In this document: positions 1 to 64,000 of the stretch, piece after piece
Layout of the letters: each line of letters opens with the position of its first letter
Numbering within the stretch: position 1 is the first letter of the stretch
Origin: an uncultured Peptoniphilaceae bacterium
GTDB lineage: Bacteria; Bacillota; Clostridia; Tissierellales; Peptoniphilaceae
Reading direction: 5' to 3'
DNA: 64,000 bases
Assembly: GCA_964461305.1 (NCBI GenBank)
Contig: CAYWTV010000002.1
Coordinates: 56,942-120,941 of the forward strand
Program-made: the position numbers and the translations under genes
Notes under the pieces: generated by a model
What the model was told of the DNA's origin: nothing
Databases searched by the model: none
Seen by the model: the letters and a program-made list of their open reading frames with translations, nothing else

Positions 1-1107
1 GTAGATACAGAACTTTTAAAAAAGATTATTCTTGGAGTTGTAGCAGTTTTATTTATTTTATTATTGATGAGAAGATATTCCATTTTAGGCAGGGTTTTAG
101 CTGCGGGAATTATTGCAACGATTTTAGCATATATTCTAAATCCCCTTGTGGATAAATTAGAAGCAAAGGGAAATAATCGAATCGCAAGTGTGGCTATGGT
201 TTATGTAACTATCTTTGTGGTTATCGGAATATTGTTAGTAGTTGTAGTTCCTAAAACTACTATGGAAATTAGAAATCTAGCACTTGAGCTTCCAGCTTAT
301 GCAGAAAACATTTCTAATACTGTATCAGGTTTGTTTGAAGATTTGCCATTAGTTGGGGAAAATCCAGCTTATGAAACAATAAGTAATTCAGTACAAAGTT
401 CATATGAATCTATTATCGACGATTTAATGAATTGGGTTAGAAATTCTGCATCTAGAATTACTGTATTAATTACTCACTTTGTTCAAAACTTTATTAGTGT
501 AATATTGTCCTTGGTTTTAGTTTTAATCATGACTTTTTACTTTTTAGTAGATAAAAGACTTTACACTAATAAGATTCAAGGATTTATACCTAATTCACTT
601 AGAACAGATATTTCTTATCTTTCTGAAAAGATAAACACTGTTTTATCTGAATTTATAAGAGGAAGAATTATTCTTGCAGTATTTGTAGGTATATTAACTG
701 CTATACTACTTTTAATACTTAGAATAGATTTTGCCATAGTTATAGGAATAATCACATGCATTGCAGACATTATACCTTATATTGGTCCATTGTTAGGATT
801 TGTTCCAGCGTTTTTATTTGCCTTAATAGAATCACCTGTTAAAGCACTTATAGTTGCTATATTTTATGTTTTCATTCAATGGGCTGAGAACAACATTCTA
901 GCTCCTAAGATAATTGGAGATAGTATGGGACTAAATCCACTATTTATTTTCTTATCAATTATTATCGGTGGAGGTATATTTGGTGTATGGGGAATGGTAG
1001 TTTCAGTACCCCTTGCAGCAATAGCATTAATATTAATAGATTTTTTCAAAGCTAAATATAAACAAAATCAGCTGAAAGAAGAAAAGGACGGAAATTATAA
1101 AATATGA
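1..1107 (+). CDS. AI-2E family transporter (PerM/YtvI-like permease). The frame is open from base 1, so the gene is probably 5'-truncated by the window edge (ORF-track start is 64)
   Basis: Multi-TM protein with the AI-2E C-terminal core (DIIPYIGPLLGFVP...ENNILAPKIIGDSMGLNPL). The in-frame sequence upstream of base 64 (VDTELLKKIILGVVAVLFILLL) looks like the first TM helix. Confidence 0.8.
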   Translation, partial: VDTELLKKIILGVVAVLFILLLMRRYSILGRVLAAGIIATILAYILNPLVDKLEAKGNNRIASVAMVYVTIFVVIGILLVVVVPKTTMEIRNLALELPAYAENISNTVSGLFEDLPLVGENPAYETISNSVQSSYESIIDDLMNWVRNSASRITVLITHFVQNFISVILSLVLVLIMTFYFLVDKRLYTNKIQGFIPNSLRTDISYLSEKINTVLSEFIRGRIILAVFVGILTAILLLILRIDFAIVIGIITCIADIIPYIGPLLGFVPAFLFALIESPVKALIVAIFYVFIQWAENNILAPKIIGDSMGLNPLFIFLSIIIGGGIFGVWGMVVSVPLAAIALILIDFFKAKYKQNQLKEEKDGNYKI

Positions 1108-3743
1108 AAAAAATGGGTTTACACGAAATTAGAAGAGAATTTTTAGATTTTTTTAAAGAAAAAGAGCATCTTGTAAAAGACAGTTATTCATTAGTTCCCA
1201 TTAATGATAATTCCCTTTTACTTATAGGAGCTGGTATGGCTCCATTAAAAAAATATTTTACTGGAGAATTAGTACCTCCTAAGTCTAAAATGGCTACTTG
1301 TCAAAAATGTATGCGTACTGGAGATTTAGAAAATGTTGGAGTAACTGCTAGACACGCTACTTTTTTTGAAATGTTAGGTAATTTTTCTTTTGGAGATTAT
1401 TTTAAAAAAGAAGCTATTCATTGGGCTTGGGAGTTTCTTGTAGATAGATTAGAACTAAATCCAGAGGATTTATGGGTTTCAGTTTATTTAGATGATGACG
1501 AGGCTTATAATATTTGGGAAAAGGAAATAGGTATCCCAAAAGAAAGAATAGTTCGCCTTGGAAAAGAAGACAATTTTTGGGAATTAGAAGTTGGACCTTC
1601 AGGACCATGTTCAGAAATACACGTTGATAGAGGAGAAAAATACGGCTGTGGAGATCCAGACTGTAAGCCAGGTTGTGATTGTGATAGATTTTTAGAAGTT
1701 TGGAATCTTGTATTTACTCAATTCAATAAAGATGAAGAAGGAGTATATCATCCACTTTCTCATCCTAATATAGATACAGGAATGGGACTTGAAAGATTGA
1801 CTACTGTTTTAGAAAATGCCGACAATATTTTCGAAATAGAAGCAATCCAAGATATTATTAAAAAAATTGAAGAAATTTCCAATTATAAATATAAATCAGA
1901 TCCAAAGTTAGATATGTCAGTAAGAGTAATTACAGATCACGTTAGAGCTATGACTTTTATGGCATCTGATATGATAGTTCCTAGTAATGAAGGCAGAGGA
2001 TACGTAATGAGAAGAATCATTAGAAGAGCTGCTAGACATGGAAAAATTTTAGGAATAAATAGGCCATTTTTAAATGAAATCTCTCAAGTGGTTATAGATT
2101 CTTGGTCTATTAATTATAAAGACTTAAAGAAAAATGAAGATAGAATTAAATCAGTAATTAAAACTGAAGAAGATAAATTTTCTCAAACTATAGATCATGG
2201 AATCGAAATACTAAATTCATATATAACAGATTTAGAATCTAAAAATGAAAAAGTTCTATCAGGAAAAGATGCCTTTAAATTATACGACACTTATGGTTTT
2301 CCTCTAGATTTAACAAAAGAAATTTTAACTGAAAAAAATATCTCTGTTGATGAAGAAGAATTCCAAAATGAAATGGAATCCCAAAGGAAACGAGCTAGGG
2401 AAGCTTCTCAAAATACTGACAACATTGGTTGGTCATCTCAAGATTCAGGTTTAGAAATTGAAGAAGAAAAAACAGAATTTTTAGGATATGTTTGTGATTT
2501 TTCAGATGGAAAAGTGTTAAAAATTATTAAAGACAATGAATTTTTAGATGAGTTATCTAAAGATGAAAAAGGTGGAATTATACTTGATAAAACCCCATTT
2601 TATGGTGAAGGTGGAGGTCAAGTTGGAGATATAGGTAAAATCTATAGTGAAAACTTTGAATTTAAAGTAACAAATACTAAAAAAACTCACTCTGGAGTAA
2701 TAATTCACATTGGAGAAGTAGTTAAAGGTAGCGTAAAACTTGATGAATTAGTAACTACTGAAATTAATATTGAGAGAAGAAATGCCATAAAGAGAAATCA
2801 CAGTGCTACCCACTTGTTACACAAAGCTTTAAAAGTAGTATTAGGAGATCACGTAAATCAAGGGGGAAGTGAAGTAAATGATAAGTCTTTCAGATTTGAC
2901 TTTTCTCATTATGAAGCTGTTCCTAAAGACAAATTAGAAGAAATTGAAGAGCTTGTAAATGACTACATTTATTCTGAAACATATTCAGACATTTACGAAA
3001 AATCCATAGAAGAAGCTTATGAAGAAGGAGCAATTGGACTTTTTGAAGATAAATATGAAGACAAGGTTAGAATTGTAAGTTTTCCAAATATTTCTAAAGA
3101 ACTATGTGGAGGAACTCATGTAGACAAGACTTCAGACATTGGGATTTTTAAAATATTATCAGAAACAGGAATAGCTTCAGGAGTTAGAAGAATTGAAGCA
3201 ACTACTGGTAAAAATGTATATAATATTTTAAAATCCTTAGAAGATAGAGAAAATAAATTAATAGCTACCTTAAAGGGAAATAAAGAAAATGTATTAGATA
3301 AGGCAAAGGCTCTAGTTGAAAATAACAAAGAACTTGAAAAAGAAATTCAAAAACTTAATAAATCTAATCTTAGAGATAATTTAGAATCTATTTTAGAAAA
3401 TTCTCAAGATCTAGAAGATATTAAGATAATAACATCTAGAATAGACAATCAAGATGTAAATACCCTTAGAGACTTGGCAGATGAACTTAGAGATAAATCT
3501 GAAAATTCTGTTATAGTATTAGGTACAGCTGTAGATGACAAAGTAAACTTTGTAGTTGCAGTATCTAAGTCTTTAATACCTAGGGGAGTTCACGCAGGAA
3601 AAATTATAAAAGAAGTTGCAGCTATTACATCAGGTGGTGGTGGCGGTAGACCTGATATGGCTACAGCAGGTGGTAAAAAGGTCGAAAAGCTTGACGAAGC
3701 TTTAAATTCGGTGTACCATATACTTGAGAAATTAATGAAATAA
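1104..3743 (+). CDS. alaS: Alanine--tRNA ligase
   Basis: 879 aa. Class II AlaRS core (FFEMLGNFSFGDYFK, WNLVFTQFN), editing-domain HxxxH (NHSATHLLH) with CGGTH, and a C-terminal DHHA1-type GGGGGRPDMA. ATGA start/stop overlap with the upstream gene. Confidence 0.97.
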   Translation: MKKMGLHEIRREFLDFFKEKEHLVKDSYSLVPINDNSLLLIGAGMAPLKKYFTGELVPPKSKMATCQKCMRTGDLENVGVTARHATFFEMLGNFSFGDYFKKEAIHWAWEFLVDRLELNPEDLWVSVYLDDDEAYNIWEKEIGIPKERIVRLGKEDNFWELEVGPSGPCSEIHVDRGEKYGCGDPDCKPGCDCDRFLEVWNLVFTQFNKDEEGVYHPLSHPNIDTGMGLERLTTVLENADNIFEIEAIQDIIKKIEEISNYKYKSDPKLDMSVRVITDHVRAMTFMASDMIVPSNEGRGYVMRRIIRRAARHGKILGINRPFLNEISQVVIDSWSINYKDLKKNEDRIKSVIKTEEDKFSQTIDHGIEILNSYITDLESKNEKVLSGKDAFKLYDTYGFPLDLTKEILTEKNISVDEEEFQNEMESQRKRAREASQNTDNIGWSSQDSGLEIEEEKTEFLGYVCDFSDGKVLKIIKDNEFLDELSKDEKGGIILDKTPFYGEGGGQVGDIGKIYSENFEFKVTNTKKTHSGVIIHIGEVVKGSVKLDELVTTEINIERRNAIKRNHSATHLLHKALKVVLGDHVNQGGSEVNDKSFRFDFSHYEAVPKDKLEEIEELVNDYIYSETYSDIYEKSIEEAYEEGAIGLFEDKYEDKVRIVSFPNISKELCGGTHVDKTSDIGIFKILSETGIASGVRRIEATTGKNVYNILKSLEDRENKLIATLKGNKENVLDKAKALVENNKELEKEIQKLNKSNLRDNLESILENSQDLEDIKIITSRIDNQDVNTLRDLADELRDKSENSVIVLGTAVDDKVNFVVAVSKSLIPRGVHAGKIIKEVAAITSGGGGGRPDMATAGGKKVEKLDEALNSVYHILEKLMK

Positions 3744-3754
3744 GTTAAAGAGAG

Positions 3755-4024
3755 ATGAGTGAAATTATGACAGAAAACAAAAATTTAGAAACTCAAAAAT
3801 TTTCAAAGGTTAAAGATTTAACTTCAGTTCAAACTATATTAAAAGAAGTATTTAAATCTTTAGAAGAAAAAGGTTATGAGCCTTATGACCAAATAATTGG
3901 ATACATTTTATCAGGTGATCCAACTTACATTACTAGTCATAACAATGCTCGTTCCCTAATTCGAGAAATTGAAAGGGAAAGATTATTAGAAGAACTATTA
4001 AAGGATTTTCTAAAGGATCAATAA
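3755..4024 (+). CDS. IreB-family regulatory phosphoprotein (UPF0297/DUF965, YrzL-like)
   Basis: 89 aa with [30 protein letters not shown], the hallmark of the family. Lies directly after alaS, as in Bacillus. Confidence 0.85.
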
Positions 4025-4033
4025 AATAATTTT

Positions 4034-4120
4034 TAAGTCATCTACTCCAAAGACTTTTATACTTTACGAAATATTGTAATTTTTTGTATCACAATCTTTG
4101 GAAAGGTGACTTATTTTTTT
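4034..4120 (+). terminator. Long interrupted hairpin plus T-tract; putative intrinsic terminator of the alaS-ireB unit
   Basis: TAAGTCA/TGACTTA (4034-4040 / 4108-4114) and TCCAAAGA/TCTTTGGA (4046-4053 / 4096-4103) pair around a 42-nt interior. The hairpin is followed by TTTTTT at 4115-4120. Confidence 0.45.
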
Positions 4121-4131
4121 GAAAAAAAGGA

Positions 4132-5085
4132 ATGATAATGGAATATAGAAAACTAGGTAAAACCGATTTAAAAGTTAGTAGACTTTGTTTCGGTAGTTTA
4201 ACCATGACAAAATCCCAAAGAAATCTCTCACTAAATGAAGCAAGGAAACTTTTAAATTATTCATTTAACGAAGGAATTAATTTTATAGATACAGCAGAAT
4301 TGTATGATAATTATCATTTAATACGAGAAGTTTTTAAGGATATAAATAGAGAAAATTTTATTATTGCTTCTAAAACTTACGCCTATTCTAAAGAAGCTGC
4401 TAGGGATTCTTTAAACAAATACTTAAAGGAACTAAAAACTGACTATGCAGATATATTCTTACTTCACGAACAAGAAAGTGAGCATACTTTAAGAGGGCAT
4501 TATGAAGCTTTAGAAGAACTGTGGAAACTAAAAGAAAAAGGGTATATAAAAGCCATAGGAATTTCCACTCATAAAGTACAAGGAGTCAAGGCAGCTAGAG
4601 ACTTTAAAGAAATAGACATTATTCACCCAATGGCAAATTTAGAAGGTCTAGGTATTTTAGATGGAAGTATCGATGATATGCTTTATGAGATAAAAAAAGC
4701 AAGGGAAGAAAATATTGGCATTTATGCCATGAAAGTTTTAGGTGGAGGACATCTTATTACTAAAAGTGAAGATGCCATTAAGTGGGCAGTTGAAAATGAT
4801 AATTTTGATTCTATTGCCATTGGAATGCAATCAGAATTAGAAGTAAAATCTAATTCACTTTTAATCAATAAAAAAGATGTCCCTAAAGAACTTAAGGATA
4901 AATTAAGAAAAACCAATCGACAAATTAGCGTAGAAGAGTACTGCATTGGATGTGGAAAATGCAAATCAAAATGCAAAAGTAATGCAATTGAGATTATAGA
5001 TTCTAAGGCGGTAATAAATAAAGACTGCATATTATGTGGTTATTGCGCTAGTGTATGTCCGGATTTTTATATAAAGGTACATTAA
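4132..5085 (+). CDS. Aldo/keto reductase fused to a C-terminal 2x[4Fe-4S] ferredoxin-like domain (COG1453-type)
   Basis: AKR N-terminal signature (YRKLGKTDLKVSRLCFGS, GINFIDTAELY). The C-terminus has CIGCGKCKSKC and CILCGYCASVCP. ATG at 4138 has better spacing from the AGGA RBS and may be the real start. Confidence 0.85.
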   Translation: MIMEYRKLGKTDLKVSRLCFGSLTMTKSQRNLSLNEARKLLNYSFNEGINFIDTAELYDNYHLIREVFKDINRENFIIASKTYAYSKEAARDSLNKYLKELKTDYADIFLLHEQESEHTLRGHYEALEELWKLKEKGYIKAIGISTHKVQGVKAARDFKEIDIIHPMANLEGLGILDGSIDDMLYEIKKAREENIGIYAMKVLGGGHLITKSEDAIKWAVENDNFDSIAIGMQSELEVKSNSLLINKKDVPKELKDKLRKTNRQISVEEYCIGCGKCKSKCKSNAIEIIDSKAVINKDCILCGYCASVCPDFYIKVH

Positions 5086-5086
5086 A

Positions 5087-5497
5087 TTGAAAAGATATTT
5101 AGGTTTAGATGTTGGAGAAAAAACCATTGGTGTAGCAGTAAGTGACCCGTTGGGTTATACAGCCCAAGGGATAACCACCATAAAAAGATTTAGTAATAAA
5201 GAGGACTTTAATAAAGTCAAAGAATATATAGATGAGTATGATGTAGAAGCTGTTGTAGTTGGCATGCCCTATAATATGAATGGTACTATCGGACCATCAG
5301 GGGAAATGGCACAAAAATTTGCAACTAAATTAAAAAACAAGTATAATATTGAAATTATTTTTCAAGATGAACGTATGACTTCTCTTTCTGCCCAAAGAAT
5401 ATTAATTGAAGGTGGAGTTAGAAGGGAAAACAGAAAACAGTATATAGATAAAATAGCAGCTGTATTTATACTTCAGTCTTTTTTAGACTCAAACTGA
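5087..5497 (+). CDS. ruvX: Putative pre-16S rRNA nuclease / Holliday junction resolvase-like protein YqgF
   Basis: 136 aa with LGLDVGEKTIGVAVSD at the N-terminus and DERMTS near the C-terminus. TTG start. Confidence 0.9.
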   Translation: MKRYLGLDVGEKTIGVAVSDPLGYTAQGITTIKRFSNKEDFNKVKEYIDEYDVEAVVVGMPYNMNGTIGPSGEMAQKFATKLKNKYNIEIIFQDERMTSLSAQRILIEGGVRRENRKQYIDKIAAVFILQSFLDSN

Positions 5498-5509
5498 AAG
5501 GATGATTAA

Positions 5510-5755
5510 ATGCAAAAGTTAGCATTTACAGATGAATTCGGAAACCAACAAGACTATATAATTAAAGCAAAATTTAATTTAGGATATTCAAAATATATAG
5601 CAATCCTTCCTGCAGAAGAGATTCAATCACCAACTTATATACTTAGGGTAGATACTGATGACTCAGGAAACGAAATTCTAGTGGGTATAGACGAAGAAGA
5701 ACTTAAAATAGTTTCTAAAGCATACGAAGAGGTTAAGGAAGAAACTATTCAATAA
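5510..5755 (+). CDS. DUF1292 family protein (YrzB-like)
   Basis: 81 aa acidic protein. Position after ruvX matches B. subtilis yrzB. Family recognition only. Confidence 0.7.
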   Translation: MQKLAFTDEFGNQQDYIIKAKFNLGYSKYIAILPAEEIQSPTYILRVDTDDSGNEILVGIDEEELKIVSKAYEEVKEETIQ

Positions 5756-5767
5756 GGAGTAAATAAA

Positions 5768-6205
5768 GTGACTAGATTAGACAAAGCTTATGAGAAGCTT
5801 AGAGAAAAAGGCTATAAAACCACAGCACCAAGAAAAATATTATTAGATTTTTTAGATAAAGAAAATAATAAGCATTTATCTTGTGATGAAATATATGACA
5901 GAATATCAAAGGACCACCCAAACATTGGAATAGCAACAGTATATAGAAATATTCAATTGTTTGAAGAATTAAATATAACTACAAAACTCACACTAGATGA
6001 TGGAATTGGTAGATACGAATTATCTAATTTAGATGATAAAACCCACCAACACCATCACTTAGTATGTATTTCTTGTAACAAATTGATAGAAGTAAAGGAA
6101 GATTTACTCGGAGTATTAGAAAAGGAAATAGAAAATGAACACAATTTTGAAATTGTAGATCACGACTTGAAATTCTATGGCTACTGCGACGAGTGTAGAA
6201 AATAA
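5768..6205 (+). CDS. Fur family transcriptional regulator (Fur/PerR/Zur; subtype not resolvable)
   Basis: 145 aa. Winged-helix segment ATVYRNIQLFEE, a His cluster THQHHHLVC, and two CxxC pairs (CISC..., CDEC). GTG start. Confidence 0.85.
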   Translation: MTRLDKAYEKLREKGYKTTAPRKILLDFLDKENNKHLSCDEIYDRISKDHPNIGIATVYRNIQLFEELNITTKLTLDDGIGRYELSNLDDKTHQHHHLVCISCNKLIEVKEDLLGVLEKEIENEHNFEIVDHDLKFYGYCDECRK

Positions 6206-6216
6206 AGGGAGTAACA

Positions 6217-7884
6217 ATGAAAAACACGAATAAACTAAGATTCATTCCAATTGGTGGAATGAATGAAATAGGAAAGAATATGTTTGTAATCGAGTATAGA
6301 GACGATATGATTATAATCGATTGCGGCATGACTTTTCCTGAAGAACAAATGCTGGGAATAGATGTGGTAATACCTGATTTCTCGTATTTGCAAGAAAACA
6401 AACATAAGATAAGAGGTATGGTGTTGACCCATGGTCATGAAGATCATATTGGGGCAATACCATATTTCATGAAAGAAGTAGGAAATGTAGATATTTATGG
6501 AACTGCTTTAACACTTGGATTATTAAAAAATAAATTACAAGAACATAAATTATCAGATGCTAAACTCCACAGAGTTTCATATGGAGATATTTTAAAACTT
6601 GGGAAAATGGAAGTAGAATTTATACAAACTACCCATTCAATCCCTCAAAGTTCAGCAATAGCAATTAGAACTCCACAAGGAAATATCATCCATACAGGAG
6701 ATTTTAAAGTGGACTTTACTCCAATAGATGGAGATGGAATAGACTTAAATAGACTGGCCCAATATGGAGCAGAAGGTGTTGAATTATTAATAAGTGACTC
6801 TACAAATGCCCATAGAAAAGGATATACTATGAGTGAGAAAGTAGTAGGCCAAACATTTGATAATCTATTTGCTAAACATCAGGACAAAAGAATTATAGTT
6901 GCTACTTTTGCATCTAATGTCCATAGAGTTCAACAAATAATAAATTCTGCAGAAAAATATGGAAGAAAAATAATTTTATCTGGTAGATCTATGTTAAATG
7001 TTGTAGGAACTGCTAGAGAATTAGGACTTATAAAAGTTGAAAAAGACACTATTGTAGATATTAATGAAATGCACAAATTCGATCCTAATGAATTGACATT
7101 TATTACTACTGGATCACAAGGAGAACCCTTTAGTGCTTTAACTAGAATTTCAAATGGAGAGCACAAAAAGATTCAAGTTACTAAAGACGATGTAGTAATA
7201 TTATCTGCTAGTTCAATTCCTGGTAATGAAGTTGCTATAAATGGAGTAATAAACAACTTAATGGAAAAAGGGACAGAAGTAATTCATCAAACCCTTTCAG
7301 AAATTCACGTATCAGGCCATGCCTGTGAAGAAGAGCTAAAGTTAATAATGAGTCTTACAAAACCAAAGTATATTTTGCCATTCCATGGTGAAATGATGCA
7401 AATGAAGGCTCATGAAAAAATAGCTCACAAAATGGGAATTCCTGAAGAAAATGTAATGATGATTGCAAATGGTGATGTATTAGAACTTGATCACAATGGA
7501 ATGAAGGTTAGTTCTTCTGTTCAAGCTGGTGCTGTATTAGTAGATGGCCTAGGTATTGGTGATGTTGGAAATATTGTTTTAAGAGATAGAAAATGGTTAT
7601 CTGAAGATGGTCTAATTATAGTAGTAGTAACTTTATCTAAGAAAACAGGAAAAGTAGTATCTGGACCTGATATTGTATCTAGAGGATTTGTATATGTTAG
7701 AGAATCAGGAGATTTAATGACAGATGCCAAAGAAGTAGTAAGAAGAACATTACAAAGCTTAGAAAGCAGAGGTAATTCAGATTGGAACACCTTAAAGACT
7801 GAAATCAAAGACGATTTAAAGGACTTTATAAACAAAGAAATGCAAAGAAAACCAATGATATTACCTATAATTATGGAAGTATAA
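6217..7884 (+). CDS. rnj: Ribonuclease J
   Basis: 555 aa. Metallo-beta-lactamase motif THGHEDHIGAIPY, beta-CASP region and RNase J C-terminal domain. Confidence 0.93.
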   Translation: MKNTNKLRFIPIGGMNEIGKNMFVIEYRDDMIIIDCGMTFPEEQMLGIDVVIPDFSYLQENKHKIRGMVLTHGHEDHIGAIPYFMKEVGNVDIYGTALTLGLLKNKLQEHKLSDAKLHRVSYGDILKLGKMEVEFIQTTHSIPQSSAIAIRTPQGNIIHTGDFKVDFTPIDGDGIDLNRLAQYGAEGVELLISDSTNAHRKGYTMSEKVVGQTFDNLFAKHQDKRIIVATFASNVHRVQQIINSAEKYGRKIILSGRSMLNVVGTARELGLIKVEKDTIVDINEMHKFDPNELTFITTGSQGEPFSALTRISNGEHKKIQVTKDDVVILSASSIPGNEVAINGVINNLMEKGTEVIHQTLSEIHVSGHACEEELKLIMSLTKPKYILPFHGEMMQMKAHEKIAHKMGIPEENVMMIANGDVLELDHNGMKVSSSVQAGAVLVDGLGIGDVGNIVLRDRKWLSEDGLIIVVVTLSKKTGKVVSGPDIVSRGFVYVRESGDLMTDAKEVVRRTLQSLESRGNSDWNTLKTEIKDDLKDFINKEMQRKPMILPIIMEV

Positions 7885-8531
7885 TGAATCAAATAAATAA
7901 AGATTATATAGAAGAATATTTATACGAGAATCTTAAAGAGAAAAGTGATTTTTTAACGTCTTTGGAAAAGGAGGCGTTGGAAAATCACATTCCTATTATT
8001 AGTCCTGAAGTTGGACAATTTTTAAGGTTCTTAATTAAATTAAACAATCCTAAAAGGGTTTTAGAAGTTGGAACAGCAATAGGCTTTAGCGGATTAGTTA
8101 TGCTAGATGCTTCTAAAGATATAGAAAAATTAGTTACAATTGAAAAAAGAGAAGACTTAGCCGAAATAGCACTTAAAAATATCGAAGAAGCAAATGAAAA
8201 AAAACGAGTTGAATTAAAAGTAGGTGATGCCTTAGAAGTACTTAAATCTATGGATGATACTTTTGATTTTGTTTTTATAGATGCAGCTAAAGGCCATTAT
8301 GGTGAATACTTTGAAGAGATAAAAAAAATGATAACTCCAAAGGGCGTTATCGTATGCGATAATGTATTATATAAGGGAATGGTTGCAAATGACGATCTAG
8401 TCCTTAGAAGGAAAAAGACGATTGTAAAAAGACTTAGAAATTTTATAAAAGAAGTTACTTATTTAGATGATTATGAATCCACTTTAATACCTATGGGAGA
8501 TGGATTGTTAGTAATAGCGAGGTTAAATTGA
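7884..8531 (+). CDS. Class I SAM-dependent O-methyltransferase, YrrM/TrmR-like
   Basis: 215 aa with VLEVGTAIGFS (SAM motif I) and FDFVFIDAAK. ATGA overlap with rnj. Sits before a U32 peptidase and udk as in B. subtilis yrrM-yrrO-udk. Confidence 0.8.
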   Translation: MNQINKDYIEEYLYENLKEKSDFLTSLEKEALENHIPIISPEVGQFLRFLIKLNNPKRVLEVGTAIGFSGLVMLDASKDIEKLVTIEKREDLAEIALKNIEEANEKKRVELKVGDALEVLKSMDDTFDFVFIDAAKGHYGEYFEEIKKMITPKGVIVCDNVLYKGMVANDDLVLRRKKTIVKRLRNFIKEVTYLDDYESTLIPMGDGLLVIARLN

Positions 8532-9757
8532 AAAAAGTAGAATTATTAGCCCCAGCAGGGGATTTGACAAAATTAAAAATAGCAGTTTTATATGGAGCAG
8601 ATGCTGTTTACCTAGGTGGAGAGTCTTTTGGTCTTAGAAAAAGATCTAAAAATTTCTCCTTAGATCAAATTGAAGAAGGGGTAAATTTCGCCCACGAACG
8701 AGGAGTAAAAGTTTATGTAACTTTAAATATTATTCCTCACAATGAAGACTTTGAAGGACTAGAAGATTATGTTAAAAAACTTGAAGAAATAAAGGTAGAT
8801 GCTGTATTAGTAGCTGATCCTGGAATGTTTATGAAAATACAAAAGATTTCACCAAATATGGACATTCATATTTCCACCCAAGCAAGTGTTACAAACTACG
8901 ACACTGTAATGTTTTGGTACAATTTAGGTGCAAAGAGAATAGTTCTTGCAAGGGAATTGTCTTTAGAGGAAATCAAAAGTATAACAGATAGACTTCCTGA
9001 AGATTTAGAAATCGAAACCTTTGTCCATGGTGCAATGTGCATGTCCTATTCAGGAAGATGCTTAATTAGTAATTATATGTTAGGTAGAGATGCAAACAGG
9101 GGAGATTGTGCCCATCCATGTAGATACAAATACAATCTAGTTGAAGAAACTAGACCTGGAGAGTTTTTCCCAGTTTATGAAGACGATGATGGAACATTTA
9201 TAATGAATTCAAAGGATTTGTGTATGATTCACTCTTTACCTGATATGATAAATGCGGGGATAGACAGTCTTAAAATAGAAGGTAGAGTAAAGGGGATCTA
9301 TTATGTGGCAACAGTTATTAGATCTTACAGAATGGCCCTAGATGAATATTACAAAGATCCTGAAAATTATAAATTCAATGAAAAGTATTTAGATGAAATT
9401 AAAAAAGCTAGTTATAGAGATTTTACAACTGGATTTTTTGAAGGAAAACCTAGGGAAGATGCTCAAGTTTATGCTACTTCTAGTTATATAAGGGGATATG
9501 ATTTTCTTGGGGTAGTACTTGATTATGATGAAGAGTCTAAAATGGCTACTATTGAACAGAGAAATAGAATGTTTGTTGGTGACGAAATAGAAGTCTTTGG
9601 TCCTAAAATAGAACATTTTAACCAAAAAATAGAAGTAATGACTGACGATAAGGACAATCCAATAGATGTGGCTCCCCATGCTCAGCAGATTATTAAAATA
9701 AAGATGGATAATCCAGTTTCAAAATACTTCATGCTTAGAAAACCTCAGGAGGATTAG
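8528..9757 (+). CDS. Peptidase U32 family protein (YrrO/TrhP-like)
   Basis: 409 aa with the U32 signature [24 protein letters not shown] start overlaps the upstream stop. Confidence 0.88.
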
Positions 9758-9758
9758 A

Positions 9759-10379
9759 ATGGGGAAAAGTGTAATAATAGGTATTTGTGGAGGTTCAGGT
9801 TCAGGAAAGTCAACAGTGGTAAAGGAATTATTAAGTAAAATTCCAGAAGACAAGGTGAGTATTTTAGAAGAGGATTCATACTACAAAGACCAAAGTCATC
9901 TATCCTTTGAAGAAAGATTAGCGACAGATTATGATCATCCTTCAGCCTTTGATCACGAGTTAATGATTTCCCATATATGTGACCTATTAGAGGGAAAACA
10001 TATATCAAAACCAATTTACGACTTTGAAGAAAATAACCGTACTAACAAAACTGTTCATATAGAGCCAAAAGACATTATTATCATAGAAGGTATAATGATT
10101 TTATTTGAAGAATCTGTAAGAAATTTGTTAGATATTAAAGTCTATGTAGATACAGATGCAGATGTTAGGATTGTTAGAAGAATCCTAAGGGATGTTAAGG
10201 AAAGAGGTAGAACTGTGGACTCTGTAATATTACAATACATGTCTAAAGTTAGACCTGCTCACATTCAATTTGTAGAACCATCCAAAAGATATGCAGATAT
10301 TATTATACCAGAAGGTGGCCATAACCAAGTGGCTATAGATTTATTAAGATCTAAAATTAACTCTATTATCAATCACTAA
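9759..10379 (+). CDS. udk: Uridine kinase
   Basis: 206 aa. P-loop [12 protein letters not shown], then YDHPSAFD and [12 protein letters not shown]. Confidence 0.93.
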
Positions 10380-10405
10380 TTATAGATAATATTTCTTTAG
10401 AAGTG

Positions 10406-10434
10406 TTGACAAAAGATGGATAATATGGTTTAAT
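10406..10434 (+). promoter_or_regulatory. Sigma-A-type promoter of the infC operon
   Basis: TTGACA (10406-10411), a 17-nt spacer, then TG-n-TTTAAT (extended -10, 10426-10434). Confidence 0.55.
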
Positions 10435-10435
10435 A

Positions 10436-10563
10436 TGTAAGGTAAGTTAAAAGTAGAAGTACCGCTTCTCACCTCGTGGCCAAGGCCTATAGGTTACAAT
10501 TAGTTATTTATGATAGTAATTTTTTGTGCGGGTACTTTTTGTATCCGCACATATTTTATTTCC
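10436..10563 (+). promoter_or_regulatory. L20-leader-type transcription attenuator upstream of infC-rpmI-rplT
   Basis: Terminator hairpin GTGCGGGTAC/GTATCCGCAC (10526-10550) followed by ATATTTTATTT. The upstream AGTACCGC (10459-10466) can alternatively pair with the terminator 5' arm. The position matches the Firmicute L20 leader. Confidence 0.6.
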
Positions 10564-10575
10564 GGGGGTGTAAAT

Positions 10576-11088
10576 ATAAAGGAATTAAAGATTAACGAGG
10601 ACATTAGGGATAAAGAAGTTAGATTGATTGACCAGCACGGTGAACAATTAGGAGTAATCCCAACAGCTAGAGCTCAAGAACTTGCTCATGAAGCTGAGTT
10701 AGATTTAGTGTGTGTATCGCCAAATGCAAAACCTGCAGTATGCAAGATTTTAGATTATGGAAAATACAGATACGATCAACTAAAAAAGGAAAAAGAAGCT
10801 AAAAAAGCTCAGAAACAAATTAACGTAAAAGAAGTTAGGATGACACCTAATATTGATACGCATGATTTAAATGTTAAAGCTAAACAGGCTGATAAATTCC
10901 TAACTGGGGGAGATAAAGTTAAAGTCTCAGTTAGATTCAGAGGAAGAGAAATGGGACATACAGACCAAGGTCGTGTGGTTTTAGATGAGTTTCTAGAAAT
11001 CCTTGGAGATAAAGCTACTGTTGATAAAAAACCAAAAATGGAAGGTAGGAATATGGTAATGCACCTTAATCCTACAAATGATAAATAG
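10576..11088 (+). CDS. infC: Translation initiation factor IF-3, probably starting at a non-AUG codon (ATA 10576)
   Basis: KINEDIRDKEVRLIDQHGEQLGV matches the IF-3 N-terminus. RBS GGGGGTG (10564-10570) lies 5 nt before ATA. The ORF-track ATG at 10510 lies inside the leader, upstream of the attenuator hairpin. Product is about 171 aa, typical for IF-3. Confidence 0.85.
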   Translation: MKELKINEDIRDKEVRLIDQHGEQLGVIPTARAQELAHEAELDLVCVSPNAKPAVCKILDYGKYRYDQLKKEKEAKKAQKQINVKEVRMTPNIDTHDLNVKAKQADKFLTGGDKVKVSVRFRGREMGHTDQGRVVLDEFLEILGDKATVDKKPKMEGRNMVMHLNPTNDK

Positions 11089-11100
11089 GAGGAATATATA

Positions 11101-11295
11101 ATGGGTAAAATGAAAACTCATAGAGGTTCCGCAAAAAGATTCAAAAGAACTGGAACTGGAAAATTAAAGAGAATGAAAACTGGCGTAACTCATATGACAG
11201 GGAAAATGTCTCCTAAAAGAATTAGAAATTTAAGAAAGAGCACACTTGTGAGTAAAGGCGATCAAAAGAGAATCGACCACATGATTCCAAGATAG
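11101..11295 (+). CDS. rpmI: 50S ribosomal protein L35
   Basis: 64 aa with [24 protein letters not shown] upstream. Confidence 0.95.
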
Positions 11296-11310
11296 TAGGA
11301 GGCGAAAGAA

Positions 11311-11667
11311 ATGGCAAGAATTAAAAGAGCAGTTAATGCTAGAAAAAAACATAAAAAAGTATTAAAACAAGCAAAGGGATATTTTGGATCAAAATCTAAA
11401 TTATTCAAAGTTGCAAACCAAGCTGTAATGAAATCTTTAAACTACGCTTATATAGGTAGAAAACAAAGAAAAAGAGATTTTAGAAAAATGTGGATTCAAA
11501 GAATCAACGCTGCAGCTCGTTTAAACGGCTTAAGCTATTCTAAATTTATCAACGGCTTAAAAAAAGCTAATGTAGATATTAACAGAAAAATGTTATCTGA
11601 AATTGCTATTCACGATGAAAAAGCATTCAGCCAATTAGTAGATTTAGCAAAAGAAAACTTAGCATAA
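11311..11667 (+). CDS. rplT: 50S ribosomal protein L20
   Basis: 118 aa with [19 protein letters not shown]...[17 protein letters not shown]. Confidence 0.96.
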
Positions 11668-11672
11668 AAATT

Positions 11673-11701
11673 AGACATATCAATTCGATATGTCTTTTTT
11701 A
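11673..11701. terminator. Intrinsic terminator after rplT (between convergent genes)
   Basis: AGACATATC/GATATGTCT stem, followed by TTTTTT. Confidence 0.75.
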
Positions 11702-11707
11702 TGGGGT

Positions 11708-12709
11708 TTATATCCAAGTTGAAATTTTAGTAATTAAGGTAAATATAAAAACTGCTGCTAGAGAAGCTGTTGTATTGTCGTGATCAAATCTTGGAGATAC
11801 TTCTGCCACATCAAAACTAACAGTTTTTTCACTATTTAATACATATTTTAATAAAATCATAACTAACTCTGGATCTAATCCTAATGGTTGAGGAGCACTT
11901 ACTCCAGGAGCTATACTAGAAGAAAATACGTCACAATCAAGGGTAATATACAAATGATCTATATTTCTTAAAAAAGCATCTATCTTTTCAAAAATAAGAT
12001 AAATATCACCATTGCTAATTTCTTTAGCCATTACATATTTAGTATTTGATTTATCAGCAAACTTAAATAAACTGACAGTATTAGCGTGATTTTGGATTCC
12101 CATAACAAAATAGTTATAATCGTCTCCAACTGATTTATTTAAATCATAGATTTGCCTAAACATAGTACCAGATGAGCCATTACCTTCTTCATATGGCCTG
12201 TTATCAAAATGTGCATCGAAATTAACAATTCCTATATTTGGCTTATCATTAGTATTTCGAAAATGCTCAAAGAGTCCTTTATAATGTCCAAAGACTATTT
12301 CATGACCTCCACCTAATAATATTGGAAAGTAGTTAAGTTCTAATAATTTTTGTACTGCAATTGACAAACTATTTTGAGCATCTTCTAAAGTAGTTTTGTT
12401 ACTAGATATATTTCCAGCATCAAATATTTTAACCTCTTTAGAAAAGTTGCAAGGTTTGTTAGCTAATTCTTTTCTTATAGCAGTAGGAGCCTTAAAGGCG
12501 CCTTGTCTACCTAGATTTTTAGCAATACCTATATCTGATTTAAACCCTAAAATTGCAAATCCCATCTTTCCCTTAAAGGGTTTTAGGTTTTTATCATTTA
12601 AATTAATTTTTTCTACCCATTGATGAAATCGAAATGCGTCAAAATCTTCTTTTGAATCTATTCTACCATTCCAAATACTCATATCTTGAACTTCATAATT
12701 TTTTATCAT
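11708..12709 (-). CDS. hutG: Formimidoylglutamase (arginase-fold ureohydrolase)
   Basis: 333 aa. N-terminal WNGRID...FRFHQW is typical of HutG. Arginase-fold metal motifs GGGHEI, NFDAHFD and TLDCDVF are present. Confidence 0.78.
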   Translation of the reverse strand: MIKNYEVQDMSIWNGRIDSKEDFDAFRFHQWVEKINLNDKNLKPFKGKMGFAILGFKSDIGIAKNLGRQGAFKAPTAIRKELANKPCNFSKEVKIFDAGNISSNKTTLEDAQNSLSIAVQKLLELNYFPILLGGGHEIVFGHYKGLFEHFRNTNDKPNIGIVNFDAHFDNRPYEEGNGSSGTMFRQIYDLNKSVGDDYNYFVMGIQNHANTVSLFKFADKSNTKYVMAKEISNGDIYLIFEKIDAFLRNIDHLYITLDCDVFSSSIAPGVSAPQPLGLDPELVMILLKYVLNSEKTVSFDVAEVSPRFDHDNTTASLAAVFIFTLITKISTWI

Positions 12710-12824
12710 AATATCACCTTTTTAATCATAACATATAGATGTGTTTTTGATTCAAATTTATACATAATTAAATTAAAAAATTATTTATTTCTATTGTAAA
12801 TATTTTAAAATAAATTAAAGATAA

Positions 12825-12857
12825 ATCAAAAAAATCCCCTTAAAAAAAGGGGATTTA
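12825..12857 (-). terminator. Intrinsic terminator downstream of the threonine aldolase gene
   Basis: On the minus strand, AAATCCCC/GGGGATTT hairpin followed by TTTT. Confidence 0.7.
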
Positions 12858-12859
12858 CT

Positions 12860-13876
12860 TTATAGGCTATTAATTAATCCCTCAACTTCTTCTTCAGTTG
12901 TTCTATAAGTGGTTACAAAACGAGCAATATTTTTCTTATTTTCGCTAACTCCCACTACTTCAAATTGAACATTTTTAGAAAGTTCTTTTACTTCATCGTC
13001 GTCCATTTCCATAAAAACTTGATTAGATTCAAACTTTTTGTAAAGTTTAAGTCCCTTTTCTTCAATACCTTTAGCTATTTTTTCAGCCATGTTGTGTGCA
13101 TGTCTTGCACCTTTTAGGTATCCATCTTCTTTAGCAAATACCGTTTCAAACATTATTCCAGTTACAAATCCTTTGGCAAGCATTGCTCCTTTTTGTTTCT
13201 TTAAATTTAAAAATCCTCTTTTTAAATCATCATTAACTAAAACCACAATTTCACCTAATAAGAACCCGTTTTTAGTTCCACCTAATGTGAAAGAATCACA
13301 TACATTTGGGATTTTTTCCAGAGTTAAATTAGCTTCTTTATTTGCGATGGCAGAGGCAAATCTAGCTCCGTCAATAAATAAATATAAATCATTTTCTTTA
13401 CAGAATTTGTATATGGCTTTTAATTCCTCGTAGGAATAAACTGTACCTAATTCAGTAGTATTGGATATATAAACGGTTCTAGGTACTGTGTGGTATTCAC
13501 ATCCAAACTCAGTTAATTTATCTTTAATTAATTCAGGTGTTAATTTTCCATCTTCAGTTTGGATAGTTTCGATTTTTACACCAGTAGCCTCAATAGATCC
13601 AGCTTCGTGGCCTTGGATATGTCCTGTTACTGGTGCTATTATTGATTCTTCAGGCCTAAGTCCAACAGTAGATCCTAAAATATTTGCACTAGTTCCACCA
13701 GGCACAAAATGAATATCCACATCATTTGAATCTAAAGCTTCTTTAATAAGTCTTTCAGCATTTCTACTGTGCTCATCAAAACTATATCCAAAGTTTTTCT
13801 CATCTAAGGCATTTTTCAATGCATCTAATATTTCCGGGTAACATATATCGTTATAATCATTTACAAAAAAGTACAT
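12860..13876 (-). CDS. Low-specificity L-threonine aldolase / beta-eliminating lyase family (PLP-dependent)
   Basis: 338 aa, MYFFVNDYNDICYPEILDAL..., with GGTSANIL and the PLP-lysine context FTLGGTKNG. Confidence 0.75.
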   Translation of the reverse strand: MYFFVNDYNDICYPEILDALKNALDEKNFGYSFDEHSRNAERLIKEALDSNDVDIHFVPGGTSANILGSTVGLRPEESIIAPVTGHIQGHEAGSIEATGVKIETIQTEDGKLTPELIKDKLTEFGCEYHTVPRTVYISNTTELGTVYSYEELKAIYKFCKENDLYLFIDGARFASAIANKEANLTLEKIPNVCDSFTLGGTKNGFLLGEIVVLVNDDLKRGFLNLKKQKGAMLAKGFVTGIMFETVFAKEDGYLKGARHAHNMAEKIAKGIEEKGLKLYKKFESNQVFMEMDDDEVKELSKNVQFEVVGVSENKKNIARFVTTYRTTEEEVEGLINSL

Positions 13877-13996
13877 TTTATCCTCCTATTAATATTAATC
13901 TAATTTATATTATAACACTTATCTAAATTTATGGAAATTAAAAGAATTTACTATATAATGAATATAATATTAAATAATAAAATGAAAGGGGCAAAT

Positions 13997-15595
13997 ATGT
14001 CACTTACTAGCTCAATAATAAAAACAGAATTAAAGAGAAAATCGGGAATTCTCATGCACATTAGCTCACTTCCAGGACCATTTGGAATTGGAACTTTAGG
14101 AGTTGAGGCTAGGGAATTTGCAGAATTTCTAGTTGAAACAGGACAAAAATACTGGCAAATGCTTCCAATAGGACCTACAGGTTATGGAGATTCTCCTTAT
14201 TCTTCTTATAGTACCTACGCAGGTAATCCCTATTTTATAGATTTAGACAATTTAGTGGAAAGAAAATTACTTATTGATTATGAGATTTGGCACTTATATC
14301 AATGGGAGGATGTAGAAAAGGTCGATTTTGACAAAATTTCAAAGGAGAGAATGCCCGTATTTAAACTAGCATTTAGTAGGTTTAATTTAGAAGATGAAGA
14401 TTTTATAAAATTTAAAGAAGAAAATATAAACTGGCTTGAAGATTACTCACTATTTATGGCTATTAAAGACTCACAAGAAGGAAAGTCGTGGATCGAATGG
14501 GATGAAGATTTAAAAAAGCGAAATGAGTTTACTTTAAAGAAATTTAAAGAAGATAATAGAAGGCAGTACGAATTTTACAACTTTTTACAATATATTTTCT
14601 TTAGTCAGTGGAAGGAACTAAAAGAATTTGTAGAAGAAAAAAATATTCTTTTAATTGGAGATTTGCCAATATATGCCGCTGAAGATAGTGCTGATGTTTG
14701 GTCTCATCCAGAAGTTTTTAAATTAGATGAAAATTTAAAGCCAAAGGTTGTAGGTGGAGTTCCACCAGATTATTTTTCTAAAGAAGGACAGCTTTGGGGA
14801 AATCCAATTTATAACTGGGACTACTTAGAAAAAAATAACTATAAATGGTGGTTAGATAGAATAAAATGGAACAAAGAAATTTTTGATGTACTAAGATTTG
14901 ATCATTTTAGAGGATTTGAATCATTCTGGGAAATTCCTTATGGAGAAGAAACTGCAATTAATGGAAAGTGGGTAAAAGGTCCAGGTATGAAGTTTTTTAA
15001 TAAAATAAAAACTGAACTTGGAAATATTGATATAATTGCAGAAGATTTAGGGGATTTAACAGATGAAGTAATAGAGCTTGTAGAAGAAAGTGGTTTTCCA
15101 GGAATGAACATTCTACAATTTGCCTTTGGAGCCAGAGGAGATAGCGAATACTTACCTCATAATTGTAAGAAAAATTCTGTAATGTATGTGGGAACTCATG
15201 ATAACGATACTATTATAGGTTGGTTAAATTCAGGTGACCCTGAGGAAATAGAATTTGCAAGGGAGTATTTTAATTTAACTTTAGATGAAACTTATAATTG
15301 GGGAATGATTAGAGGTGCATTAACTTCACCTGCTAATTTGTGTATAACTCAAATGCAAGATATATTACTTTTAGATAATTCAGCTAGGATGAATTCTCCA
15401 GGAGTATTAGATGGTAATTGGTCTTGGAGAATGAGAAAGGAAGATTTAGGAACATTAACTAAATTAAAGTTGGAAAAACTTACTAGAATTTCTGGAAGAT
15501 TTAACAAATCCCAACAAGAATTAGATGCAGAAAGGGCGATTGAAGAAGCGATAGAAATCGCACTAGAACAAGGGGTAGAAAACAATGAAGTATGA
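13997..15595 (+). CDS. malQ: 4-alpha-glucanotransferase (amylomaltase)
   Basis: GH77 signatures SPYSSYSTYAGNPYFID, RFDHFRGF, IAEDLG and GTHDNDT. ATG at 13997 has the RBS AAAGGGG. The ORF-track start 13931 adds an unlikely 22 aa. Confidence 0.9.
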   Translation: MSLTSSIIKTELKRKSGILMHISSLPGPFGIGTLGVEAREFAEFLVETGQKYWQMLPIGPTGYGDSPYSSYSTYAGNPYFIDLDNLVERKLLIDYEIWHLYQWEDVEKVDFDKISKERMPVFKLAFSRFNLEDEDFIKFKEENINWLEDYSLFMAIKDSQEGKSWIEWDEDLKKRNEFTLKKFKEDNRRQYEFYNFLQYIFFSQWKELKEFVEEKNILLIGDLPIYAAEDSADVWSHPEVFKLDENLKPKVVGGVPPDYFSKEGQLWGNPIYNWDYLEKNNYKWWLDRIKWNKEIFDVLRFDHFRGFESFWEIPYGEETAINGKWVKGPGMKFFNKIKTELGNIDIIAEDLGDLTDEVIELVEESGFPGMNILQFAFGARGDSEYLPHNCKKNSVMYVGTHDNDTIIGWLNSGDPEEIEFAREYFNLTLDETYNWGMIRGALTSPANLCITQMQDILLLDNSARMNSPGVLDGNWSWRMRKEDLGTLTKLKLEKLTRISGRFNKSQQELDAERAIEEAIEIALEQGVENNEV

Positions 15596-16790
15596 TTTTA
15601 ACAAAATAATTAACCGAGAAAACACTAATGCCAAGGCAATTGATATTGATCCAATTGAAAATGTAGAAATAAAAGAAGGTTTTAATAAAATACCAATGTG
15701 GGTTGCAGATATGAATTTTGAAACAGCTCCATCTATTTTAGAAGAAATAAATAAAAGAAATTCCCATCCCCTTTTTGGTTATTTTACAATTCCTAAAGAA
15801 TATTACTCTTCTATAATATATTGGCAAGAAAAAAGAAATAATGTTAAAAATTTAGAAGAAGAAAATATAGGATATGAAAATGGAGTTTTAGGTGGATTAT
15901 CAACTGTCCTTAGAGCACTCGCTTCTAGGGGAGATAATATATTAGTCCACTCTCCAACTTATGTAGGATTTTCAAGGGTTTTAAAAAACAACGGATATAA
16001 TATGATTCTTTCTAATCTCTATTTAGATAAAGACAATATATGGAGAATGGACTATGAAGATATGGAAAAGAAAATAATAGATAACAATATTCACCTAGCC
16101 ATATTTTGTTCTCCCCACAATCCTTCTGGAAGAGTTTGGGAAAGAGAAGAACTTGAAAAATGTTATGAATTATTTAGAAAACACAATGTATATGTAATTT
16201 CAGATGAAATCTGGTCTGATTTTATATTATTTGGAAATACTCACATTCCAAGTCAAAGTATAAATGAAGATGCGAAAAATAGGACTATATCTTTATATGC
16301 TCCTTCTAAGACATTTAATTTAGCAGGTTTAGTAGGATCTTATCATATAATTTATAACGAATATTTAAAATACAAAGTCGAAAGGGAAGCTAGTTTAACT
16401 TTTTACAACAACCCTAATATTTTCTCAGTAGCTTCCTTAATTGGTGCTTATAATGAAGAAGGTGCTCAGTGGGTTGATGAGTTAGTTTTGACTTTGGAAA
16501 AAAATATAAACTATGGTTACAATTTTATAAAAGGCAATTGGAAAGATATAGAAGTTTCAAAACCTCAAGGAACCTATTTGCTCTATTTAAATTTGGAGAA
16601 ATATTTAGAAAAAAATAATATTTCCTTAGATGAAGTTTTAAAAAATGGAGCAAGTTACGGAGTAATGTGGCAAGACGGTAGAGGATTTAACTTCGACAAT
16701 ACAATTAGAATGAACTTAGCTCTTCCCTTTGATTTAGTAGTAGAGGCCTTTGACAGGTTAGATAGATTTGTTTTTAATCCAGGGAAATAA
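15585..16790 (+). CDS. patB: MalY/PatB-type PLP-dependent C-S lyase (cystathionine beta-lyase family aminotransferase)
   Basis: 401 aa with CSPHNPSGRVW and YAPSKTFNLAG (PLP Lys). Overlaps the malQ stop by 11 nt. Confidence 0.82.
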   Translation: MKYDFNKIINRENTNAKAIDIDPIENVEIKEGFNKIPMWVADMNFETAPSILEEINKRNSHPLFGYFTIPKEYYSSIIYWQEKRNNVKNLEEENIGYENGVLGGLSTVLRALASRGDNILVHSPTYVGFSRVLKNNGYNMILSNLYLDKDNIWRMDYEDMEKKIIDNNIHLAIFCSPHNPSGRVWEREELEKCYELFRKHNVYVISDEIWSDFILFGNTHIPSQSINEDAKNRTISLYAPSKTFNLAGLVGSYHIIYNEYLKYKVEREASLTFYNNPNIFSVASLIGAYNEEGAQWVDELVLTLEKNINYGYNFIKGNWKDIEVSKPQGTYLLYLNLEKYLEKNNISLDEVLKNGASYGVMWQDGRGFNFDNTIRMNLALPFDLVVEAFDRLDRFVFNPGK

Positions 16791-16792
16791 AA

Positions 16793-17701
16793 ATGATTTA
16801 TTTAATTTTAATAATACTAGTATTAGTCTTTTTAGGAATAGGAAATTATTTTTATAATTTTTCTTTAAATAGTAAAAAAGATAAATCTGGAGTATTTAAA
16901 CACAACGAAAGTGGAGAAGGGTTTTCAGAGGATGACGAAGACGCCCTTTGGTTTAGGGATAATAAAAAGATTGTAAATATGGAATCAGTTACTGGAGAAA
17001 ATGTAGTAGCTTACGAATTTTTAAATAAAGACTCTAATTTATGGGTTGTTGTAATTCACGGTTATACAAGTAAAGGTACTGACATGTCTAAATTTGCTAG
17101 GAATTTTTATAAAATGGGATTTAACGTTTTAGTTCCAGACTTGTTGGGACACGGAAGGAGCGGCGGAACTACTATTACTATGGGTGGAATTGACAGTAAG
17201 GATATTATTAGGTGGACAGATAAAATATCTATTGCTTACGAAAATTCAAAAATTTTGTTATTTGGAATTAGTATGGGGGCAGCTACAGTACTAAATACTT
17301 TAGGGAAAAATCCAGTAAATAATGTAGTCGCTTTTATTGAAGATAGTGGATATGTAAAGTTAGAAGAGTTATTTTCTTACCAACTAAAAAAACTTTTTAA
17401 TATACCAAAGTTTTTAGTACTACCTTCAGCTTCTGTTGTTACAAAAATTCGCGGAAAGTATAACATTAAAGACGTAGATGCAACTGCAGGAATAAAAAAT
17501 ACAAATTTACCAGGACTTATTCTTCACGGTGATAAAGACGATTTTGTACCAGTTGAAAATGCCTATAAAGTATATGAACTTCTAAATACTAAAAAAGAAA
17601 TAAAGATTTTCAAAGATGCAATTCATGTAGAAGCCGGCTTTTCAGATAAATACAATTATTGGGAGATAGTTGAAAAATTTGTAAAGGAAAATGTAAAATA
17701 A
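16793..17701 (+). CDS. Membrane-anchored alpha/beta hydrolase
   Basis: N-terminal TM helix, nucleophile elbow GISMGA, and HGDKDDFV / IHVEA acid/His regions. Confidence 0.8.
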   Translation: MIYLILIILVLVFLGIGNYFYNFSLNSKKDKSGVFKHNESGEGFSEDDEDALWFRDNKKIVNMESVTGENVVAYEFLNKDSNLWVVVIHGYTSKGTDMSKFARNFYKMGFNVLVPDLLGHGRSGGTTITMGGIDSKDIIRWTDKISIAYENSKILLFGISMGAATVLNTLGKNPVNNVVAFIEDSGYVKLEELFSYQLKKLFNIPKFLVLPSASVVTKIRGKYNIKDVDATAGIKNTNLPGLILHGDKDDFVPVENAYKVYELLNTKKEIKIFKDAIHVEAGFSDKYNYWEIVEKFVKENVK

Positions 17702-17703
17702 GA

Positions 17704-17749
17704 AAATCCATATTATATATCTAAAAAGGATATAATAATATGGATTTTT
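17704..17749. terminator. Bidirectional AT-rich hairpin terminator between convergent genes
   Basis: AAATCCATATTATATATC / GATATAATAATATGGATTT stem, flanked by A/T runs. Confidence 0.65.
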
Positions 17750-17752
17750 AAA

Positions 17753-19099
17753 TTATTTAGTTTTTGATCTTTCAATTAATGCAAAAACTATTCCTAGTAT
17801 TAGAGCAGGGACTATCCAAGCAAATCCTTCAGTAGCAAGGGGCAAAGATTCAATAATACTTATTGGAGTATCAAAGTTTACTCTTTCAGGTGTGATATTT
17901 GCAAAAAATGGACTAAATCTTATTCTCTCTAATATATTGTTTATTTGGTCCTCAGCCGATAAAAAGTTTTGGATAAGGGAAACTATCAAAGCTCCTAAAC
18001 AGGCTCCCTTATAGGCGGATTTGTACTTAATAAACCTATCTAATAAGGACGTTACAATCAAAACTATTGTAACTGGATACAAAACTGTTAATATTGGCAC
18101 TGATAAAGCGATAATCGTATCAACTCCATTAATCGCAAAAAAAGCACTAAATCCACATACTATGTAGACAACTGTTTTGTAACTTAATTTATCTGAAAAA
18201 CTTGAAAAGAAGTTTCCTGCAGTTGCAGTTAATCCCACAGATGTTGTTAAACAAGCTAAACTAACCGCTATTCCTAAGATAATAGATCCACTACTTCCCA
18301 TAATTTCATTTACAACTGAAATTAATAATTCTGCACGGGACATTTCATGGGAAAAACTTCCAGAGTATGTTCCTCCTAAATATACAAATCCTCCATAAAC
18401 CATAAATAGACCAACTGCCGCAATAATACCTGCTATGATAGTAAGTTTAATTCTCTCTTTTGGACTATTATAACCTTTATCAGAAATACTTTGGATTATT
18501 ATACTAGCAAATACAAGTGATGCTAATGCATCCATAGTTTGATATCCTTCTTCAAAACCCCTTAGAAAATTTTGATTATTATTTGTATTTATTGGGACGC
18601 CTATTGGACTTATAATTCCCATAATAATTATTATTGCTAAAACAATTAACAATATTGGGGTTAAAATAGATCCTACTTTATCAATTACAGAACTTGCATT
18701 TACTGTAAAAAACAAAGTAATCCCAAAGAATACGATTGCAGTAATAACAGGACTTAAATTAGGAAACAATGGTAATACACCTATTTCATGAGTAACTGCT
18801 GCTGTTCTAGGTATAGCCAATAATGGACCTATACATATTACTATCATGAAAGTCAAAAAAGTAGCAGCTTTGTCCCCAATGGGTTTAAAAACAGCTCTTG
18901 AACTTCCCCCAGCTTTAGAAGCTGCAATAACACCTAAAACGGGAAGACCTACACCAGTAAGTATAAATCCTACCATAGCACTAAACCATTGATCACCTGC
19001 AATGGCACCTAAGGAAGGTGGAAAAATAATATTTCCAGCTCCTAAAAACATTGCAAATAATGCAAAACCTATAATTATAGTATCTTTAAATTTTTTCAC
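17753..19099 (-). CDS. brnQ: Branched-chain amino acid transport system II carrier protein
   Basis: 448 aa, 12-TM LIVCS family (FALFAMFLGAGNIIFPPSLG). Confidence 0.88.
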   Translation of the reverse strand: MKKFKDTIIIGFALFAMFLGAGNIIFPPSLGAIAGDQWFSAMVGFILTGVGLPVLGVIAASKAGGSSRAVFKPIGDKAATFLTFMIVICIGPLLAIPRTAAVTHEIGVLPLFPNLSPVITAIVFFGITLFFTVNASSVIDKVGSILTPILLIVLAIIIIMGIISPIGVPINTNNNQNFLRGFEEGYQTMDALASLVFASIIIQSISDKGYNSPKERIKLTIIAGIIAAVGLFMVYGGFVYLGGTYSGSFSHEMSRAELLISVVNEIMGSSGSIILGIAVSLACLTTSVGLTATAGNFFSSFSDKLSYKTVVYIVCGFSAFFAINGVDTIIALSVPILTVLYPVTIVLIVTSLLDRFIKYKSAYKGACLGALIVSLIQNFLSAEDQINNILERIRFSPFFANITPERVNFDTPISIIESLPLATEGFAWIVPALILGIVFALIERSKTK

Positions 19100-19290
19100 T
19101 ACTACCTCCTATAAAAACCATTATATAGGAAGGCTCTAATACAGTCAAAGACTTATTTACAGGGATTTTTAAAACTTTCGTAGAGATTAAATATGTTATA
19201 AAAATGTTTATTTTACTGTAAAAAATCCTATATATAATATAAGTATTATTGTAAGTTTAATGAAAATGTTTGAAAATGAAGGAGAAAATT

Positions 19291-20697
19291 ATGTCGAAAT
19301 TAAAAGATCAAGGGGCAGAAAAGAAACCTCGTAGTATTAATCCCTATGCACTTTTATTTGCTGTTATAGTATTATGTGGCTTACTTAGTTTTGTGGTTAC
19401 TCCAGGATCTTATGTTAGAAATGAAATAGATGGAAGAACAGTTATCGATCCTGATTCTTACCATATAACTGAAAAATCACCTGTGGGATTTTTAGATTTC
19501 TTTAGAGCTGTCCCAGAGGGATTAATAGGTTCAGGAAATGTTGTATTTTTAATTCTAATTGTAGGTGGAACTGTACAAATACTTAATGAATCAGGAGCTT
19601 TAGGTGTTGGGATATCTTCTGTAGTTAAGAAAACTGCTAATAGGGGAAATCTAATTATATGGATTTTTATGATTATATTTTCTATTTTAGGAGGATTTAT
19701 GGGTTGGGTAGAAGCAGCCATTCCATTTGTTCCTATATTTATTCCAATAATTATATCCCTTGGATATGATGCCATGACAGCTGGTGCAGTAGTTATTATA
19801 GGATTATTAGTTTCCTTTGCTACTGGTCCTACAAATATGTATACTGTTGGTATTGCCCATGAAATAGCTGAACTGCCTCTGTATTCTGGTTTTGGATTTA
19901 GAACTATAGTAATGTTTTTATTTGTAATTACTGGTATGTTGTATACAGTTAGATATGCCAATAAAGTTAAGAAAAATCCAGAGTTATCTCTAACTAAGGA
20001 TGTAGATGTTAGTGATATGAAAATAAATATCGATGAATTTGACGATAAAAAACCGACAAGTGGCCAAATCGCATCTTTAGTAATATTGTTTATTGCCTTT
20101 GTAATTGTAATTTATGGAATGCTTCAAATGGGTTGGGGCATGAACGATATGACTGCAGTATTTTTACTAGTAGGTATTATAGTTGGAGCCCTTAATAAAA
20201 TGGGGATTGCCGGTACAGTTAATTCCTTTATGGATGGTATAAAGGCTTCAGTAGGCGGAGCAATGATAGTAGGTATAGCAAGAGGAGTTCAATGGATACT
20301 AGAGCAAGGTGGTGCAATAGATCCAATAATTCACACCTTATCAAATGCAATAGACGGATGGCCAGCCTTTGGTTCGGCTTTAGGAATGGTTGCGATTGTA
20401 GCCTTATTAAATGGCTTAGTTCCTTCAGGTTCAGGTAAAGCCATGGCCTTAATGCCACTTATTATCCCACTAGCTGATTTAGTAGGTATTACTAGACAGA
20501 CAACGGTACTGGCTTATCAATTAGGGGATGGAATAACAAATATGTTTTGGTTTACTTATGGAACACTTTTGATGTTTTTAAGTCAGGCAAGAATTCCTCT
20601 AAAAGCATGGTATAAATTCGTTGTACCATTAATGGTAATATTATTTATAATCGGTGCAGCAGCTTTATTTGTTGCTATACAAATAGGTTATAATTAA
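19291..20697 (+). CDS. YfcC family membrane transporter (DcuC-like anaerobic carrier superfamily)
   Basis: Polytopic membrane protein. ATG at 19291 follows the RBS GAAGGAG. The ORF-track start 19270 is a weaker TTG. Confidence 0.75.
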   Translation: MSKLKDQGAEKKPRSINPYALLFAVIVLCGLLSFVVTPGSYVRNEIDGRTVIDPDSYHITEKSPVGFLDFFRAVPEGLIGSGNVVFLILIVGGTVQILNESGALGVGISSVVKKTANRGNLIIWIFMIIFSILGGFMGWVEAAIPFVPIFIPIIISLGYDAMTAGAVVIIGLLVSFATGPTNMYTVGIAHEIAELPLYSGFGFRTIVMFLFVITGMLYTVRYANKVKKNPELSLTKDVDVSDMKINIDEFDDKKPTSGQIASLVILFIAFVIVIYGMLQMGWGMNDMTAVFLLVGIIVGALNKMGIAGTVNSFMDGIKASVGGAMIVGIARGVQWILEQGGAIDPIIHTLSNAIDGWPAFGSALGMVAIVALLNGLVPSGSGKAMALMPLIIPLADLVGITRQTTVLAYQLGDGITNMFWFTYGTLLMFLSQARIPLKAWYKFVVPLMVILFIIGAAALFVAIQIGYN

Positions 20698-20712
20698 ATT
20701 GAAGATAGTGAT

Positions 20713-20750
20713 AAAGGCAGATCTTTATTAAAAGGTCTGTCTTTATATTT
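20713..20750 (+). terminator. Intrinsic terminator after yfcC
   Basis: AAAGGCAGATC / GGTCTGTCTTT stem (two G-U pairs), followed by a T-rich tail. Confidence 0.55.
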
Positions 20751-20754
20751 TCAA

Positions 20755-20783
20755 TTGCAATTTGTTAACTAAAATACTACAAT
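20755..20783 (+). promoter_or_regulatory. Sigma-A-type promoter for the Rieske gene
   Basis: TTGCAA, 17 nt, then TACAAT. Confidence 0.5.
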
Positions 20784-20814
20784 TAAAGAAATACATAAAT
20801 AATTAGGAGAAAAA

Positions 20815-21774
20815 ATGATTAAAAATAATTGGTATGCTGTACTAAATTCAAATAGTGTTAAGAAAAGTCAAGTTGTAGGTGCTAAAAGATTAAATAAAAA
20901 GTTAGCATTTTTTAGAGATAGTAAAGGAATGATTCACTGTGTAATGGATGTTTGTGCACATAGAGGAGCATCTTTATCATTAGGGAGTGTAAGTGACGAT
21001 TGTATAAAATGTCCTTTCCACGGTATAAAATATAGTGGAGATGGAAAATGTGAAGTAATTCCTTCTGAGGGGATTTCTTCTAAAAAGGATTATTCCAGAT
21101 TTAATTTAGTTCACTTTCACGTTAGGGAACTAAATGACATAATTTACTTGTGGTATGGGGATGGTGAACCTACTAAAGAAATTAATTATTTTTCTGAAAT
21201 TGAAAATATGGAATATAGCGAACTTGTAGATAATTGGAATGTTCACTATTCTAGAATAATAGAAAATCAATTAGACGTATCTCATCTTCCATTTGTTCAT
21301 CACAACACAATAGGTAGAGGTAACAAAACTTTAGTAAATGGCCCAAAGGTTAAATGGTTAGATAAATACACATTACAAACTAGTGCCAATAATGAAGTGG
21401 ATCAGGGACAAAAACCTCAAAAAAATGAGGAATCTGTAATTAAAAAAACCAATTTGACATTTAAATTTCCGAATACTTGGTTAAATACAATTTCTGAAAA
21501 AAATCGAGTTTTAGCTTATTTTGTGCCAGTAGACGAGGAAAATTCTCTCTTTTGTATTCGATTTTATACAAATCTTACAAATATAAAAATAGTGGATAAG
21601 TTTATAGCTTTTATTGGAAAATACGCAAATTATTTAGTGGAAAAACAAGACAAACGAGTTGTAGAAACACAAATTCCTAAAAAATCTGGTTTAAAGATTA
21701 ATGAAAACTTAGTTCAGGCAGATATGCCTATTATTGAATATAGACGAAAAAGAGAAGAATTAAAAAACTCTTAA
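20815..21774 (+). CDS. Rieske [2Fe-2S] non-heme-iron oxygenase-like protein (alpha-subunit/PaO-like)
   Basis: Rieske motif CAHRGASLS...CPFHGIKY. Mononuclear-iron motif NQLDVSHLPFVHH (D-x2-H-x4-H). Confidence 0.8.
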   Translation: MIKNNWYAVLNSNSVKKSQVVGAKRLNKKLAFFRDSKGMIHCVMDVCAHRGASLSLGSVSDDCIKCPFHGIKYSGDGKCEVIPSEGISSKKDYSRFNLVHFHVRELNDIIYLWYGDGEPTKEINYFSEIENMEYSELVDNWNVHYSRIIENQLDVSHLPFVHHNTIGRGNKTLVNGPKVKWLDKYTLQTSANNEVDQGQKPQKNEESVIKKTNLTFKFPNTWLNTISEKNRVLAYFVPVDEENSLFCIRFYTNLTNIKIVDKFIAFIGKYANYLVEKQDKRVVETQIPKKSGLKINENLVQADMPIIEYRRKREELKNS

Positions 21775-21858
21775 TTAGGCTTTATTAAATTACTTTAAGA
21801 AATATTAAAATCAAATTACTAGGGTAAAATAAAACTAAGAAAATCAGGAGGATTTATT

Positions 21859-22425
21859 ATGACTGCACAAATTAATAATATATTTAAATTAGATAATAGG
21901 GAATATGATATTGTAGGTTTATCTAAAGATATAGATTTTTCACCTAGGGACTTCGGACTAAAACCAGTAGCCCCTCATACAGCTGCTTGGAAAGGTTATT
22001 ATTATGAAGCTAGCATTAGGGATAATCAATTGGTAATTTTAAACTTACATGTAAATGATTATGACAATAATTATCCGGACATTAATGGAGTTATGGCAGT
22101 AGATAGGGTTTCAGAAAGTTCATTTTTCACATACTTTAATGTAAATATTCCACTGGATTATACTGGTAAAATTTTACTTGGAAATGACTTTAATAAAAAA
22201 TACTATAGACACATGGGATACCAAAGTCCCCATGGATACGAAAATCTTTTACTGATTACCTTTAAGGAAGGTAGATTTATAGATATGGAAGATCTTTCAG
22301 AAAAAGCAAAAATGGAAAGAGATGAAATAGACAACAACCCAGATGAACTAAACAGAGTAAAATCTGTGTTAAAAGACTATATAGAAAATAGTTTTTCAAT
22401 GGATATTGAGGACAAATATCTGTAA
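21859..22425 (+). CDS. Hypothetical protein (188 aa, no recognisable domain)
   Basis: Strong RBS AGGAGG 7 nt upstream. No terminator separates it from the Rieske gene, so it is likely co-transcribed. Confidence 0.6.
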   Translation: MTAQINNIFKLDNREYDIVGLSKDIDFSPRDFGLKPVAPHTAAWKGYYYEASIRDNQLVILNLHVNDYDNNYPDINGVMAVDRVSESSFFTYFNVNIPLDYTGKILLGNDFNKKYYRHMGYQSPHGYENLLLITFKEGRFIDMEDLSEKAKMERDEIDNNPDELNRVKSVLKDYIENSFSMDIEDKYL

Positions 22426-22431
22426 ATTAAA

Positions 22432-22457
22432 AGCAGCTACTTTAAATAGTAGCTGCT
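22432..22457. terminator. Hairpin terminator between convergent genes
   Basis: AGCAGCTACT / AGTAGCTGCT perfect 10-bp stem. Confidence 0.65.
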
Positions 22458-22463
22458 AAAATT

Positions 22464-24068
22464 TTATTTACTTATTCTAACTTTAAATGTATCTGGTGCC
22501 TTTTTATAAACTAAAACTAAAGCTATAATACTATAAATTACAGAAGCTCCAATAAAAATAGGTGCTACCTTTGGACCAGAAAGTCTTGCATTCATACTGA
22601 AATAACAAATGAAATATACTACAAAGTTTATAACTTGATATATTGGATGTTTAAGTTCGTGTTCGTCATTGTATGGTTGAAAAATATAGTATATAAACAA
22701 TGTATGAACTGAAAAGAACACCCAAAGTGCAATAATCTGCAAAATTACAATAAATACATCTAGAATATTAGGAGAATAAATCAATCCAATTGCTAAAAAT
22801 GCAATTATTGATATTATTAAAGACAAACTATTCCAAAGGAGTAGTTTTTTTAATCTTATTCCAAACATCTTTAGTAAATCTTTTGGTCTTCTATAAAATC
22901 CATACTGCATTAATGCTTGATCGCAATTTACAAACATAGTTCTTGTTAGAGATTCTTGAAAAAATATAAAATATGCTGCAAATGGAAGTATTCCTGGCAA
23001 AAACCTTATTACAGTTTCTCCATAATTAAATTCCGGTTCTGGAATACGATCTATTGGCAAGATAGGTAATAAGACTAATACAGCTAATATAAAAGCTGCA
23101 ATAGAAGCTTTTATTAATATAGGTTTTAATAATATTCTTCTATGTCTTTGAAAAAACAATTCATTTAACAAATCATACCCAGCTAAATCTTTTTTTAAGT
23201 GAGCTTTAGATTTTTCAAGATCTTCTTTATTTAATACAGTAGCCTTTTCTAGTTGTTTTTCTTTGGCAGATTTTTGAGAAAATCCTGTATAGTTTTCATT
23301 AAATGCCAGTAATGTCTCTGTGAATTTATTGTATTTAAATAACAAAATTAGTCCAATAATACCAAGTACTGCACTTAATATGGAAATAATACTTAAATAA
23401 TTTCCTAGTTCGATATTAAAAATAAATAGTAATACTACAACTATCATTATAAAAAATAGTGCAAAAGTACTTTGTTTTAATGTAGATTCTGTATTTATAA
23501 TTTTCTTTTCGAAAAGTTTAAAGTTTATATAATTTGCTATAAGGTTTGTAAAATACTCAGTACAAATTATTAAAAATGCAACTCTAGGATGAATGCCTAC
23601 AATTAGACCTACTAGTGTCAAAGCAAAAAACTTCCCAAGGGAATTTAAAATTTCTTTAAATACTAAATCACTAATTATAATAACCTTGGGATCCACATTA
23701 AATAAATTAAAGTGAACTAATACTCTATCTTTTTTATCTCCTAGAATAAATCTAGAAAAATCTAGAATTATCCATGGTACATAAACTTTTAAAAAAGCCT
23801 TATTAAATTCTATATTAATAAATCCAAAGCTATAAATTCCAAAAGCTACTAAGGCAAAAATCCCATAAACTAATAGAGATTTACCAAAACTAAATAACAC
23901 AACTCCCAAGGGGCTAAAAAATGTTACTATTTTTTTAATTCCACTCATTCTATAGGAAGATCCTGGAGCCAGATATTTAAGTAGTGGGATTTTTCTAAAA
24001 TAATAGAGTATTTGATTTACAATTGTTCTAACGTCTAATTCTGTACTTTTTAAGAAAAAATTAATCAT
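22464..24068 (-). CDS. Polytopic membrane protein, 'putative ABC exporter' type partner of the upstream ATPase
   Basis: 534 aa. Two blocks of TM helices are separated by a charged soluble linker (...SAKEKQLEKATVLNKEDLEKSKAHLKK...). Overlaps the ATPase gene by 8 nt. Confidence 0.65.
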   Translation of the reverse strand: MINFFLKSTELDVRTIVNQILYYFRKIPLLKYLAPGSSYRMSGIKKIVTFFSPLGVVLFSFGKSLLVYGIFALVAFGIYSFGFINIEFNKAFLKVYVPWIILDFSRFILGDKKDRVLVHFNLFNVDPKVIIISDLVFKEILNSLGKFFALTLVGLIVGIHPRVAFLIICTEYFTNLIANYINFKLFEKKIINTESTLKQSTFALFFIMIVVVLLFIFNIELGNYLSIISILSAVLGIIGLILLFKYNKFTETLLAFNENYTGFSQKSAKEKQLEKATVLNKEDLEKSKAHLKKDLAGYDLLNELFFQRHRRILLKPILIKASIAAFILAVLVLLPILPIDRIPEPEFNYGETVIRFLPGILPFAAYFIFFQESLTRTMFVNCDQALMQYGFYRRPKDLLKMFGIRLKKLLLWNSLSLIISIIAFLAIGLIYSPNILDVFIVILQIIALWVFFSVHTLFIYYIFQPYNDEHELKHPIYQVINFVVYFICYFSMNARLSGPKVAPIFIGASVIYSIIALVLVYKKAPDTFKVRISK

Positions 24069-24852
24069 TTTTATTTTCCTCTAAATTAATATTTTCTTCC
24101 AAATTTACATTTTCAACAATTATATTTTTTAAAGGATCTACATCTTCTTCTTCCAAGTCTTTACTTAAAAGACTGATAATCTCTTCTTCAAAATTAGAAT
24201 CTTTTAGTTTTTCTTGTGGAAGGGGATAAAGCTTTCCATCACTTAAAATTACAAGTTCATCACACAAGTCTGTAGCAAGTTGTAGAATATGAGTAGAAAA
24301 TAATATTATATGGTCCATTTCCATTTGCTTTAAAAGTTGTTTTATTTGAAGTTGAACAACAACATCTAAGCTGGTTAGTGGTTCGTCCATTAAAATAACT
24401 TTAGGTTTTAATAGTATAAACATGAGCATTTGGAGTTTGTTTCTAGTTCCTAGAGAATAGGTTTGAATTAGATAATCCCTTTCAAATTTATCAAAGTCTA
24501 TCCAATCGAATAATTCATCTAAGGTTCTGTTTTCATAAATTCTTTCTATATTTACATCAATAAAAAATTGTAAAAACTCTCTACCAGTTAAAAAATTCGG
24601 AAGAAGGGGATTTGCAACCATGTAAAAGAAATCTTCTTGAACAAGTGGTCTTGGAGTTCCATCAACATCTATTAAGACACTTCCTTCGTCTTCATCTTTT
24701 TTATTTGAAATAATGTCAAATAAAGTAGTTTTACCAGAGCCGTTTCTACCTAATAAAGCATAAATATTACCATCTGTAAATGTATGAGTAGTGCCCTTTA
24801 ACACTTCATTTACCCCGAAGGATTTGTGTATATTATCAATAATAAGTTTCAT
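24061..24852 (-). CDS. ABC transporter ATP-binding protein
   Basis: Walker A GRNGSGKTT, signature-like YSLGTRNKL, Walker B ILMDEPLTSLD. Acidic repetitive tail NVNLEENINLEEN. Confidence 0.9.
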   Translation of the reverse strand: MKLIIDNIHKSFGVNEVLKGTTHTFTDGNIYALLGRNGSGKTTLFDIISNKKDEDEGSVLIDVDGTPRPLVQEDFFYMVANPLLPNFLTGREFLQFFIDVNIERIYENRTLDELFDWIDFDKFERDYLIQTYSLGTRNKLQMLMFILLKPKVILMDEPLTSLDVVVQLQIKQLLKQMEMDHIILFSTHILQLATDLCDELVILSDGKLYPLPQEKLKDSNFEEEIISLLSKDLEEEDVDPLKNIIVENVNLEENINLEENKND

Positions 24853-24894
24853 TTTTCACCTCAATTAATATTATTTAATACAATTTTATGCAAT

Positions 24895-24950
24895 AATTAA
24901 AAAATTTAAAACTATAAAGAAAGATTCCTTATAGTTTTAAATTTTTAATT
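24895..24950. repeat. All-A/T 22-23 bp inverted repeat abutting the GNAT stop codon (possible minus-strand terminator)
   Basis: AATTAAAAAATTTAAAACTATAA (24895-24917) against TTATAGTTTTAAATTTTTAATT (24929-24950), with one bulged A. Confidence 0.6.
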
Positions 24951-25398
24951 ATAAATTCTTTTCCATATAGACATGGGGAGTTTTATAATAATCAAAGGAA
25001 TCGCTAATGGTCTTATAACCTAATTTTTTGTAAAACCCTTCTACACTAACTCTTCCCATAAGTTTTATCTTTTTATAATTTTTTTCTCTGATTATACTTT
25101 CTATAAAGTCCATTAAGTATTTACCTAGTCCCATTTTTTTATATTTATCTGTTACAATAACACTTTTTACTTGGGCAGTTTCTTCATCAATATGACTATA
25201 AAATACAGTAGCCATCATTTCACCATTTATAAAGCCTGCATACATATTTAAATCTTTATCTCCACTTAAATCTTCATCTCTAATATTTAGACCCTGTGGT
25301 TTTCTAAAGGCATCATTTCTAATGTCAATGGTTTTTTCGTAATCATCAGTTCCATACTCAATTTTTTTCATTGAAATTTTATCTATCACAAATATCAC
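24949..25398 (-). CDS. GNAT family N-acetyltransferase
   Basis: 149 aa. Acetyl-CoA motif KKMGLGKYL and C-terminal FYKKLGY. The start is GTG 25398 or, with better RBS spacing (AAGGTGA), GTG 25389. Translationally coupled to the upstream LtaS-like gene. Confidence 0.85.
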   Translation of the reverse strand: MIFVIDKISMKKIEYGTDDYEKTIDIRNDAFRKPQGLNIRDEDLSGDKDLNMYAGFINGEMMATVFYSHIDEETAQVKSVIVTDKYKKMGLGKYLMDFIESIIREKNYKKIKLMGRVSVEGFYKKLGYKTISDSFDYYKTPHVYMEKNL

Positions 25399-25400
25399 CT

Positions 25401-27773
25401 TTACCTTATAACTTGTAAGAAATTCGCTTTTTCTTCGTAAATAACTGTGTTGTGTTTATTTAATACTTTTTTTAAGCTTCCAGTTAAATCTTCTTTATTG
25501 ACAATTATACCATAAAGATTATGAGCATTAAGAAAATCTACTAGTTCTTCTTCTGTATAATTTAAATTGGTGGTATTTAATATTATATTTTGAAATCCAT
25601 AAGCCTGAACGAAGTAAAACTCATCAAAGTTATGGATTTCAATAATGTGATCACTTGTACTTTCCTTAATTGCATATTTTAGCTTATTGTAAAACTCGTT
25701 ATCTTCTATTTTAGTTCTAAGTAATAAAACTGCATCTTCATTTTCCTCTAACCAAAGTGAAAGCTCCTCAGAACTAGTTTTATCTTTGTTATTTAGTACG
25801 ATGTTTTCTTCATTATCTAGTGTAATATCTATAGATATATAATCAGATTGGCTTAATAAAACCTTATCTAATTCTAAAATTGTATTTTCCTTTAACTTAA
25901 CTATATTTGAGTGTAGTGAAAGGGGAGGAATTTCTAAAACAGAAAATGCTTTACCATCTTCTAAAAGTGGCTTTAGAAGATTATTTTTCAGTATAAAATT
26001 TGAAAGATTTATATCTTTTATTGCATCTTCATAAATAGGCCTATATTCACTTAGGTCTAATCTCTCCCTAGTATTTCTATCTTCCACATAAGAACTTTCA
26101 AAAATTTCAGTACTTGCCATTGAAAATAAAACATTTTCGTCAATAAAGGAGCCTTTTCTCATTATGGTTTGAGGCTTAACGTTGTTATATCCATCAAAAT
26201 TTTCTAAATCCCTACCAAAAAATACTCCTTTTTGATTTTCATATCCTAAAATATTAAGTATTGTAGGTGCAAAATCAATTAGAGACCCAACTTTGTGGTT
26301 TGTGTATCCTATGTTGGTGTTTGGAACATTTATTATTAAAGGAACATTCATTATGTGATCAAAGTTGTATTTTTCACCTAAAAATTCACCCATTAATTTC
26401 ACATCATCAGGTGAAGAATTAGGAATGGCAAAATGGTCACCGTATAGTGCAAATACTGTATTATCGTATAATCCTTCTTCTTTTAAATTTTTCATAAATT
26501 CTCCGATACATTTATCTACATAGTGGATACTATTTAAATAATCACCTAAAATTGTATCTTCGTGTTCTTCAAGTAATTTTATCTCCTTGTATTTTTCAGG
26601 CATAGTAAATGGATTGTGACTTGATAATGTAATAATAAAGGCGTAGAAAGGATTTTCATCTTTAGAATCTAACTCCTTCAAATAGTCCATTGATTGATCA
26701 AAAAAATCTCCATCAGTAATTCCAAGTTCTATAACATCTCCCACATTAAAATCCTCTTGGGAAATATATCTTTGAAAACCTTGATTGTCATATGCTTTAT
26801 TTCTATTCCAGAAAGTTTTTTCATAGCCGTGAAAAACCCACGAACTATATCCATTATCCCTTAATATCCAAGGAAGTCCGTAGAAGGTATTATCTTGAAA
26901 CTGAGTGTAGGTAGGAGATTCCATGGAAGGATGTAAACTATTATTAGTTACAAATTCTGCATCAGAAGTATTTCCTCTTCCTATTAATTGAAAATAATTG
27001 TCATAATAAATAGAACCACTATCTTCTATAAAGGCATTTAAATTAGGTGTGATTTCCTGATTATTGTAATGAAGATTTATTACAAAATTTTGTAGTGCTT
27101 CAACCTGAAAAACAATTAGATTTTTTCCATTTCCTATACCAGTATTTGGTCCATTAATTATCTTAGTTCGATTTTTTAATTCTTCTATATCTCTTTCAGA
27201 ATAAATTGATGGCTGAGTAGATATGTTATATTCTTCACCTCGAATATTTTCTATAATATCCCTAGTATGATATGTATATAGTTCTTGATATCTTAAAGAA
27301 TTAAATAAACTATTTGAAAAACCGTAAAATAAAGTTGAAACAAATACTAACAAAAGTATTCCACCAGCAAATAATTTATCTTTATTTTCAAAAAAGTCAT
27401 TAGAGAATTTATATAGATAATAGTAAACAAAAGGAAGATCAATTAAAAATAACAGTGATCTCTTAGAAATTATCGAATAAACACTATTTTGTACATTTCC
27501 TAACATTCCCACCATTTCAAAGAGTTCTACAGATGGTAAAGTGTTAAAATAACTATAATAAATCACATCTATAAACATTATTAGAGAAAGAAAAGTATAA
27601 AATATTCCTAAATATATATTTCTTCTTTTTTTATTTAATAAACTCAATAAAACTACTATCCCCAATGATAAAGAAATGGTAGTTAAAAAAACTAAACACT
27701 GATTATGTACTGCATTTGTTAAACTTAAAAAAATAAGGGTCTTAATAACTAATAAAATAGATAAGACAATCAA
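25401..27773 (-). CDS. LTA synthase (LtaS)-family sulfatase-fold membrane protein with an extra C-terminal domain of about 180 aa
   Basis: 790 aa. N-terminal TM bundle, then the sulfatase/alkaline-phosphatase-fold ectodomain (QVEALQNF, GNTSDAEFVTNNSLHP, LSSHNPF, YGDHF). TTG start with RBS GAAGGTGA. Confidence 0.85.
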   Translation of the reverse strand: MIVLSILLVIKTLIFLSLTNAVHNQCLVFLTTISLSLGIVVLLSLLNKKRRNIYLGIFYTFLSLIMFIDVIYYSYFNTLPSVELFEMVGMLGNVQNSVYSIISKRSLLFLIDLPFVYYYLYKFSNDFFENKDKLFAGGILLLVFVSTLFYGFSNSLFNSLRYQELYTYHTRDIIENIRGEEYNISTQPSIYSERDIEELKNRTKIINGPNTGIGNGKNLIVFQVEALQNFVINLHYNNQEITPNLNAFIEDSGSIYYDNYFQLIGRGNTSDAEFVTNNSLHPSMESPTYTQFQDNTFYGLPWILRDNGYSSWVFHGYEKTFWNRNKAYDNQGFQRYISQEDFNVGDVIELGITDGDFFDQSMDYLKELDSKDENPFYAFIITLSSHNPFTMPEKYKEIKLLEEHEDTILGDYLNSIHYVDKCIGEFMKNLKEEGLYDNTVFALYGDHFAIPNSSPDDVKLMGEFLGEKYNFDHIMNVPLIINVPNTNIGYTNHKVGSLIDFAPTILNILGYENQKGVFFGRDLENFDGYNNVKPQTIMRKGSFIDENVLFSMASTEIFESSYVEDRNTRERLDLSEYRPIYEDAIKDINLSNFILKNNLLKPLLEDGKAFSVLEIPPLSLHSNIVKLKENTILELDKVLLSQSDYISIDITLDNEENIVLNNKDKTSSEELSLWLEENEDAVLLLRTKIEDNEFYNKLKYAIKESTSDHIIEIHNFDEFYFVQAYGFQNIILNTTNLNYTEEELVDFLNAHNLYGIIVNKEDLTGSLKKVLNKHNTVIYEEKANFLQVIR

Positions 27774-28005
27774 AAAATCACCTTCTTAAATAATATTACA
27801 AGTTTACTCTAAATATTAAACGATGTAAAGTAATTTAAATATAGTTTTAACATAGATTTAATATCGTAACAACTTTGTAATAACTTTAAAAATTTGGTTA
27901 TAAATGTGATAGAAATATTAAAAAAGTCTTAAGTTTAACTTTGCAATCTTTACAAAAACTCAATTTTTATATACACTTTTAAATAAAAGGGGAAGGAGAA
28001 TCCTG

Positions 28006-29832
28006 GTGATTTTAATATTTTTAATATTACTAAAAACAATATTGTTTATTCACAGTACAGAAATAGAACACAATATCTATTTGGTGTTTTTTGTGTCCAC
28101 TTCTTTTTCACTTTTAGTATTTTCTTGGATATATTCTTTAAAGACTAAAAAGAAGAGACTATTTATTGGGATTTACTATACAGTAGTGTCTTTAATTTTA
28201 TTTGGAGATGTTCTTTATTATTCTCATTTCCAATCTCTCCCATCTATATCCATATTGAAGGAGATAAAGTTGCTTCCAAATGTATCTTCAAGTGTAAAAA
28301 ATTTAATAGGTTTAAGAGAGATGTTATTTATAATTGATTTGCCTATAGTTTATTATTTTTTAAAAAATAAGTGTTCAGATATTGAAAGATACATTCCAAA
28401 GAAAACTAGAAAATTAATACCTGTAAGTGTAATAATGCTTTTGATGATTTTATTTTCTTATAGTGAAGCTTATGACCTTGACAACTCTTTAAAATATCAA
28501 GAGCCATATAGTTATCATTTTAATGATGCAAAGAGACAATTGTCTCAAGTAAGGGCAACAGGATTTGATATGAAAGAAAGTAGACTTGAAGATTTAATTT
28601 CTAGAGGGAAGTTAAAAGAAGGAAACTTTACAGGGATAGGTAAGGGTAAGAATCTTATTGTTATACAAGTAGAAGCCTTACAGGAATTTCCCATTGGCAT
28701 GATTTATAATAACCAAGAAATAACGCCGAATTTAAATAAATTAATTCAAAATGATTCTAGTATTTATTACAATAACTTTTATCAATTGACAGGTAGGGGA
28801 AATACTTCTGATGCAGAATTTGTAACTAATAACAGTTTGTATCCTGGAACTGATTCGCCATCTTATTCCCAATATGAAGAAAATACATTTTATGGTCTAC
28901 CGTGGATTATGAGAGATAATTATTATAGATCTCTTGCTTTTCACGGATTTGAAAAGGACTTTTGGAATAGAGATAATGCCTATAAATCTCAAGGCTTTGA
29001 GAGATTTTATTCCCAAGAAGATTTTAAATACAGAGAAAAATTAGGATTAGGGATAAAGGATAAAGATTTTTTTATACAATCTAGTGAAATTTTGGAAAGA
29101 TATTATAAAAATGATGAACCTTTTTATGCATTTATGGTAAGTTTATCAAGTCACGATCCCTTTATTATGCCTGAAAAATACAGAAAAATAGAACTTTTTG
29201 ACAAGCACAAGGATAATATTATTGGAGATTATTTAAATTCTATTAATTATTTTGATTACTCGTTAGGAATTTTTATAGATAATCTAAAGGAAATGGGGAT
29301 ATATGAAGATACAGTAATTGCTATATATGGAGATCATTTTGGAATAAAAGAAAGTAGTGAAACTGATTATTTAATGGATGAACTATTAAATAAAGATTAT
29401 AATTACGAAGATATAATGAAAGTACCACTAATAATTTCTGTTCCTGGAGAAAAAATAAACCACGTAAATAATAATATTGGATCACAGTTAGATTTTCTTC
29501 CTACTATATTAAATATTATGGGAATAGAAAACAACAAGGGGATTGTTTTTGGTAGAGATTTAGAAAATTATCAAGGTGACAATTTTGTAGCTCCACAATC
29601 TATTATGACGGAAGGATCATTTATAAATAAAGATATAATATTTTCAGTGCCTAAAACAAGAAAACTAGAAGATAGTGAAGTTAGAGATTTAAAGAATAAT
29701 AAGCACTTAAATCCACTAAGTTATAAATTAATTTATCAAGAAATTAATAGAGAAGTTGAAGAAAGTGAATTTATTCTAAAAAACAACTTAATGAAAGATA
29801 TTTTATCTAATAAAAATACTGACTCTCAATGA
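28006..29832 (+). CDS. LTA synthase (LtaS)-family sulfatase-fold membrane protein (paralog of 25401-27773)
   Basis: 608 aa with the same motif set (QVEALQEF, GNTSDAEFVTNNSLYP, LSSHDPF, YGDHF). GTG start with RBS GGAAGGAG. Confidence 0.87.
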   Translation: MILIFLILLKTILFIHSTEIEHNIYLVFFVSTSFSLLVFSWIYSLKTKKKRLFIGIYYTVVSLILFGDVLYYSHFQSLPSISILKEIKLLPNVSSSVKNLIGLREMLFIIDLPIVYYFLKNKCSDIERYIPKKTRKLIPVSVIMLLMILFSYSEAYDLDNSLKYQEPYSYHFNDAKRQLSQVRATGFDMKESRLEDLISRGKLKEGNFTGIGKGKNLIVIQVEALQEFPIGMIYNNQEITPNLNKLIQNDSSIYYNNFYQLTGRGNTSDAEFVTNNSLYPGTDSPSYSQYEENTFYGLPWIMRDNYYRSLAFHGFEKDFWNRDNAYKSQGFERFYSQEDFKYREKLGLGIKDKDFFIQSSEILERYYKNDEPFYAFMVSLSSHDPFIMPEKYRKIELFDKHKDNIIGDYLNSINYFDYSLGIFIDNLKEMGIYEDTVIAIYGDHFGIKESSETDYLMDELLNKDYNYEDIMKVPLIISVPGEKINHVNNNIGSQLDFLPTILNIMGIENNKGIVFGRDLENYQGDNFVAPQSIMTEGSFINKDIIFSVPKTRKLEDSEVRDLKNNKHLNPLSYKLIYQEINREVEESEFILKNNLMKDILSNKNTDSQ

Positions 29833-29846
29833 GAATCAGTATTTTT

Positions 29847-31562
29847 TTATTTGTTTGAAGAAACTAATACTGTATTAAAGTCAGTATAATTAACAAGTCC
29901 TGGTTTATTGGCAGGATGTCTTTTTACGAATTTCTTAAAAGTATAATCCACTTCTACATTCCCACTATTTCTAGCTTTGGAATTATAAGCTGCAATTTTA
30001 GCTGCATAATTAATAACCGATTCAGGAACAACTTCTCCATCAGTCTTTACAATAACGTGACTTCCAGGTATTCCCTGAACGTGAAACCACATGTCGTCTT
30101 TTTTTGCTATTTTATGAGTTAAAAAATCATTTTCTCGATTGTTTCTACCTAAATAAATTTTAAAGCCATCTTTTTGGTATTCAATATAATCACTAGAAGA
30201 TTCTTTTTTCTTTTTGAGTTTTTGTCTTCTTTTAATATATCCTTGATCGATTAATTCATTTTTAGTATCTTCTAAAGAATCTAGATTTTCTGCCATTGTA
30301 ATATCTAAAATTACAGATTCAAGATAATCTATCTCAGATTTCGTCTCTTCTATTTGAGAATTTAAATAATTCTCTGCGTTTTTTAGCTTATTGTACTTTT
30401 TGTAAAATTTTTGTGCGTTTTGTGGGGCAGAAATTTTTTCATCTAGAGGAATTACTATTTCTTCTAAATTTTCACTATAAAAGTTTTCAACTGTAATTTC
30501 TTTTTGTCCAGGTTCAACTTTGTGAAAATTTGCAGAAAGTAAATCTGCATAAATTCTATACTTTTCTCTATTTTCAGCCTCTAATAAATCTTTTTTTAAA
30601 TTAGAAAGTTTAGATTTATTTTTTGTTAGTTTAGAACTTACTGTCTTTTTTAAAGCTTGGGATTTTTGTCCTATCCTATCGTCTTTGTCTCTTTTTGTAT
30701 AAACTTTATCTAAAAGTTCAGAAGGAGTATCAAAGGAGTGTTTATCCATACCTTCCATAGATTTTAAATACAAAACGTGAAAATCTATAATTTTGTCTCC
30801 ATCTAAATATAAATTATAAGAAAAATCGAAATCTTTTATTTCTTTAACTATATCTTTAAAACTTAAAAGTATTTTTTCTAATTCAAATTCCTCTAAAGAA
30901 GAAATTGGTCTAGAAGAATCTATATCTGCTCTTGAAGAAATTTCTTTACCAATTGTTTTACTAAAACCAGTAAAGTTAGTAAATAAAGTGTTTTCTATAG
31001 ATTTATTAGCTTCAGAATTCAAAATCAAACTTTTAAATTCTTCATCTGAAACATCCAGTGGATTTTTCTTATTTAAATCAGGTAAATATACGTATTTTAA
31101 ATGAGGAAGAATTTCTCTAACTCTACTCATATTGTCATTTACTCTTTTAATAGAATCTATTATTACTTTGTTTTCATCTAACAATATAATATTTGAGTGT
31201 CTTCCCATTATTTCCACAACTAAGGACTTTTCTACTTTTTCACTAAAGTCGTTTCGTCCTTCGAACTTTATTTCTAAAACTCTGTCATTTCCATATTGAA
31301 CTATTTCTTTAACTATAGCTCCAGAAATGTGTTTTCTAAGTACCATTGTAAAAAGTGGTGGGGTTTTCGGATTATTTTTACTTTCACTAGTTAAATACAT
31401 CCTGGGATTGTTCCCAGAAGAAGATATAAGTAATTTGTGTTTTCTAAAATAAAGGATAACCTCATCCTTTTCAACTTGATATATTTTATCTACTCGTAAG
31501 CCTTTTATAGTATTATTCAATTCATTAATTACTGCTCTTGTTACTATTCCATCAAATGCCAT
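29847..31562 (-). CDS. rqcH: NFACT-family ribosome quality control protein RqcH (FbpA/DUF814)
   Basis: MAFDGIVTRAV... NFACT-N domain, coiled-coil middle, and NFACT-R/DUF814 (MWFHVQGIPGSHVIV). ATG at 31562 has the RBS AGGTGA. The ORF-track start 31577 adds 5 aa. Confidence 0.88.
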   Translation of the reverse strand: MAFDGIVTRAVINELNNTIKGLRVDKIYQVEKDEVILYFRKHKLLISSSGNNPRMYLTSESKNNPKTPPLFTMVLRKHISGAIVKEIVQYGNDRVLEIKFEGRNDFSEKVEKSLVVEIMGRHSNIILLDENKVIIDSIKRVNDNMSRVREILPHLKYVYLPDLNKKNPLDVSDEEFKSLILNSEANKSIENTLFTNFTGFSKTIGKEISSRADIDSSRPISSLEEFELEKILLSFKDIVKEIKDFDFSYNLYLDGDKIIDFHVLYLKSMEGMDKHSFDTPSELLDKVYTKRDKDDRIGQKSQALKKTVSSKLTKNKSKLSNLKKDLLEAENREKYRIYADLLSANFHKVEPGQKEITVENFYSENLEEIVIPLDEKISAPQNAQKFYKKYNKLKNAENYLNSQIEETKSEIDYLESVILDITMAENLDSLEDTKNELIDQGYIKRRQKLKKKKESSSDYIEYQKDGFKIYLGRNNRENDFLTHKIAKKDDMWFHVQGIPGSHVIVKTDGEVVPESVINYAAKIAAYNSKARNSGNVEVDYTFKKFVKRHPANKPGLVNYTDFNTVLVSSNK

Positions 31563-31630
31563 TAAATCACCTGTCATAAATTATATCACAATTCAATCTG
31601 TCTTTGGTATAATATTCAGTGGAGGATAAA

Positions 31631-32236
31631 ATGAAAATATATTTAACTAGACATGGACAAACCCAGTGGAATTTAAAAGGACGTATTCAAGGATCCCTAG
31701 ATTCCGATCTAACAGATAAGGGAATTGAAGATGCTTTGAAATTATCAAAAAAATTAGAATCAATTAATTTTGATATTGCTTATACTTCAATCCAAAATAG
31801 AGCCATAGAAACTGCCAAAATAATTTTAAATAACAAAGTTGATATTGTTAAACTTTATGAACTTAACGAAATTGGTGTAGGGAATTGGGAAGGGATGACT
31901 TATGATGATATAATATCTAATTATCCTGAACAATTTGATAAATATAAAAAAAGCCCTCACTTGTATGTTCCAGATAATGGAGGAGAAACTTATCAAGTCT
32001 TTGAAAATAGGGTTAGGAAATTTGTGGAAATATTAAGGGATAATAGTAAAGATAAGAAAAATATCCTAATAGTAACCCATGGCCTTACATATTTAATGTT
32101 ATTAAATATTTTTGAAGGAAAAGAATTACAAAACCTTTCTAAAAGAACTATTCCTTTGGGGACTAGTTTGAGTATAATAGAATATAAAAATGATATATTT
32201 AATATACTAGTAGAAGGAGACAGCAGTCATCTTTAA
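31631..32236 (+). CDS. Histidine phosphatase family protein (phosphoglycerate mutase-like)
   Basis: IYLTRHGQTQWN catalytic RHG motif and a later VTHG. RBS GGAGGA lies before ATG 31631. Confidence 0.88.
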   Translation: MKIYLTRHGQTQWNLKGRIQGSLDSDLTDKGIEDALKLSKKLESINFDIAYTSIQNRAIETAKIILNNKVDIVKLYELNEIGVGNWEGMTYDDIISNYPEQFDKYKKSPHLYVPDNGGETYQVFENRVRKFVEILRDNSKDKKNILIVTHGLTYLMLLNIFEGKELQNLSKRTIPLGTSLSIIEYKNDIFNILVEGDSSHL

Positions 32237-32255
32237 AGAGAAATGGAGTGAGAAA

Positions 32256-34061
32256 ATGGAATTAAAAAGCGTTAAAAGAAACGAAGTAGAAGAAAAATAC
32301 ACTTGGGATTTAACCTATTTGTATAAGAATGAAGAGGATTTTAAGAAAGATATTAAAAATTTGGAAGAAAAGACGAAGACTTTTGTAGATAATTATAAAG
32401 GAAAAATTGACTTTGACAATTTAGAAAATATGATTAGTTCTTATGAAGAAATAGGTACAAATCTACAAAAAATATACAACTATGGAACTTTGCACATAAG
32501 TGTAGAAAGATCTAATCCAAAATACCAAGAATATCAATCACTAGCTTCTAACATAGGCTCTAAAGTATCTGAAGAACTTACTTTTGTTGAAAGTGAGTTA
32601 ATATTATTAGACGAAGATAAATTAAAGGATACTATGGAAAATAACCCTAAGACAAGAGGAATTATCCACAATGTTTTAAGGGCTAAAAAAGATTATTTAG
32701 GTCCTGAAATAGAAAAAGTACTAAGTGCCTTAGGACCGACATTTAATGGACCTTTTTCCATTTATTCTGCAGCAAAACACGCAGATTTAAAATTTGAAGA
32801 TTTCGAAGTAGATGGAAAAAAATATCCTTTGAGTTTAGTTTTATTTGAAAATTATTATGAAGGTATTAGTGATACCAAAGTTAGAAGAAAAGCTTTTGAA
32901 TCCTTTAGTAAACAGTTAAAAGAATACGAAAATACATTTGCTCAAACTTTTTCTGAAAAAGTAAATAATGAAAAAACAATCTCTAAACTTAGAGGTTATG
33001 ATAGTGTAATAGATTATCTTTTATACGAACAAGAAATATCCAGAGATCTTTACAATAGACAAATTGATGTAATAATGGAAAAACTTAGTCCAGTAATGAG
33101 AAAGTACGTTTCTTTAATTAAGAAAACTAATAACTTAGATAAGTTAACTTATGGAGATTTAAAAATATCTCTAGATCCAAATTATACTGAGACTATATCC
33201 ATTGAAGAAGCTAAAGAAAAGCTTATAAATGGACTGGAAGTTTTAGGACCTGACTATGTAGATATAGTTAGAAGAGCCTTTGAGGAAAGATGGATAGATT
33301 TTCCTATTAACGATGGTAAATCTAATGGAGCGTTTTGTAGCTCTCCTTATGGACAACACAGTTTTATATTAAACTCTTGGACTGGAAGTTTAGAAGATTT
33401 ATTCGTTCTTGGTCATGAATTAGGTCATGCTGGTCATTTTATGATTTCAGGAAAAAATCAAAATATGACAAACACTAGACCGAGTTTGTATTTTATAGAA
33501 GCACCTTCAACAACAAATGAACTTATAATTGCAAATGACATGTTGACTTGGTCAGATGATAAAGAATTTAAGCGATTTGTATATTCATCTATGATAAGTA
33601 GAACTTATTATCACAATATGGTTACTCATCTTTTAGAAGCTCATTTCCAAAGAAAAGTATACAATAGAGTAGACAGAGAAGAATCTATAAGCGCTCCAGT
33701 ATTAAATGAGTTATTTAATGAAACTTTAAAAGAATTTTGGAAAGATACTGTAGAGTTAACTGAAGGCTCAGAGCTTACTTGGATGAGACAACTACATTAT
33801 TATAAAGGACTATATCCTTATACTTATAGTGCAGGTTTAACTATAGGAACCCAAGTGTCTAAAAGAATTATTAATGAAGGCGAAGCTGCTGTTAAAGATT
33901 GGATAGATACTTTAAAAGCTGGTGGTACTAAAGATGCTATTGGCCTTGCAAAAATGGCTGGAGTTGACATTACTACAGAAAAACCACTTTTAGATACTAT
34001 TTCATATTTATCAGATATAGTAGATGAAATAGAAAAAATCACCATAGAATTGGAACGATAA
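32256..34061 (+). CDS. pepF: Oligoendopeptidase F (M3B)
   Basis: 601 aa with zinc motif HELGHAGH and M3B-type N- and C-terminal regions. Confidence 0.9.
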   Translation: MELKSVKRNEVEEKYTWDLTYLYKNEEDFKKDIKNLEEKTKTFVDNYKGKIDFDNLENMISSYEEIGTNLQKIYNYGTLHISVERSNPKYQEYQSLASNIGSKVSEELTFVESELILLDEDKLKDTMENNPKTRGIIHNVLRAKKDYLGPEIEKVLSALGPTFNGPFSIYSAAKHADLKFEDFEVDGKKYPLSLVLFENYYEGISDTKVRRKAFESFSKQLKEYENTFAQTFSEKVNNEKTISKLRGYDSVIDYLLYEQEISRDLYNRQIDVIMEKLSPVMRKYVSLIKKTNNLDKLTYGDLKISLDPNYTETISIEEAKEKLINGLEVLGPDYVDIVRRAFEERWIDFPINDGKSNGAFCSSPYGQHSFILNSWTGSLEDLFVLGHELGHAGHFMISGKNQNMTNTRPSLYFIEAPSTTNELIIANDMLTWSDDKEFKRFVYSSMISRTYYHNMVTHLLEAHFQRKVYNRVDREESISAPVLNELFNETLKEFWKDTVELTEGSELTWMRQLHYYKGLYPYTYSAGLTIGTQVSKRIINEGEAAVKDWIDTLKAGGTKDAIGLAKMAGVDITTEKPLLDTISYLSDIVDEIEKITIELER

Positions 34062-34161
34062 TAAAATAGGCGTATTAATTTACGCCAATACATAAATTAA
34101 CTATTTTGTAACGCTTTTTATAAAATATAAAAGTATAATGAATCTAGAAGGAGGATTTAAT

Positions 34162-36432
34162 ATGAAAAAACTAGTTTTTTTAATCCTTTTAATATCTTTG
34201 TTCCTTTCAGGTTGTACTGAGGTTACTCAAAGTAGAAATACTAATCTTAACGACGATTCTAAAGAGGTGGAAGTTAATAGTAATTTTAATGGAGAAACTG
34301 AGGAAGCTTTGGATCAACCTAGTGAAGAAGTTGTAGCTGAAGATATAAACCAAGATGTAGCTACTGAGCAAACACAAGATGTTAAATCACAGTATACAGA
34401 TAGCGAATATTTAAATACACAACAAGAAGAGATGGAACTTAGTGAAATAATAACTAAAATGAAGTCGATTTTTAATATTGATGATAGTTATGACGATATT
34501 AGAACAGAAGAGCACACTTCAGAGTCAGGTTTTAAAACTTATAATGTAAATTATAATAACCTAGAGAAAAATGAAAGCTTATGGTATAGTTCAGATTCTT
34601 ATGGAAACTTGATAAACTATGGAAAACATTCTGAATATTTGTACAGTGATGACATTCCTGAAACAATATCAAGATCAGAAGCTCAAGAAATTGTAGGGGA
34701 TTTTTTAGTTAAGCTTTATGGGGATTCATCTAGGGAATATATTATCAATATGCCTAGATCTAACAACTTAGATTCTTATAATTATATTTTTGATATAACT
34801 AGAACTGCTAATGGAGTAAAAGTTCCTTCAGATAGTATAAATATGGAAATTAGCAAAAAAGACGGATCAATAACTTCAATTATGGTTCAAACAAATACAA
34901 ACTATAATTTTGCTGATGAATCCTATTTTGAATCTTTAGAAAATCTAAAATCTGAAGATGAAGCTTTTGAAAAGTTTAAAGAATTTAATATTCTTTACAA
35001 ATCTTTATTAGGTATAGAAAGAGAAAATCCTGGCCTTTATGCAGATTATGAGTACAAGCCCATATATTCTTTTTTACAAAACCAAGTACCTGTTAATGCA
35101 AAAACTCTAGAACCAGAGTATTCTTATAGTACTAGAATAATCACATACAGTGTCGGAGCTTCAGAAGAGATGGCAGCAGATATGAGTCAAGTTGAGCAAG
35201 AACACTTAGATTCTGTAAAAGATCAGCATAATGTTATTGAAGCAGAAGAAAAAGCTAGACAATTATTTGAATTAGGTGATTATAAACTTAGTCAAACTAA
35301 TTTTACTAACTATAATAGAATTAAAGGTTATTTTGTTTGGGAGTTAGTTTTTCAAAAGGATGAAGAATATATCTATATTAAAATTTTAGCTAATGACTTA
35401 TCACTAATAAGTTATCAAACTGGAAACATGGTTATAAGTCAAAACAAAAATGAACCAAATTATAACCCACAATATTTAACAGATGCAAACAACTTTTTAA
35501 CTATAAAAGGTGGATTGCAGCCTAGAGATTTTACCTTAACATCAAGAAGTGTCAATGAACAATATGGACCTATTCATGAATTTAAATATTTTAGAATTTT
35601 CGAAGATGATTTACACATCTATAATGATCAAGTCTATATAACAATAGATAAAGAAACCCAAGAGGTTACAGGTTATTCTAGAATATGGACATTTGTAGAT
35701 GAGGTAGAAAATAAAGAATTCGAAATTTCTCAAAAAGAAGGATATGAAATTTTAAATGAACAACTAAATTTTGATTTAGTTTATAAAAGGGAAAGTACAA
35801 GTGAAAATAGTGAAGTAAAATTATTCTATGAACTTAGCCCTATAAATATTTCTAATTTTGCAAATGACATTTTACTTGATGGAACTACTGGAAAATTAAT
35901 TGATTTATATGGAAAACCTTTAAATATTCAAAGGAATATAGAATATGATGATATAAATGAAGCAAAAAATCCAGATATTATAAAAACTTTAGCGGAAAAT
36001 GGAATTGGTTTTCCAGGTAGACAATTAAATCCTAAAGAAAAAATAAATCAAGTTGATTTATTTAGAATATTTTTATCTAGCTATAATTATGGAACTGATC
36101 CATTTGATTTAACAGACGATGAAGTTTACCAAACTATTGAGAATATGAATTTATTAGAAATTGAATCTAGACAACCGGACAAGATTTTAACTCATAGGGA
36201 TTATTCACGATATATTTCTAAATTGTTAAATTATAATGATATAGCGAAAATGAATGATATTTTCAAAGACAAATATGATGATATTACAAGTGAAGATTCA
36301 GACTATGGATATTTATTCCTTGGAGATATTAAAGGTTTAATAGAAAGTGAAGATAATAAACTGATGCCGGATAAAGAAATAGACCGAGAAACTGCACTTT
36401 ACTATTTCTATAATTTAAAATTAATTGATTAA
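34162..36432 (+). CDS. Large secreted lipoprotein of unknown function, with two C-terminal SLH-like segments
   Basis: Signal peptide plus lipobox (LISLFLSGC). Acidic low-complexity linker. C-terminal DIIKTLAENGIGFPGRQLNPKEKINQVDLFRIFL resembles an S-layer-homology repeat. RBS GGAGGA lies before ATG 34162. Confidence 0.6.
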   Translation: MKKLVFLILLISLFLSGCTEVTQSRNTNLNDDSKEVEVNSNFNGETEEALDQPSEEVVAEDINQDVATEQTQDVKSQYTDSEYLNTQQEEMELSEIITKMKSIFNIDDSYDDIRTEEHTSESGFKTYNVNYNNLEKNESLWYSSDSYGNLINYGKHSEYLYSDDIPETISRSEAQEIVGDFLVKLYGDSSREYIINMPRSNNLDSYNYIFDITRTANGVKVPSDSINMEISKKDGSITSIMVQTNTNYNFADESYFESLENLKSEDEAFEKFKEFNILYKSLLGIERENPGLYADYEYKPIYSFLQNQVPVNAKTLEPEYSYSTRIITYSVGASEEMAADMSQVEQEHLDSVKDQHNVIEAEEKARQLFELGDYKLSQTNFTNYNRIKGYFVWELVFQKDEEYIYIKILANDLSLISYQTGNMVISQNKNEPNYNPQYLTDANNFLTIKGGLQPRDFTLTSRSVNEQYGPIHEFKYFRIFEDDLHIYNDQVYITIDKETQEVTGYSRIWTFVDEVENKEFEISQKEGYEILNEQLNFDLVYKRESTSENSEVKLFYELSPINISNFANDILLDGTTGKLIDLYGKPLNIQRNIEYDDINEAKNPDIIKTLAENGIGFPGRQLNPKEKINQVDLFRIFLSSYNYGTDPFDLTDDEVYQTIENMNLLEIESRQPDKILTHRDYSRYISKLLNYNDIAKMNDIFKDKYDDITSEDSDYGYLFLGDIKGLIESEDNKLMPDKEIDRETALYYFYNLKLID

Positions 36433-36455
36433 ACTAAATTAATTTTATTAGGGAG

Positions 36456-36487
36456 CCATTGTTACGAATGTAGCAATGGTTTTTTTA
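36456..36487 (+). terminator. Intrinsic terminator after the lipoprotein gene
   Basis: CCATTGTTAC / GTAGCAATGG stem, followed by TTTTTTTT. Confidence 0.8.
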
Positions 36488-36551
36488 TATTTATTAATCG
36501 AATTTATAAAAAAGTGGGTATATATATGAAATACGTAAGAAAGGAAAATAT

Positions 36552-37028
36552 ATGAATATAGAATTTTTTAAAGAATTGTTTAAAAGAACAGGTTATGGAA
36601 TGGTCCAATTAATTAAAGGGATGGTGTTTTCTTCTGTTATAAATTTTGTGATTATTGCTATTGGATTAAAAATAGCTAATGTTCCTTATTATGGACTTAT
36701 TGCATTTGCAATAGCTATTGCAGATTTATTACCTGTATTAGGAGCGGGTATAGTATTAATACCTTGGGCTATTATTTCATTAGTCACTGGAGAGGTCTCT
36801 CAGGCAATCACTTTGGTGATTTTATATGTGATAACATTTTTTGTAAAACAAATCATAGAGCCTATAATATTAGGTAAAAGTATAGGTTTAAAACCATTAT
36901 ATACCTTAGGTATAACTGCTATTTCTATGATTATTTTGTCCCCAGCAGTTGGGGCTATAGTTGGTGCTATTATTTCAGTAGTTGTTGCAGCTTTTTTAAA
37001 TTTAAGAGATAGTAAAAGAGAAAACTAA
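36552..37028 (+). CDS. Half-size AI-2E/YtvI-like membrane protein (corresponds only to the C-terminal half of the family)
   Basis: 158 aa. IADLLPVLGAGIVLIPWAI...KQIIEPIILGKSIGLKPL matches the AI-2E C-terminal core. No N-terminal half lies upstream. Confidence 0.6.
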   Translation: MNIEFFKELFKRTGYGMVQLIKGMVFSSVINFVIIAIGLKIANVPYYGLIAFAIAIADLLPVLGAGIVLIPWAIISLVTGEVSQAITLVILYVITFFVKQIIEPIILGKSIGLKPLYTLGITAISMIILSPAVGAIVGAIISVVVAAFLNLRDSKREN

Positions 37029-37049
37029 TGATATTATAATAAAAGAATC

Positions 37050-37078
37050 TTGACAAAACCCTTTGATTATTGTAATCT
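37050..37078 (+). promoter_or_regulatory. Sigma-A-type promoter of the aspS leader
   Basis: TTGACA (37050-37055), a 17-nt spacer, then TAATCT. Confidence 0.5.
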
Positions 37079-37092
37079 TTATAGGTATAAAA

Positions 37093-37329
37093 CTGTGAAC
37101 AGAAGAGTAAATTATATTGTAAATTTAAGCGAGTCGATTATGGTGTAAGTTCGATATGGAGATATAATTGAAAAACATCTGGGAGTTTCTAACTGAAATT
37201 ATAGTAGGATTAGAAGTTATTTGCACTTTACGCAAAATATAATTAAGTGGATTATCTATTTAGATAATCAATTTGGGTGGTACCGCGAAATTTAAACCTT
37301 CGTCCCTTTGTGGAAATGAAGGTTTTTTT
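37093..37329 (+). promoter_or_regulatory. T-box riboswitch leader; the specifier reads as AAC (Asn)
   Basis: Stem I has a K-turn/GA motif (GTGAACAGAAGAGTA), AG-bulge-like AGCGAG and distal-loop TGGTGTAAG. The specifier-loop 3' strand is GAAAAACA (37170-37177), closed by the CAGA/TCTG helix. The canonical T-box AATTTGGGTGGTACCGCG lies at 37270-37287. The terminator is AAACCTTC...GAAGGTTT plus T7 (37294-37329). Confidence 0.88.
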
Positions 37330-37352
37330 ATATTTAAAAAAGGAGTGAGATT

Positions 37353-39461
37353 GTGAAAAAAGACTATACAAGGAGTCATTATTGTGGAAGAATATCAGAA
37401 TCTGATATAGATACGAGTGTAACTGCAATGGGCTGGGTTCATACTAATAGAGATATGGGCGGAATTATTTTTATAGATTTAAGAGATAAATCTGGTATTT
37501 TGCAAGTGGTTTTTGATTCTAAGGATTTTTCAGAAGAAGAATTTTCTGAAATAGAAGGACTTAGAAATGAATATGTAATAGCAGTTTCAGGAAATATAAG
37601 GGAAAGAGATGAGGAAACTTACAATCCTAAAATTCCAACTGGAACAGTAGAATTAAAAGCAAAAGATTTTAAAGTTTTATCTAAGTCTAAAACTCTTCCA
37701 TTTCCAATAGATGACAATGTGGATGTTAGAGAAGATTTAAGAATGAAACATAGATACTTGGATTTGAGACGTCCAAAAATGTACAAAAACTTCTTACTTC
37801 GTAACAATACTTTAAGAAGTATTAGAAGATTTTTAGAAGATAATGAATTTATGGAAGTGGAAACTCCTATACTAACTAAAAGTACACCAGAAGGAGCTAG
37901 AGATTATCTAGTACCTAGTAGAGTTCACCAAGGAGAATTTTACGCCCTACCTCAGTCTCCCCAAATATTTAAACAATTACTAATGGTATCGGGCTTTGAT
38001 AAATATTACCAAGTTGCCAGATGCTTTAGAGATGAAGATTTAAGGGCAGACAGACAACCTGAGTTTACTCAAATAGATATGGAAACTTCATTTTTATCTC
38101 AAGAAGAAATTCTAAATTATTTAGAAAAATTATTCAAAAACGTATTTAAAGAAGTAATGGGAATAGATTTTAAAGAGCCTTTCCCAAGGATGACCTATCA
38201 AGAAGCAATGGACAATTACGGATCAGATAAACCTGATATTAGATTTGGCCTTAAAATAGTAGATGTAACTGAAGAGATAAGATCATCTAGCTTTAAGGTT
38301 TTCACTGATACTTTAAAATTAGATGATGGAAGTGTTAGAGCTATTAATATTAAAGGTGGTAATGCCTTTACAAGAACTGAAATCGAAGATATGACTGAGT
38401 ATGCTATCTCCCAGGGTGCTAAGGGAATGGCTTGGATTGCAATAGACAATGATGGCAATTTAAGAACTATTTTAACTAAATACTTCTCAGAAGAAGATAT
38501 GACAAAGTTATTAGAAAAAATGGAAGCTAAACCTGGAGATTTAATAATTTTTTCTGCTGATAAATTAGAAGTAGTTTACAAAACATTAGGAAACTTAAGG
38601 CTTTATGTTGGAGATAAATTAGGTCTTAGGAAAAAAGACGACTATAAATTCTTGATGGTAGTAGATTTTCCTCAATTTGAATATTCTGAAGAAGAAGATA
38701 GATACGTAGCTATGCATCATCCTTTTACTATGCCAGTAGAAGAAGACATTCAGTATTTAGAGTCTGATCCATTAAAGGTAAGAGCTCAATCTTACGATGT
38801 GGTACTAAATGGTATAGAGCTTGGAAGTGGTAGTTTAAGAATTTATAGAAGTGATATCCAAGAGAAGATGTTTAAGCTCCTAGGTATTAGCGACGAAGAA
38901 ATTCAAAGACGTTTTGGATTTATTATTGAAGCTTTCCAATACGGTACTCCACCACACGGAGGATTTGCATTTGGTTTAGATAGATTAATAATGTTAATGG
39001 CAAAAGAAGATAGTATCAGGGAAGTAATAGCATTTCCTAAAAATAGAGATGCTCAATGTCTTTTATCAGAAGCTCCAAGTACTGTAGATGATTCTCAACT
39101 TGAAGATTTAGGAATTGGAATAGTTGGAGAAAATGGTTTTATTAAAGAATCTAAATCAGTTAAAGAAGTAGCTACTGAAAAATTAGAAGATATTAAGAGC
39201 TATGCAGATATGTCTATGTTAAATATTGATGAAGTAAATGAAGTTAGATTTAAAACCTATATTAATGACTTTATAGATTTAACAAAAACTTTAAGAGAAC
39301 TTGATTTAACAGAGTATGAGCCTACAGTAAATATTCACCCAGTTGACAATACATTTAGAAAAGATATTGTACAAGAAGAATTTTCAAGGGATGAATTATT
39401 AGGAAGTTCTTATACTGACGAGACAGGACATATATTAGTTCCTCGATTAATTGAAGATTAG
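37353..39461 (+). CDS. aspS: Aspartate--tRNA ligase (bacterial type, likely non-discriminating) with a C-terminal GatC-like domain fused in frame
   Basis: 702 aa. The AspRS body carries motif 2 FRDEDLRADRQPEFTQIDME and motif 3 GGFAFGLDRLIMLM. Residues about 607-702 (nt 39171-39458) align with GatC (LDLTEYEPTVNIHPVDNTFRKD, ETGHILVPRLIED). GTG start with RBS AGGAG. Confidence 0.9.
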   Translation: MKKDYTRSHYCGRISESDIDTSVTAMGWVHTNRDMGGIIFIDLRDKSGILQVVFDSKDFSEEEFSEIEGLRNEYVIAVSGNIRERDEETYNPKIPTGTVELKAKDFKVLSKSKTLPFPIDDNVDVREDLRMKHRYLDLRRPKMYKNFLLRNNTLRSIRRFLEDNEFMEVETPILTKSTPEGARDYLVPSRVHQGEFYALPQSPQIFKQLLMVSGFDKYYQVARCFRDEDLRADRQPEFTQIDMETSFLSQEEILNYLEKLFKNVFKEVMGIDFKEPFPRMTYQEAMDNYGSDKPDIRFGLKIVDVTEEIRSSSFKVFTDTLKLDDGSVRAINIKGGNAFTRTEIEDMTEYAISQGAKGMAWIAIDNDGNLRTILTKYFSEEDMTKLLEKMEAKPGDLIIFSADKLEVVYKTLGNLRLYVGDKLGLRKKDDYKFLMVVDFPQFEYSEEEDRYVAMHHPFTMPVEEDIQYLESDPLKVRAQSYDVVLNGIELGSGSLRIYRSDIQEKMFKLLGISDEEIQRRFGFIIEAFQYGTPPHGGFAFGLDRLIMLMAKEDSIREVIAFPKNRDAQCLLSEAPSTVDDSQLEDLGIGIVGENGFIKESKSVKEVATEKLEDIKSYADMSMLNIDEVNEVRFKTYINDFIDLTKTLRELDLTEYEPTVNIHPVDNTFRKDIVQEEFSRDELLGSSYTDETGHILVPRLIED

Positions 39462-39475
39462 GAAGGAGTATAAAT

Positions 39476-40657
39476 ATGACATTACAAGAAAGATTTAAAA
39501 ACTACTTTGATAAAGTGGAAAAAGAAAATACCGAGACTCCTTTTTATAAAACATTAAGGAGAGATGAAGCATTAAAAGAATTTTCAGAAAATGAAAATGC
39601 CTTTGGAATAGTTTTATCAGATAGTATTTCTACTAAAGATGTAAAAACTACAGCGAATTCAAAAATGTTAGAAAATTACGTTCCAGCATTTGATGCAACA
39701 GTAGCGAAAAAATTAAAAGATGCAGGTGGAGTTTTACTAGGAAAAACTATAACTTTAGAATTTGGAGTTGGGGAAGCTGAAACGACTTTTGGTACTAATA
39801 TTGCAGTTGATAAAGGCGAGGATATTATAGGACTGACTATAGATTCTAAAGGTTTTATGCATTTAGGAGCATTTGAATTTGGCCTAAAAGCATTTACACC
39901 AACTTTCGGTTTAGTTTCAAGATACGGTCTTTTAGTAGTTGCATCATCAATAGATAGAATTGGTATATTAGCTAAGGATTTTAAAGAAATTCAAAAGGCT
40001 ACATCTATAATAGTTGGAAAAGATGAAAAAGACTCTTTATCTATAGAATCAACTGATGATTTTAAGGATTTAGAAGACTTAAATTTATCTAAATTAACAG
40101 TAGCAAAGTTAGATAAATTTGGTCATTTTGTTGAAGAAGCTGAATTTTTAGAAAGCTTAAATATAAATGTAGAAGAAAAAACCGTTTCGAATTTAGAATA
40201 CTCTTTACCAACTTATGAAATACTTTCTAGTGGAGAGTTTGCAACTAATATGGAAAAATATGACTCAATAGGATTTGGCCATAGAACAAATAGTTATTCC
40301 AGTTTAGATGAATTATATAAAAACTCCAGAACTGAAGGATTTGGAAGAGGCGTACAAGAAAAAATTGTATTTGGAAACTTTGTTTTAAGTGAAAACCAAT
40401 ATGAAAATTATTATGTTCAAGCTATGAAAGCAAGAACTTTAATTAGAGATAGTTTTTATAAGGTTTTAGAAGATACTGAATTTTTAATTGCACCTATTAG
40501 TTTATATTATACAGCAGGAATTAATTTATCAGGACTTCCTTCTATTTCTATACCTTATGGCAATGAGGGGATACTAATAACTACTAGGGCATTTAACGAC
40601 AAGAGATTATTAAGCTTTGCTAAAGAGCTAATAAAAGAAATGGACGGTGAAAAATAA
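39476..40657 (+). CDS. GatA-like amidase-fold protein lacking the catalytic triad (predicted glutaminase-inactive)
   Basis: 393 aa, collinear with GatA (TTANSKMLENYVPAFDATV, VSRYGL, ASSIDRIG, SRTEGFG, NLSGLPSISIP). IKDN is replaced by LSDS. The PGGSSGGSAAAVA segment is deleted (about 20 aa). DTGGSIR is replaced by DSKGFMH. Confidence 0.8.
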   Translation: MTLQERFKNYFDKVEKENTETPFYKTLRRDEALKEFSENENAFGIVLSDSISTKDVKTTANSKMLENYVPAFDATVAKKLKDAGGVLLGKTITLEFGVGEAETTFGTNIAVDKGEDIIGLTIDSKGFMHLGAFEFGLKAFTPTFGLVSRYGLLVVASSIDRIGILAKDFKEIQKATSIIVGKDEKDSLSIESTDDFKDLEDLNLSKLTVAKLDKFGHFVEEAEFLESLNINVEEKTVSNLEYSLPTYEILSSGEFATNMEKYDSIGFGHRTNSYSSLDELYKNSRTEGFGRGVQEKIVFGNFVLSENQYENYYVQAMKARTLIRDSFYKVLEDTEFLIAPISLYYTAGINLSGLPSISIPYGNEGILITTRAFNDKRLLSFAKELIKEMDGEK

Positions 40658-42081
40658 TGGCTAAAAATTATGAAACTGTCATGGGATTAGAAGTCCATGT
40701 GGAATTAAAAACTAATACAAAAATATTTTGTAATTGTTCAACAGAATTTGGTGGAGATCCTAACGAACACACCTGTCCTGTTTGTCTAGGTCTTCCAGGA
40801 GCATTACCAGTACTAAATGAAAAAGCTAAAGACTATGCAGTTATGGCTGGACTTGCAACAAATTGTGAAATTACAAGAAGGGGAAAACAAGATAGAAAAA
40901 ACTATTTTTATCCTGATTTAGGTAAAGGATATCAAATTTCCCAAGGAGATAATCCAATTTGTTATAACGGTTATTTAGATATTGAAACTTCAGAAGGTAA
41001 AAAAAGAATCAGAATTAACAGAATTCATCTAGAAGAAGATGCTGGAAAGTTAGTTCATGCTGAAGGGATAGGAAGCTTAGTAGATAATAACAGATCAAGT
41101 ATGCCCCTTGTGGAAATAGTTTCTGAACCAGATTTAAGATCTGCAGAAGAAGTTATAGCATATTTACAAAAACTTCGAGCTAACTTAACATACATTGACG
41201 TTTCAGATGCAAAAATGAACGAAGGATCTTTTAGATGTGATGTTAACTTATCAGTTAGAGAAAAAGGCTCTGATATTTTAGGAACTAGAGTAGAAATGAA
41301 AAACTTAAACTCTTTTCAATCAATTCAAAGGGCAATTGAATTCGAAGCAAATAGACAAATAAAAGCTATTGAAAATGGAGAAGAATTGTTCCAAGAAACT
41401 AGAGGGTATAATCAAGATCAAAAGAGGACATTTTCTATGAGAAGAAAAGAAAATGCCACAGATTACAGATATATGCCTGATCCTGATTTAATGCCAATTG
41501 TAGTTACAGATGAGGATATAAAAAGAATAAAAGAGTCTCTTCCAGAACTGCCAGATGCAAGAAAAGAAAGATACGTTGAAGAATACGAACTATCTAACTA
41601 CGATGCTGAAAAACTAATTTCATCAATAGAAGTTGCAAACTTTTTTGAAGAAGCAGCTAAAACTGGTGCGGATCCTAAAACTCTTGCAAATATAATAACT
41701 ACTGATATTTTTAGACTTACAAGTCCTGAAGATTTTAATGTGAATTTTGAAGCTTCTAAATTAGGAGAAATAGTTCAATATATTGAAGAAGGTAGAATAA
41801 ACCTTAGTAGTGCTAAGAAAATAATTGAAACTCTCTTTGAAGATAATACTAAATCTCCAGAGGAGATAATTTCAGAACAGGATTTAGAACAAATTAACGA
41901 TGAAAATCTCTTATCAGAAATCATTGATGAGGTATTAGTTAAAAATCAAAAGGCTGTTGAAGAGTATAAATCTGGAAAGGAAAAGGCAATTCAATCTATA
42001 ATTGGTCAAATTATGGGAAAAACTAAAGGAAAAGCCAACCCTTCTTTGACAATAGATATTATAAAGAAAAAAATCAAATAA
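40657..42081 (+). CDS. gatB: Asp-tRNA(Asn)/Glu-tRNA(Gln) amidotransferase subunit B
   Basis: 474 aa with GLEVHVELKT, CPVCLGLPGALPVLN, DRKNYFYPDLGKGYQISQ, HLEEDAGK and a YqeY-like tail. The start overlaps the upstream stop (TAATG). Confidence 0.95.
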   Translation: MAKNYETVMGLEVHVELKTNTKIFCNCSTEFGGDPNEHTCPVCLGLPGALPVLNEKAKDYAVMAGLATNCEITRRGKQDRKNYFYPDLGKGYQISQGDNPICYNGYLDIETSEGKKRIRINRIHLEEDAGKLVHAEGIGSLVDNNRSSMPLVEIVSEPDLRSAEEVIAYLQKLRANLTYIDVSDAKMNEGSFRCDVNLSVREKGSDILGTRVEMKNLNSFQSIQRAIEFEANRQIKAIENGEELFQETRGYNQDQKRTFSMRRKENATDYRYMPDPDLMPIVVTDEDIKRIKESLPELPDARKERYVEEYELSNYDAEKLISSIEVANFFEEAAKTGADPKTLANIITTDIFRLTSPEDFNVNFEASKLGEIVQYIEEGRINLSSAKKIIETLFEDNTKSPEEIISEQDLEQINDENLLSEIIDEVLVKNQKAVEEYKSGKEKAIQSIIGQIMGKTKGKANPSLTIDIIKKKIK

Positions 42082-42091
42082 AATATATTCA

Positions 42092-42130
42092 AATAGTAGT
42101 TTTAGTAAGCCTAGAACTACTATTGTGTTT
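42092..42130 (+). terminator. Intrinsic terminator after gatB
   Basis: 14-bp stem AATAGTAGTTTTAG / CTAGAACTACTATT, then GTGTTTT. Confidence 0.7.
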
Positions 42131-42229
42131 TAATTATAGAAAAAAAGTTAGTGGATATTTAAAATACCTTAAATTTTTTTAAAAATGTGTTAATATATAT
42201 AGTATAGATTTTAGGTATAGGGAGGCAAA

Positions 42230-44641
42230 ATGAAAGAATATAATCACAAAGAAGTAGAGAAAAAGTGGCAAGAAAAGTGGGACAATGAAAAAACTTTTCA
42301 CTGTGAAATAGATACATCAAAGGAAAAATTCTATGCATTAGTAGAATTTCCATATCCATCAGGAGACGGGCTCCATGTAGGTCACGCAAGACCGTATACG
42401 GCACTAGACATTATATCCAGGAAGAAAAGATTAGAAGGTTATAATGTATTGTATCCTATGGGATGGGATGCTTTTGGATTGCCTACGGAAAACTATGCCA
42501 TAAAAACAGGAATACATCCTAAAATAGTTACTAAAAAAAATGTTGCTAATTTCAAATCCCAATTAAAATCAATCGGTTTTTCCTTTGATTGGGACAGGGA
42601 AATTAATACTACAGATCCAGAGTATTATAAATGGACACAGTGGATATTTATAAAACTCTTTGAAAAAGGTTTAGCTTATAAAAAGGAAATGCCAATAAAT
42701 TGGTGCCCATCTTGTTTAGTTGGTCTTGCAAATGAAGAGGTTATTCAAGGAACCTGTGAAAGATGTGGTTCTGAAGTAGAGCAAAAAGTTAGAAGTCAGT
42801 GGATGCTTTCTATTACTAAATATGCAGATAGATTGTTAAATGATTTGTCTGAGGTAGATTATTTTAATAGAATTAAAGCTCAACAAGAAAACTGGATTGG
42901 AAAATCAGTTGGGGCAGAACTTGAATTTAAAATTAAGGACAAAGAAGATTCTTTAAAGGTATTTACTACTAGACCAGATACAATTTATGGAGCAACTTAT
43001 ATGGTAATAGCTCCAGAACACGATATTATAAATAAATATTCTCATATTATAAAAAATGTGGACGAAATAGAAGAATATAAACACAAAGCATCTCACCTTT
43101 CTGAATTTGAAAGAACAGAACTTGTAAAAGAAAAAACAGGTGTTGAAATCCAAGGTTTAAAGGCTATTAATCCATTTAATCAAAAGGAAATGCCAATTTG
43201 GATATCAGACTATGTACTTTCCACTTATGGAACTGGAGCTATTATGGCAGTACCAGGTCATGACGAAAGGGACTACGAATTTGCTAAAAAGTTTAATTTA
43301 GAAATTATACAAGTTGTTGATGGAGGAGATATTAAGGAAAGTGCTTATACTGATATTGAATCTGGAAAGATGATAAATTCTGATATATTAAATGGACTAT
43401 CCGTTCAAGATGCTATAGATAAAGCAATTGAATATGCTGTTGAGAATAATTTTGGAAAAAAACAAATCAACTTTAAGTTAAGAGACTGGGTATTTTCTAG
43501 ACAAAGATATTGGGGAGAACCAATTCCAATTGTTCATTGCGAAGAATGTGGATATGTTCCAGTTCCTGAAAGTGAATTACCTTTAACTTTACCTGAGGTT
43601 GAAACTTACGAACCATCAAAAGACGGTAGTTCTCCACTTTCTAAAATGGACGATTGGGTAAATACAACTTGTCCAAAATGTAATAAACCAGCTAAAAGAG
43701 AAACCGACACTATGCCTCAATGGGCAGGTTCTTCTTGGTATTTTATGAGATATATTGATCCTCACAATGATAATGAATTAGCCTCAAAGGATGCACTAGA
43801 TTATTGGTTAAGTGTAGATTGGTATAATGGAGGAATGGAACATACAACTCTTCATTTACTTTATTCTAGATTTTGGTATAAGTTTTTATACGATATTGGA
43901 GTTGCTCCTACGAAAGAACCTTATAAAAAAAGAACATCCCACGGTATGATTTTAGGTTCTGATGGTGGAAAAATGAGTAAATCCAGAGGAAATGTATTAA
44001 ATCCAAACGATATTGTAGATGAATATGGAGCTGATACCTTAAGAACTTATGAAATGTTTATGGGAGACTTTGAAAAAAGTGCGCCATGGTCTACAGAAAG
44101 TTTAATAGGCACTAGGAGATTTTTAGATAGAGTTTGGAATTTACAAAATATTTTAGTTCCTGGAGATGAATATTCAAAGGAATTTGAAGTTGATTTTCAT
44201 CAAAGTATTAAAAAGGTAACTGAAGATTATGAATCTTTAAAATTTAATACTGCAATTGCTCAACTAATGACTTTGCAAAATCTTTTGAATAAAAAAGGAG
44301 AAGTAAATCATAAAGAGTTTAAAACTTATTTAACTTTATTAAATCCTGTAGCACCACATATTACAGAAGAAATATGGAGCTTAAATGATTTTGAAGGAGA
44401 AATATCTTCTCAAAAATGGCCTGAATATATAGAAGAAAAAACAAAAAGAGATGAAGTGGAATATCCAGTTCAACTTAATGGTAAGGTTAAAATGAAAATT
44501 ACTGCTCCAAGGAATGCAACCCAAGAAGAAGTAAAAAAATTAGTTTACAACTCTGATGAGGGTAAGGAATTATTCAAAGGAAAAGAAATAATAAAAGAAA
44601 TATTTGTACCTGGTAAAATATTCAATGTAGTGGTAAAATAA
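42230..44641 (+). CDS. leuS: Leucine--tRNA ligase
   Basis: 803 aa with the HIGH-type [14 protein letters not shown] and the CP1 editing domain. Confidence 0.97.
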
Positions 44642-44645
44642 ATAT

Positions 44646-44681
44646 ATAAGGGAGTAAACAAGAGTTTATTCCCTTATTTTT
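44646..44681 (+). terminator. Intrinsic terminator after leuS
   Basis: ATAAGGGAGTAAAC / GTTTATTCCCTTAT stem, followed by TTTT. Confidence 0.8.
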
Positions 44682-44730
44682 AGGGTAATATCATAGTAGT
44701 CCACTAGGAATTAAAAAAGGGGGAAAATGT

Positions 44731-47286
44731 ATGAAAAAACAGTATATTGTTGACGGAATGACTTGTGCTTCATGTGTAAGTGCGGTTGAAAAATCCGTGT
44801 CGAAAATTGACGGAGTGGATTCCGTTGAAGTAAATTTATTGACTAAATCCATGGCAGTAGATTTTGATGAGTCAAAAACTGATAATATAGATATACTTAA
44901 TGCAGTAAAAAAAGCTGGTTACAAGGCTAAATCAAAGGAAGAAAACGTAGAAAACAAATCTAGTTTAGATAATACAGATATTTATAAAGAAGAATTAGAA
45001 GACAAATCCTTTAGATTAAAGGTATCAATAGGATTATTAATTCCTTTAATGTATATATCAATGGGACCTATGATTGGAATACCAATTCCTGGATTTTTAG
45101 ACGGAATGGATAACTCTTTAATGAATATATTTGTTCAATTACTATTAACTACACCTATTTTAATAGTAAATAGAGCATATTTTACAAATGGGTTCAAATC
45201 ACTTTTAAATAAAACTCCAAATATGGATTCACTAATCGCTATTGGTAGTGGAGCCAGTTATCTTTATGGAATTTATGTCATTATGATGTTGATTATAGGA
45301 TTTAGAGATCAAAATACAGAATTAATACATTCCTATCACCATGAAGTTTATTTTGAATCGGCAGCGACAATACTTACTTTAATTACTTTAGGTAAGTATT
45401 TTGAGGCAAAATCAAAAAGAAGAACATCAAATGCTATTACTAAACTTATGGACTTAGCTCCAAAAAAAGCTAGGGTATTAAGAGACAATAGTGAAGTAGA
45501 AATAGATGTATCTGAAATAGTACTTGGAGATATAGTCGTTGTTAGACCTGGAGAGAGAATTCCTGCTGATGGAATCGTAGTAAATGGGTCTAGCTCAGTA
45601 GATCAATCTATATTAACAGGAGAGAGTATACCTGTTACTAAAGAAGTGGGAGATGAAGTGTTTACCGCCACTATAAACAATAACGGATCTATTAATATTG
45701 AAGTAAATAAATCCCAAGAAAACTCTACTCTTTCTCAAATTATAAAATTAGTAGAAAACGCAAGTGCATCAAAGGCCCCAATATCCAAATTAGCAGATAA
45801 AATCGCAGGGGTATTCGTACCTATTGTCATAGTTATTGCAATATTAACTGGAGTTTATTGGACATATATGGGTGCTGGTTTTGAATTTGCTATGACTATG
45901 GCAGTGGCAGTATTAGTAATTTCTTGTCCTTGTGCTTTAGGTTTAGCTACACCTGTTGCCATAATGGTAGGTACTGGTAAAGGAGCGAATTTTGGAGTTT
46001 TAATAAAATCAGCTGAAACTTTAGAAACTCTAGATAAAATAGATACTATAGTTTTAGATAAAACTGGAACTATAACTCATGGTAAGCCATTTGTAACAGA
46101 TATTATATCTATAAAGGCTACTGTAGAACAATTAATAAACTTAGCTTATGCAATGGAAGTAAAATCTGAACATCCACTAGCTGAAGCAATAGTAAATAGT
46201 ACTAAAGAAACTAAGACTTATGATCTTGAAACTGAAAATTTTGAAGCTATACCTGGAGTTGGAATAAAAACTACAATTAGTGGAAAAGAATATTATGCAG
46301 GAAATAAAAAAATATTAGACAAATTGAATATACATTCGCCAAAAGTTGAAGAAGAATCTAATAGATTAGCAAAAGAAGGAAAAACTCCAATGTATTTTGC
46401 AGATAAAGATTCTATATTAGGAATTATAGCTGCTGCTGATGTAGTTAAACCTACAAGTAAAGAAGCTATAAAGAAATTACAAGATGAAGGATTAAAAGTT
46501 ATTATGTTAACTGGAGATAATGAGTTAACTGCAAAATCCATCGCTAGAGAAATTGGAATTAAATATGTAATTGCCGATGTTTTACCTCAAAACAAAGAAG
46601 AGGCAATTAATAAAGTCCAAGGAGATGGTGAAAAAGTAATAATGGTAGGAGATGGAATTAACGATGCTCCAGCTCTTGCTAAATCAGATATAGGTATTGC
46701 CATTGGTGCAGGAACTGATGTTGCCATCGAATCTGCTGATGTAGTATTAATGAAAAATAATTTATTAGATGTATCTAATGCAATAAACTTAGGAAAAGCT
46801 ACAATGAAAAATATCAAACAAAATTTATTTTGGGCATTTTTCTATAATGTATTGGGAATACCAATAGCTGCAGGATTATTCTACACAGCTTTTGGAGTTA
46901 GAATGTCTCCTATGATAGCTGCTGGTGCAATGAGTTTAAGTTCACTTTTTGTAGTTGGAAATGCTCTTAGACTTAATAACTTTAAACCATTTGAAACAAA
47001 CACTATAGACCAAGTGGACAATTCAGATATTCACATTGAGAAAAAATCTTTAGATGCAGATTATAAGGATAAAAAAATAATTTCTAAAGAAATTGATATT
47101 TCTGGAATGACTTGTAATCATTGTGTTTCAAGGGTAGAAGAAGCACTTAATTCTTTAGATGGAGTAAATTCTAAGGTGGATTTAGAAAATAATAAAGCCT
47201 ATATTAAATCTAGTATAGATTATGACAATAAAACTTTAATAGATGTTATAAAAGACGCTGGATATGAAGTAGTAAATATTCATTAA
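44731..47286 (+). CDS. copA: Copper-translocating P1B-type ATPase with both N-terminal and C-terminal HMA domains
   Basis: 851 aa with GMTCASC (N-terminal HMA), CPC in TM6, [13 protein letters not shown], and a second HMA GMTCNHC at residues about 784-851. Confidence 0.93.
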
Positions 47287-47324
47287 AAATATACATTGAA
47301 TTTTAATGATATATTTGATATAAA

Positions 47325-47356
47325 AAGAGTGGAGATAATATTACTCCACTCTTTAT
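47325..47356 (+). terminator. Intrinsic terminator after copA
   Basis: AAGAGTGGAG / CTCCACTCTT stem with a T-rich tail. Confidence 0.8.
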
Positions 47357-47423
47357 ATATAATGAATATGTGATATACATATGTTATAATGAATTATTGA
47401 ATAATTTGAATGGGGGATTACAG

Positions 47424-48704
47424 TTGGAAAAACTGATTATTGAAAATAGTGGAAAATTAAATGGGAAAATTCGAGTTAGTGGAGCTAAAAATGCAAGTTT
47501 ACCTATACTTGCCGCAACTTTACTTGGCACGGAAGATATTTTTTTAGAAGATGTACCAAAATTAAAAGATGTGGAAATAATTTGCGATGTATTAAGGGCT
47601 TTAGGTGCTACAGTGGAAGATCTTGGAGAAGGATCTTATAGAATAAATTCTAAAAATATTAACACTTATGAAACTAAATATGAATTAATGAGCAAAATGA
47701 GAGCTTCTTTTTTAGTAATGGGACCATTACTTGGAAGAATGAAAAAAGCTAAAAACTCTTTACCTGGAGGATGTACAATTGGAGCTAGACCTATAGATTT
47801 ACATTTAAAAGGTTTTAGAGCCTTAGGAGTAGAGTGTGAAGAACATTATGGAGAATCTGAAGATGGGGAAGATTCCTATATTTTAGCCCATACTGAAAAA
47901 TTAGTGGGAAATAAAGTTTATCTAGACTTCCCATCAGTAGGTGCAACAGAAAATATAATGATGGCTGCAGTTTTAGCTGAAGGAAGAACTGTTATAGAAA
48001 ATGCAGCTATGGAACCAGAAATAGTTGATTTATCAAATTTTTTAAGAAAATTAGGTGGCAAAATAAAAGGTGCTGGAACTAATACAATTATAATCGATGG
48101 AGTTGAAAAACTTTATGGAGCTAGACATCAAATCATACCTGATCGAATAGAAGCAGGTACTTTTATGATTGCTTCTGCAATAACAGGAGGAGATGTTATA
48201 GTTGAAAATGTAATAACAGATCACTTAAGACCAGTAATTTCTAAGTTGGAGGAAGCAGGTTGTGTTATTGAAGAAAATGGAGACCAAGTTAGGGTAATTG
48301 GACCAGAAAAGTTAAAAAACATTGATATTAAAACTCTACCTTACCCAGGATTTCCTACAGATATGCAAGCCCAATTTATGGCCATGATGACACAATGTGA
48401 AAATACTAATATAGTAATAGAAACTGTCTTTGAAAATAGATTTATGCACGTTGATGAATTTAAGAGAATGGGTGCTAGTATAACAATTAATGACAGATCT
48501 GCAATAATTAACGGCGGATCAAAATTAGTGGGAAATAAAGTTTATGCCACTGATTTAAGATGTGGAGCAGCTTTAATACTAGCAGGTTTTGTAGCTGAAG
48601 GAGAAACTGAAATTTACAATATTTATCACATCGACAGAGGTTATGAAAATATTGAAAATAAATTAAGGGGAATCGGAGCTAAAATCAGAAGAGAAATAGA
48701 TTAA
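47424..48704 (+). CDS. murA: UDP-N-acetylglucosamine 1-carboxyvinyltransferase
   Basis: LEKLIIENSGKLNGKIRVSGAKNASLPILAA. Active-site loop LPGGCTIGARPIDLH. TTG at 47424 follows the RBS GGGGGA. The ORF-track start 47370 adds 18 unlikely residues. Confidence 0.92.
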   Translation: MEKLIIENSGKLNGKIRVSGAKNASLPILAATLLGTEDIFLEDVPKLKDVEIICDVLRALGATVEDLGEGSYRINSKNINTYETKYELMSKMRASFLVMGPLLGRMKKAKNSLPGGCTIGARPIDLHLKGFRALGVECEEHYGESEDGEDSYILAHTEKLVGNKVYLDFPSVGATENIMMAAVLAEGRTVIENAAMEPEIVDLSNFLRKLGGKIKGAGTNTIIIDGVEKLYGARHQIIPDRIEAGTFMIASAITGGDVIVENVITDHLRPVISKLEEAGCVIEENGDQVRVIGPEKLKNIDIKTLPYPGFPTDMQAQFMAMMTQCENTNIVIETVFENRFMHVDEFKRMGASITINDRSAIINGGSKLVGNKVYATDLRCGAALILAGFVAEGETEIYNIYHIDRGYENIENKLRGIGAKIRREID

Positions 48705-48710
48705 TTTTTT

Positions 48711-48740
48711 AGGCTATATTCGAAAGAGTATAGCTTTTTT
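48711..48740 (+). terminator. Intrinsic terminator after murA
   Basis: AGGCTATA / TATAGCTT stem, followed by TTTTTT. Confidence 0.6.
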
Positions 48741-48793
48741 GATTATAAAAATTATATGGATTATAATACTTATTATTAAAAGGGAGGCATTTT

Positions 48794-49666
48794 ATGATTA
48801 TTGAAAAGACAAATATTATATTTAATATGAACAAAGACAATGAACCTGTTATGAAATGTAGTAGTGGAGATGAGGTAGTTTTTAAAACATGTGATTGTTT
48901 TAGTGATACTATAAAAAGTGAAAAAGATTTAGTAAGTGGGATTGATTTTGAAAGAGTAAATCCAGCTACAGGTCCTTTATATATTAAGGAAGCTAATGTA
49001 GGAGATGTTTTAAAAGTAACAATAAACAGTATAAAATTAGATAATAAGGGAGTAGTTGTAACAGCTTCAGGCTTAGGAAGACTAAAGTCTCATATTAAAG
49101 ATGAGGAAACTGTTGTTTGTAATATAGAAGGAAACTATTTAAATTATAAAGGCATAAAAATACCCCTTAGAAAGATGATTGGAGTTCTTGGAGTTTCTCC
49201 TAAAAATGATAAGATTTCAACTGGTAATCCTTATGATCACGGTGGGAATTTAGATTGTATAGAGGTTACAGAAGGATCTAGTATTTATCTGCCAGTTAAT
49301 GTTAAAGGAGCTTTACTTTCCTTAGGAGATTTACACGCTACTATGGGTGATGGAGAAATAATGGGTAGCGGATTAGAAATTTCTGGAGAAGTTGAAGTAA
49401 AAGTTGAAGTTTTAAAGGATTTTGATTTTAATCTTCCTATTATTGAAACTAAAGATAAATGGATAACTTTAGGCTCAAGGGAAACTATGGAAGAGGCTAG
49501 CGATTTGGCAATTTGTAATATGGCAGATTTAATTATGAAAAAATCTAATTTTTCATTAAACCAAGCTGGAATGTTAATATCTTTAGCAGGTGATTTAAGG
49601 GTTTGTCAGATGGTCAATCCTCATATAACAATGAGAGTAGAAATAAGTAAAGATATAATCAATTAA
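48794..49666 (+). CDS. Acetamidase/formamidase family protein
   Basis: 290 aa with NPATGPLYIKEANVGDVL and GDLHATMGDGEI, typical of the FmdA/AmdA family. Confidence 0.8.
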   Translation: MIIEKTNIIFNMNKDNEPVMKCSSGDEVVFKTCDCFSDTIKSEKDLVSGIDFERVNPATGPLYIKEANVGDVLKVTINSIKLDNKGVVVTASGLGRLKSHIKDEETVVCNIEGNYLNYKGIKIPLRKMIGVLGVSPKNDKISTGNPYDHGGNLDCIEVTEGSSIYLPVNVKGALLSLGDLHATMGDGEIMGSGLEISGEVEVKVEVLKDFDFNLPIIETKDKWITLGSRETMEEASDLAICNMADLIMKKSNFSLNQAGMLISLAGDLRVCQMVNPHITMRVEISKDIIN

Positions 49667-49701
49667 AAAAACCTTTAGCGATAGTTTCGCTAAAGGTTTT
49701 T
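49666..49701. terminator. Bidirectional terminator between convergent genes
   Basis: AAAAACCTTTAGCG / CGCTAAAGGTTTTT stem. Confidence 0.8.
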
Positions 49702-49705
49702 GTCT

Positions 49706-52414
49706 TTAGTATCTAGTTAATACATATGATAAGTTGTTATTTATAACACTTATATCTAGTGCTGCGTTAGATGATCCTGTTAAAGTTACTAATCTATAAC
49801 CGTCAACTAAATTTACTGAATTTGTACTGCCTGGTATTATGATAAATACATTTTTTCCAGATTGGACTGCTTTTTCAATAGTATCGAAGAAGAATCCTTT
49901 CTCTTTTTCGCCGGAAATATTATTCGGGTTTGATTGCATCATTATTACTATATTTTTTAAATCTTTGTTTTCAATAGTATTTATAAATGGTTTCCATTGA
50001 TTTGGATTTGCAGATCTAACTCCATATTGATTCGATTGTAAAGTAATAAATGCGCTCTTATTTGATGTTTTAATGTTGTGAGTATCATTTCCATTAAACT
50101 TCATAGATGCATTAATTTGTTTCATCAAATCACCACCGACTCCATTAAAGGCTATTGCAACGTCTTTATTGTTTAGGTGAGCTATATTTTTAGTATTGTC
50201 TCCATTTTTATTAAAACTAGTTATTGAGAAATTAGCAGCTTCTTCATTAGCCATTTGATAATTTCTAGGATCGTTTACTCTACTAGATCCCGTTGCTAAT
50301 TCCCAATTTAATGGTAGTTTTACAGCGGCAACTAAGCCGTCAAATTTAATAGTCGAAACTATTTGTTTTGCTTCTGATATAGTCACAGAAATTTTATCTA
50401 AATAAATTTCTCCTGACAAACTAGAAGGTACAAATGCTTCTACATACTTCCATTCATTAAAGTTAACGTTGTTTACCAAATCAGCAGTTGCGCTTTTTGA
50501 ATTGCCATCTCTAAAGGTCGCTGTGATTTTACCACCTTGATTGTCTCCTTTAATCCAAAGTCCAATATATTGTGCAGCTCCTAATTTTAGTCCACCTTTG
50601 TAATTAATCTCTGCACTTTGGTTTTTTTCATAATTTGCTAAACTGTATATTAATCCAGTAGATGGATTAGAGTCTTGATTTTCAGAATCTATAAATGCCT
50701 TTGTAGTTATTTTAGTGTCGTCGTTAGGTTTAGTTGTTGTAAATAAATTTTCTTCACTGTCAAATCCAAAAATGTTTTCTTTTTGGGATCCTAAAGATAC
50801 TGGGATGACTCTTTTAATATCTTTGTAAGTTGCAGTTATAATTCCTGTGTTACTGCCAGATCCAGCAGTGAATTTATTTCCTTCTAATGAACCCAGTCCT
50901 TCACTTATAGAAAAAGATACTTGAGAAGGATTAATTTTTTTTCTGTATCCTAAATCGTCTTTTCCATATATAGTTTTAAATATATGAACTTTTCCTTCAG
51001 TCATTTGTAGAGAATCCACATCTAATACTAGTTCTTTTATATCAGAGTGTAAAAATACATCTACAGATCCTTTGGCATTTTTATAAGTTGCTACAATGGT
51101 TCCTTTACCTTTTTTATTAGGGGTAAAGTAATTATTACTGATAGTTCCAAATTCAGATTCTACTTTTATTTGGGATTTATCAACTGATAATTTATTGTGA
51201 TGTTTATCGTAAACTTCAAGTTCAAATGGGTAAGAAAAGCCACTGAACATGGATTTTTCACTAGGAATTATTTTAATATAGGAAGGTTCTGTTACTGGAG
51301 CGTTAGTTTTTATTCCAACTCCTGAGACTATCGGTCTTTGGGAACCGTCAGATGGAGTATTTACAACAGTTGTATTTTTATCTCCTGAATACTTAATTCC
51401 CATTGTAGTAGATCCACCACCATCTAAGTTAAGAGAATTATAAGCTCCGATACTCTTCATAAATTCTGCTAGTTCTCGTTCTCCCATACCAATTGAAGCA
51501 TTGTTTCTACCATCTATGGTAACCATTAGAATTTCTGTATTGTTTTTATTGATTCCAATTGCAGTTCTAGGAGCTCTAGAAGTAGATAGCCCACTTTTAG
51601 GAATACTTCCTTTATTAACTAAAATATTTCCTCCACCAATTGAAAACATTAAATCTTTATAGGATCCATAATTAATCGAAACTTGATCTCCAATGTTGAA
51701 AGATTTTAAATTTTCTCCAACTTGAGTTAATACGTAACTTCCTGGAAGAATACTAATTGGTAGTCCACCAACTCTTTTTTCTAGAACTCTACCATTTGAT
51801 CCTACTAGGATTTCCACGTTATTTGCACCTAATTTTCTACCAGGAGAAGTTTTTCCCCAGTTAGAATCTAAAACAGATAAACTTTTATAAGGTCTTGAAA
51901 CTTTATTAAGAGCATTAACGTAAAAATTTTGTCCTTTGGAAGTTACAGTTATATTGTTATCTAAACTTCCAACTCCACCTTTTCCGTCTTTAGTTACATA
52001 AAAAGAATTTCTACTAAAAGCCGCTTCAGGTGTAGTTAAAATTACTTTGTCTTCACCAGTTAAGGAACCTAATGCCATTGGGAAGTTAGTAACTTCGAAA
52101 AAATCACCATTTATTCCAGCTACTGCATCATTTGATTCGATCATAGTTGTAAGAGTAGCTCTTTTAGATACACCCTCTGGTCCAACTAGTGGAGTAAGAT
52201 TACTAAAAGTGTTTTTAGCATCTAGTTTTAATACATCAATATCAATCCATCCACTTTCAGTAAATCTATCAATTTTAACATATTCTACACCGCTGGCGAT
52301 GTTGTGCCTTTCTTTAACATCTTGGATTACTCCTGTAGCCCTGGCATTACCTGTTGATAGTAAAACAAAAGCAAATGACAGAACTATAATAAATTTTTTT
52401 AATCTTTTAATCAT
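49706..52414 (-). CDS. Secreted multidomain phosphodiester glycosidase (NAGPA/DUF2233) family protein
   Basis: 902 aa. Signal peptide present. RTAIGINKNNTEILMVTIDGRN...LNLDGGGSTTM is the NAGPA hallmark. Ig-like repeats and an uncharacterised C-terminal region follow. Confidence 0.75.
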   Translation of the reverse strand: MIKRLKKFIIVLSFAFVLLSTGNARATGVIQDVKERHNIASGVEYVKIDRFTESGWIDIDVLKLDAKNTFSNLTPLVGPEGVSKRATLTTMIESNDAVAGINGDFFEVTNFPMALGSLTGEDKVILTTPEAAFSRNSFYVTKDGKGGVGSLDNNITVTSKGQNFYVNALNKVSRPYKSLSVLDSNWGKTSPGRKLGANNVEILVGSNGRVLEKRVGGLPISILPGSYVLTQVGENLKSFNIGDQVSINYGSYKDLMFSIGGGNILVNKGSIPKSGLSTSRAPRTAIGINKNNTEILMVTIDGRNNASIGMGERELAEFMKSIGAYNSLNLDGGGSTTMGIKYSGDKNTTVVNTPSDGSQRPIVSGVGIKTNAPVTEPSYIKIIPSEKSMFSGFSYPFELEVYDKHHNKLSVDKSQIKVESEFGTISNNYFTPNKKGKGTIVATYKNAKGSVDVFLHSDIKELVLDVDSLQMTEGKVHIFKTIYGKDDLGYRKKINPSQVSFSISEGLGSLEGNKFTAGSGSNTGIITATYKDIKRVIPVSLGSQKENIFGFDSEENLFTTTKPNDDTKITTKAFIDSENQDSNPSTGLIYSLANYEKNQSAEINYKGGLKLGAAQYIGLWIKGDNQGGKITATFRDGNSKSATADLVNNVNFNEWKYVEAFVPSSLSGEIYLDKISVTISEAKQIVSTIKFDGLVAAVKLPLNWELATGSSRVNDPRNYQMANEEAANFSITSFNKNGDNTKNIAHLNNKDVAIAFNGVGGDLMKQINASMKFNGNDTHNIKTSNKSAFITLQSNQYGVRSANPNQWKPFINTIENKDLKNIVIMMQSNPNNISGEKEKGFFFDTIEKAVQSGKNVFIIIPGSTNSVNLVDGYRLVTLTGSSNAALDISVINNNLSYVLTRY

Positions 52415-52540
52415 TCTAAACCTCCATAGATAATATTATAACTTATTAAAGAATCTCTAGTTTACAAAGATGTGACATTTATATTTTCATTTTCTTTAAA
52501 AATTTTCTAATTTCATATATAATACATCATGAGGTAAAAT

Positions 52541-52993
52541 ATGGAATTTAATATACAAAATATAATGGAAATGAAAGATTTAGGAAATAAAATAGGACGC
52601 TCTCTAAAAGGGGGAGAAGTTATATGTTTAGTTGGAGATTTAGGGGCTGGAAAGACTCATCTAACTAAATTCATTGGGGAAGGTATGGGGATAGATGAAT
52701 ATATCACTAGCCCTACTTTTGCAATTCTAAATATTTATGAAGGAAAAATTCATTTAAATCACTTTGATATGTATAGATTAGAAGAAGATGTGGAGTTTGA
52801 AGATTTAGGTTTTGACGATTATTTATTTTCAGATGATGTAAATATCATTGAATGGCCTGAGAGAATAAAAAAATATTTACCTAAATCCTTAATTAATATA
52901 GAAATAAAAACTCTAGGGGAAGAAAAAAGACAAGTAAATATAACTACTAACTACGATGAAAAATATAAATATATATTGGAGAGTTTAAAATGA
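52541..52993 (+). CDS. tsaE: tRNA t6A37 biosynthesis ATPase TsaE
   Basis: 150 aa with GDLGAGKTHLTK and SPTFAILNIY. Confidence 0.9.
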   Translation: MEFNIQNIMEMKDLGNKIGRSLKGGEVICLVGDLGAGKTHLTKFIGEGMGIDEYITSPTFAILNIYEGKIHLNHFDMYRLEEDVEFEDLGFDDYLFSDDVNIIEWPERIKKYLPKSLINIEIKTLGEEKRQVNITTNYDEKYKYILESLK

Positions 52994-53670
52994 TAATTTT
53001 AGGTATTGATACATCTACAAAGACTATGTCAATTGGACTAGTTAAAGATGATGTTATTTTAGGGGAATTAAATTTTTATTCAAATATGGATCACTCAGAA
53101 AAACTAATAGACAATATTAAGTTTTTATTAGAATCCAATGATCTATCAATAAAGGACGTTGATTTAGTTGGTGTAGCAGTAGGACCTGGATCTTTTACAG
53201 GTATAAGAATCGGAATTGCTACTGTTAAGGGATTGGTAGAATTTAATAATACTCCAGTAGTTGGTATATCTTCATTAGAAATACTTTCTAGAAATTTTTC
53301 ATCTTCTAAGAGGGTGGCAGTAGCAGTAGATGCTAAAAGAGATAGAGTTTACGGTGGGATTTACAAATACTTAAATGGAGAAATAGAAATAATAACTGAG
53401 GATTTATACAATATAGAAGATTTTTCAAATCTACTGAAGAATTATGAAGATATTGTTTTGGCAGGAGACATTAATGAAATTTTTAAAAATGAATTTAATC
53501 AATCACTAAATTTTGCCATAGAAGGAAATTTAATTAACAGAGGATCAAATATTTGTTTCATTGCAAAAAGAGAATTTGAAAAAGGAAACACCACAACACA
53601 CTTAAATCTCGAAGCAAATTACATGACAAAACCCCAAGCTCAAATGGACTTAGAGAAAAAGAATGGTTGA
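52990..53670 (+). CDS. tsaB: tRNA t6A37 biosynthesis protein TsaB
   Basis: 226 aa with ILGIDTST... and GPGSFTGIRIG. ATGA overlap with tsaE. Confidence 0.9.
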   Translation: MIILGIDTSTKTMSIGLVKDDVILGELNFYSNMDHSEKLIDNIKFLLESNDLSIKDVDLVGVAVGPGSFTGIRIGIATVKGLVEFNNTPVVGISSLEILSRNFSSSKRVAVAVDAKRDRVYGGIYKYLNGEIEIITEDLYNIEDFSNLLKNYEDIVLAGDINEIFKNEFNQSLNFAIEGNLINRGSNICFIAKREFEKGNTTTHLNLEANYMTKPQAQMDLEKKNG

Positions 53671-54103
53671 TATAAAAATCAGACAAGGCAAAAAAGAGGA
53701 TTTAGGCAGACTTTATGAAATAGAAAAATCTTCAGTAGATGCCTGGTCTTATGAAATTTTAAAACAGGATTTAATAAATAACGATTTAAGTGTATATTTT
53801 GTAGCTGAAATGGATTTAAAAATAATTGGTTTTATATCAATTATGAATATTTCTGGTGAAGTTCATATTAACAATATAATTGTAGATGAAAATTATAGAG
53901 GTATTAAAACTGGAGAAAAGTTACTTAAATACGGGATGAATTACTTTAGTAAAGATTCTGTTTTTGGTTACACTTTAGAGGTTAGGGAAGATAATAAACC
54001 TGCAATAAATTTATATGAAAAATTTGGATTTACAATAGTAGGAAAAAGAAAAAATTATTATAAAAACAACAAGTCTGCTTTTATAATGTGGAAATTAGAT
54101 TAG
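53663..54103 (+). CDS. rimI: Ribosomal-protein-alanine N-acetyltransferase
   Basis: 146 aa GNAT ([11 protein letters not shown]) sited between tsaB and tsaD. Confidence 0.85.
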
Positions 54104-54111
54104 GAGTAAAA

Positions 54112-55107
54112 ATGTTAGTATTAGGAATTGAATCTTCATGTGATGAAACTGCAGCAGCGGTAATAGAAGATGGAAGAAAAATTTGTTCAAATGTAATTTC
54201 ATCTCAAATAGACATTCACAAAAAATACGGTGGAGTAGTTCCAGAAGTTGCATCTAGAAAACATTTAGAAATTATTAGTCAAGTTGTAAAAGATGCACTA
54301 AATCAGGCAAATATAGGAATAAAAGACATAGATTTAATCGGCGCAACAAGAGGACCAGGTCTTATTGGAGCTTTATTAGTAGGATTATCATACGGTAAAG
54401 CATTGGCATTTGGAAACAATATTCCCTTTGTTGGAGTAAATCACATGGAAGGGCATATTTGTGCAAATTATTTAGATACTGATTTGAAACCTCCATATAT
54501 TTCTCTAGTAGTTTCAGGGGGACATACTTATTTAATTTTTGTGAAAAGTTATTTAGAATTTAAAGTCATTGGTAGAACTAGAGATGATGCAGCTGGTGAG
54601 GCCTATGACAAAGTTGCAAGAACTCTTGGTTTAGGTTATCCAGGTGGACCAAAAATTGATAAATTGGCAAAGGAAGGCCGTGAAACTTTTGAATTTCCTA
54701 GAGTTATGTTAAAGGAAGACAATTATGATTTTTCATTTAGCGGATTAAAGACAGCGGTTTTAAATCACATTAATTCTTCTAAAATGAAAGGTGAAGAAAT
54801 ATTAGTAGAAGACCTAGCAACAAGTTTTCAAGAGGCAGTTTTAGATGTTTTAGTTGGAAAAACTATGAAATTATCTCAAGAACTAAATATTAATACAATT
54901 GCAGTTTCTGGCGGAGTATCTGCAAATGACGGATTAAGAAGTAGATTTTTAAGTCTTGAAAAAGAAATGGGCTTAAAAACCTATTTTCCAAGTAAAGTCT
55001 TATCTACTGACAATGCAGCAATGATAGGGGCTGCGGCATATTATCAATATTTACGAGAAGGGGAAAGTGACTTTAGTATAAAAGCAGTAGCAAATTTAGG
55101 ATTATAA
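54112..55107 (+). CDS. tsaD: tRNA N6-adenosine threonylcarbamoyltransferase
   Basis: [29 protein letters not shown] and GGVSAN. ATG at 54112 follows the RBS AGGAG. The ORF-track start 54088 overlaps rimI. Confidence 0.93.
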
Positions 55108-55195
55108 AACATTTGTTTTGTACACAAGTGCCTGTGGATAATGTGGAAAACTATATATTCTTTAGGAAACTTCAGTATTTAAAACTGGGGATAAA

Positions 55196-55227
55196 AAACC
55201 ATAAGCTTTTTTTAAGTTTATGGTTTT
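55196..55227. terminator. Bidirectional terminator (tsaD / ABC-F convergent)
   Basis: AAACCATAAGCTT / AAGTTTATGGTTT stem, flanked by A- and T-runs. Confidence 0.7.
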
Positions 55228-57124
55228 ATTGTAGTTCAATCCATTTTTCATATAAATAATCAATTTTTTCACTAAATTCAGCTCTTTTATTCCCAAGTTC
55301 AATAACTTTTTCATAATCAATTGATATGTCTGGATTCGATAAATCCTCGTCTATATTTACAATCTCTTCTTCTAGATGATTTATTTCATTTTCTAAATTT
55401 TGGATTTCTTGTCGTCTTTTTTTATTTTTATTAATTTCTTGACGTTGCTTTTTTTGTAGAGCTTTTTTTTCAGTTAAGGTCATTTCATTTTTTTCTTCAA
55501 TTGGATTTTCAAGCTCTAGTTTTTTCTGGTAATAGTAATTGTAGTCTCCTAAATATTCTGTAATTGAATCTCTTTTCATTTCCCAAATTTTATTGGCATA
55601 ATTATTTAAAAAATACCTATCATGGGAAATAGATATAACCGTTCCGTTATAATCTTTTAATGCATCTTCTAAGATCTCTTTAGAATCAATATCTAAGTGA
55701 TTAGTAGGTTCATCCATTAATAAAACATTAGAATCTGACAGCATTAGTTTTAAAAGAGAAACTCTAGCTTTTTCTCCACCACTAAGGGTATTTATTTCTT
55801 TTAAAATATCATCTCCTAAAAACATCATTTTTGCTAAGAAAGATCTAATTTCAAAATGAGTTAATGTAGGATATGAATCCCAAATTTCATCCATAATAGT
55901 TTTGTTGTTGTCTAAATGACTCATTTCTTGATCAAAATATCCAATAAATACATTAGTACCTATTTGAAGTTGACCTGAATCACTTGGGAATTTACCTGAA
56001 ATAATATTAAACAAAGTGGATTTTCCTATTCCATTCTCTCCTACAATACCAATTCGATCACCTCTAAATACTTTAAAATCAATATTTTCAAAGACTTTCT
56101 TTTCTCCAAAGGACTTAGAAAGATTTTCTCCAATAAAAATATCTTCCCCAGATTTAATATTAGTTTCAAACTTTATTTTAGCAGTTTTTTTAACATCTAT
56201 TGGAGTAAGAAGGTCAATTTTTTCAAGTTTCTTTAAGCGACTTTGTCCTTGTCTAATGGATTTTTCTCTTCCAACATTTAGAAACTTGTCAATTATTTTT
56301 CTTTCTCTTTCTATTTCTAATTGTTGGTTTTCATATTGTTTTTTTAGTACTTCCAGTTCTTTTTGTCTAAGCTTTTGGTAATTGGAATAATTTCCTTTAT
56401 AAGTTGTAAGATTAGTATTTTCCAATAAGAATATTTTGTTGACAATATTATCTAAGAAAAACCTATCGTGGGATATAACAATGAAAGTTCCTTTATAATC
56501 CCTAAGATAACTTTCTAACCAATTTATAGATTGTATGTCTAGGTGATTTGTAGGTTCGTCTAAAAACATAAAATCAGGATTTGAAAGTAATAATTTAGCA
56601 AGGTTTATTCTGGATTTTTGTCCACCACTTAAATGGTTAACAATTTTACTAAAATCCTTTTCTTCAAAACCTAATCCTTTAAGTACCCCAGTAACTCTGG
56701 AGTTTACCTCTGGTCCCTTAAGTTCAATGTATTTTTCTCGTAGTTTACTATATTCATCTAGTAATTTAGAATTCTTAATACTTTCTTCATCTAAATTGCT
56801 TATTTCAATTTCCAAAATACGCAATTTATCTTCTATTTTAAAAATATTTTCAAAAATTAAAAGACATTCTTGAAGTATAGTTTTTTCACTAGATATTTTA
56901 GTGTATTGCTTTAAATATTTAGGATTGGAATTTTTTTGATAAAAGATTTCTCCTGTATCACATAATAATTCTCCAGTTAAGACATTTAAAAGAGTAGTCT
57001 TTCCACTGCCGTTTTGGCCGATTAAACCTACCTTATCTCCTTCTTCTATATGAAAATTTACATCTTTAAAAATCTTTTCGTATATAAAACTTTTTGATAA
57101 ATCTTTTACACTTAAAATTGCCAT
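55226..57124 (-). CDS. ABC-F family ATPase (two ABC domains plus a coiled-coil C-terminal arm; translation factor/ARE-like class)
   Basis: Two Walker A sites (GQNGSGKTT, GENGIGKST), two signature motifs (LSGGQKSR, LSGGEKAR), no TM domain. ATG at 57124 follows the RBS GGAGG. Confidence 0.9.
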   Translation of the reverse strand: MAILSVKDLSKSFIYEKIFKDVNFHIEEGDKVGLIGQNGSGKTTLLNVLTGELLCDTGEIFYQKNSNPKYLKQYTKISSEKTILQECLLIFENIFKIEDKLRILEIEISNLDEESIKNSKLLDEYSKLREKYIELKGPEVNSRVTGVLKGLGFEEKDFSKIVNHLSGGQKSRINLAKLLLSNPDFMFLDEPTNHLDIQSINWLESYLRDYKGTFIVISHDRFFLDNIVNKIFLLENTNLTTYKGNYSNYQKLRQKELEVLKKQYENQQLEIERERKIIDKFLNVGREKSIRQGQSRLKKLEKIDLLTPIDVKKTAKIKFETNIKSGEDIFIGENLSKSFGEKKVFENIDFKVFRGDRIGIVGENGIGKSTLFNIISGKFPSDSGQLQIGTNVFIGYFDQEMSHLDNNKTIMDEIWDSYPTLTHFEIRSFLAKMMFLGDDILKEINTLSGGEKARVSLLKLMLSDSNVLLMDEPTNHLDIDSKEILEDALKDYNGTVISISHDRYFLNNYANKIWEMKRDSITEYLGDYNYYYQKKLELENPIEEKNEMTLTEKKALQKKQRQEINKNKKRRQEIQNLENEINHLEEEIVNIDEDLSNPDISIDYEKVIELGNKRAEFSEKIDYLYEKWIELQ

Positions 57125-57274
57125 AAATACCTCCAAATTACATTTTATCAAAAATTAAATAAAAGTAAAACTTATACTAATATAAATAATTAATAAACAA
57201 ATTCTAGTACAATATGTTTAATACTGTTGTGAATGTGTTATAATATTAATAATATGGATTAATGGAGTGATAAA

Positions 57275-57901
57275 ATGGCAGAGAAAAAAATATCTATAGC
57301 CGTTATTAGGAGGCTACCTAAGTACTATAGATACTTAGATGAATTAGAAAAATCAGACGTTAAAGGAGTTTCATCACAAGAACTTAGCGAATTAACAGGT
57401 TTTACAGCATCACAAATTAGACAAGATTTTAATAACTTTGGTGGGTTTGGACAACAGGGATTTGGATATAATGTAAGAAGTCTTAAACTTGCAATTAGTG
57501 AAATACTTGGACATGACATCGTTAAAAATGCTGTGATGATAGGATCTGGGAATTTAGGAAAAACAATAGCAAAGTATCCAGGATTTAGAGATTGTGGGTT
57601 AAATATCATAGCTATATTTGACCGTAATCCAAATAACATCGGTCAAGACATTGATGGAATTCAAATCCAAGATATTAAGAATGTAGAGAATTTCTTAGAA
57701 AACAAAAAAGTACATGTGGGAATTATAAGTGTAGATAAAGAAAGTGCTCAAGATATAGCGGACTTATATGTAAAATACGGACTTAAGGGTATATGGAATT
57801 TTGCTCCTATTGACTTAGAAGTTCCTGAAGATGTATATGTTGAAAATGTAAGTTTCACAGAGAGTTTTTTAGTACTATCATATTTTTTAAAAAACAAATA
57901 A
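57275..57901 (+). CDS. rex: Redox-sensing transcriptional repressor Rex
   Basis: 208 aa with RRLPKYYRYL, SSQELSELTGFTASQIRQDF and the Rossmann motif IGSGNLG. Confidence 0.93.
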   Translation: MAEKKISIAVIRRLPKYYRYLDELEKSDVKGVSSQELSELTGFTASQIRQDFNNFGGFGQQGFGYNVRSLKLAISEILGHDIVKNAVMIGSGNLGKTIAKYPGFRDCGLNIIAIFDRNPNNIGQDIDGIQIQDIKNVENFLENKKVHVGIISVDKESAQDIADLYVKYGLKGIWNFAPIDLEVPEDVYVENVSFTESFLVLSYFLKNK

Positions 57902-57907
57902 AAATTT

Positions 57908-57934
57908 AGGCAAAGTGTAAGACTTTGCCTTTTT
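57908..57934 (+). terminator. Intrinsic terminator after rex
   Basis: AGGCAAAGT / ACTTTGCCT stem, followed by TTTT. Confidence 0.8.
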
Positions 57935-57935
57935 A

Positions 57936-58826
57936 TTGGAGGAAATTTTGGAGTATATTTACAAAGACAATAATATTATATTAAAAAATTTACAAAACTT
58001 TGATCCAGAACATATATTAGAATGTGGTCAGGCATTTAGATGGAATAAAGAAATAGATAACAGTTATACTTTAGTAGCTTTTAATCGAGTTATTAACATT
58101 TCAAAAGAAGAAAATAATATTATAATTAAAAATTCTAATATTAATGATTTTGAAAATATTTGGAGAAATTATTTTGATTTAAATACTGATTATGAAAGTA
58201 TCCAATCTACTTTTAATGATGATGAAATAATGAATGAGGCAATATCTTACGGAAGTGGTATTAGAATACTAAATCAAGAGCCTTTTGAAACTGTTATTTC
58301 ATTTATCATTTCAGCAAACAACCGAATTCCCCAAATAAAAAAATCAATTGAGTTATTATGTAAAACATATGGTGAGAGTATAGGATTTTATGAAGGAAAA
58401 GAATATTTCTCATTTCCAACTCCAAATCAACTATCTAAAGCTGAAGTATTAGAAGTTAGAGAAATTTGCAGAGTTGGTTTTAGAGATAAGAGAATTGTAG
58501 CTGTTTCCCAATTAGTAGATGAAGGGATTTACAATTTAGAATCTTTAAGAAGTTATTCTAGGGAAGAAATAAGAAACACTCTTATAGATTTGCCAGGAGT
58601 AGGTCCTAAAATAGCAGATTGTATAACTTTATTTGCATTTAATAAAAAAGATTCTTTTCCAGTTGATGTATGGATAAAAAGAGTAATGGAATACTTGTAT
58701 TTTAAAGAAGAAGTAAATAAAAACAAAGTAGGAGAACTTGGAAGAGAAAAATTTGGCCAGTATGCAGGTGTAGCTCAACAATATTTATTTTACTATGGAA
58801 GAGAAAATTCAATAGGAAAAATTTAA
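57936..58826 (+). CDS. ogg: 8-oxoguanine DNA glycosylase (Ogg1-type, HhH-GPD)
   Basis: 296 aa with LPGVGPKIADCITLF (catalytic Lys context) and FPVDVWI (Asp). TTG start at 57936 or 57948. Confidence 0.82.
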   Translation: MEEILEYIYKDNNIILKNLQNFDPEHILECGQAFRWNKEIDNSYTLVAFNRVINISKEENNIIIKNSNINDFENIWRNYFDLNTDYESIQSTFNDDEIMNEAISYGSGIRILNQEPFETVISFIISANNRIPQIKKSIELLCKTYGESIGFYEGKEYFSFPTPNQLSKAEVLEVREICRVGFRDKRIVAVSQLVDEGIYNLESLRSYSREEIRNTLIDLPGVGPKIADCITLFAFNKKDSFPVDVWIKRVMEYLYFKEEVNKNKVGELGREKFGQYAGVAQQYLFYYGRENSIGKI

Positions 58827-58833
58827 AAAAATA

Positions 58834-58862
58834 TTGATTAAATCTCAAAATAAGGGTAATAT
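58834..58862 (+). promoter_or_regulatory. Sigma-A-type promoter of groES-groEL
   Basis: TTGATT, 17 nt, then TAATAT. Confidence 0.6.
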
Positions 58863-58873
58863 ATATGTAGAAG

Positions 58874-58900
58874 TTAGCACTCGGTCAACTAGAGTGCTAA
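58874..58900 (+). promoter_or_regulatory. CIRCE operator (HrcA binding site)
   Basis: Perfect TTAGCACTC-N9-GAGTGCTAA. Confidence 0.95.
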
Positions 58901-58929
58901 CACTATGATTATAAGAAAGGATGAAATAT

Positions 58930-59211
58930 ATGAACTTAAAACCTATTGGAGACAAAATTATAATTAAAAGATTAAAAGCTGAAGAGAAAACTTCTAGCGG
59001 TATAGTGCTTCCTGATTCTGCAAAAGAAGCTCCACAACAAGCAGAAGTAGTGGCAATTGGACCTGATATTTTAAATAATGACGAAAAGAAAGACCAAATT
59101 AATGTTGGAGACATAGTAGTATTTACAAAATATTCAGGAAATGAAATTAAAATAGACGACGAAGAATTAATAGTTTGTAAATTAAGTGATTTATTAGCAG
59201 TAGTAAAATAA
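58930..59211 (+). CDS. groES: Co-chaperonin GroES
   Basis: MNLKPIGDKIIIKRLKAEEKTSSGIVLPDSAKE. ATG at 58930 is better spaced from the AAAGGA RBS than the ORF-track start 58921. Confidence 0.95.
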   Translation: MNLKPIGDKIIIKRLKAEEKTSSGIVLPDSAKEAPQQAEVVAIGPDILNNDEKKDQINVGDIVVFTKYSGNEIKIDDEELIVCKLSDLLAVVK

Positions 59212-59228
59212 TAAAAGGGGGAATTTAA

Positions 59229-60854
<1,626 letters not shown>

Positions 60855-60862
60855 AATAAATC

Positions 60863-60893
60863 AAAGGGCTAACTAAATGTTAGCTCTTTTTTT
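60863..60893 (+). terminator. Intrinsic terminator after groEL
   Basis: AAAGGGCTAAC / GTTAGCTCTTT stem merging into a T-run. Confidence 0.8.
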
Positions 60894-60934
60894 AAATTAT
60901 ATGTAATTTATATGAAATAAATGTTCTTTCTTTC

Positions 60935-60963
60935 TTGATTATTAGATTTCTTTATTGTATAAT
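60935..60963 (+). promoter_or_regulatory. Sigma-A-type promoter of rpsU-yqeY
   Basis: TTGATT, 17 nt, then TATAAT. Confidence 0.65.
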
Positions 60964-61013
60964 TTTACAGTATTATGATATACGTACTCTTTTCTACGAA
61001 GGGAGGGATTTAG

Positions 61014-61196
61014 ATGTCTGAAATAAAAGTTGGGGAAAATGAATCGTTAGACAATGCTCTAAAGAGATTCAAAAGACAATGTGCAACAAGCGGTATACTT
61101 CGTGAAATTAGGCAAAGAGAACACTATGAGAAACCTAGTGTGAAAAGAAAGAAAAAAGCAGAAGAAGCTCGCAGAAAGAACCGTAAAGGACGTTAA
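61014..61196 (+). CDS. rpsU: 30S ribosomal protein S21
   Basis: 60 aa with [16 protein letters not shown]...[14 protein letters not shown]. Confidence 0.95.
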
Positions 61197-61207
61197 TAGG
61201 TGATAAT

Positions 61208-61651
61208 ATGTCTTTAAAAGCACTCCTAATGGATGATCTTAAAACTTCCATGAAGAATAAGGACACTCTAAGGAAAAATACCATAACAATGGTAAGAGCT
61301 GGAATAAAACAAGTAGAAGTCGACGAAAGAATTGAACTCGATGATGATGGAATTATTCAAGTTATAAATAAACAGCTCAAGGAAAAGAGAAATTCAATAG
61401 AAGAATTCAAGAAAGGTAATCGTGATGACTTAGTTGAACAAGCTGAGGCAGAAATTGACATACTTCTTGAATATTTACCAGAACAACTTACTGAGGAAGA
61501 ATTAACTGTTATTGTTAAGGATGTACTTGAAAAAGGTAACTATACTTCAATGAAAGACATGGGAAGTATAATGAAAGATGTAATGCCTAAAATTCAAGGA
61601 AGAGCCGACGGCAATATGGTTAATCAAATCGTTAGAAAACTTTTAGTGTAA
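61208..61651 (+). CDS. yqeY: GatB/YqeY domain-containing protein
   Basis: 147 aa with DLKTSMKNKD and the LEYLPEQLTEEEL pattern. Conserved rpsU neighbour. Confidence 0.88.
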   Translation: MSLKALLMDDLKTSMKNKDTLRKNTITMVRAGIKQVEVDERIELDDDGIIQVINKQLKEKRNSIEEFKKGNRDDLVEQAEAEIDILLEYLPEQLTEEELTVIVKDVLEKGNYTSMKDMGSIMKDVMPKIQGRADGNMVNQIVRKLLV

Positions 61652-61663
61652 AATCTTCAAGTG

Positions 61664-61697
61664 ACGCAAGGGGAAATATTTCCTTTGCGTTTTTTTG
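61664..61697 (+). terminator. Intrinsic terminator after yqeY
   Basis: ACGCAAGGGGA / TTCCTTTGCGT stem (two G-U pairs), followed by TTTTTT. Confidence 0.8.
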
Positions 61698-61958
61698 TGC
61701 TTATTTGTTATTTCTACAAAATCGTAAAGGAGTTTAAACTTTATTTCACTATGATATTTATATAGGTATTTTTGTAAAGATATTCTACATTATTTTGAGA
61801 AGAATTATTAAGTAAAATAAAATATTAAAAAAGGCCTTTATTTTGGATTATTTACCAATTTATTACAAAAATCATATATAATAATAAAAGACTTTAATTA
61901 TTGTAAAATTCAAGTTATAATATAATATAGAACATGCGTTTGAATTAAGGGGAGAAAA

Positions 61959-62393
61959 ATGGAAATTAAGATAGTAAATAAAAGCAACAATCAATTACCA
62001 AGTTATGAAACTAAAGGATCTTCAGGTATGGACATTAGAGCCAACTTAAATGAACCTATAATATTAAAACCAATGGAGAGAAAACTTGTTCCTACAGGGA
62101 TATATGCAGAAATCCCAGAAGGCTATGAAATTCAAGTAAGAGCTAGAAGTGGCTTAGCTTTAAAACACGGAATTTCTCTAGTAAACGGAATCGGAACTAT
62201 TGATTCAGATTATAGAGGAGAAATAGGAATTATATTAATTAATTTAGGCGAAGAAGATTTTGAAATTAATAATGGAGATAGAATTGCCCAATTAGTAGTT
62301 ATAAAATACGAAAGGGTAGAGATAAAAGAAGTTAAGGAGTTGTCGGATACCAAGAGAGATTCAGGTGGTTTTGGATCTAGTGGTATAAAGTAA
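61959..62393 (+). CDS. dut: dUTP diphosphatase
   Basis: 144 aa with GSSGMDIRA, RSGLALKHGI, GTIDSDYRGEI and C-terminal RDSGGFGSSG. Confidence 0.93.
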   Translation: MEIKIVNKSNNQLPSYETKGSSGMDIRANLNEPIILKPMERKLVPTGIYAEIPEGYEIQVRARSGLALKHGISLVNGIGTIDSDYRGEIGIILINLGEEDFEINNGDRIAQLVVIKYERVEIKEVKELSDTKRDSGGFGSSGIK

Positions 62394-62394
62394 T

Positions 62395-64000
62395 ATGGCA
62401 TATAAGAAACGAAAAACTAAAAGAAAAACTAAAAAATCTATAAATTTAGAAATAAGCTCCATAGCTAGAACTATTCTTGTAATAGTATCGTTATTGTTGG
62501 CTTTGTGTTTCCTAACTGATGGTATGGGACAAGTTGGACAGTTCATAAATGATGTATTTTATTTCTTATTTGGAAATGGAAATATTATTATTCCTATTAT
62601 GTTAATATTTTTGGCTATAAATTCTTATTTAAATTCTATAGAAACTTCAGATATTTTCTTAATAATATCTGGCGTAATGTTTTTGTTAATAGGATCATCA
62701 TTTTTAGATACCATATCTCTTCAACCAGGAGTTTATGAAAATAGATTTAGCTTTGGGGTGAACCCAAGGATTCTTGGAATAAACGGAGGATATATAGGTG
62801 GATTTTTAAATTCATTTTTACTTAGTTTATTTGGGGATTTAGGATTAAATATTATTCTATTTATTTTATTTATAATATCTTCAATAGTATTTTTTAACTT
62901 AGACTATAAATTAATTGGAGAGACTATTTTAACTGGAACTAACAAGATTGGAGAAAAACTAAAGACCTCTTCACAAAATTTAATAAATAAAACTAAGGAA
63001 CTTAGATCTAAAAATACTCAAATGTCAGTAGAAGAGATTCCCAAATCTGATATAAAAATAAACTCTGAAAGTTTATTGGACAGCTCTGAAGTATTTAATG
63101 TTAGAGACTATGAAAAAAGCATTTCATTTAATGATAATACTGACGAGGATTTATTTTATACTGAAGAAGAATTAAGAAAAGCTGAACTTGAAAATTTAGA
63201 GAAAACTTCCAAAGTTACACCTAAGGACAAGTTAATTATTCAAAAAGAAATTGAAGAAAAGAAACCAAAAATAAAATACGAATTTCCACCTGTAAACTTA
63301 TTAAATAAGAGAAAACAAAAATCTAAAATTAACAGAGATGAAATCTATGAAAATAGTAAAATCATTGAAGACACTATGAGAAACTTTGGAATAAGTGCAA
63401 AAGTTGAGCAGGTAAATTCTGGACCTACAGTGACTTGTTATGAATTAGTTCCCGCTGCTAATGTAAAATTAAGTAAAATAGTTGGACTAGCTGATAACTT
63501 AGCTTTTAGTTTGGCCTCATCGGATATTAGAATTGAAGCTCCAATTCCTGGTAAAACTGCTGTAGGAATAGAAGTACCAAATAAAGAAAAGTCAATGGTA
63601 ACTTTAGAAGAGGTTATTAATTCTAAAACTTTTGCAGAAAATGACTCTGACTTGCCTTTAGTATTGGGTAAAGATACCGATGGAGAAATTGTAATTTCAG
63701 CTATTGACGAAATGCCTCATTTGCTTATAGCAGGGGCTACTGGATCTGGTAAGTCAGTTTGTGTAAATTCTATAATTATATCACTATTATATAACACAAG
63801 CCCTGAAGATTTAAGAATGATACTAATAGACCCAAAAATAGTAGAGCTTGGTGTATATAATGCAATTCCTCATTTATTAATTCCTGTAGTTACTAATCCT
63901 AAAAAAGCAGCTTCAACACTAGCTTGGGCAGTGGAAGAAATGGAAAGAAGATATAAAACTTTTGCTCAAAACTATGTAAAAGATATTCACAACTACAATG
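62395..64000 (+). CDS. ftsK: DNA translocase FtsK/SpoIIIE (3'-truncated by the window edge)
   Basis: Not in the ORF track because the frame runs off the window. Basic N-terminus, TM helices and linker, then the motor domain with GPTVTCYELVPA and Walker A AGATGSGKSV (in frame at 63721 and onward). Confidence 0.9.
   Translation, partial: MAYKKRKTKRKTKKSINLEISSIARTILVIVSLLLALCFLTDGMGQVGQFINDVFYFLFGNGNIIIPIMLIFLAINSYLNSIETSDIFLIISGVMFLLIGSSFLDTISLQPGVYENRFSFGVNPRILGINGGYIGGFLNSFLLSLFGDLGLNIILFILFIISSIVFFNLDYKLIGETILTGTNKIGEKLKTSSQNLINKTKELRSKNTQMSVEEIPKSDIKINSESLLDSSEVFNVRDYEKSISFNDNTDEDLFYTEEELRKAELENLEKTSKVTPKDKLIIQKEIEEKKPKIKYEFPPVNLLNKRKQKSKINRDEIYENSKIIEDTMRNFGISAKVEQVNSGPTVTCYELVPAANVKLSKIVGLADNLAFSLASSDIRIEAPIPGKTAVGIEVPNKEKSMVTLEEVINSKTFAENDSDLPLVLGKDTDGEIVISAIDEMPHLLIAGATGSGKSVCVNSIIISLLYNTSPEDLRMILIDPKIVELGVYNAIPHLLIPVVTNPKKAASTLAWAVEEMERRYKTFAQNYVKDIHNYN

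Follow-up and report, generated by a model that had tools for sequence, protein, structure and literature searches.

The stretch of DNA analysed here (64,000 nucleotides in all, hereafter the window) carries on its forward strand a T-box leader followed by three genes, which encode AspRS fused to GatC, a GatA homologue devoid of its catalytic triad (GatA') and GatB. The leader, which comprises Stem I, the T-box sequence with the antiterminator and all that lies between them, is recognized by the Rfam model RF00230 at positions 37086-37310 (+) with 125.6 bits (gathering score 93) over model positions 1-219 of 219. In the alignment to this model, the specifier loop presents the Asn codon AAC (37174-37176, +) in the context GAA-A-AAC-A (37170-37177), in which the codon is followed by a purine, and the Asn specifier proposed in the initial annotation is thus borne out. 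The T-box sequence (GGGTGGTACCGCG / GGGUGGUACCGCG; 37275-37287, +), as placed by the Rfam alignment and by reading of the sequence, is predicted to pair with the tRNA acceptor end. It is accompanied by a competing terminator/antiterminator, with the terminator being readable from the sequence as a hairpin (AAACCTTC / GAAGGTTT, 37294-37325) followed by a T-run (37294-37329 in total, +) and overlapping the 3' end of the RF00230 match. Upstream of the leader, TTGACA at 37050-37055 (+) is a weak candidate, read from the sequence, for the -35 hexamer of the operon promoter, and a consensus scan reported no -10 element to match it. At the other end, a terminator-like hairpin of 14 pairs (42092-42124, +), a pattern match from a consensus scan, may close the transcription unit.

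AspRS and GatC are encoded by a single open reading frame of 702 codons (37353-39461) without a stop between the two parts. Residues 1-590 (37353-39122, +) constitute a bacterial-type AspRS with OB anticodon-binding domain, class II core and GAD insertion, as indicated by the Pfam domains tRNA_anti-codon, tRNA-synt_2 and GAD as well as by the equivalog model for bacterial AspRS, NF001750 (861.7 bits over fusion residues 5-590, cutoff 443), and by TIGR00459 (798 bits, cutoff 374). A linker of about 20 residues, delimited by the open reading frame and the HMM boundaries (39123-39182, +), leads in frame and without a stop into the GatC domain (39183-39461 including the stop codon, +), which is matched by Pfam GatC and, over residues 611-701 of the fusion and positions 3-93 of 93 of the model, by the GatC equivalog TIGR00135 (51.5 bits on the fusion and 56.0 on the isolated domain, cutoff 47.1). 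With NF001750 and TIGR00135 both matching one open reading frame, the in-frame fusion of a GatC-like domain to the AspRS C-terminus, which had been suggested from the sequence, is confirmed; a free-standing GatC of about 95 residues is not present at the locus, nor is there a second GatC-like sequence within the 64-kb window. The best PDB match of the AspRS part is the non-discriminating enzyme of P. aeruginosa (4wj3_M, 613.7 bits), with discriminating enzymes being close (582-592 bits). Sequence alone not being diagnostic, it is the context, i.e. the Asn T-box and the gat genes, which suggests that this AspRS may be non-discriminating. No tRNA(Asn) gene whose U1-A72 pair and discriminator base could be inspected was found in the window or in six of the related loci.

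An arrangement of T-box(Asn), aspS::gatC, gatA and gatB recurs across clostridial genomes. All 40 of the aspS-linked loci mapped in such genomes have the AspRS::GatC fusion, with a C-terminal extension of AspRS of 108-119 residues, and GatA is fully intact in 22 of them. The specifier context GAA-N-AAC-R is found upstream of aspS in most of 42 related loci scanned, be their GatA triad-less or intact, and six relatives (L007-L011 and L014) have no T-box within 700 nt upstream, and an Rfam match is also absent at E≤1 (L009) or at the gathering threshold (the other five). The fusion has furthermore a counterpart in NF009460 (PRK12820, bifunctional AspRS/amidotransferase subunit C), in which AspRS is likewise followed by a C-terminal GatC. 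This model aligns over residues 6-676 of the window protein with a score of 657.1 bits, which is far below its cutoff of 1379 and thus places the clostridial fusions outside the NF009460 equivalog; they may form a lineage of their own that shares this architecture. An aspS-gatCAB operon controlled by a T-box(Asn) has been published for Clostridium acetobutylicum (Saad et al. 2012, J Biol Chem 287:20382; cited as ref 18 in PMC4206432). Like the locus in the window, it reportedly combines a tRNA(Asn) T-box leader, aspS and dedicated gat genes in one operon; in the window, however, GatC is fused to AspRS and GatA lacks its catalytic triad. The C. acetobutylicum T-box reportedly responds to tRNA(Asn), and the operon's gat set is said to be additional to housekeeping copies, with gatC being a gene of its own and GatCAB being active. 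Thus, the initial picture of a single odd locus with three joint departures has to be revised, as T-box(Asn) and fusion are standard in a large clostridial operon family. Neither is unusual, because the arrangement is recurrent in clostridia, the C. acetobutylicum operon is published and the fusion has NF009460. The new element is the dead GatA.

The gatA' gene (39476-40657, +), which was characterized by HMMs, alignments and an AlphaFold2 model, encodes a protein of 393 residues with a Pfam Amidase domain, which reaches only 245.8 bits, in three stretches, with the GatA equivalog TIGR00132 (cutoff 481.1). Its residues were mapped by HMM alignment to S. aureus GatA (2df4_A) and by MAFFT alignments, with results that agree. 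In S. aureus numbering, Lys79 is replaced by Ser48 (39617-39619), the GGSSGGS loop with cis-Ser154 is deleted (near 39782-39793) and the nucleophile Ser178 is replaced by Phe127 (39854-39856), i.e. all three losses noticed at the outset stand, and the concern that a misalignment might have hidden the triad is answered by the two kinds of alignment. Among the residues that bind glutamine in S. aureus GatA, namely Tyr309, Arg358 and Asp425 (preprint 10.1101/733030), Tyr309 is kept (Y247), Arg358 has become Lys296 and the segment with Asp425 is deleted. With the triad, the oxyanion loop and two out of three glutamine-binding residues gone, GatA' is predicted to be unable to hydrolyse glutamine. 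In the clade of triad-less relatives, 51 of 156 conserved GatA columns are retained, and there is free variation at the site once occupied by Lys79 (S, A, D, C, G, T, E) as well as variation at that of the nucleophile (F, L, Y, E, D, S), with Phe255, Lys296, Phe72 and Gly97 being newly fixed. Phe255, which stands in place of Ala255 in all but one of the 20 members of the clade, would bring a bulky side chain into the pocket motif, and the glutamine pocket of GatA' appears to be filled rather than opened. The degree of degeneration differs between members, as one locus (L020) retains the Lys, another (L021) the length of the loop, and the 393-residue forms lack most of the pocket. In public databases, the names given to GatA' proteins are inconsistent and include 'hypothetical protein', 'amidase family protein' and GatA.

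GatA' has nevertheless the hallmarks of a maintained protein. Its AlphaFold2 model (pLDDT 85, pTM 0.88) has its best fold matches in the GatA chains of 4wj3, 3h0l and 2df4 (TM 0.85-0.86), its place between gatC and gatB in the gene order is conserved, no frameshifts or stops occur in the open reading frames of the module in 20 lineages, and the arrangement is kept across a divergence down to about 35% GatA identity. dN/dS values amount to 0.11-0.24 for GatA', 0.04-0.07 for GatB and 0.07-0.11 for AspRS-GatC. Where GatB identity lies between 0.6 and 0.7, that of GatA stands at 0.40 for triad-less modules as compared with 0.67 for intact ones, with AspRS-GatC identity being equal in the two groups; GatA' changes about twice as fast as intact GatA and outpaces its own partners by a factor of two to three. 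GatA' is thus under purifying selection at a relaxed rate. The earlier suggestion of a purely structural role for GatA finds good support in the loss of active-site and glutamine-binding residues from a retained fold under this mode of selection. Pseudogene decay of gatA' is rejected on the basis of dN/dS and the integrity of the open reading frames.

The last gene, gatB (40657-42081, +), encodes a kinase/transamidase subunit of 474 residues, whose intactness, including the YqeY-like tail, was correctly anticipated. NF004012 (GatB equivalog) gives 641.8 bits (cutoff 338), the Pfam domains GatB_N and GatB_Yqey are both present, and the protein aligns over its full length to Aquifex GatB (3h0l_B). 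In the triad-less clade, 133 of 150 conserved GatB columns are retained. The start of gatB overlaps the stop of gatA' by 1 nt, which suggests that the two genes may be translationally coupled.

Surveying related genomes, as had been proposed, revealed triad loss in 20 species-level loci in addition to the general occurrence of the fusion. In a neighbour-joining tree of GatB, which carries no support values, these triad-less modules form one monophyletic clade nested among intact fused modules, and triad loss in fused modules would accordingly be one evolutionary event. Ordinary gatCAB operons, too, include independent cases of a GatA without the triad (L095, L096). Many members of the clade are represented by metagenome-assembled genomes that, to judge by isolate names and sample titles, stem from biogas reactors. 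Housekeeping gatCAB operons, which are frequent in Tissierellia, occupy a separate clade in the GatB tree. In one locus (L022), pcrA-ligA-gatC-gatA-gatB with an intact gatA lies immediately upstream of the degenerate module, so that at least one cell with such a module has an intact GatA at its disposal, and the module need not be self-contained as it had initially been framed. L022 is the only genome with a triad-less module in which an intact gatA was found; searching with its housekeeping GatA otherwise matched other assemblies, as was seen for the two Tissierellia matches whose contigs were looked up. Within the 64-kb window, tblastn detected no paralogues of AspRS/AsnRS, GatA, GatB or GatC, and tblastn together with Pfam searches on 30 other open reading frames detected no asnS, asnA/B, glnS, pcrA-ligA or second gat gene.

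On balance, we consider it somewhat more likely than not that the locus serves, as one transcription unit, to make Asn-tRNA(Asn) by the tRNA-dependent route. Uncharged tRNA(Asn) would base-pair both at the AAC specifier and at the T-box sequence, thereby stabilizing the antiterminator and allowing read-through. The AspRS part, if non-discriminating, would charge tRNA(Asn) with aspartate, and the tethered GatC domain would clamp the GatA'-GatB pair, such that synthetase and amidotransferase form a permanently tethered transamidosome, in which GatB would first phosphorylate and then amidate Asp-tRNA(Asn). GatA' would be retained only as a structural partner needed by GatB and GatC. Since GatA' should be unable to hydrolyse glutamine, the ammonia would have to come from outside GatA', most likely as free NH3/NH4+ from surroundings rich in ammonia, e.g. 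in anaerobic digesters and guts. A B subunit can operate in this way in vitro, as yeast GatFAB transamidates with 20 mM NH4Cl when the glutaminase is bypassed, and a GatFAB mutant with a destabilized glutaminase site even exhibits NH4Cl-dependent activity above that of the full-length enzyme (PMC4027206). In P. aeruginosa, however, the GatA look-alike Tse8, which has no detectable glutaminase activity, has been proposed to replace GatA and to cut the supply of Asn-tRNA(Asn) (preprint 10.1101/733030). By analogy, this case would count against the use of ammonia, since a dead A subunit is not automatically rescued by cytoplasmic ammonia. The apparent filling of the glutamine pocket, which would leave ammonia without an evident path to GatB, the intact gatCAB beside the module in L022 and the lack of a T-box in six relatives likewise speak against the proposed scheme. 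Taking these points together, we lean towards a working tethered Asn-transamidosome, in which GatA' serves as a scaffold only and GatB uses ammonia not made by GatA', most likely free ammonia.

A different source of ammonia is conceivable, with GatB being active but served in trans by an intact GatA encoded elsewhere, i.e. by subunit exchange with a housekeeping gatCAB, or by another docking glutaminase, and GatA' acting as a placeholder or assembly factor. The intact genes directly upstream of the module in L022, the frequency of housekeeping gatCAB operons in Tissierellia and the proposal that Tse8 replaces GatA on GatB/GatC during assembly (10.1101/733030) would all fit such an exchange; yet purifying selection and the apparent translational coupling suggest that GatA' and GatB pair stoichiometrically, partners encoded in cis would be at an advantage with GatC being tethered, and no glutaminase gene conserved beside the module was found, which leaves supply in trans rather unlikely. 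We are still more sceptical of a neofunctionalized GatA', whose former glutaminase pocket would bind a ligand, for instance as a sensor, or carry out some other chemistry. Four residues newly fixed in the clade might be read in this sense, and GatA-derived amidase-signature proteins with a small GatC-like partner have elsewhere been put to other uses, with AtzE (6c62) being among the fold matches of GatA'. The free variation at the Lys79 and nucleophile positions and the retention of just 51 of 156 columns, however, fit loss better than gain, and a new catalytic site is rejected as there is no new conserved constellation of polar catalytic residues.

That the module no longer amidates at all, with AspRS alone being of importance and gatA' and gatB either being lost or having a role unrelated to Asn-tRNA, could be concluded from the destroyed active site and the fast evolution of GatA' relative to its partners. 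This is hard to reconcile with the strong constraint on GatB in terms of both dN/dS and conserved columns, with the conservation of the Asn specifier, with a GatC domain being retained in all members, and with an arrangement that persists over such a divergence of GatA without a disrupted reading frame, and we consider it very improbable. An assembly or sequencing artefact, i.e. an overlooked stop codon separating aspS from gatC or a frameshift masking a normal GatA, has a practically negligible probability and is refuted by the identity of the three open reading frames on contigs from four independent sequencing runs (L001-L004) and by the recurrence of the same fusion and the same deletions in at least 20 independent genomes; moreover, the GatA' motifs are substituted or deleted in frame rather than shifted.

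The preferred tethered, ammonia-using transamidosome would share its four protein modules with the known Asn-transamidosomes consisting of non-discriminating AspRS, GatCAB and tRNA(Asn) (4WJ3 of P. aeruginosa and 3KFU of T. thermophilus), and chains of 4wj3 are the best matches for both AspRS (by sequence) and GatA (by fold). The known complexes, however, are non-covalent, assemble in a tRNA-dependent manner and use glutamine via an active GatA, whereas in the window the synthetase is covalently joined to GatC and the glutaminase is dead. Amidation with NH4Cl by the B subunit of GatFAB/GatCAB in vitro (PMC4027206) is an experimental bypass of a glutamine-using enzyme, in contrast to the natural, fixed and conserved loss of glutaminase in this clade. 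Tse8, a T6SS toxin that binds GatB and GatC (10.1101/733030), and AtzE, which works with a small partner, are, like GatA', GatA-fold amidase-signature proteins without GatA glutaminase function. Both keep the Ser-cisSer-Lys triad and act outside a cognate operon, whereas GatA' is triad-less and encoded between gatC and gatB. The small partner of AtzE resembles GatC, and the PDB entry for AtzE (6c62) is entitled 'vestigial protein complex'. No relevant description of a triad-less GatA or an AspRS-GatC fusion was found in the limited literature collection searched, which is not proof of absence.

GatCAB is the textbook example of a tRNA-dependent kinase/transamidase to which a glutaminase delivers ammonia through a tunnel, and to our knowledge the glutaminase subunit is active in every amidotransferase of this type (AdT) characterized so far. 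The conservation, under selection, of a glutaminase-dead A subunit in an otherwise intact regulated operon raises the question of whether GatB works in vivo on free ammonia and also of what GatA does beyond catalysis, e.g. in folding, tRNA binding or tunnel gating. L020, L021 and the 393-residue forms represent a natural series of intermediates on the way from subunit to pseudoenzyme, and the tethered AspRS-GatC, being widespread in Clostridia, is convenient for structural work on substrate channelling. Where GatA' is annotated as GatA, metabolic reconstructions of Clostridia from digesters or guts may include a route via glutamine which these bacteria lack. Overall, the bacteria of the triad-less clade probably run tRNA amidation without glutamine. 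It is a tentative idea, to which we give somewhat less credence, that an anaerobic Bacillota clade makes its Asn-tRNA(Asn) directly from free ammonia by means of a covalently tethered machine of AspRS-GatC, pseudo-GatA and GatB and that, with the triad having been lost repeatedly (L095, L096), such AdTs are a recurrent and overlooked adaptation. If true, a tRNA-dependent amidotransferase would here have abandoned glutamine in nature.

The module occupies the plus strand and begins with the only T-box leader of the window (37086–37310), recovered by Rfam at 125.6 bits against a gathering score of 93 with the full model covered. Its specifier is AAC (Asn; 37174–37176), because in the Rfam model alignment the specifier loop runs from the conserved GAA through A to AAC and A. 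The T-box sequence GGGUGGUACCGCG (37275–37287), a leader hairpin AAACCTTC/GAAGGTTT with a T-run (37294–37329) and a ribosome-binding site precede the GTG start, at 37353, of ORF 1 (AspRS–GatC, 702 aa; 37353–39461). ORF 2, i.e. gatA′ (393 aa; 39476–40657), and ORF 3, gatB (474 aa; 40657–42081), follow on the same strand and are apparently coupled, the latter overlapping the stop codon of the former by one base. A terminator-like hairpin found by pattern scan (42092–42124) ends the unit, and leuS starts at 42230. Residues 5–590 of ORF 1 are a bacterial-type AspRS (NF001750, 861.7 bits, cutoff 443) with OB fold, class II core and GAD all present, to which a linker of about 20 residues joins a GatC domain that is itself complete (TIGR00135, model positions 3–93 of 93; 51.5 bits, cutoff 47.1). 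This AspRS/GatC architecture corresponds to the NCBIfam model NF009460, for which the window protein scores well below the cutoff (657 against 1379); no paper describing the fusion was found within the limited literature searched. GatB is complete, with GatB_N and YqeY tail (NF004012, 641.8 bits, cutoff 338), and can be aligned with Aquifex GatB over its whole length.

GatA′ has an Amidase domain and fails the GatA equivalog (245.8 bits against 481). HMM alignment to Staphylococcus aureus GatA and three MAFFT alignments, all concordant, place Ser48 at the position of the catalytic Lys79 and Phe127 at that of the nucleophile Ser178, and an approximately 20-residue segment with the GGSSGGS motif that carries cis-Ser154 is deleted. 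Among the glutamine-binding residues of the S. aureus enzyme, i.e. Tyr309, Arg358 and Asp425 (10.1101/733030), only the Tyr is retained: Lys296 takes the place of the Arg, and a deletion removes the segment with the Asp. AlphaFold2, given 21 homologues, yields a confident model (pLDDT 85.2, pTM 0.88), whose top structural matches are GatA chains (4WJ3, 3H0L and 2DF4; TM 0.85–0.86). Thus, all four sequence observations of the initial annotation—a T-box with Asn specifier, an in-frame GatC domain at the AspRS C-terminus, a gatA without Lys, cis-Ser and nucleophile Ser, and an intact gatB including its YqeY-like tail—proved correct, with AspRS, GatC, Amidase and GatB domains all recovered by profile-HMM searches of the three ORFs. 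Two points of its interpretation also hold: the fusion tethers the synthetase covalently to an amidotransferase subunit, and the triad loss leaves the glutaminase half dead.

An assembly artefact is rejected, since the three ORFs occur, protein-identical, on contigs from four different sequencing runs. A protein search returned 26 clusters of 387–395 aa with 49–99% identity, along with more distant triad-less forms of 365–466 aa, and scanning one genome per GTDB species gave 80 loci, which were mapped by tblastn and in which the triad was scored against canonical GatA. A triad-less GatA is present in 20 species-level loci (L005–L022, L038, L056), and the absence of any frameshift or stop from these 20 speaks against a pseudogene, a reading we reject. 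For pairs with unsaturated synonymous divergence, dN/dS is 0.11–0.24 for GatA′, 0.04–0.07 for GatB and 0.07–0.11 for AspRS–GatC. At GatB identities of 0.6–0.7, GatA identity is 0.40 in triad-less against 0.67 in intact modules; AspRS–GatC is about equal (0.62 and 0.65). For the linker-plus-GatC portion by itself, identity is 0.34 in triad-less and 0.44 in intact modules, a slightly higher rate in the former. Intact GatA proteins share 156 conserved columns, of which the triad-less clade keeps only 51 and loses 57. Low dN/dS, intact reading frames and column loss together therefore mean that GatA′ is maintained yet relieved of much constraint; judged by sequence, this is the pattern expected for a catalytic subunit surviving as a scaffold. 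GatB still has 133 of 150 conserved columns in this clade, and systematic switches were seen at only six of the 150, including R250G, D252S/N and F273M/L.

The initial annotation had taken Asn T-box, fusion and triad loss as three joint departures from the usual arrangement. Surveying relatives for the fusion and the triad loss, as it had proposed, leaves the triad-less GatA as the unusual element and makes the other two the family norm: AspRS carries a C-terminal extension of 108–119 aa, i.e. a GatC domain, in 40 out of 40 mapped aspS-linked loci, 22 of which have a perfect GatA triad downstream (e.g. Ligaoa, Acetoanaerobium and many Oscillospiraceae). Rfam matches and a motif scan place a T-box 5′ of aspS in the majority of them, and the GAA-N-AAC-R specifier context is kept in most of those scanned, whether GatA is intact or dead. 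A T-box(Asn)-controlled aspS–gatCAB operon has been published for Clostridium acetobutylicum (Saad 2012, as cited in PMC4206432). A neighbour-joining GatB tree, computed without support values, unites the aspS-linked modules in a single clade, separate from the Tissierellia housekeeping gatCAB in its pcrA–ligA–gatCAB context; within that clade all 20 triad-less modules form a monophyletic group, whose sister is L070, the intact module of Acetoanaerobium. Six triad-less modules (L007–L011 and L014) have no T-box within 700 nt upstream of aspS::gatC (no Rfam match at E ≤ 1 for L009 or at the gathering threshold for the others), so these six must be regulated differently from the other family members. 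Two loci (L017:8196–8446 and L059:12906–13161) have a second T-box leader directly 3′ of gatB, which presumably controls the next gene. A T-box leader is also present in L021 (CABMKH010000005.1), recorded under the actinobacterial name Varibaculum timonense (MGYG-HGUT-02421); its AspRS and GatB are 67–70% identical to those of the Bacillota module in the window, and the species name on the record is probably wrong.

Several other plus-strand features of the window lie 5′ of the module. Directly 5′ of the T-box lies a 158-aa ORF matching the AI-2E transporter family (36552–37028), kept in the four independent assemblies; it looks like a truncated copy, a full-length 347-aa paralogue being present at 64–1107. 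Further upstream, a 764-aa ORF (34138–36432) carries a signal sequence of the lipoprotein type (…LFLSGC) and has no recorded Pfam match; L006 and L012 show it in synteny with the module. A ribosomal protein L20 leader (RF00558; 10445–10562; 73 bits against a gathering score of 58.7) overlaps the start of a 192-aa ORF (10510–11088), which we take to be, probably, the first gene of an infC–rpmI–rplT operon.

Members near the base of the triad-less clade display intermediate states of glutaminase decay. L020 has kept the Lys, lost the loop and exchanged Ser178 for Glu; in L021 the loop is of unchanged length with its sequence scrambled (GSTVGQL), and Ala stands for Lys and Asp for Ser178; L018 and L019 lack both Lys and loop and still have the Asp425 segment. 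The 393-aa forms, including that of the window, have in addition shed about 20 residues around Asp425 and some 26 from the N-terminus. Across the clade, residues at the former Lys and Ser sites differ freely from member to member, and 19 of 20 members have acquired Phe at position 255 of the conserved AEASSNL motif. It looks as if the enzyme was inactivated once and its pocket then eroded and filled, rather than a new site being built.

The observations thus comprise a regulatory element, the parts, an intact GatB and AspRS–GatC, a dead but selected GatA′ and a conserved gene order. Because GatC is required for GatA folding and GatA–GatB assembly (PMC2330236), the three proteins would, on established knowledge, form a permanently tethered Asn-transamidosome induced by uncharged tRNA(Asn). 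GatB depends on ammonia that GatA′ is unable to make, so another source must provide it. The simplest would be free ammonia: yeast GatFAB performs transamidation with 20 mM NH4Cl when its glutaminase is bypassed, and a mutant with a loosened glutaminase site has NH4Cl-dependent activity above that of the full-length enzyme (PMC4027206). Many clade members are MAGs whose isolate names or sample titles point to biogas reactors, and we infer a tie to ammonia-rich habitats. Ammonia rescue is not automatic, however, as the case of Tse8 indicates, a GatA look-alike without detectable glutaminase activity; the authors of a preprint propose that in Pseudomonas aeruginosa it replaces GatA, such that the supply of Asn-tRNA(Asn) falls (10.1101/733030). 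Alternatively, an intact GatA acting in trans may supply the module. In a Tissierellaceae MAG (L022:36–12600) a housekeeping pcrA–ligA–gatC–gatA–gatB is directly followed by T-box–aspS::gatC–gatA′–gatB′, i.e. an intact amidotransferase immediately 5′ of the degenerate one, as supply in trans would have it; within the 64-kb window, a small share of the genome, no other gat, asnS, asnA/B or glnS gene was found. An ORF of the acetamidase/formamidase family (FmdA_AmdA; 48794–49666, plus strand), matched in two stretches (the best covering profile positions 203–366 of 373), represents an ammonia-releasing enzyme type 7 kb 3′ of the module; it lies outside the operon, and its adjacency is not conserved.

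Triad loss extends beyond the fused clade. A triad-less profile, which biases the hit list towards triad-less forms, was searched against 1.84 billion cluster representatives; of the best 150 matches, 147 were aligned, the rest being too long. One or more triad elements are missing from 51 of the 147, and the nucleophile Ser from 36. Two of the proteins with missing elements (P0240, P0245) are again linked to aspS::gatC. Two others, P0260 (L095:1149–2624; Lys to Gln, GGSSGG to GGAAGG, Ser178 to Cys) and P0324 (L096:2181–3662; Lys and Ser178 both to Ala), are full-length GatA homologues in free-standing gatC–gatA–gatB operons without aspS, whose GatB proteins are only 46–50% identical to that of the window. 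With both in ordinary gatCAB operons, the GatA triad has therefore been lost more than once. A non-aspS GatA of the Clostridiaceae MAG AS20ysBPTH_8 (L051:10001–11347; Lys79 to Ser, GGSSGGS to GGSCGGA, nucleophile Ser kept) may be a partly degenerate form.

Overall, the novelty is a conserved, selected pseudo-GatA within an otherwise known system, and the module is probably an ammonia-dependent amidotransferase. The repeated loss of the triad raises the chance that this loss reflects a genuine physiological solution and not a single accident.

Follow-up and report, generated by a model that had tools for sequence, protein, structure and literature searches.

An in-frame fusion of aspartyl-tRNA synthetase to GatC, encoded with a GatA-like protein lacking the glutaminase residues: a probable tethered Asn-transamidosome

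Aspartyl-tRNA synthetase (AspRS) is usually about 590 residues long. In the window, the whole 64-kb stretch of DNA analysed here, the aspS open reading frame (37353..39461, + strand, GTG start) encodes 702 residues, and the original prediction held that the excess is a GatC subunit fused in-frame to the C terminus of AspRS. The open reading frame was present as described. Is the fusion real, and what would an AspRS joined to an amidotransferase subunit do in an operon with gatA-like and gatB genes?

A GatC domain behind a complete AspRS

The AspRS part of the protein was found to be complete and of bacterial type; behind it come a variable linker, about 20 residues long, and then GatC in full length. 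The features of the reading frame are as follows:

37353..39122, + strand: AspRS body, residues 1-590 (NF001750, TIGR00459, PF01336, PF00152, PF02938)
39123..39182, + strand: flexible linker, residues 591-610, GENGFIKESKSVKEVATEKL (conservation, pLDDT)
39183..39458, + strand: GatC domain, residues 611-702 (TIGR00135, PF02686, PDB GatC chains, tail profile, dN/dS)
39459-39461, + strand: stop codon TAG of aspS::gatC

Residues 5-590 were matched end to end by NF001750 (861.7 bits; cut-off 443) and by the AspRS equivalog TIGR00459 (798 bits; cut-off 373.85), and contain the OB anticodon domain (PF01336), the class II core (PF00152) and the GAD insertion (PF02938). An AlphaFold model of the fused monomer predicted this body confidently. 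In the same model, pLDDT fell below 50 at residues 595-611, and the tail was mostly unstructured and undocked from AspRS, as expected for a GatC without its partners. Nowhere is the protein family less conserved than in the linker (mean column conservation 0.38-0.39), which is rich in K, E, S and G and differs in length by a few residues among relatives.

The GatC model TIGR00135 matched residues 611-701 over profile positions 3-93 of 93, scoring 55.6 bits when given only the tail and 51.5 bits when given the whole protein (cut-off 47.1), and PF02686 gave 33.2 and 29.3 bits, respectively (cut-off 23). Against PDB sequences, the tail matched best to the GatC chains 4wj3_C, 3h0l_C and 2df4_C, in end-to-end alignments. 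A profile made from 20 tails matched 18,295 proteins at E<=1e-3 among 1.84 billion representatives; the top matches were mostly free-standing proteins of about 95 residues, aligned from residue 3 to 95, that is, GatC. Fused proteins of about 700 residues were absent from the matches listed, probably because the 50%-identity clusters to which they belong are represented by ordinary AspRS, so that this search does not count fusions in other lineages.

Single GatC proteins showed little identity to the tail (20% for the canonical one at the related locus L001; single-sequence PDB E-values of only 0.002-0.1), as might be expected if the tail were an unrelated helical appendage, for example one serving tRNA binding or oligomerisation. 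This reading is scarcely credible, since both GatC family models were passed over their full length, the tails of relatives scored 61-82 bits on TIGR00135, thousands of free-standing GatC proteins were recovered over their whole length by the tail profile, and the tail is always followed by gatA-like and gatB genes unaccompanied by a separate gatC. As far as homology goes, it is refuted.

A six-frame scan of the whole 64 kb found no second GatC-like sequence in any frame, and aspS::gatC supplies the sole gatC next to the gatA-like and gatB genes of the window. Production of free GatC from an internal start was also considered and was rejected; no ATG in the linker is both in frame and provided with a ribosome-binding site. 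The tail is thus confirmed as a complete GatC domain, in-frame behind a complete AspRS. The original prediction, whose coordinates for the fused domain (39171-39461) correspond to residues 607-702, was correct in the linker sequence and the three GatC motif correspondences that it quoted, in the gap of 14 nt to the GatA-like gene, and in the absence of a separate gatC, here extended to the 64 kb. A GatC profile search of the tail had been set beforehand as the test that might overturn it; the match was significant.

Conservation and selection across the fused family

The AspRS-GatC architecture was found to be common to more than 200 protein clusters. The comparative search for long AspRS proteins in relatives that had been suggested with the prediction returned, within the best 120 matches, 118 full-length proteins (680-745 residues; 56-100% identity), every one of them fused, and about 110 further fused clusters were found around a deeper branch. 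The fusion is present in 20 GTDB species representatives, and also in isolate genomes and on long contigs, the cultured organisms including Fusibacter paucivorans and Acetoanaerobium pronyense. In a neighbour-joining tree, the bodies of 26 fused AspRS formed one clade against 59 free AspRS. The order aspS::gatC, gatA-like gene, gatB was kept wherever the contig was long enough (about 30 loci).

Compared with a relative of 80% identity, the window gave dN/dS (NG86) values of 0.06 for AspRS, 0.16 for the GatC tail, 0.11 for the GatA-like protein and 0.075 for GatB, at a dS of 1.0-1.6, which is near saturation. These ratios indicate purifying selection on all four parts.

A normal aspS could have been joined to a separate gatC through mis-assembly, a frameshift or the loss of a stop codon, and the usual length of AspRS and the usual place of gatC, a gene of its own ahead of gatA (as at 299-583 of L001), would fit such an error. 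However, the same frame and architecture recur in clusters from independent assemblies, in isolates and on long contigs, which excludes a missed stop or indel; in addition, the fused proteins form a single clade, the linker region is free of stop codons in all aligned fused proteins, the tail is constrained, and a separate gatC is absent from the 64-kb window. The comparative data refute an artefact, to which we attach negligible probability, and the fusion is real.

The T-box operon and its GatA-like and GatB subunits

The operon consists of a T-box leader followed by aspS::gatC, the gatA-like gene and gatB. Its remaining features are as follows:

37050..37078, + strand: promoter-like site upstream of the leader, TTGACA at 37050-37055 with an A/T-rich -10 region (read from the sequence)
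37086..37310, + strand: T-box leader riboswitch (RF00230, full model 1-219; 125.6 bits against a gathering threshold of 93)
37174..37176, + strand: specifier codon AAC (Asn), flanked as GAA-A-AAC-A (cmscan alignment)
37274-37287, + strand: antiterminator T-box sequence TGGGTGGTACCGCG, overlapped by the terminator hairpin
37294..37329, + strand: T-box terminator hairpin, AAACCTTC ... GAAGGTTT, then a T run (read from the sequence; the Rfam match has its 3' end here)
39462..39475, + strand: 14-nt spacer holding GGAG, the ribosome-binding site of the gatA-like gene (read from the sequence)
39476..40657, + strand: gatA-like gene, 393 residues, GatA fold without the amidase catalytic residues (PF01425, TIGR00132, alignment, AlphaFold)
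40657..42081, + strand: gatB, 474 residues, apparently intact, its start overlapping the stop of the gatA-like gene by 1 nt (NF004012, PF02934, PF02637)
42092..42124, + strand: terminator-like hairpin closing the three-gene operon, a 14-pair stem with a T-rich tail

After the closing hairpin, leuS starts at 42230. The sequence CTTGACA is conserved in place in the alignment of loci L003, L007, L008, L009, L014, L018, L023, L024 and L026; a simple consensus promoter scan of the + strand did not list the TTGACA site, so the promoter is a putative one. Across 14 leaders of related loci the specifier context was GAA-N-AAC-N, in which N is A, G or T and AAC is invariant, and the base that pairs with the discriminator was U or C, either of which is compatible with G73. 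The T-box motif was absent from the leader alignment in one sub-clade (L005, L010-L013, L015 and L016). These features indicate that the leader is an Asn T-box, predicted to sense uncharged tRNA-Asn.

The AspRS body was compared at the positions of His31 and Gly83 (Pseudomonas aeruginosa numbering), which reportedly mark non-discriminating AspRS (ND-AspRS) in that species (Bernard et al. 2006). The window protein has Met35 and Glu at these positions and matches neither the ND nor the D pattern; the discriminating AspRS of E. coli has Leu and Lys, and the first position is His in the P. aeruginosa and M. tuberculosis enzymes. Met35 is invariant throughout the fused family. The nearest solved structure to the anticodon-binding domain is the P. 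aeruginosa ND-AspRS of 4WJ3. With an Asn-specifier T-box and amidotransferase genes sharing its operon, the AspRS part is presumably non-discriminating and charges both tRNA-Asn and tRNA-Asp.

GatB is apparently intact, as judged by NF004012 (641.8 bits; cut-off 338), PF02934 (397.7 bits) and PF02637 (138 bits); it has both the catalytic cradle and the YqeY-like tail, and its motifs GLEVHVEL, DRKNYFYPD, HLEEDAGK, EIVSEPD and RCDVNLS match those of solved GatB chains (329-362 bits over 300 residues). The GatA-like protein scored 148.7 bits on PF01425 and fell below the cut-off of the gatA equivalog TIGR00132 (245.8 bits against 481.1). In Staphylococcus aureus GatA, Lys79 and Ser154 (within GGSSGGS) reportedly form the amidase Ser-cisSer-Lys triad with Ser178, and Arg358 reportedly binds glutamine (Nakamura et al. 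2006). The window protein has Ser in place of Lys79, Phe in place of Ser178 and Lys in place of Arg358, and it has lost the GGSSGGS loop. Lys79, the loop and Arg358 are missing at 19 loci, as is the nucleophile Ser178, whose role in GatA has been reviewed (PMC2330236), at all of these except L009, L015 and L018. The controls were intact: fused loci of deeper branches and canonical operons keep all four elements.

An AlphaFold model of the GatA-like protein had a pLDDT of 91.5 and a pTM of 0.91, and its best Foldseek matches were the GatA chains 9a62_A, 4wj3_A, 2df4_A and 3h0l_A (TM 0.86-0.88). The alignments and the model indicate a protein that, though shortened and apparently catalytically dead, is predicted to fold as GatA. 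Because deeper-branching fused lineages keep a normal GatA, the fusion is shown to have preceded the loss of the glutaminase.

A tethered transamidosome and the source of its amide nitrogen

We propose that the operon probably encodes a covalently tethered Asn-transamidosome that works without glutamine and probably uses free ammonia; we infer the charging of tRNA-Asn, the assembly and the ammonia donor as follows. The AspRS part, presumably non-discriminating, would load aspartate onto tRNA-Asn. The GatC tail, on its flexible linker, would wrap the GatA-like protein and GatB with its free C terminus, as free GatC does. The C-terminal hairpin of GatC pairs with GatB (PMC7541841), and the fused GatC is tethered through its N terminus, which leaves this hairpin free; both the folding of GatA and the binding of GatB need GatC (PMC2330236). 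Since GatC is covalently part of each AspRS subunit, the complex would have a fixed 1:1 stoichiometry. Each subunit of the AspRS dimer would carry its own amidotransferase, and Asp-tRNA-Asn would be passed directly to GatB for phosphorylation and amidation.

In the window's lineage, the GatA-like protein would have been kept as a folded scaffold after the loss of the whole glutaminase site. With this site lost, the amide nitrogen cannot come from hydrolysis of glutamine by the GatA-like protein, and the donor is most likely free ammonia. In a related amidotransferase, NH4Cl bypasses the glutaminase step (PMC4027206). No second AspRS, AsnRS, GlnRS, AsnA/B or canonical gatCAB was found in the 64-kb window; a canonical gatCAB adjoins the fused operon at L001 and L021. 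The locus may represent a third kind of tRNA-dependent amidotransferase, in which a glutaminase-less complex of GatC, GatA-like protein and GatB, tethered to AspRS, makes Asn-tRNA-Asn without glutamine, a proposal that we place just short of an even chance. Within it, free ammonia as the donor in the window's lineage is held tentatively, somewhat below even, and a dedicated, GatD-like asparaginase partner in the Tissierella-type relatives would be quite improbable.

The loss of every glutaminase catalytic residue could also mean that the complex is no longer an amidotransferase. The operon would then matter for AspRS only, or GatB, the GatA-like protein and GatC would have become a tRNA-binding or regulatory accessory, and in some relatives the complete canonical gatCAB near the operon could handle all amidation. 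Several observations make this distinctly unlikely. Purifying selection on GatB is stronger than on the GatA-like protein, and the motifs of its catalytic cradle are all kept. The GatA-like protein itself holds a frame of exactly 393-395 residues at 12 of the 13 loci in the window's group, L014 (387 residues) being the exception, at 49-80% identity and with low dN/dS, and translational coupling links start and stop codons. In addition, the Asn T-box is retained ahead of the operon in lineages with a dead GatA, which is sensible only if the products raise the charging of tRNA-Asn.

Alternatively, the amidotransferase might be fed by the asparaginase-family enzyme of Tissierella-type relatives, a GatD-like solution, or might borrow the canonical GatA of another operon. 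At L001, L003/L017 and L018, the gene immediately upstream of the T-box encodes an asparaginase (PF00710; 323-328 residues; TGGT and HGTDT intact) that scores about 200 bits on GatD models; the archaeal GatD is an asparaginase homologue that gives ammonia to GatE (PMC2330236), and the canonical gatCAB at L001 and L021 could lend its GatA. Against this, no asparaginase was found in the flanks of the window's group (up to 6-8 kb on each side) or in the 64-kb window. Where the gene is present, it lies outside the T-box-controlled unit, and its product is without the N-terminal domain of GatD, aligning to positions 75-402 of 420. Selection on the GatA-like protein would be pointless if a canonical GatA were swapped in. 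Thus, another nitrogen supplier is unlikely, and the tethered, glutamine-independent complex is the reading preferred here.

Among the closest known systems is the bacterial Asn-transamidosome of ND-AspRS with GatCAB plus tRNA-Asn (Thermus thermophilus, 3KFU; P. aeruginosa, 4WJ3), which has the same four protein components and presumably the same pathway, in which GatB amidates the Asp-tRNA-Asn made by AspRS without its release. Transamidosomes are thought to stop mischarged Asp-tRNA-Asn from reaching translation. To our knowledge, they have so far been described only as non-covalent, often transient complexes, whereas here GatC is covalently part of AspRS. The Asn-transamidosome of Helicobacter pylori, for example, is dynamic (PMC3367201). 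The known complexes also contain an active glutaminase, in contrast to the GatA-like protein of the window, which lacks the catalytic residues.

A Clostridia operon with AspRS and amidotransferase genes behind an AAC T-box also has a precedent in the aspS2-gatCAB operon of Clostridium acetobutylicum, which Saad and colleagues are said to have described in 2012 (J Biol Chem) and 2013 (PNAS). Its T-box specifier reportedly reads AAC (Asn) with an overlapping GAA (Glu) codon, and its gatC is said to be a separate gene and its GatA a normal glutaminase. Several relatives of the window likewise offer an overlapping GAA in the context GAAGAAC; unlike the C. acetobutylicum operon, gatC is fused here and GatA is apparently dead.

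Other systems share single elements with this one. The GatC-GatA fusion of Mycobacterium smegmatis also joins GatC covalently to another pathway component. That fusion, a laboratory-selected mutation, leads to mistranslation; it ties up the C terminus of GatC, with a predicted disturbance of the hairpin contact with GatB, and among about 500 species its authors saw no gatC-gatA fusion of natural origin (PMC7541841); the GatC described here, by contrast, is tethered N-terminally with its C terminus free, in a fusion that is ancient and under selection. Archaeal GatDE shows that a GatB-type kinase/transamidase can work without an amidase-family GatA (PMC2330236); in some relatives of the window, an asparaginase-family gene adjoins the operon. 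In the archaeal enzyme, the dedicated subunit GatD carries an additional domain at its N terminus and GatE works with neither a GatA nor a GatC partner, whereas the GatA-like protein and GatC are retained here and the asparaginase is missing from the window.

The GlnRS-YqeY chimera of Deinococcus radiodurans is likewise an aminoacyl-tRNA synthetase with a C-terminal domain from the amidotransferase machinery, but its appendage, a paralogue of the GatB tail, aids tRNA binding in the direct pathway (PMC1865053) and recruits no amidotransferase. Finally, the 'vestigial' AtzE-AtzG complex (PDB 6C62/6C6G), which is among the structural matches of the GatA-like protein, pairs a GatA-family protein with a GatC-like partner kept after a change of function. 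Unlike the GatA-like protein, which has lost its active site and remains in an operon with gatB, AtzE is active as an amidase on a new substrate and is unconnected to GatB or tRNA.

The fused family would thus be a natural, ancient and widespread covalent version of the transamidosome, with the tether fixed by evolution across a whole branch of Clostridia, and would give structural and kinetic studies a stable complex whose stoichiometry is defined. More surprising is the apparently dead yet conserved GatA, which would split the scaffold role of holding GatC and GatB from catalysis, and which implies a glutamine-independent indirect pathway. Glutamine-independent formation of Asn-tRNA-Asn was known only via AsnA and AsnRS in a 2008 review (PMC2330236), and the route proposed here, if true, would be the first that is both glutamine-independent and indirect. 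It would suit ammonia-rich, energy-limited, amino-acid-fermenting anaerobes, since the ATP for glutamine synthesis would be saved.

As a type, the fusion is already known to annotators; a full-text literature search found no paper describing a natural AspRS-GatC fusion or a catalytically dead GatA. NCBIfam NF009460 (PRK12820, 'bifunctional aspartyl-tRNA synthetase/aspartyl/glutamyl-tRNA amidotransferase subunit C') names the same architecture, at about 700-720 residues, for another lineage. Membership of the window protein and the deeper-branching fused proteins in NF009460 was rejected, their scores (657.1 bits for the window; 620-685 bits for five relatives including L001, L023, L024 and L026) lying far under the cut-off of 1379 bits, and by this measure they belong to a different family or lineage. 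This naming, the Asn T-box and the shortened, apparently dead state of the GatA-like gene were matters on which the original prediction was silent. UniRef labels the fused proteins "Multifunctional fusion protein", and in NCBI those of the window's lineage are plain 'aspartate--tRNA ligase' and the GatA-like proteins are 'hypothetical' or 'amidase family protein'. The NCBI names hide both GatC and the GatA-like protein, so that pathway reconstructions would wrongly report gatC and gatA as missing.

The AspRS::GatC gene and the identity of its tail

An AspRS extended in frame by GatC had been predicted from the sequence, and a fused open reading frame of 702 aa was indeed found, within a unit comprising the following features:

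37086-37310: T-box leader (Rfam, full-length match, 125.6 bits)
37174-37176: specifier codon AAC (Asn), in the specifier-loop context GAA-A-AAC-A
37294-37329: T-box terminator hairpin and T run
37353..39461, + strand: aspS::gatC, 702 aa, GTG start, with AGGAG upstream at 37341-37345
39476-40657: gene for GatA*, a shortened GatA of 393 aa
42092-42124: terminator-like hairpin after gatB, closing the unit

In a profile search, residues 5-590 matched the AspRS equivalogs at full length (NF001750, 861.7 bits; TIGR00459, 798 bits), and all three Pfam parts of the AspRS body, the OB anticodon-binding domain, the class II core and the GAD insertion, were present. The tail comprises residues 607-702 (39171-39461). 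Searched alone, it matched TIGR00135 gatC over residues 611-701 with 55.6 bits (cut-off 47.1 bits; profile positions 3-93 of 93), and it scored 33.2 bits against Pfam GatC (cut-off 23). Among PDB sequences, it aligned best with GatC from the P. aeruginosa, A. aeolicus and S. aureus enzymes, over the full length. A profile built from 20 tails retrieved 18,295 proteins from 1.84 billion representatives, the top matches being mostly stand-alone proteins of about 95 aa aligned from residue 3 to 95. As originally predicted, the 14-nt gap between the stop codon and the next start leaves no room for a separate gatC, and no second GatC-like sequence was detected in any frame of the 64-kb window. Collectively, these sequence comparisons confirm that the tail is GatC and show AspRS and GatC as one polypeptide.

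The suggested search for long AspRS proteins in relatives gave a clear answer: the same architecture was present in all 118 full-length proteins (680-745 aa; 56-100% identity) among the 120 best database matches, nearly all with a precomputed GatC domain. A search seeded with the deep-branching related locus L026 recovered about 110 further fused clusters, with the cultured Clostridia Fusibacter paucivorans and Acetoanaerobium pronyense among the carriers, and 20 GTDB species representatives have the fusion. In a neighbour-joining tree of AspRS bodies that included 59 unfused Bacillota AspRS, the 26 distinct fused proteins grouped together as one clade, which points to a single origin of the fusion. 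The linker (residues ~588-610) is the least conserved part of the protein, rich in K, E, S and G and slightly variable in length; the earlier concern about a missed stop was answered by the lack of a stop codon there in all fused proteins compared. For the window against L087, a related locus (80% identical), NG86 dN/dS came to 0.06 (AspRS), 0.16 (linker plus GatC), 0.11 (GatA-like gene) and 0.075 (GatB); these values are only rough because dS is 1.0-1.6, but purifying selection on all four is clear. An artefactual fusion is ruled out by the recurrent architecture, the single clade, the stop-free linker and this selection.

In a subgroup of fused proteins (P0041-P0047, P0050, P0063 and P0064), the GatC C-terminal strand motif is altered, with ends of ...GYILLENGSN or ...GYILLEKGKE versus the usual ...GYILVPxxIE.

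GatA* and the order of events

GatA*, the product of the next gene, scored 245.8 bits on TIGR00132, below the cut-off of 481.1. Residue losses were read from alignments with solved GatA chains and same-clade canonical GatA. At the position of the KDNI Lys (S. aureus K79), GatA* has Ser; Phe stands in place of the nucleophile Ser178 of DTGGSIR, and Lys in place of the Gln-binding Arg358. A deletion of about 20 residues takes out the PGGSSGGS loop including the cis-Ser, and a second deletion, again of about 20 residues, is close to the C-terminus. This dead state is common to 19 related loci, three of which (L009, L015 and L018) still have Ser178. Within the window's group, one of two clades with dead GatA, 12 of 13 loci encode 393-395 aa and the other, L014, 387 aa; identity is 49-80%. 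The AlphaFold model of GatA* is confident and compact (pLDDT 91.5, pTM 0.91), and its closest solved structures are GatA subunits (TM 0.86-0.88). The loss of the glutaminase site could mean that the module has lost amidotransferase function; this explanation is rated lower. By sequence and model, the GatA* gene is not decaying, its frame, low dN/dS and fold all being kept, and GatB passed its equivalog (641.8 bits) with the conserved cradle motifs kept.

Deep-branch fused loci (L023, L024, L025, L026, Fusibacter L088, Acetoanaerobium L089 and L090) have AspRS::GatC followed by a full-size GatA (479-491 aa where the gene is complete), in which all readable catalytic positions are intact. The window's group (mostly 393-395 aa) and the Tissierella-type group (412-440 aa), placed as sister clades by the AspRS tree, have the dead state and one and the same deletion in common. 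The most parsimonious history would be fusion first, then a single loss of the glutaminase site.

T-box control and operon neighbours

In the leaders of related loci (n=14), the specifier context was GAA-N-AAC-N. With AAC invariant and A, G or T at the flanking N, the specifier is read as Asn; the overlapping codon is GAA (Glu), from GAAGAAC, in several relatives and AAA (Lys) in the window. Opposite the tRNA discriminator, the T-box sequence has U or C, either of which fits G73, the discriminator of bacterial tRNA-Asn. The gatA-like stop and gatB start overlap by 1 base. T-box, gene order and terminators thus define a unit of T-box(Asn), aspS::gatC, gatA-like and gatB. Its T-box logic is akin to that of C. 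acetobutylicum, which reportedly has an aspS2-gatCAB operon under T-box control. One sub-clade of close relatives (L005, L010-L013, L015 and L016) lacks a T-box motif ahead of the fused gene. In L005, a 63-nt unit is repeated 2.5 times in tandem at this place (7703-7862; 93% matches), and L012 has similar sequence.

In two Tissierella-type genomes the fused operon is preceded, at a distance of at most a few kb, by a complete canonical gatC-gatA-gatB operon with intact GatA (L001 299-3470; L021 2387-5550), so each of these species has two sets of amidotransferase genes. Of 4 Tissierella-type loci with enough upstream sequence, 3 have, directly 5' of the T-box, a gene of the asparaginase family (323-328 aa) whose TGGT and HGTDT motifs are intact. 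Genes of this family were located as follows:

L001 6463-7434: asparaginase-family gene
L003 6644-7630: asparaginase-family gene
L017 4635-5621: asparaginase-family gene
L018 4554-5540: asparaginase-family gene

A separate ammonia-generating partner, such as this neighbouring asparaginase, might supply nitrogen to the module; we rate this lower, and neither canonical gatCAB nor an asparaginase-family gene was seen in the window or the visible flanks of its closest relatives. A sodium:dicarboxylate symporter gene, also near the fused operon in L001 and L003, is absent from the window. The L017 record (CABMKH010000005.1) bears the actinobacterial name 'Varibaculum timonense', a label that looks wrong; its operon is Tissierella-type, with blastp scores for AspRS::GatC, GatA* and GatB equal to those of L003.

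Proposed mechanism and other features of the window

GatA folding and GatB binding need GatC (PMC2330236), and the hairpins of the GatC C-terminus and GatB pair (PMC7541841). A laboratory GatC-GatA fusion tying up the GatC C-terminus led to mistranslation, and a survey for natural gatC-gatA fusions found none (PMC7541841). Here GatC is attached through its own N-terminal end, which leaves the C-terminus free; the monomer model predicts a disordered linker, with GatC undocked from AspRS. In an AspRS dimer, each of the two GatC tails would clamp a GatA*-GatB pair, giving a permanent Asn-transamidosome with two copies per protein in which Asp-tRNA-Asn could be handed straight to GatB. Non-discrimination by AspRS is suggested by genomic context; at two P. 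aeruginosa signature positions, the window residues are of neither the non-discriminating nor the discriminating type. Since GatA* is unable to hydrolyse glutamine, free ammonia is the most likely nitrogen donor. In a related amidotransferase, NH4Cl bypasses the glutaminase step, and a weakened GatA site even raised NH4Cl activity (PMC4027206). Most related assemblies originate from digesters and guts, whose amino-acid-fermenting anaerobes make such a donor plausible.

The module shares pathway and components with the bacterial Asn-transamidosome. The AspRS-GatC architecture already has a name in NCBIfam (NF009460), a model on which the window protein and its relatives reach half of the cut-off. 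NCBI names window-type fused proteins plain aspartate--tRNA ligase, and UniRef labels those of isolates 'Multifunctional fusion protein'. Our literature search found no paper on a natural AspRS-GatC fusion or a dead GatA. The fusion is thus of a known kind, and the combination of tethered GatC, pseudo-GatA and Asn T-box is a new variant.

Elsewhere in the window, a 290-aa acetamidase/formamidase-family protein (PF03069; 48794-49666), whose best profile match is confined to the C-terminal part, is possibly an ammonia-releasing amidase, with no evident operon link. Just 5' of the leader, a 158-aa ORF (36552-37028) aligns with the AI-2E transporter family over the C-terminal half alone (profile positions 179-319 of 327) and may be a truncated copy; a 347-aa membrane-protein ORF (64-1107) looks by eye like a full-length relative. 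A ribosomal protein L20 leader (RF00558, 73 bits; 10445-10562) overlaps the start of ORF 10510-11088, taken for infC by eye. A stand-alone YqeY of 147 aa (61208-61651; PF09424, 163.8 bits) is a paralogue of the GatB C-terminal tail.

Follow-up and report, generated by a model that had tools for sequence, protein, structure and literature searches.

GatCAB serves in textbooks as the example of an ammonia tunnel connecting a glutaminase with a tRNA-dependent kinase/transamidase, and catalysis by its GatA subunit is treated as essential. Canonical complexes (S. aureus, 2DF4 and 3IP4; A. aeolicus, 3H0L; the P. aeruginosa Asn-transamidosome, 4WJ3) have the same three components in the same gene order as the locus described here, which lies in a 64-kb stretch of DNA that was analysed as a whole and is called the window below. 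As in canonical GatCAB, the GatA homologue of the window, GatA', has the GatA fold (TM 0.87-0.88), and GatB is fully conserved. Unlike canonical GatA, GatA' lacks the catalytic triad, the Gly/Ser signature loop and Asp425, and is about 90 aa shorter. The GatC of the window also differs from its canonical counterpart in being the C-terminal domain of AspRS and not a free subunit.

Clostridium acetobutylicum has been described, in a study known to us by its title, to carry a T-box-controlled aspS-gatCAB module for tRNA-dependent Asn synthesis (Saad et al. 2012, J Biol Chem 287:20382, cited in PMC4206432), and one of its three aspS genes is T-box regulated (PMC2494555). As far as that title goes, the module resembles the window in having extra AspRS and amidotransferase genes under a T-box for the supply of Asn-tRNA(Asn); the title alone gives no indication of a GatA without catalytic residues or of a fused GatC. 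The same AspRS-then-GatC fusion is already curated as 'bifunctional aspartyl-tRNA synthetase / amidotransferase subunit C' (NF009460 / PRK12820), a family name that is silent on a degenerate GatA partner. The fusion of the window scored 657 bits against NF009460, for which the cut-off is 1379, and thus represents a different fusion lineage.

P. aeruginosa has a GatA-like type VI secretion toxin, Tse8 (bioRxiv 10.1101/733030). This toxin is said to act by occupying the place of GatA in the transamidosome rather than by amidase catalysis. Tse8 is secreted to antagonise the complex of a different cell, whereas GatA' is encoded and co-regulated with its own GatC and GatB. In AtzE-AtzG (6C62/6C6G), a 'vestigial' GatA/GatC-like complex of s-triazine catabolism, a GatA-derived amidase was retained together with a GatC-like helper, so GatA and GatC can stay paired after their original function is gone. 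AtzE has moved out of tRNA metabolism and still works as an amidase, while GatA' has lost catalysis and is still in the tRNA pathway. In archaeal GatDE, a GatB-type kinase/transamidase is fed ammonia by a partner other than GatA, so that the GatB half is evidently indifferent to the source of its ammonia (PMC2330236). The GatD of that system is, however, an active asparaginase-type glutaminase, and no such gene is found in the window. Our literature search returned no report of a pseudo-GatA, a triad-less GatA or a natural ammonia-dependent GatCAB.

Operon architecture and partner genes

The locus consists of four parts, an Asn-specifier T-box leader, the AspRS-GatC fusion, GatA' and GatB. The leader (37086..37310, forward strand) scored 125.6 bits against Rfam RF00230 (gathering score 93; E = 1.9e-27) and so qualified as a T-box. 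Its specifier is AAC (Asn), within GAAA-AAC-A in the Stem I specifier loop at about 37169-37176. This AAC was invariant in eight aligned orthologous leaders, in which the flanking bases varied and a purine followed the triplet. A Thr specifier (ACA or ACG) was considered and rejected, since that reading would put U, A or C after the triplet where the AAC reading has a conserved purine, and since the stem register CAGA/UCUG puts AAC plus the purine at the end of the loop. The Asn AAC T-box was found in the window and in loci L001, L002, L008, L009 and L011-L016, and also in two canonical fusion operons (L021 and L066); none was found for the degenerate-family members L003-L007 and L010. The intrinsic terminator of the leader, AAACCTTC...GAAGGTTT followed by a T run (37294..37336, forward strand), is a hairpin read by eye that overlaps the 3' side of the antiterminator and is absent from the listing of a simple terminator scan. 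From the Asn specifier we inferred that the operon is dedicated to Asn-tRNA.

The aspS-gatC fusion (37353..39461, forward strand) begins with a GTG start preceded by an AAGGAG Shine-Dalgarno sequence. Residues 1-590 form a bacterial-type AspRS (861.7 bits against NF001750, aspartate--tRNA ligase), and the C-terminal GatC domain spans about aa 611-701 (nt about 39183-39458). The latter passed the TIGR00135 gatC model over aa 611-701 (51.5 bits, cut-off 47.1), and PF02686 GatC covers aa 630-696. The fusion measured 699-702 codons in all 13 family genomes. The GatC domain lies 14 nt 5' of gatA', and the gatC/gatA'/gatB arrangement was kept in the 13 genomes. The gatA' ORF (39476..40657, forward strand) encodes 393 aa from an ATG start, with the Shine-Dalgarno sequence AGGAAGGAG 8 nt 5' of it, and its stop overlaps the gatB start in TAATG at 40657. 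Both the uninterrupted reading frame of 393 codons and the overlap with gatB, on which an earlier note on this DNA had relied, are thus present in the sequence. A conserved G-G/D-E-K at the C-terminus of GatA' was considered as a functional tail and set aside, as the gatB Shine-Dalgarno sequence GGTGAAAAATAATG is the simpler reading.

The gatB gene (40657..42081, forward strand) encodes a full-length kinase/transamidase with a YqeY tail. It scored 641.8 bits against NF004012 (cut-off 338) and matched PF02934 and PF02637, as expected of an intact GatB. Of the 121 columns conserved at 90% or more in canonical GatB it retains 112, and its dN/dS of 0.04-0.075 (NG86) is the lowest in the operon. 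Judged by their sequences, GatB and the GatC domain look like functional partners. The operon closes with a terminator-like hairpin (42092..42124, forward strand), which is only a pattern match from a consensus scan, and leuS (42230..44641) lies 3' of it. The neighbouring genes encode two LtaS paralogues, RqcH/FbpA, a phosphatase, PepF, a 764-aa protein of unknown function, an AI-2E fragment, LeuRS, CopA and MurA.

These data bear on the possibility that amidation has been abandoned and AspRS alone is needed, with GatA' and GatB serving as tRNA-binding or chaperone-like accessories that, for example, sequester Asp-tRNA(Asn). Loss of the ammonia-producing site is what such an abandonment would lead one to expect. 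The state of GatB does not fit, however, with nearly all of the conserved columns in place, 642 bits on the GatB equivalog model and the operon's minimum dN/dS, and an Asn T-box would make no sense unless the product brought relief from uncharged tRNA(Asn). We consider the explanation improbable.

The glutaminase site of GatA'

GatA' is a member of the amidase family by HMM score (PF01425, 148.7 bits, cut-off 27, E = 3.4e-43), and fell short of the TIGR00132 gatA equivalog threshold (245.8 bits versus 481.1). NCBI annotators have labelled its relatives GatA, 'amidase family protein' or 'hypothetical protein'.

GatA' was aligned by phmmer to the GatA chains 3h0l_A, 2df4_A and 3al0_A, and by MAFFT with canonical GatAs. 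In the phmmer alignments VLSDS stood opposite I-K-D-N-I and DSKGFMH opposite D-T-G-G-S-I-R, with a gap opposite P-G-G-S-S-G-G-S. MAFFT concurred on these losses, as did the structure-based comparison, and three alignment methods agree. The TCA codon at 39617-39619 encodes Ser48 at the position of the catalytic Lys79, the TTT codon at 39854-39856 encodes Phe127 at the position of the nucleophile Ser178, and the Gly/Ser loop bearing cis-Ser154 is deleted. The earlier note had read exactly these three changes from a manual alignment, and each was borne out in three independent alignments, the missing signature as a gap. Its spacing of 56 versus 76 residues was also reproduced (K90 to V147 in GatA', K121 to V198 in S. 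aureus numbering), and the segments FGLVSRYGL, ASSIDRIG, SRTEGFG and NLSGLPSISIP are retained in the MAFFT alignment as it had described. Neither profile nor structure-based alignments placed Lys/Ser/Ser at the catalytic positions, which would have overturned the claim. GatA' has neither the Ser-cisSer-Lys triad nor the GGSSGGS signature of the amidase signature family.

The glutamine-binding residues were affected as well. A second deletion, of about 20 aa, takes out Asp425, and at the position of Arg358 stands Lys296, which is invariant across the family of 387-395-aa proteins to which GatA' belongs. Tyr309 is retained in the window; among the 13 family members this position is Tyr in six and His in six. 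On sequence alone, GatA' does not have the full set of residues with which glutamine is bound and hydrolysed (Tyr309, Arg358, Asp425 and the triad). The degenerate site states are common to every member of the family. The residue at the former nucleophile position varies (F/L/S/D/Y/E), as does that at the former Lys position (S/A/D/C), and no conserved Ser, Cys or Thr nucleophile is left. The intermediate GatA forms differ again. GatA' is a GatA-fold protein from which the glutaminase site has been removed.

The family also has features of its own. Twenty-eight positions are invariant in it yet rare in canonical GatA (e.g. N61, G97, G131, A256, M259, Q294, K296, Q315 and D375), and a K125-G126-x-x-H129 motif stands in place of T-G-G-S-I-R. 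Both features would suit a GatA' that has gained a new activity or ligand, either a different hydrolase chemistry resting on new residues or a role as a sensor or regulatory subunit gating GatB. Such a function is hard to reconcile with the variable replacements at the nucleophile and Lys positions, the complete deletion of the oxyanion and cis-Ser loop, the lack of a conserved nucleophile and the different states of the intermediate forms, and we give it little credence.

Conservation and origin of GatA'

The AlphaFold2 model of GatA' had a pLDDT of 90.5 and a pTM of 0.91. In a Foldseek search against the PDB the ten best matches were all GatA chains, the best six with TMq 0.87-0.88 and E = 1e-29 to 2e-27 and the remainder of the ten with TMq 0.78-0.83, so the GatA fold was assigned. 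At least 13 species-level genomes, with GC contents of 30-61%, carry the ORF intact; it is 387-395 codons long in 13 genomes, without frameshifts or stops. By NG86 on unsaturated pairs, dN/dS was 0.11-0.24 for gatA' (0.108 between the window and its closest relative), compared with 0.04-0.09 for AspRS-GatC and GatB. The GatA/GatB p-distance ratio was 1.69 in the degenerate family versus 0.89 in 19 canonical fusion operons. The evolution of GatA' has been relaxed but constrained. The gene was nucleotide-identical in five independent Logan metagenome assemblies, and across these five no polymorphisms were found from which pN/pS could be derived.

A further alternative is that gatA' is a mere pseudogene, that it is an artefact of sequencing or assembly, or that a misalignment conceals an intact triad. 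A TIGR00132 score of half the cut-off and the 'hypothetical protein' or 'amidase family protein' labels on its relatives might point that way. A pseudogene would show frameshifts or stops in its orthologues and a dN/dS near 1, neither of which was observed. The reading is opposed by the intact ORF in at least 13 genomes, the dN/dS of 0.11-0.24, the confident fold, the five identical assemblies, the conserved overlap with gatB and the agreement of three alignment methods. Since every family member has the same states and five assemblies are identical, GatA' cannot be ascribed to chance or artefact. This explanation is already refuted, and we attach next to no weight to it.

The earlier note had held that the protein is a pseudo-glutaminase selected for its fold and interfaces but not for catalysis, unless orthologues proved to be decaying. 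Purifying selection on gatA', frame-intact orthologues of 387-395 codons in 13 genomes and the confident GatA-like model support it as regards the fold. Retention of the interfaces rests on context only, that is, on the fused GatC upstream and the overlap of the gatA' stop with the gatB start. The fusion of GatC to AspRS, the Asn-specifier T-box and the extent of the loss, to a whole clade and to further lineages, are not mentioned in that note.

On AspRS+GatB, the degenerate-GatA operons formed one clade in all of 200 NJ bootstraps (100%), nested within a larger set of fusion operons whose GatA is normal. Among the loci examined, many Clostridia have the AspRS-GatC fusion followed by a canonical GatA. 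The catalytic loss in the AspRS-GatC fusion operons was ancient and had a single origin, and purifying selection has since maintained an intact GatA' in the degenerate operon lineage. Loss of triad residues was also seen outside this lineage. At least one triad residue was absent from 56 of the 148 nearest 50%-cluster representatives, and at least three of these 56 (L082, L084 and L087) occur in unrelated gatC-gatA'-gatB operons. Experiments look feasible, as one carrier (L015) is on record as an isolate genome.

Source of ammonia and proposed mechanism

GatA' might be only a scaffold to which another enzyme delivers ammonia, be it a canonical GatA from another locus, an asparaginase/GatD-like protein or a further glutaminase docked on the complex or active close to it. 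In L016 a canonical ligA-gatC-gatA-gatB cluster lies directly upstream of the degenerate operon, and for this reason a working GatA may exist elsewhere in the genome of the window and could supply ammonia or pair with GatB. A query with the L016 canonical GatA recovered only Tissierellaceae-type GatAs that could not be linked to the carrier MAGs. A PF00710 asparaginase-family gene lies immediately upstream of the AspRS-gat operons in L015, L063 and L087/88; the L015 protein matched GatD models at 186-196 bits, below the cut-offs, and in archaeal GatDE it is GatD, of the asparaginase type, that donates the ammonia (PMC2330236). The L063 gene, however, accompanies a canonical GatA, so an asparaginase neighbour is not specific to triad loss. 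A tblastn search of the 64-kb window turned up a single GatA-like gene and a single GatB gene, with no second catalytic gatA, and no AsnRS-like paralogue was present within it. No glutaminase- or asparaginase-like gene adjoins the operon or occurs in the window, nor was one found in the flanks of L001-L014 (at most 10 kb per side). Moreover, GatA' should decay if a canonical GatA took its place, and its dN/dS shows no decay. We regard delivery by another enzyme as unlikely, although it deserves more weight than the other alternatives.

Instead, we propose that GatA' is a non-catalytic scaffold in an inducible module for Asn-tRNA(Asn) that draws on free ammonia. On balance we consider this probable, without much assurance; it is inferred, with no biochemical data behind it. 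A conserved, catalytically gutted GatA beside partners under selection suggests that the complex runs on free ammonia, and this use is inferred only from the absence of a donor site. In studied systems GatC is required for GatA folding and GatB binding, and a tunnel of 30 A joins the two sites (PMC2330236). With yeast GatFAB, 20 mM NH4Cl bypassed the glutaminase step, and a destabilised glutaminase site even increased NH4Cl-driven transamidation (PMC4027206).

Under this proposal, uncharged tRNA(Asn) would allow transcription of the operon through the T-box, and the AspRS part would load Asp onto tRNA(Asn), a non-discriminating charging implied only by the Asn T-box and the GatC fusion. The GatC tail, covalently attached to AspRS, may clamp GatA' to GatB as free GatC does in canonical GatCAB. 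Every synthetase subunit would then have an amidotransferase of its own attached, a built-in transamidosome in which GatB would phosphorylate and then amidate Asp-tRNA(Asn). GatA' would produce no ammonia and would be retained as a structural partner for the folding and assembly of GatC and GatB. Deletion of the active-site lid may also have turned it into the open mouth of the ammonia tunnel, a suggestion made without a model of the complex. The amide nitrogen would come from free NH3/NH4+, which abounds where the carrier MAGs are found, in amino-acid-fermenting, digester and gut habitats. The fuller version, a naturally ammonia-dependent tRNA amidotransferase in which AspRS-GatC nucleates a permanent transamidosome and the gutted site of the pseudo-GatA is the solvent entrance of the ammonia tunnel, remains tentative, with slightly more doubt than belief on our side.

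A whole clade thus retains GatA minus its catalytic and substrate-binding residues, with GatB and AspRS under strong selection, and the structural and chemical roles of GatA are separated in nature and not only in mutants. Metabolic reconstructions would wrongly assume glutamine dependence for such GatA-labelled proteins. The family would offer a natural system in which to study the route of ammonia into the tunnel, the reason that GatB depends on GatA and GatC, and whether nitrogen-rich habitats favour the loss of glutamine-dependent steps. If the proposal is true, the glutaminase half of GatCAB, usually held to be indispensable, would be dispensable in ammonia-rich anaerobic niches.

Loss of the glutaminase site

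The degenerate GatA homologue, GatA', is encoded on the forward strand at 39476..40657 (393 aa, ATG start), with a Shine-Dalgarno sequence (AGGAAGGAG) 8 nt 5' of its start and, as the earlier note had described, a TAATG overlap of its stop with the gatB ATG. The protein matched Pfam Amidase PF01425 (E = 3.4e-43), and its closest solved structures were the GatA chains 3h0l_A, 2df4_A, 3al0_A, 4wj3_A and 3kfu_E. The top NCBIfam model was TIGR00132 gatA, with 245.8 bits. This is half of the cut-off of 481.1, so that by curated sequence criteria GatA' is outside the GatA equivalog. It also lacks the catalytic features by which the amidase signature family is defined.

Alignment to GatA structures placed no Lys/Ser/Ser at the catalytic positions, and MAFFT alignments with canonical GatAs agreed. 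phmmer paired V-L-S-D-S with I-K-D-N-I and D-S-K-G-F-M-H with D-T-G-G-S-I-R, so that Lys79 (S. aureus numbering) corresponds to Ser48 and the nucleophile Ser178 to Phe127. A gap lay opposite P-G-G-S-S-G-G-S, which holds cis-Ser154. The loss of all three residues claimed in the earlier note was thus borne out, down to the exact positions of the two codons (TCA at 39617-39619 and TTT at 39854-39856) and the spacing of 56 versus 76 residues. Two further changes had not been recorded there: a second deletion, of ~20 aa, removes Asp425, a residue that binds the glutamine substrate, and Arg358 is replaced by Lys296 (roles of both residues in PMC4027206). In 61 canonical GatAs, 127 alignment columns are conserved at 90% or more; in the GatA' family (387-395 aa, 49-99% identity to the window protein), 57 of these are retained, 57 are substituted and 13 are deleted. 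These losses concentrate round the active site, and the same elements are missing in all members. As judged by alignment, the glutaminase site is absent from GatA'. A literature search found no paper on a natural GatA without the triad.

Fold and selection on gatA'

An AlphaFold2 model of GatA' built on a 44-sequence alignment had a mean pLDDT of 90.5 and a pTM of 0.91. When the model was compared with the PDB using Foldseek, the top ten matches were all GatA chains, the best six with query TM-scores of 0.87-0.88.

An ordinary pseudogene would be expected to decay among orthologues. The ORF was intact in 13 species-level genomes, whose loci span 30% to 61% GC, which argues against this reading. 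An assembly artefact can also be set aside, because the gene was nucleotide-identical across five independent metagenome assemblies. In unsaturated pairs (dS 0.4-0.8; Nei-Gojobori), dN/dS was 0.11-0.24 for GatA', compared with 0.07-0.09 for AspRS-GatC and 0.04-0.07 for GatB; between the window gene and its nearest relative (80% identity) it was 0.108. The GatA' rate was ~1.7-2.0 times that of its operon partners, while the ratio was ~0.9-1.0 in 19 operons with normal GatA. The low dN/dS and the raised rate indicated that constraint is relaxed yet far from lost, and that GatA' is maintained by selection.

The operon and its regulation

A T-box leader (37086-37310, forward strand; RF00230, 125.6 bits) is followed by a terminator hairpin (element ending at 37336) and the AspRS start codon. 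The specifier loop reads GAAA-AAC-A, with the Asn triplet AAC. The AAC and the following purine were invariant in 8/8 aligned orthologous leaders, in which neighboring bases vary, and fusion operons with normal GatA also carry an AAC specifier. These leader sequences place the operon under T-box control with an Asn specifier codon. We therefore infer that it is induced by uncharged tRNA(Asn), and it would form an inducible unit for Asn-tRNA(Asn) production. A comparable unit has reportedly been described for Clostridium acetobutylicum, as far as a citation and a T-box survey convey. Regulation of an AspRS gene by tRNA(Asn), not tRNA(Asp), implies another AspRS elsewhere in the genome. No T-box was found 5' of AspRS-GatC in L003-L007 and L010, loci forming a sub-clade of the 393-aa family; in its place, the L005 promoter region (7627-7880) contains an almost perfect direct repeat, caaattacttt[t/c]acaaattgagatg.

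The first gene (37353..39461, forward strand) encodes 702 aa, a bacterial-type AspRS (NF001750, 861.7 bits) with a C-terminal GatC domain (TIGR00135, 51.5 bits over aa ~611-701, above cut-off), so gatC does not occur as a separate gene. This fusion, absent from the earlier note, already has a curated model (NF009460), but the window protein scores well under that cut-off. GatA' is encoded between the GatC domain and gatB (40657-42081, forward strand), which encodes a full GatB (NF004012, 641.8 bits). The conserved C-terminal G-G/D-E-K of GatA' overlaps the gatB Shine-Dalgarno sequence GGTGAAAAATAATG (40640-40660), and it is probably the nucleotide sequence that is conserved. A terminator-like hairpin, recognized by pattern only, lies 3' of gatB. 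GatB looks fully functional from its residues: 112/121 conserved columns are kept in the degenerate clade. GatBs paired with degenerate GatAs share R250G (14/16), D252S/N, D436E and I9M at otherwise conserved sites, which may reflect co-adaptation to the altered GatA.

Other features of the window were also noted. A 158-aa ORF (36552-37028) begins 120 nt past the previous gene, and its match to the YtvI / AI-2E transporter family is confined to the C-terminal half (profile positions 195-337 of 341); the short gene recurs in five other assemblies and is therefore a stable truncated form. A CopA-type copper P-type ATPase (44731-47286) has CopZ/HMA-like metal-binding domains at both its N terminus (aa 2-67) and its C terminus (aa 787-847). 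Two divergently transcribed LtaS-like paralogues (lipoteichoic acid synthase family; 25401-27773, reverse strand, and 28006-29832, forward strand) both score far under the equivalog cut-off, and a ribosomal protein L20 leader (10445-10562; RF00558, 73 bits) lies 5' of the ORF at 10510-11088.

Distribution and possible function

In many Clostridia, the AspRS-GatC fusion is followed by a canonical GatA (IKDNI, GGSSGGS, DTGGSIR). In a tree of AspRS and GatB, the degenerate-GatA operons all fell in one clade (200/200 NJ bootstraps), within which the 393-aa family formed a sub-clade with 100% bootstrap. When 1.84 billion cluster representatives were searched with a profile, this family appeared as a single 50% cluster. 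Its sister group comprises less reduced forms: the L014 GatA keeps the Lys and has lost the loop and nucleophile, while those of L013, L015 and L016 have lost all three elements. This fits one old loss with trimming afterwards. The L015 contig (CABMKH010000005.1) is labelled Varibaculum timonense (Actinomycetota); its locus has 33.5% GC and its AspRS-GatC operon falls in one clade with Tissierellaceae- and Epulonipiscium-labelled loci, and the organism name is therefore probably wrong.

At least one triad residue was missing in 56/148 of the nearest 50%-cluster representatives aligned. Six of these 56 were examined on their contigs. Three (L081, L083, L085/86) belong to the same fusion clade, and three are unrelated gat operons: L082, L084 (24% GC) and L087/88, where AspRS and GatC are separate. 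The latter carry shortened triad-less GatA-like genes of 387-414 aa (L084, 453-1673; L087, 6001-7164), and their GatBs are only 39-49% identical to the window GatB. Triad-less GatAs are thus retained in other, apparently unrelated gat operons, which may or may not represent separate losses. Two full-length GatAs unlinked to AspRS each have a part-damaged triad, in L046 (~9887-11347; MALSDNI / GGSCGGA / DACGSVR) and in L064 (Caldicoprobacter oshimai DSM 21659, ~9944-11353; FGVEDNI / GGASAGA / DTGGSLR).

In L016, a Tissierellaceae MAG locus (2160-12600), a canonical ligA-gatC-gatA-gatB lies directly 5' of a degenerate T-box(Asn)-AspRS-GatC-GatA'(413 aa)-GatB' operon, so normal and glutaminase-dead amidotransferases can coexist. 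An asparaginase-family gene (PF00710, to which archaeal GatD belongs) lies immediately 5' of the AspRS-gat operons in three unrelated loci, L015 (6460-7446), L063 (6463-7422) and L087/88 (2568-3620 and 1577-2629). The L015 protein also matches GatD models at 186-196 bits, under their cut-offs. Such a gene might supply ammonia by another route, or merely reflect clustering of Asn metabolism; L063 has a normal GatA, and the 64-kb window contains no PF00710 gene.

GatA' would be a structural partner needed by GatC and GatB. GatA itself depends on GatC for folding and GatB binding (PMC2330236). The amide nitrogen may come from free ammonia, although a canonical gatCAB elsewhere in the genome is not excluded. 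NH4Cl can replace glutamine in vitro, which makes free-ammonia use chemically plausible. In yeast GatFAB, a looser glutaminase site raised NH4Cl-driven transamidation (PMC4027206). With GatC fused to AspRS, GatA' might physically tie GatB to the synthetase, and the complex is taken to work like GatCAB within an Asn-transamidosome, a function that is inferred. By name alone, several carrier MAGs appear to come from anaerobic digesters and guts, which are ammonia-rich. The ammonia-dependence hypothesis is open to direct test, and a natural GatA without its triad would surprise specialists.
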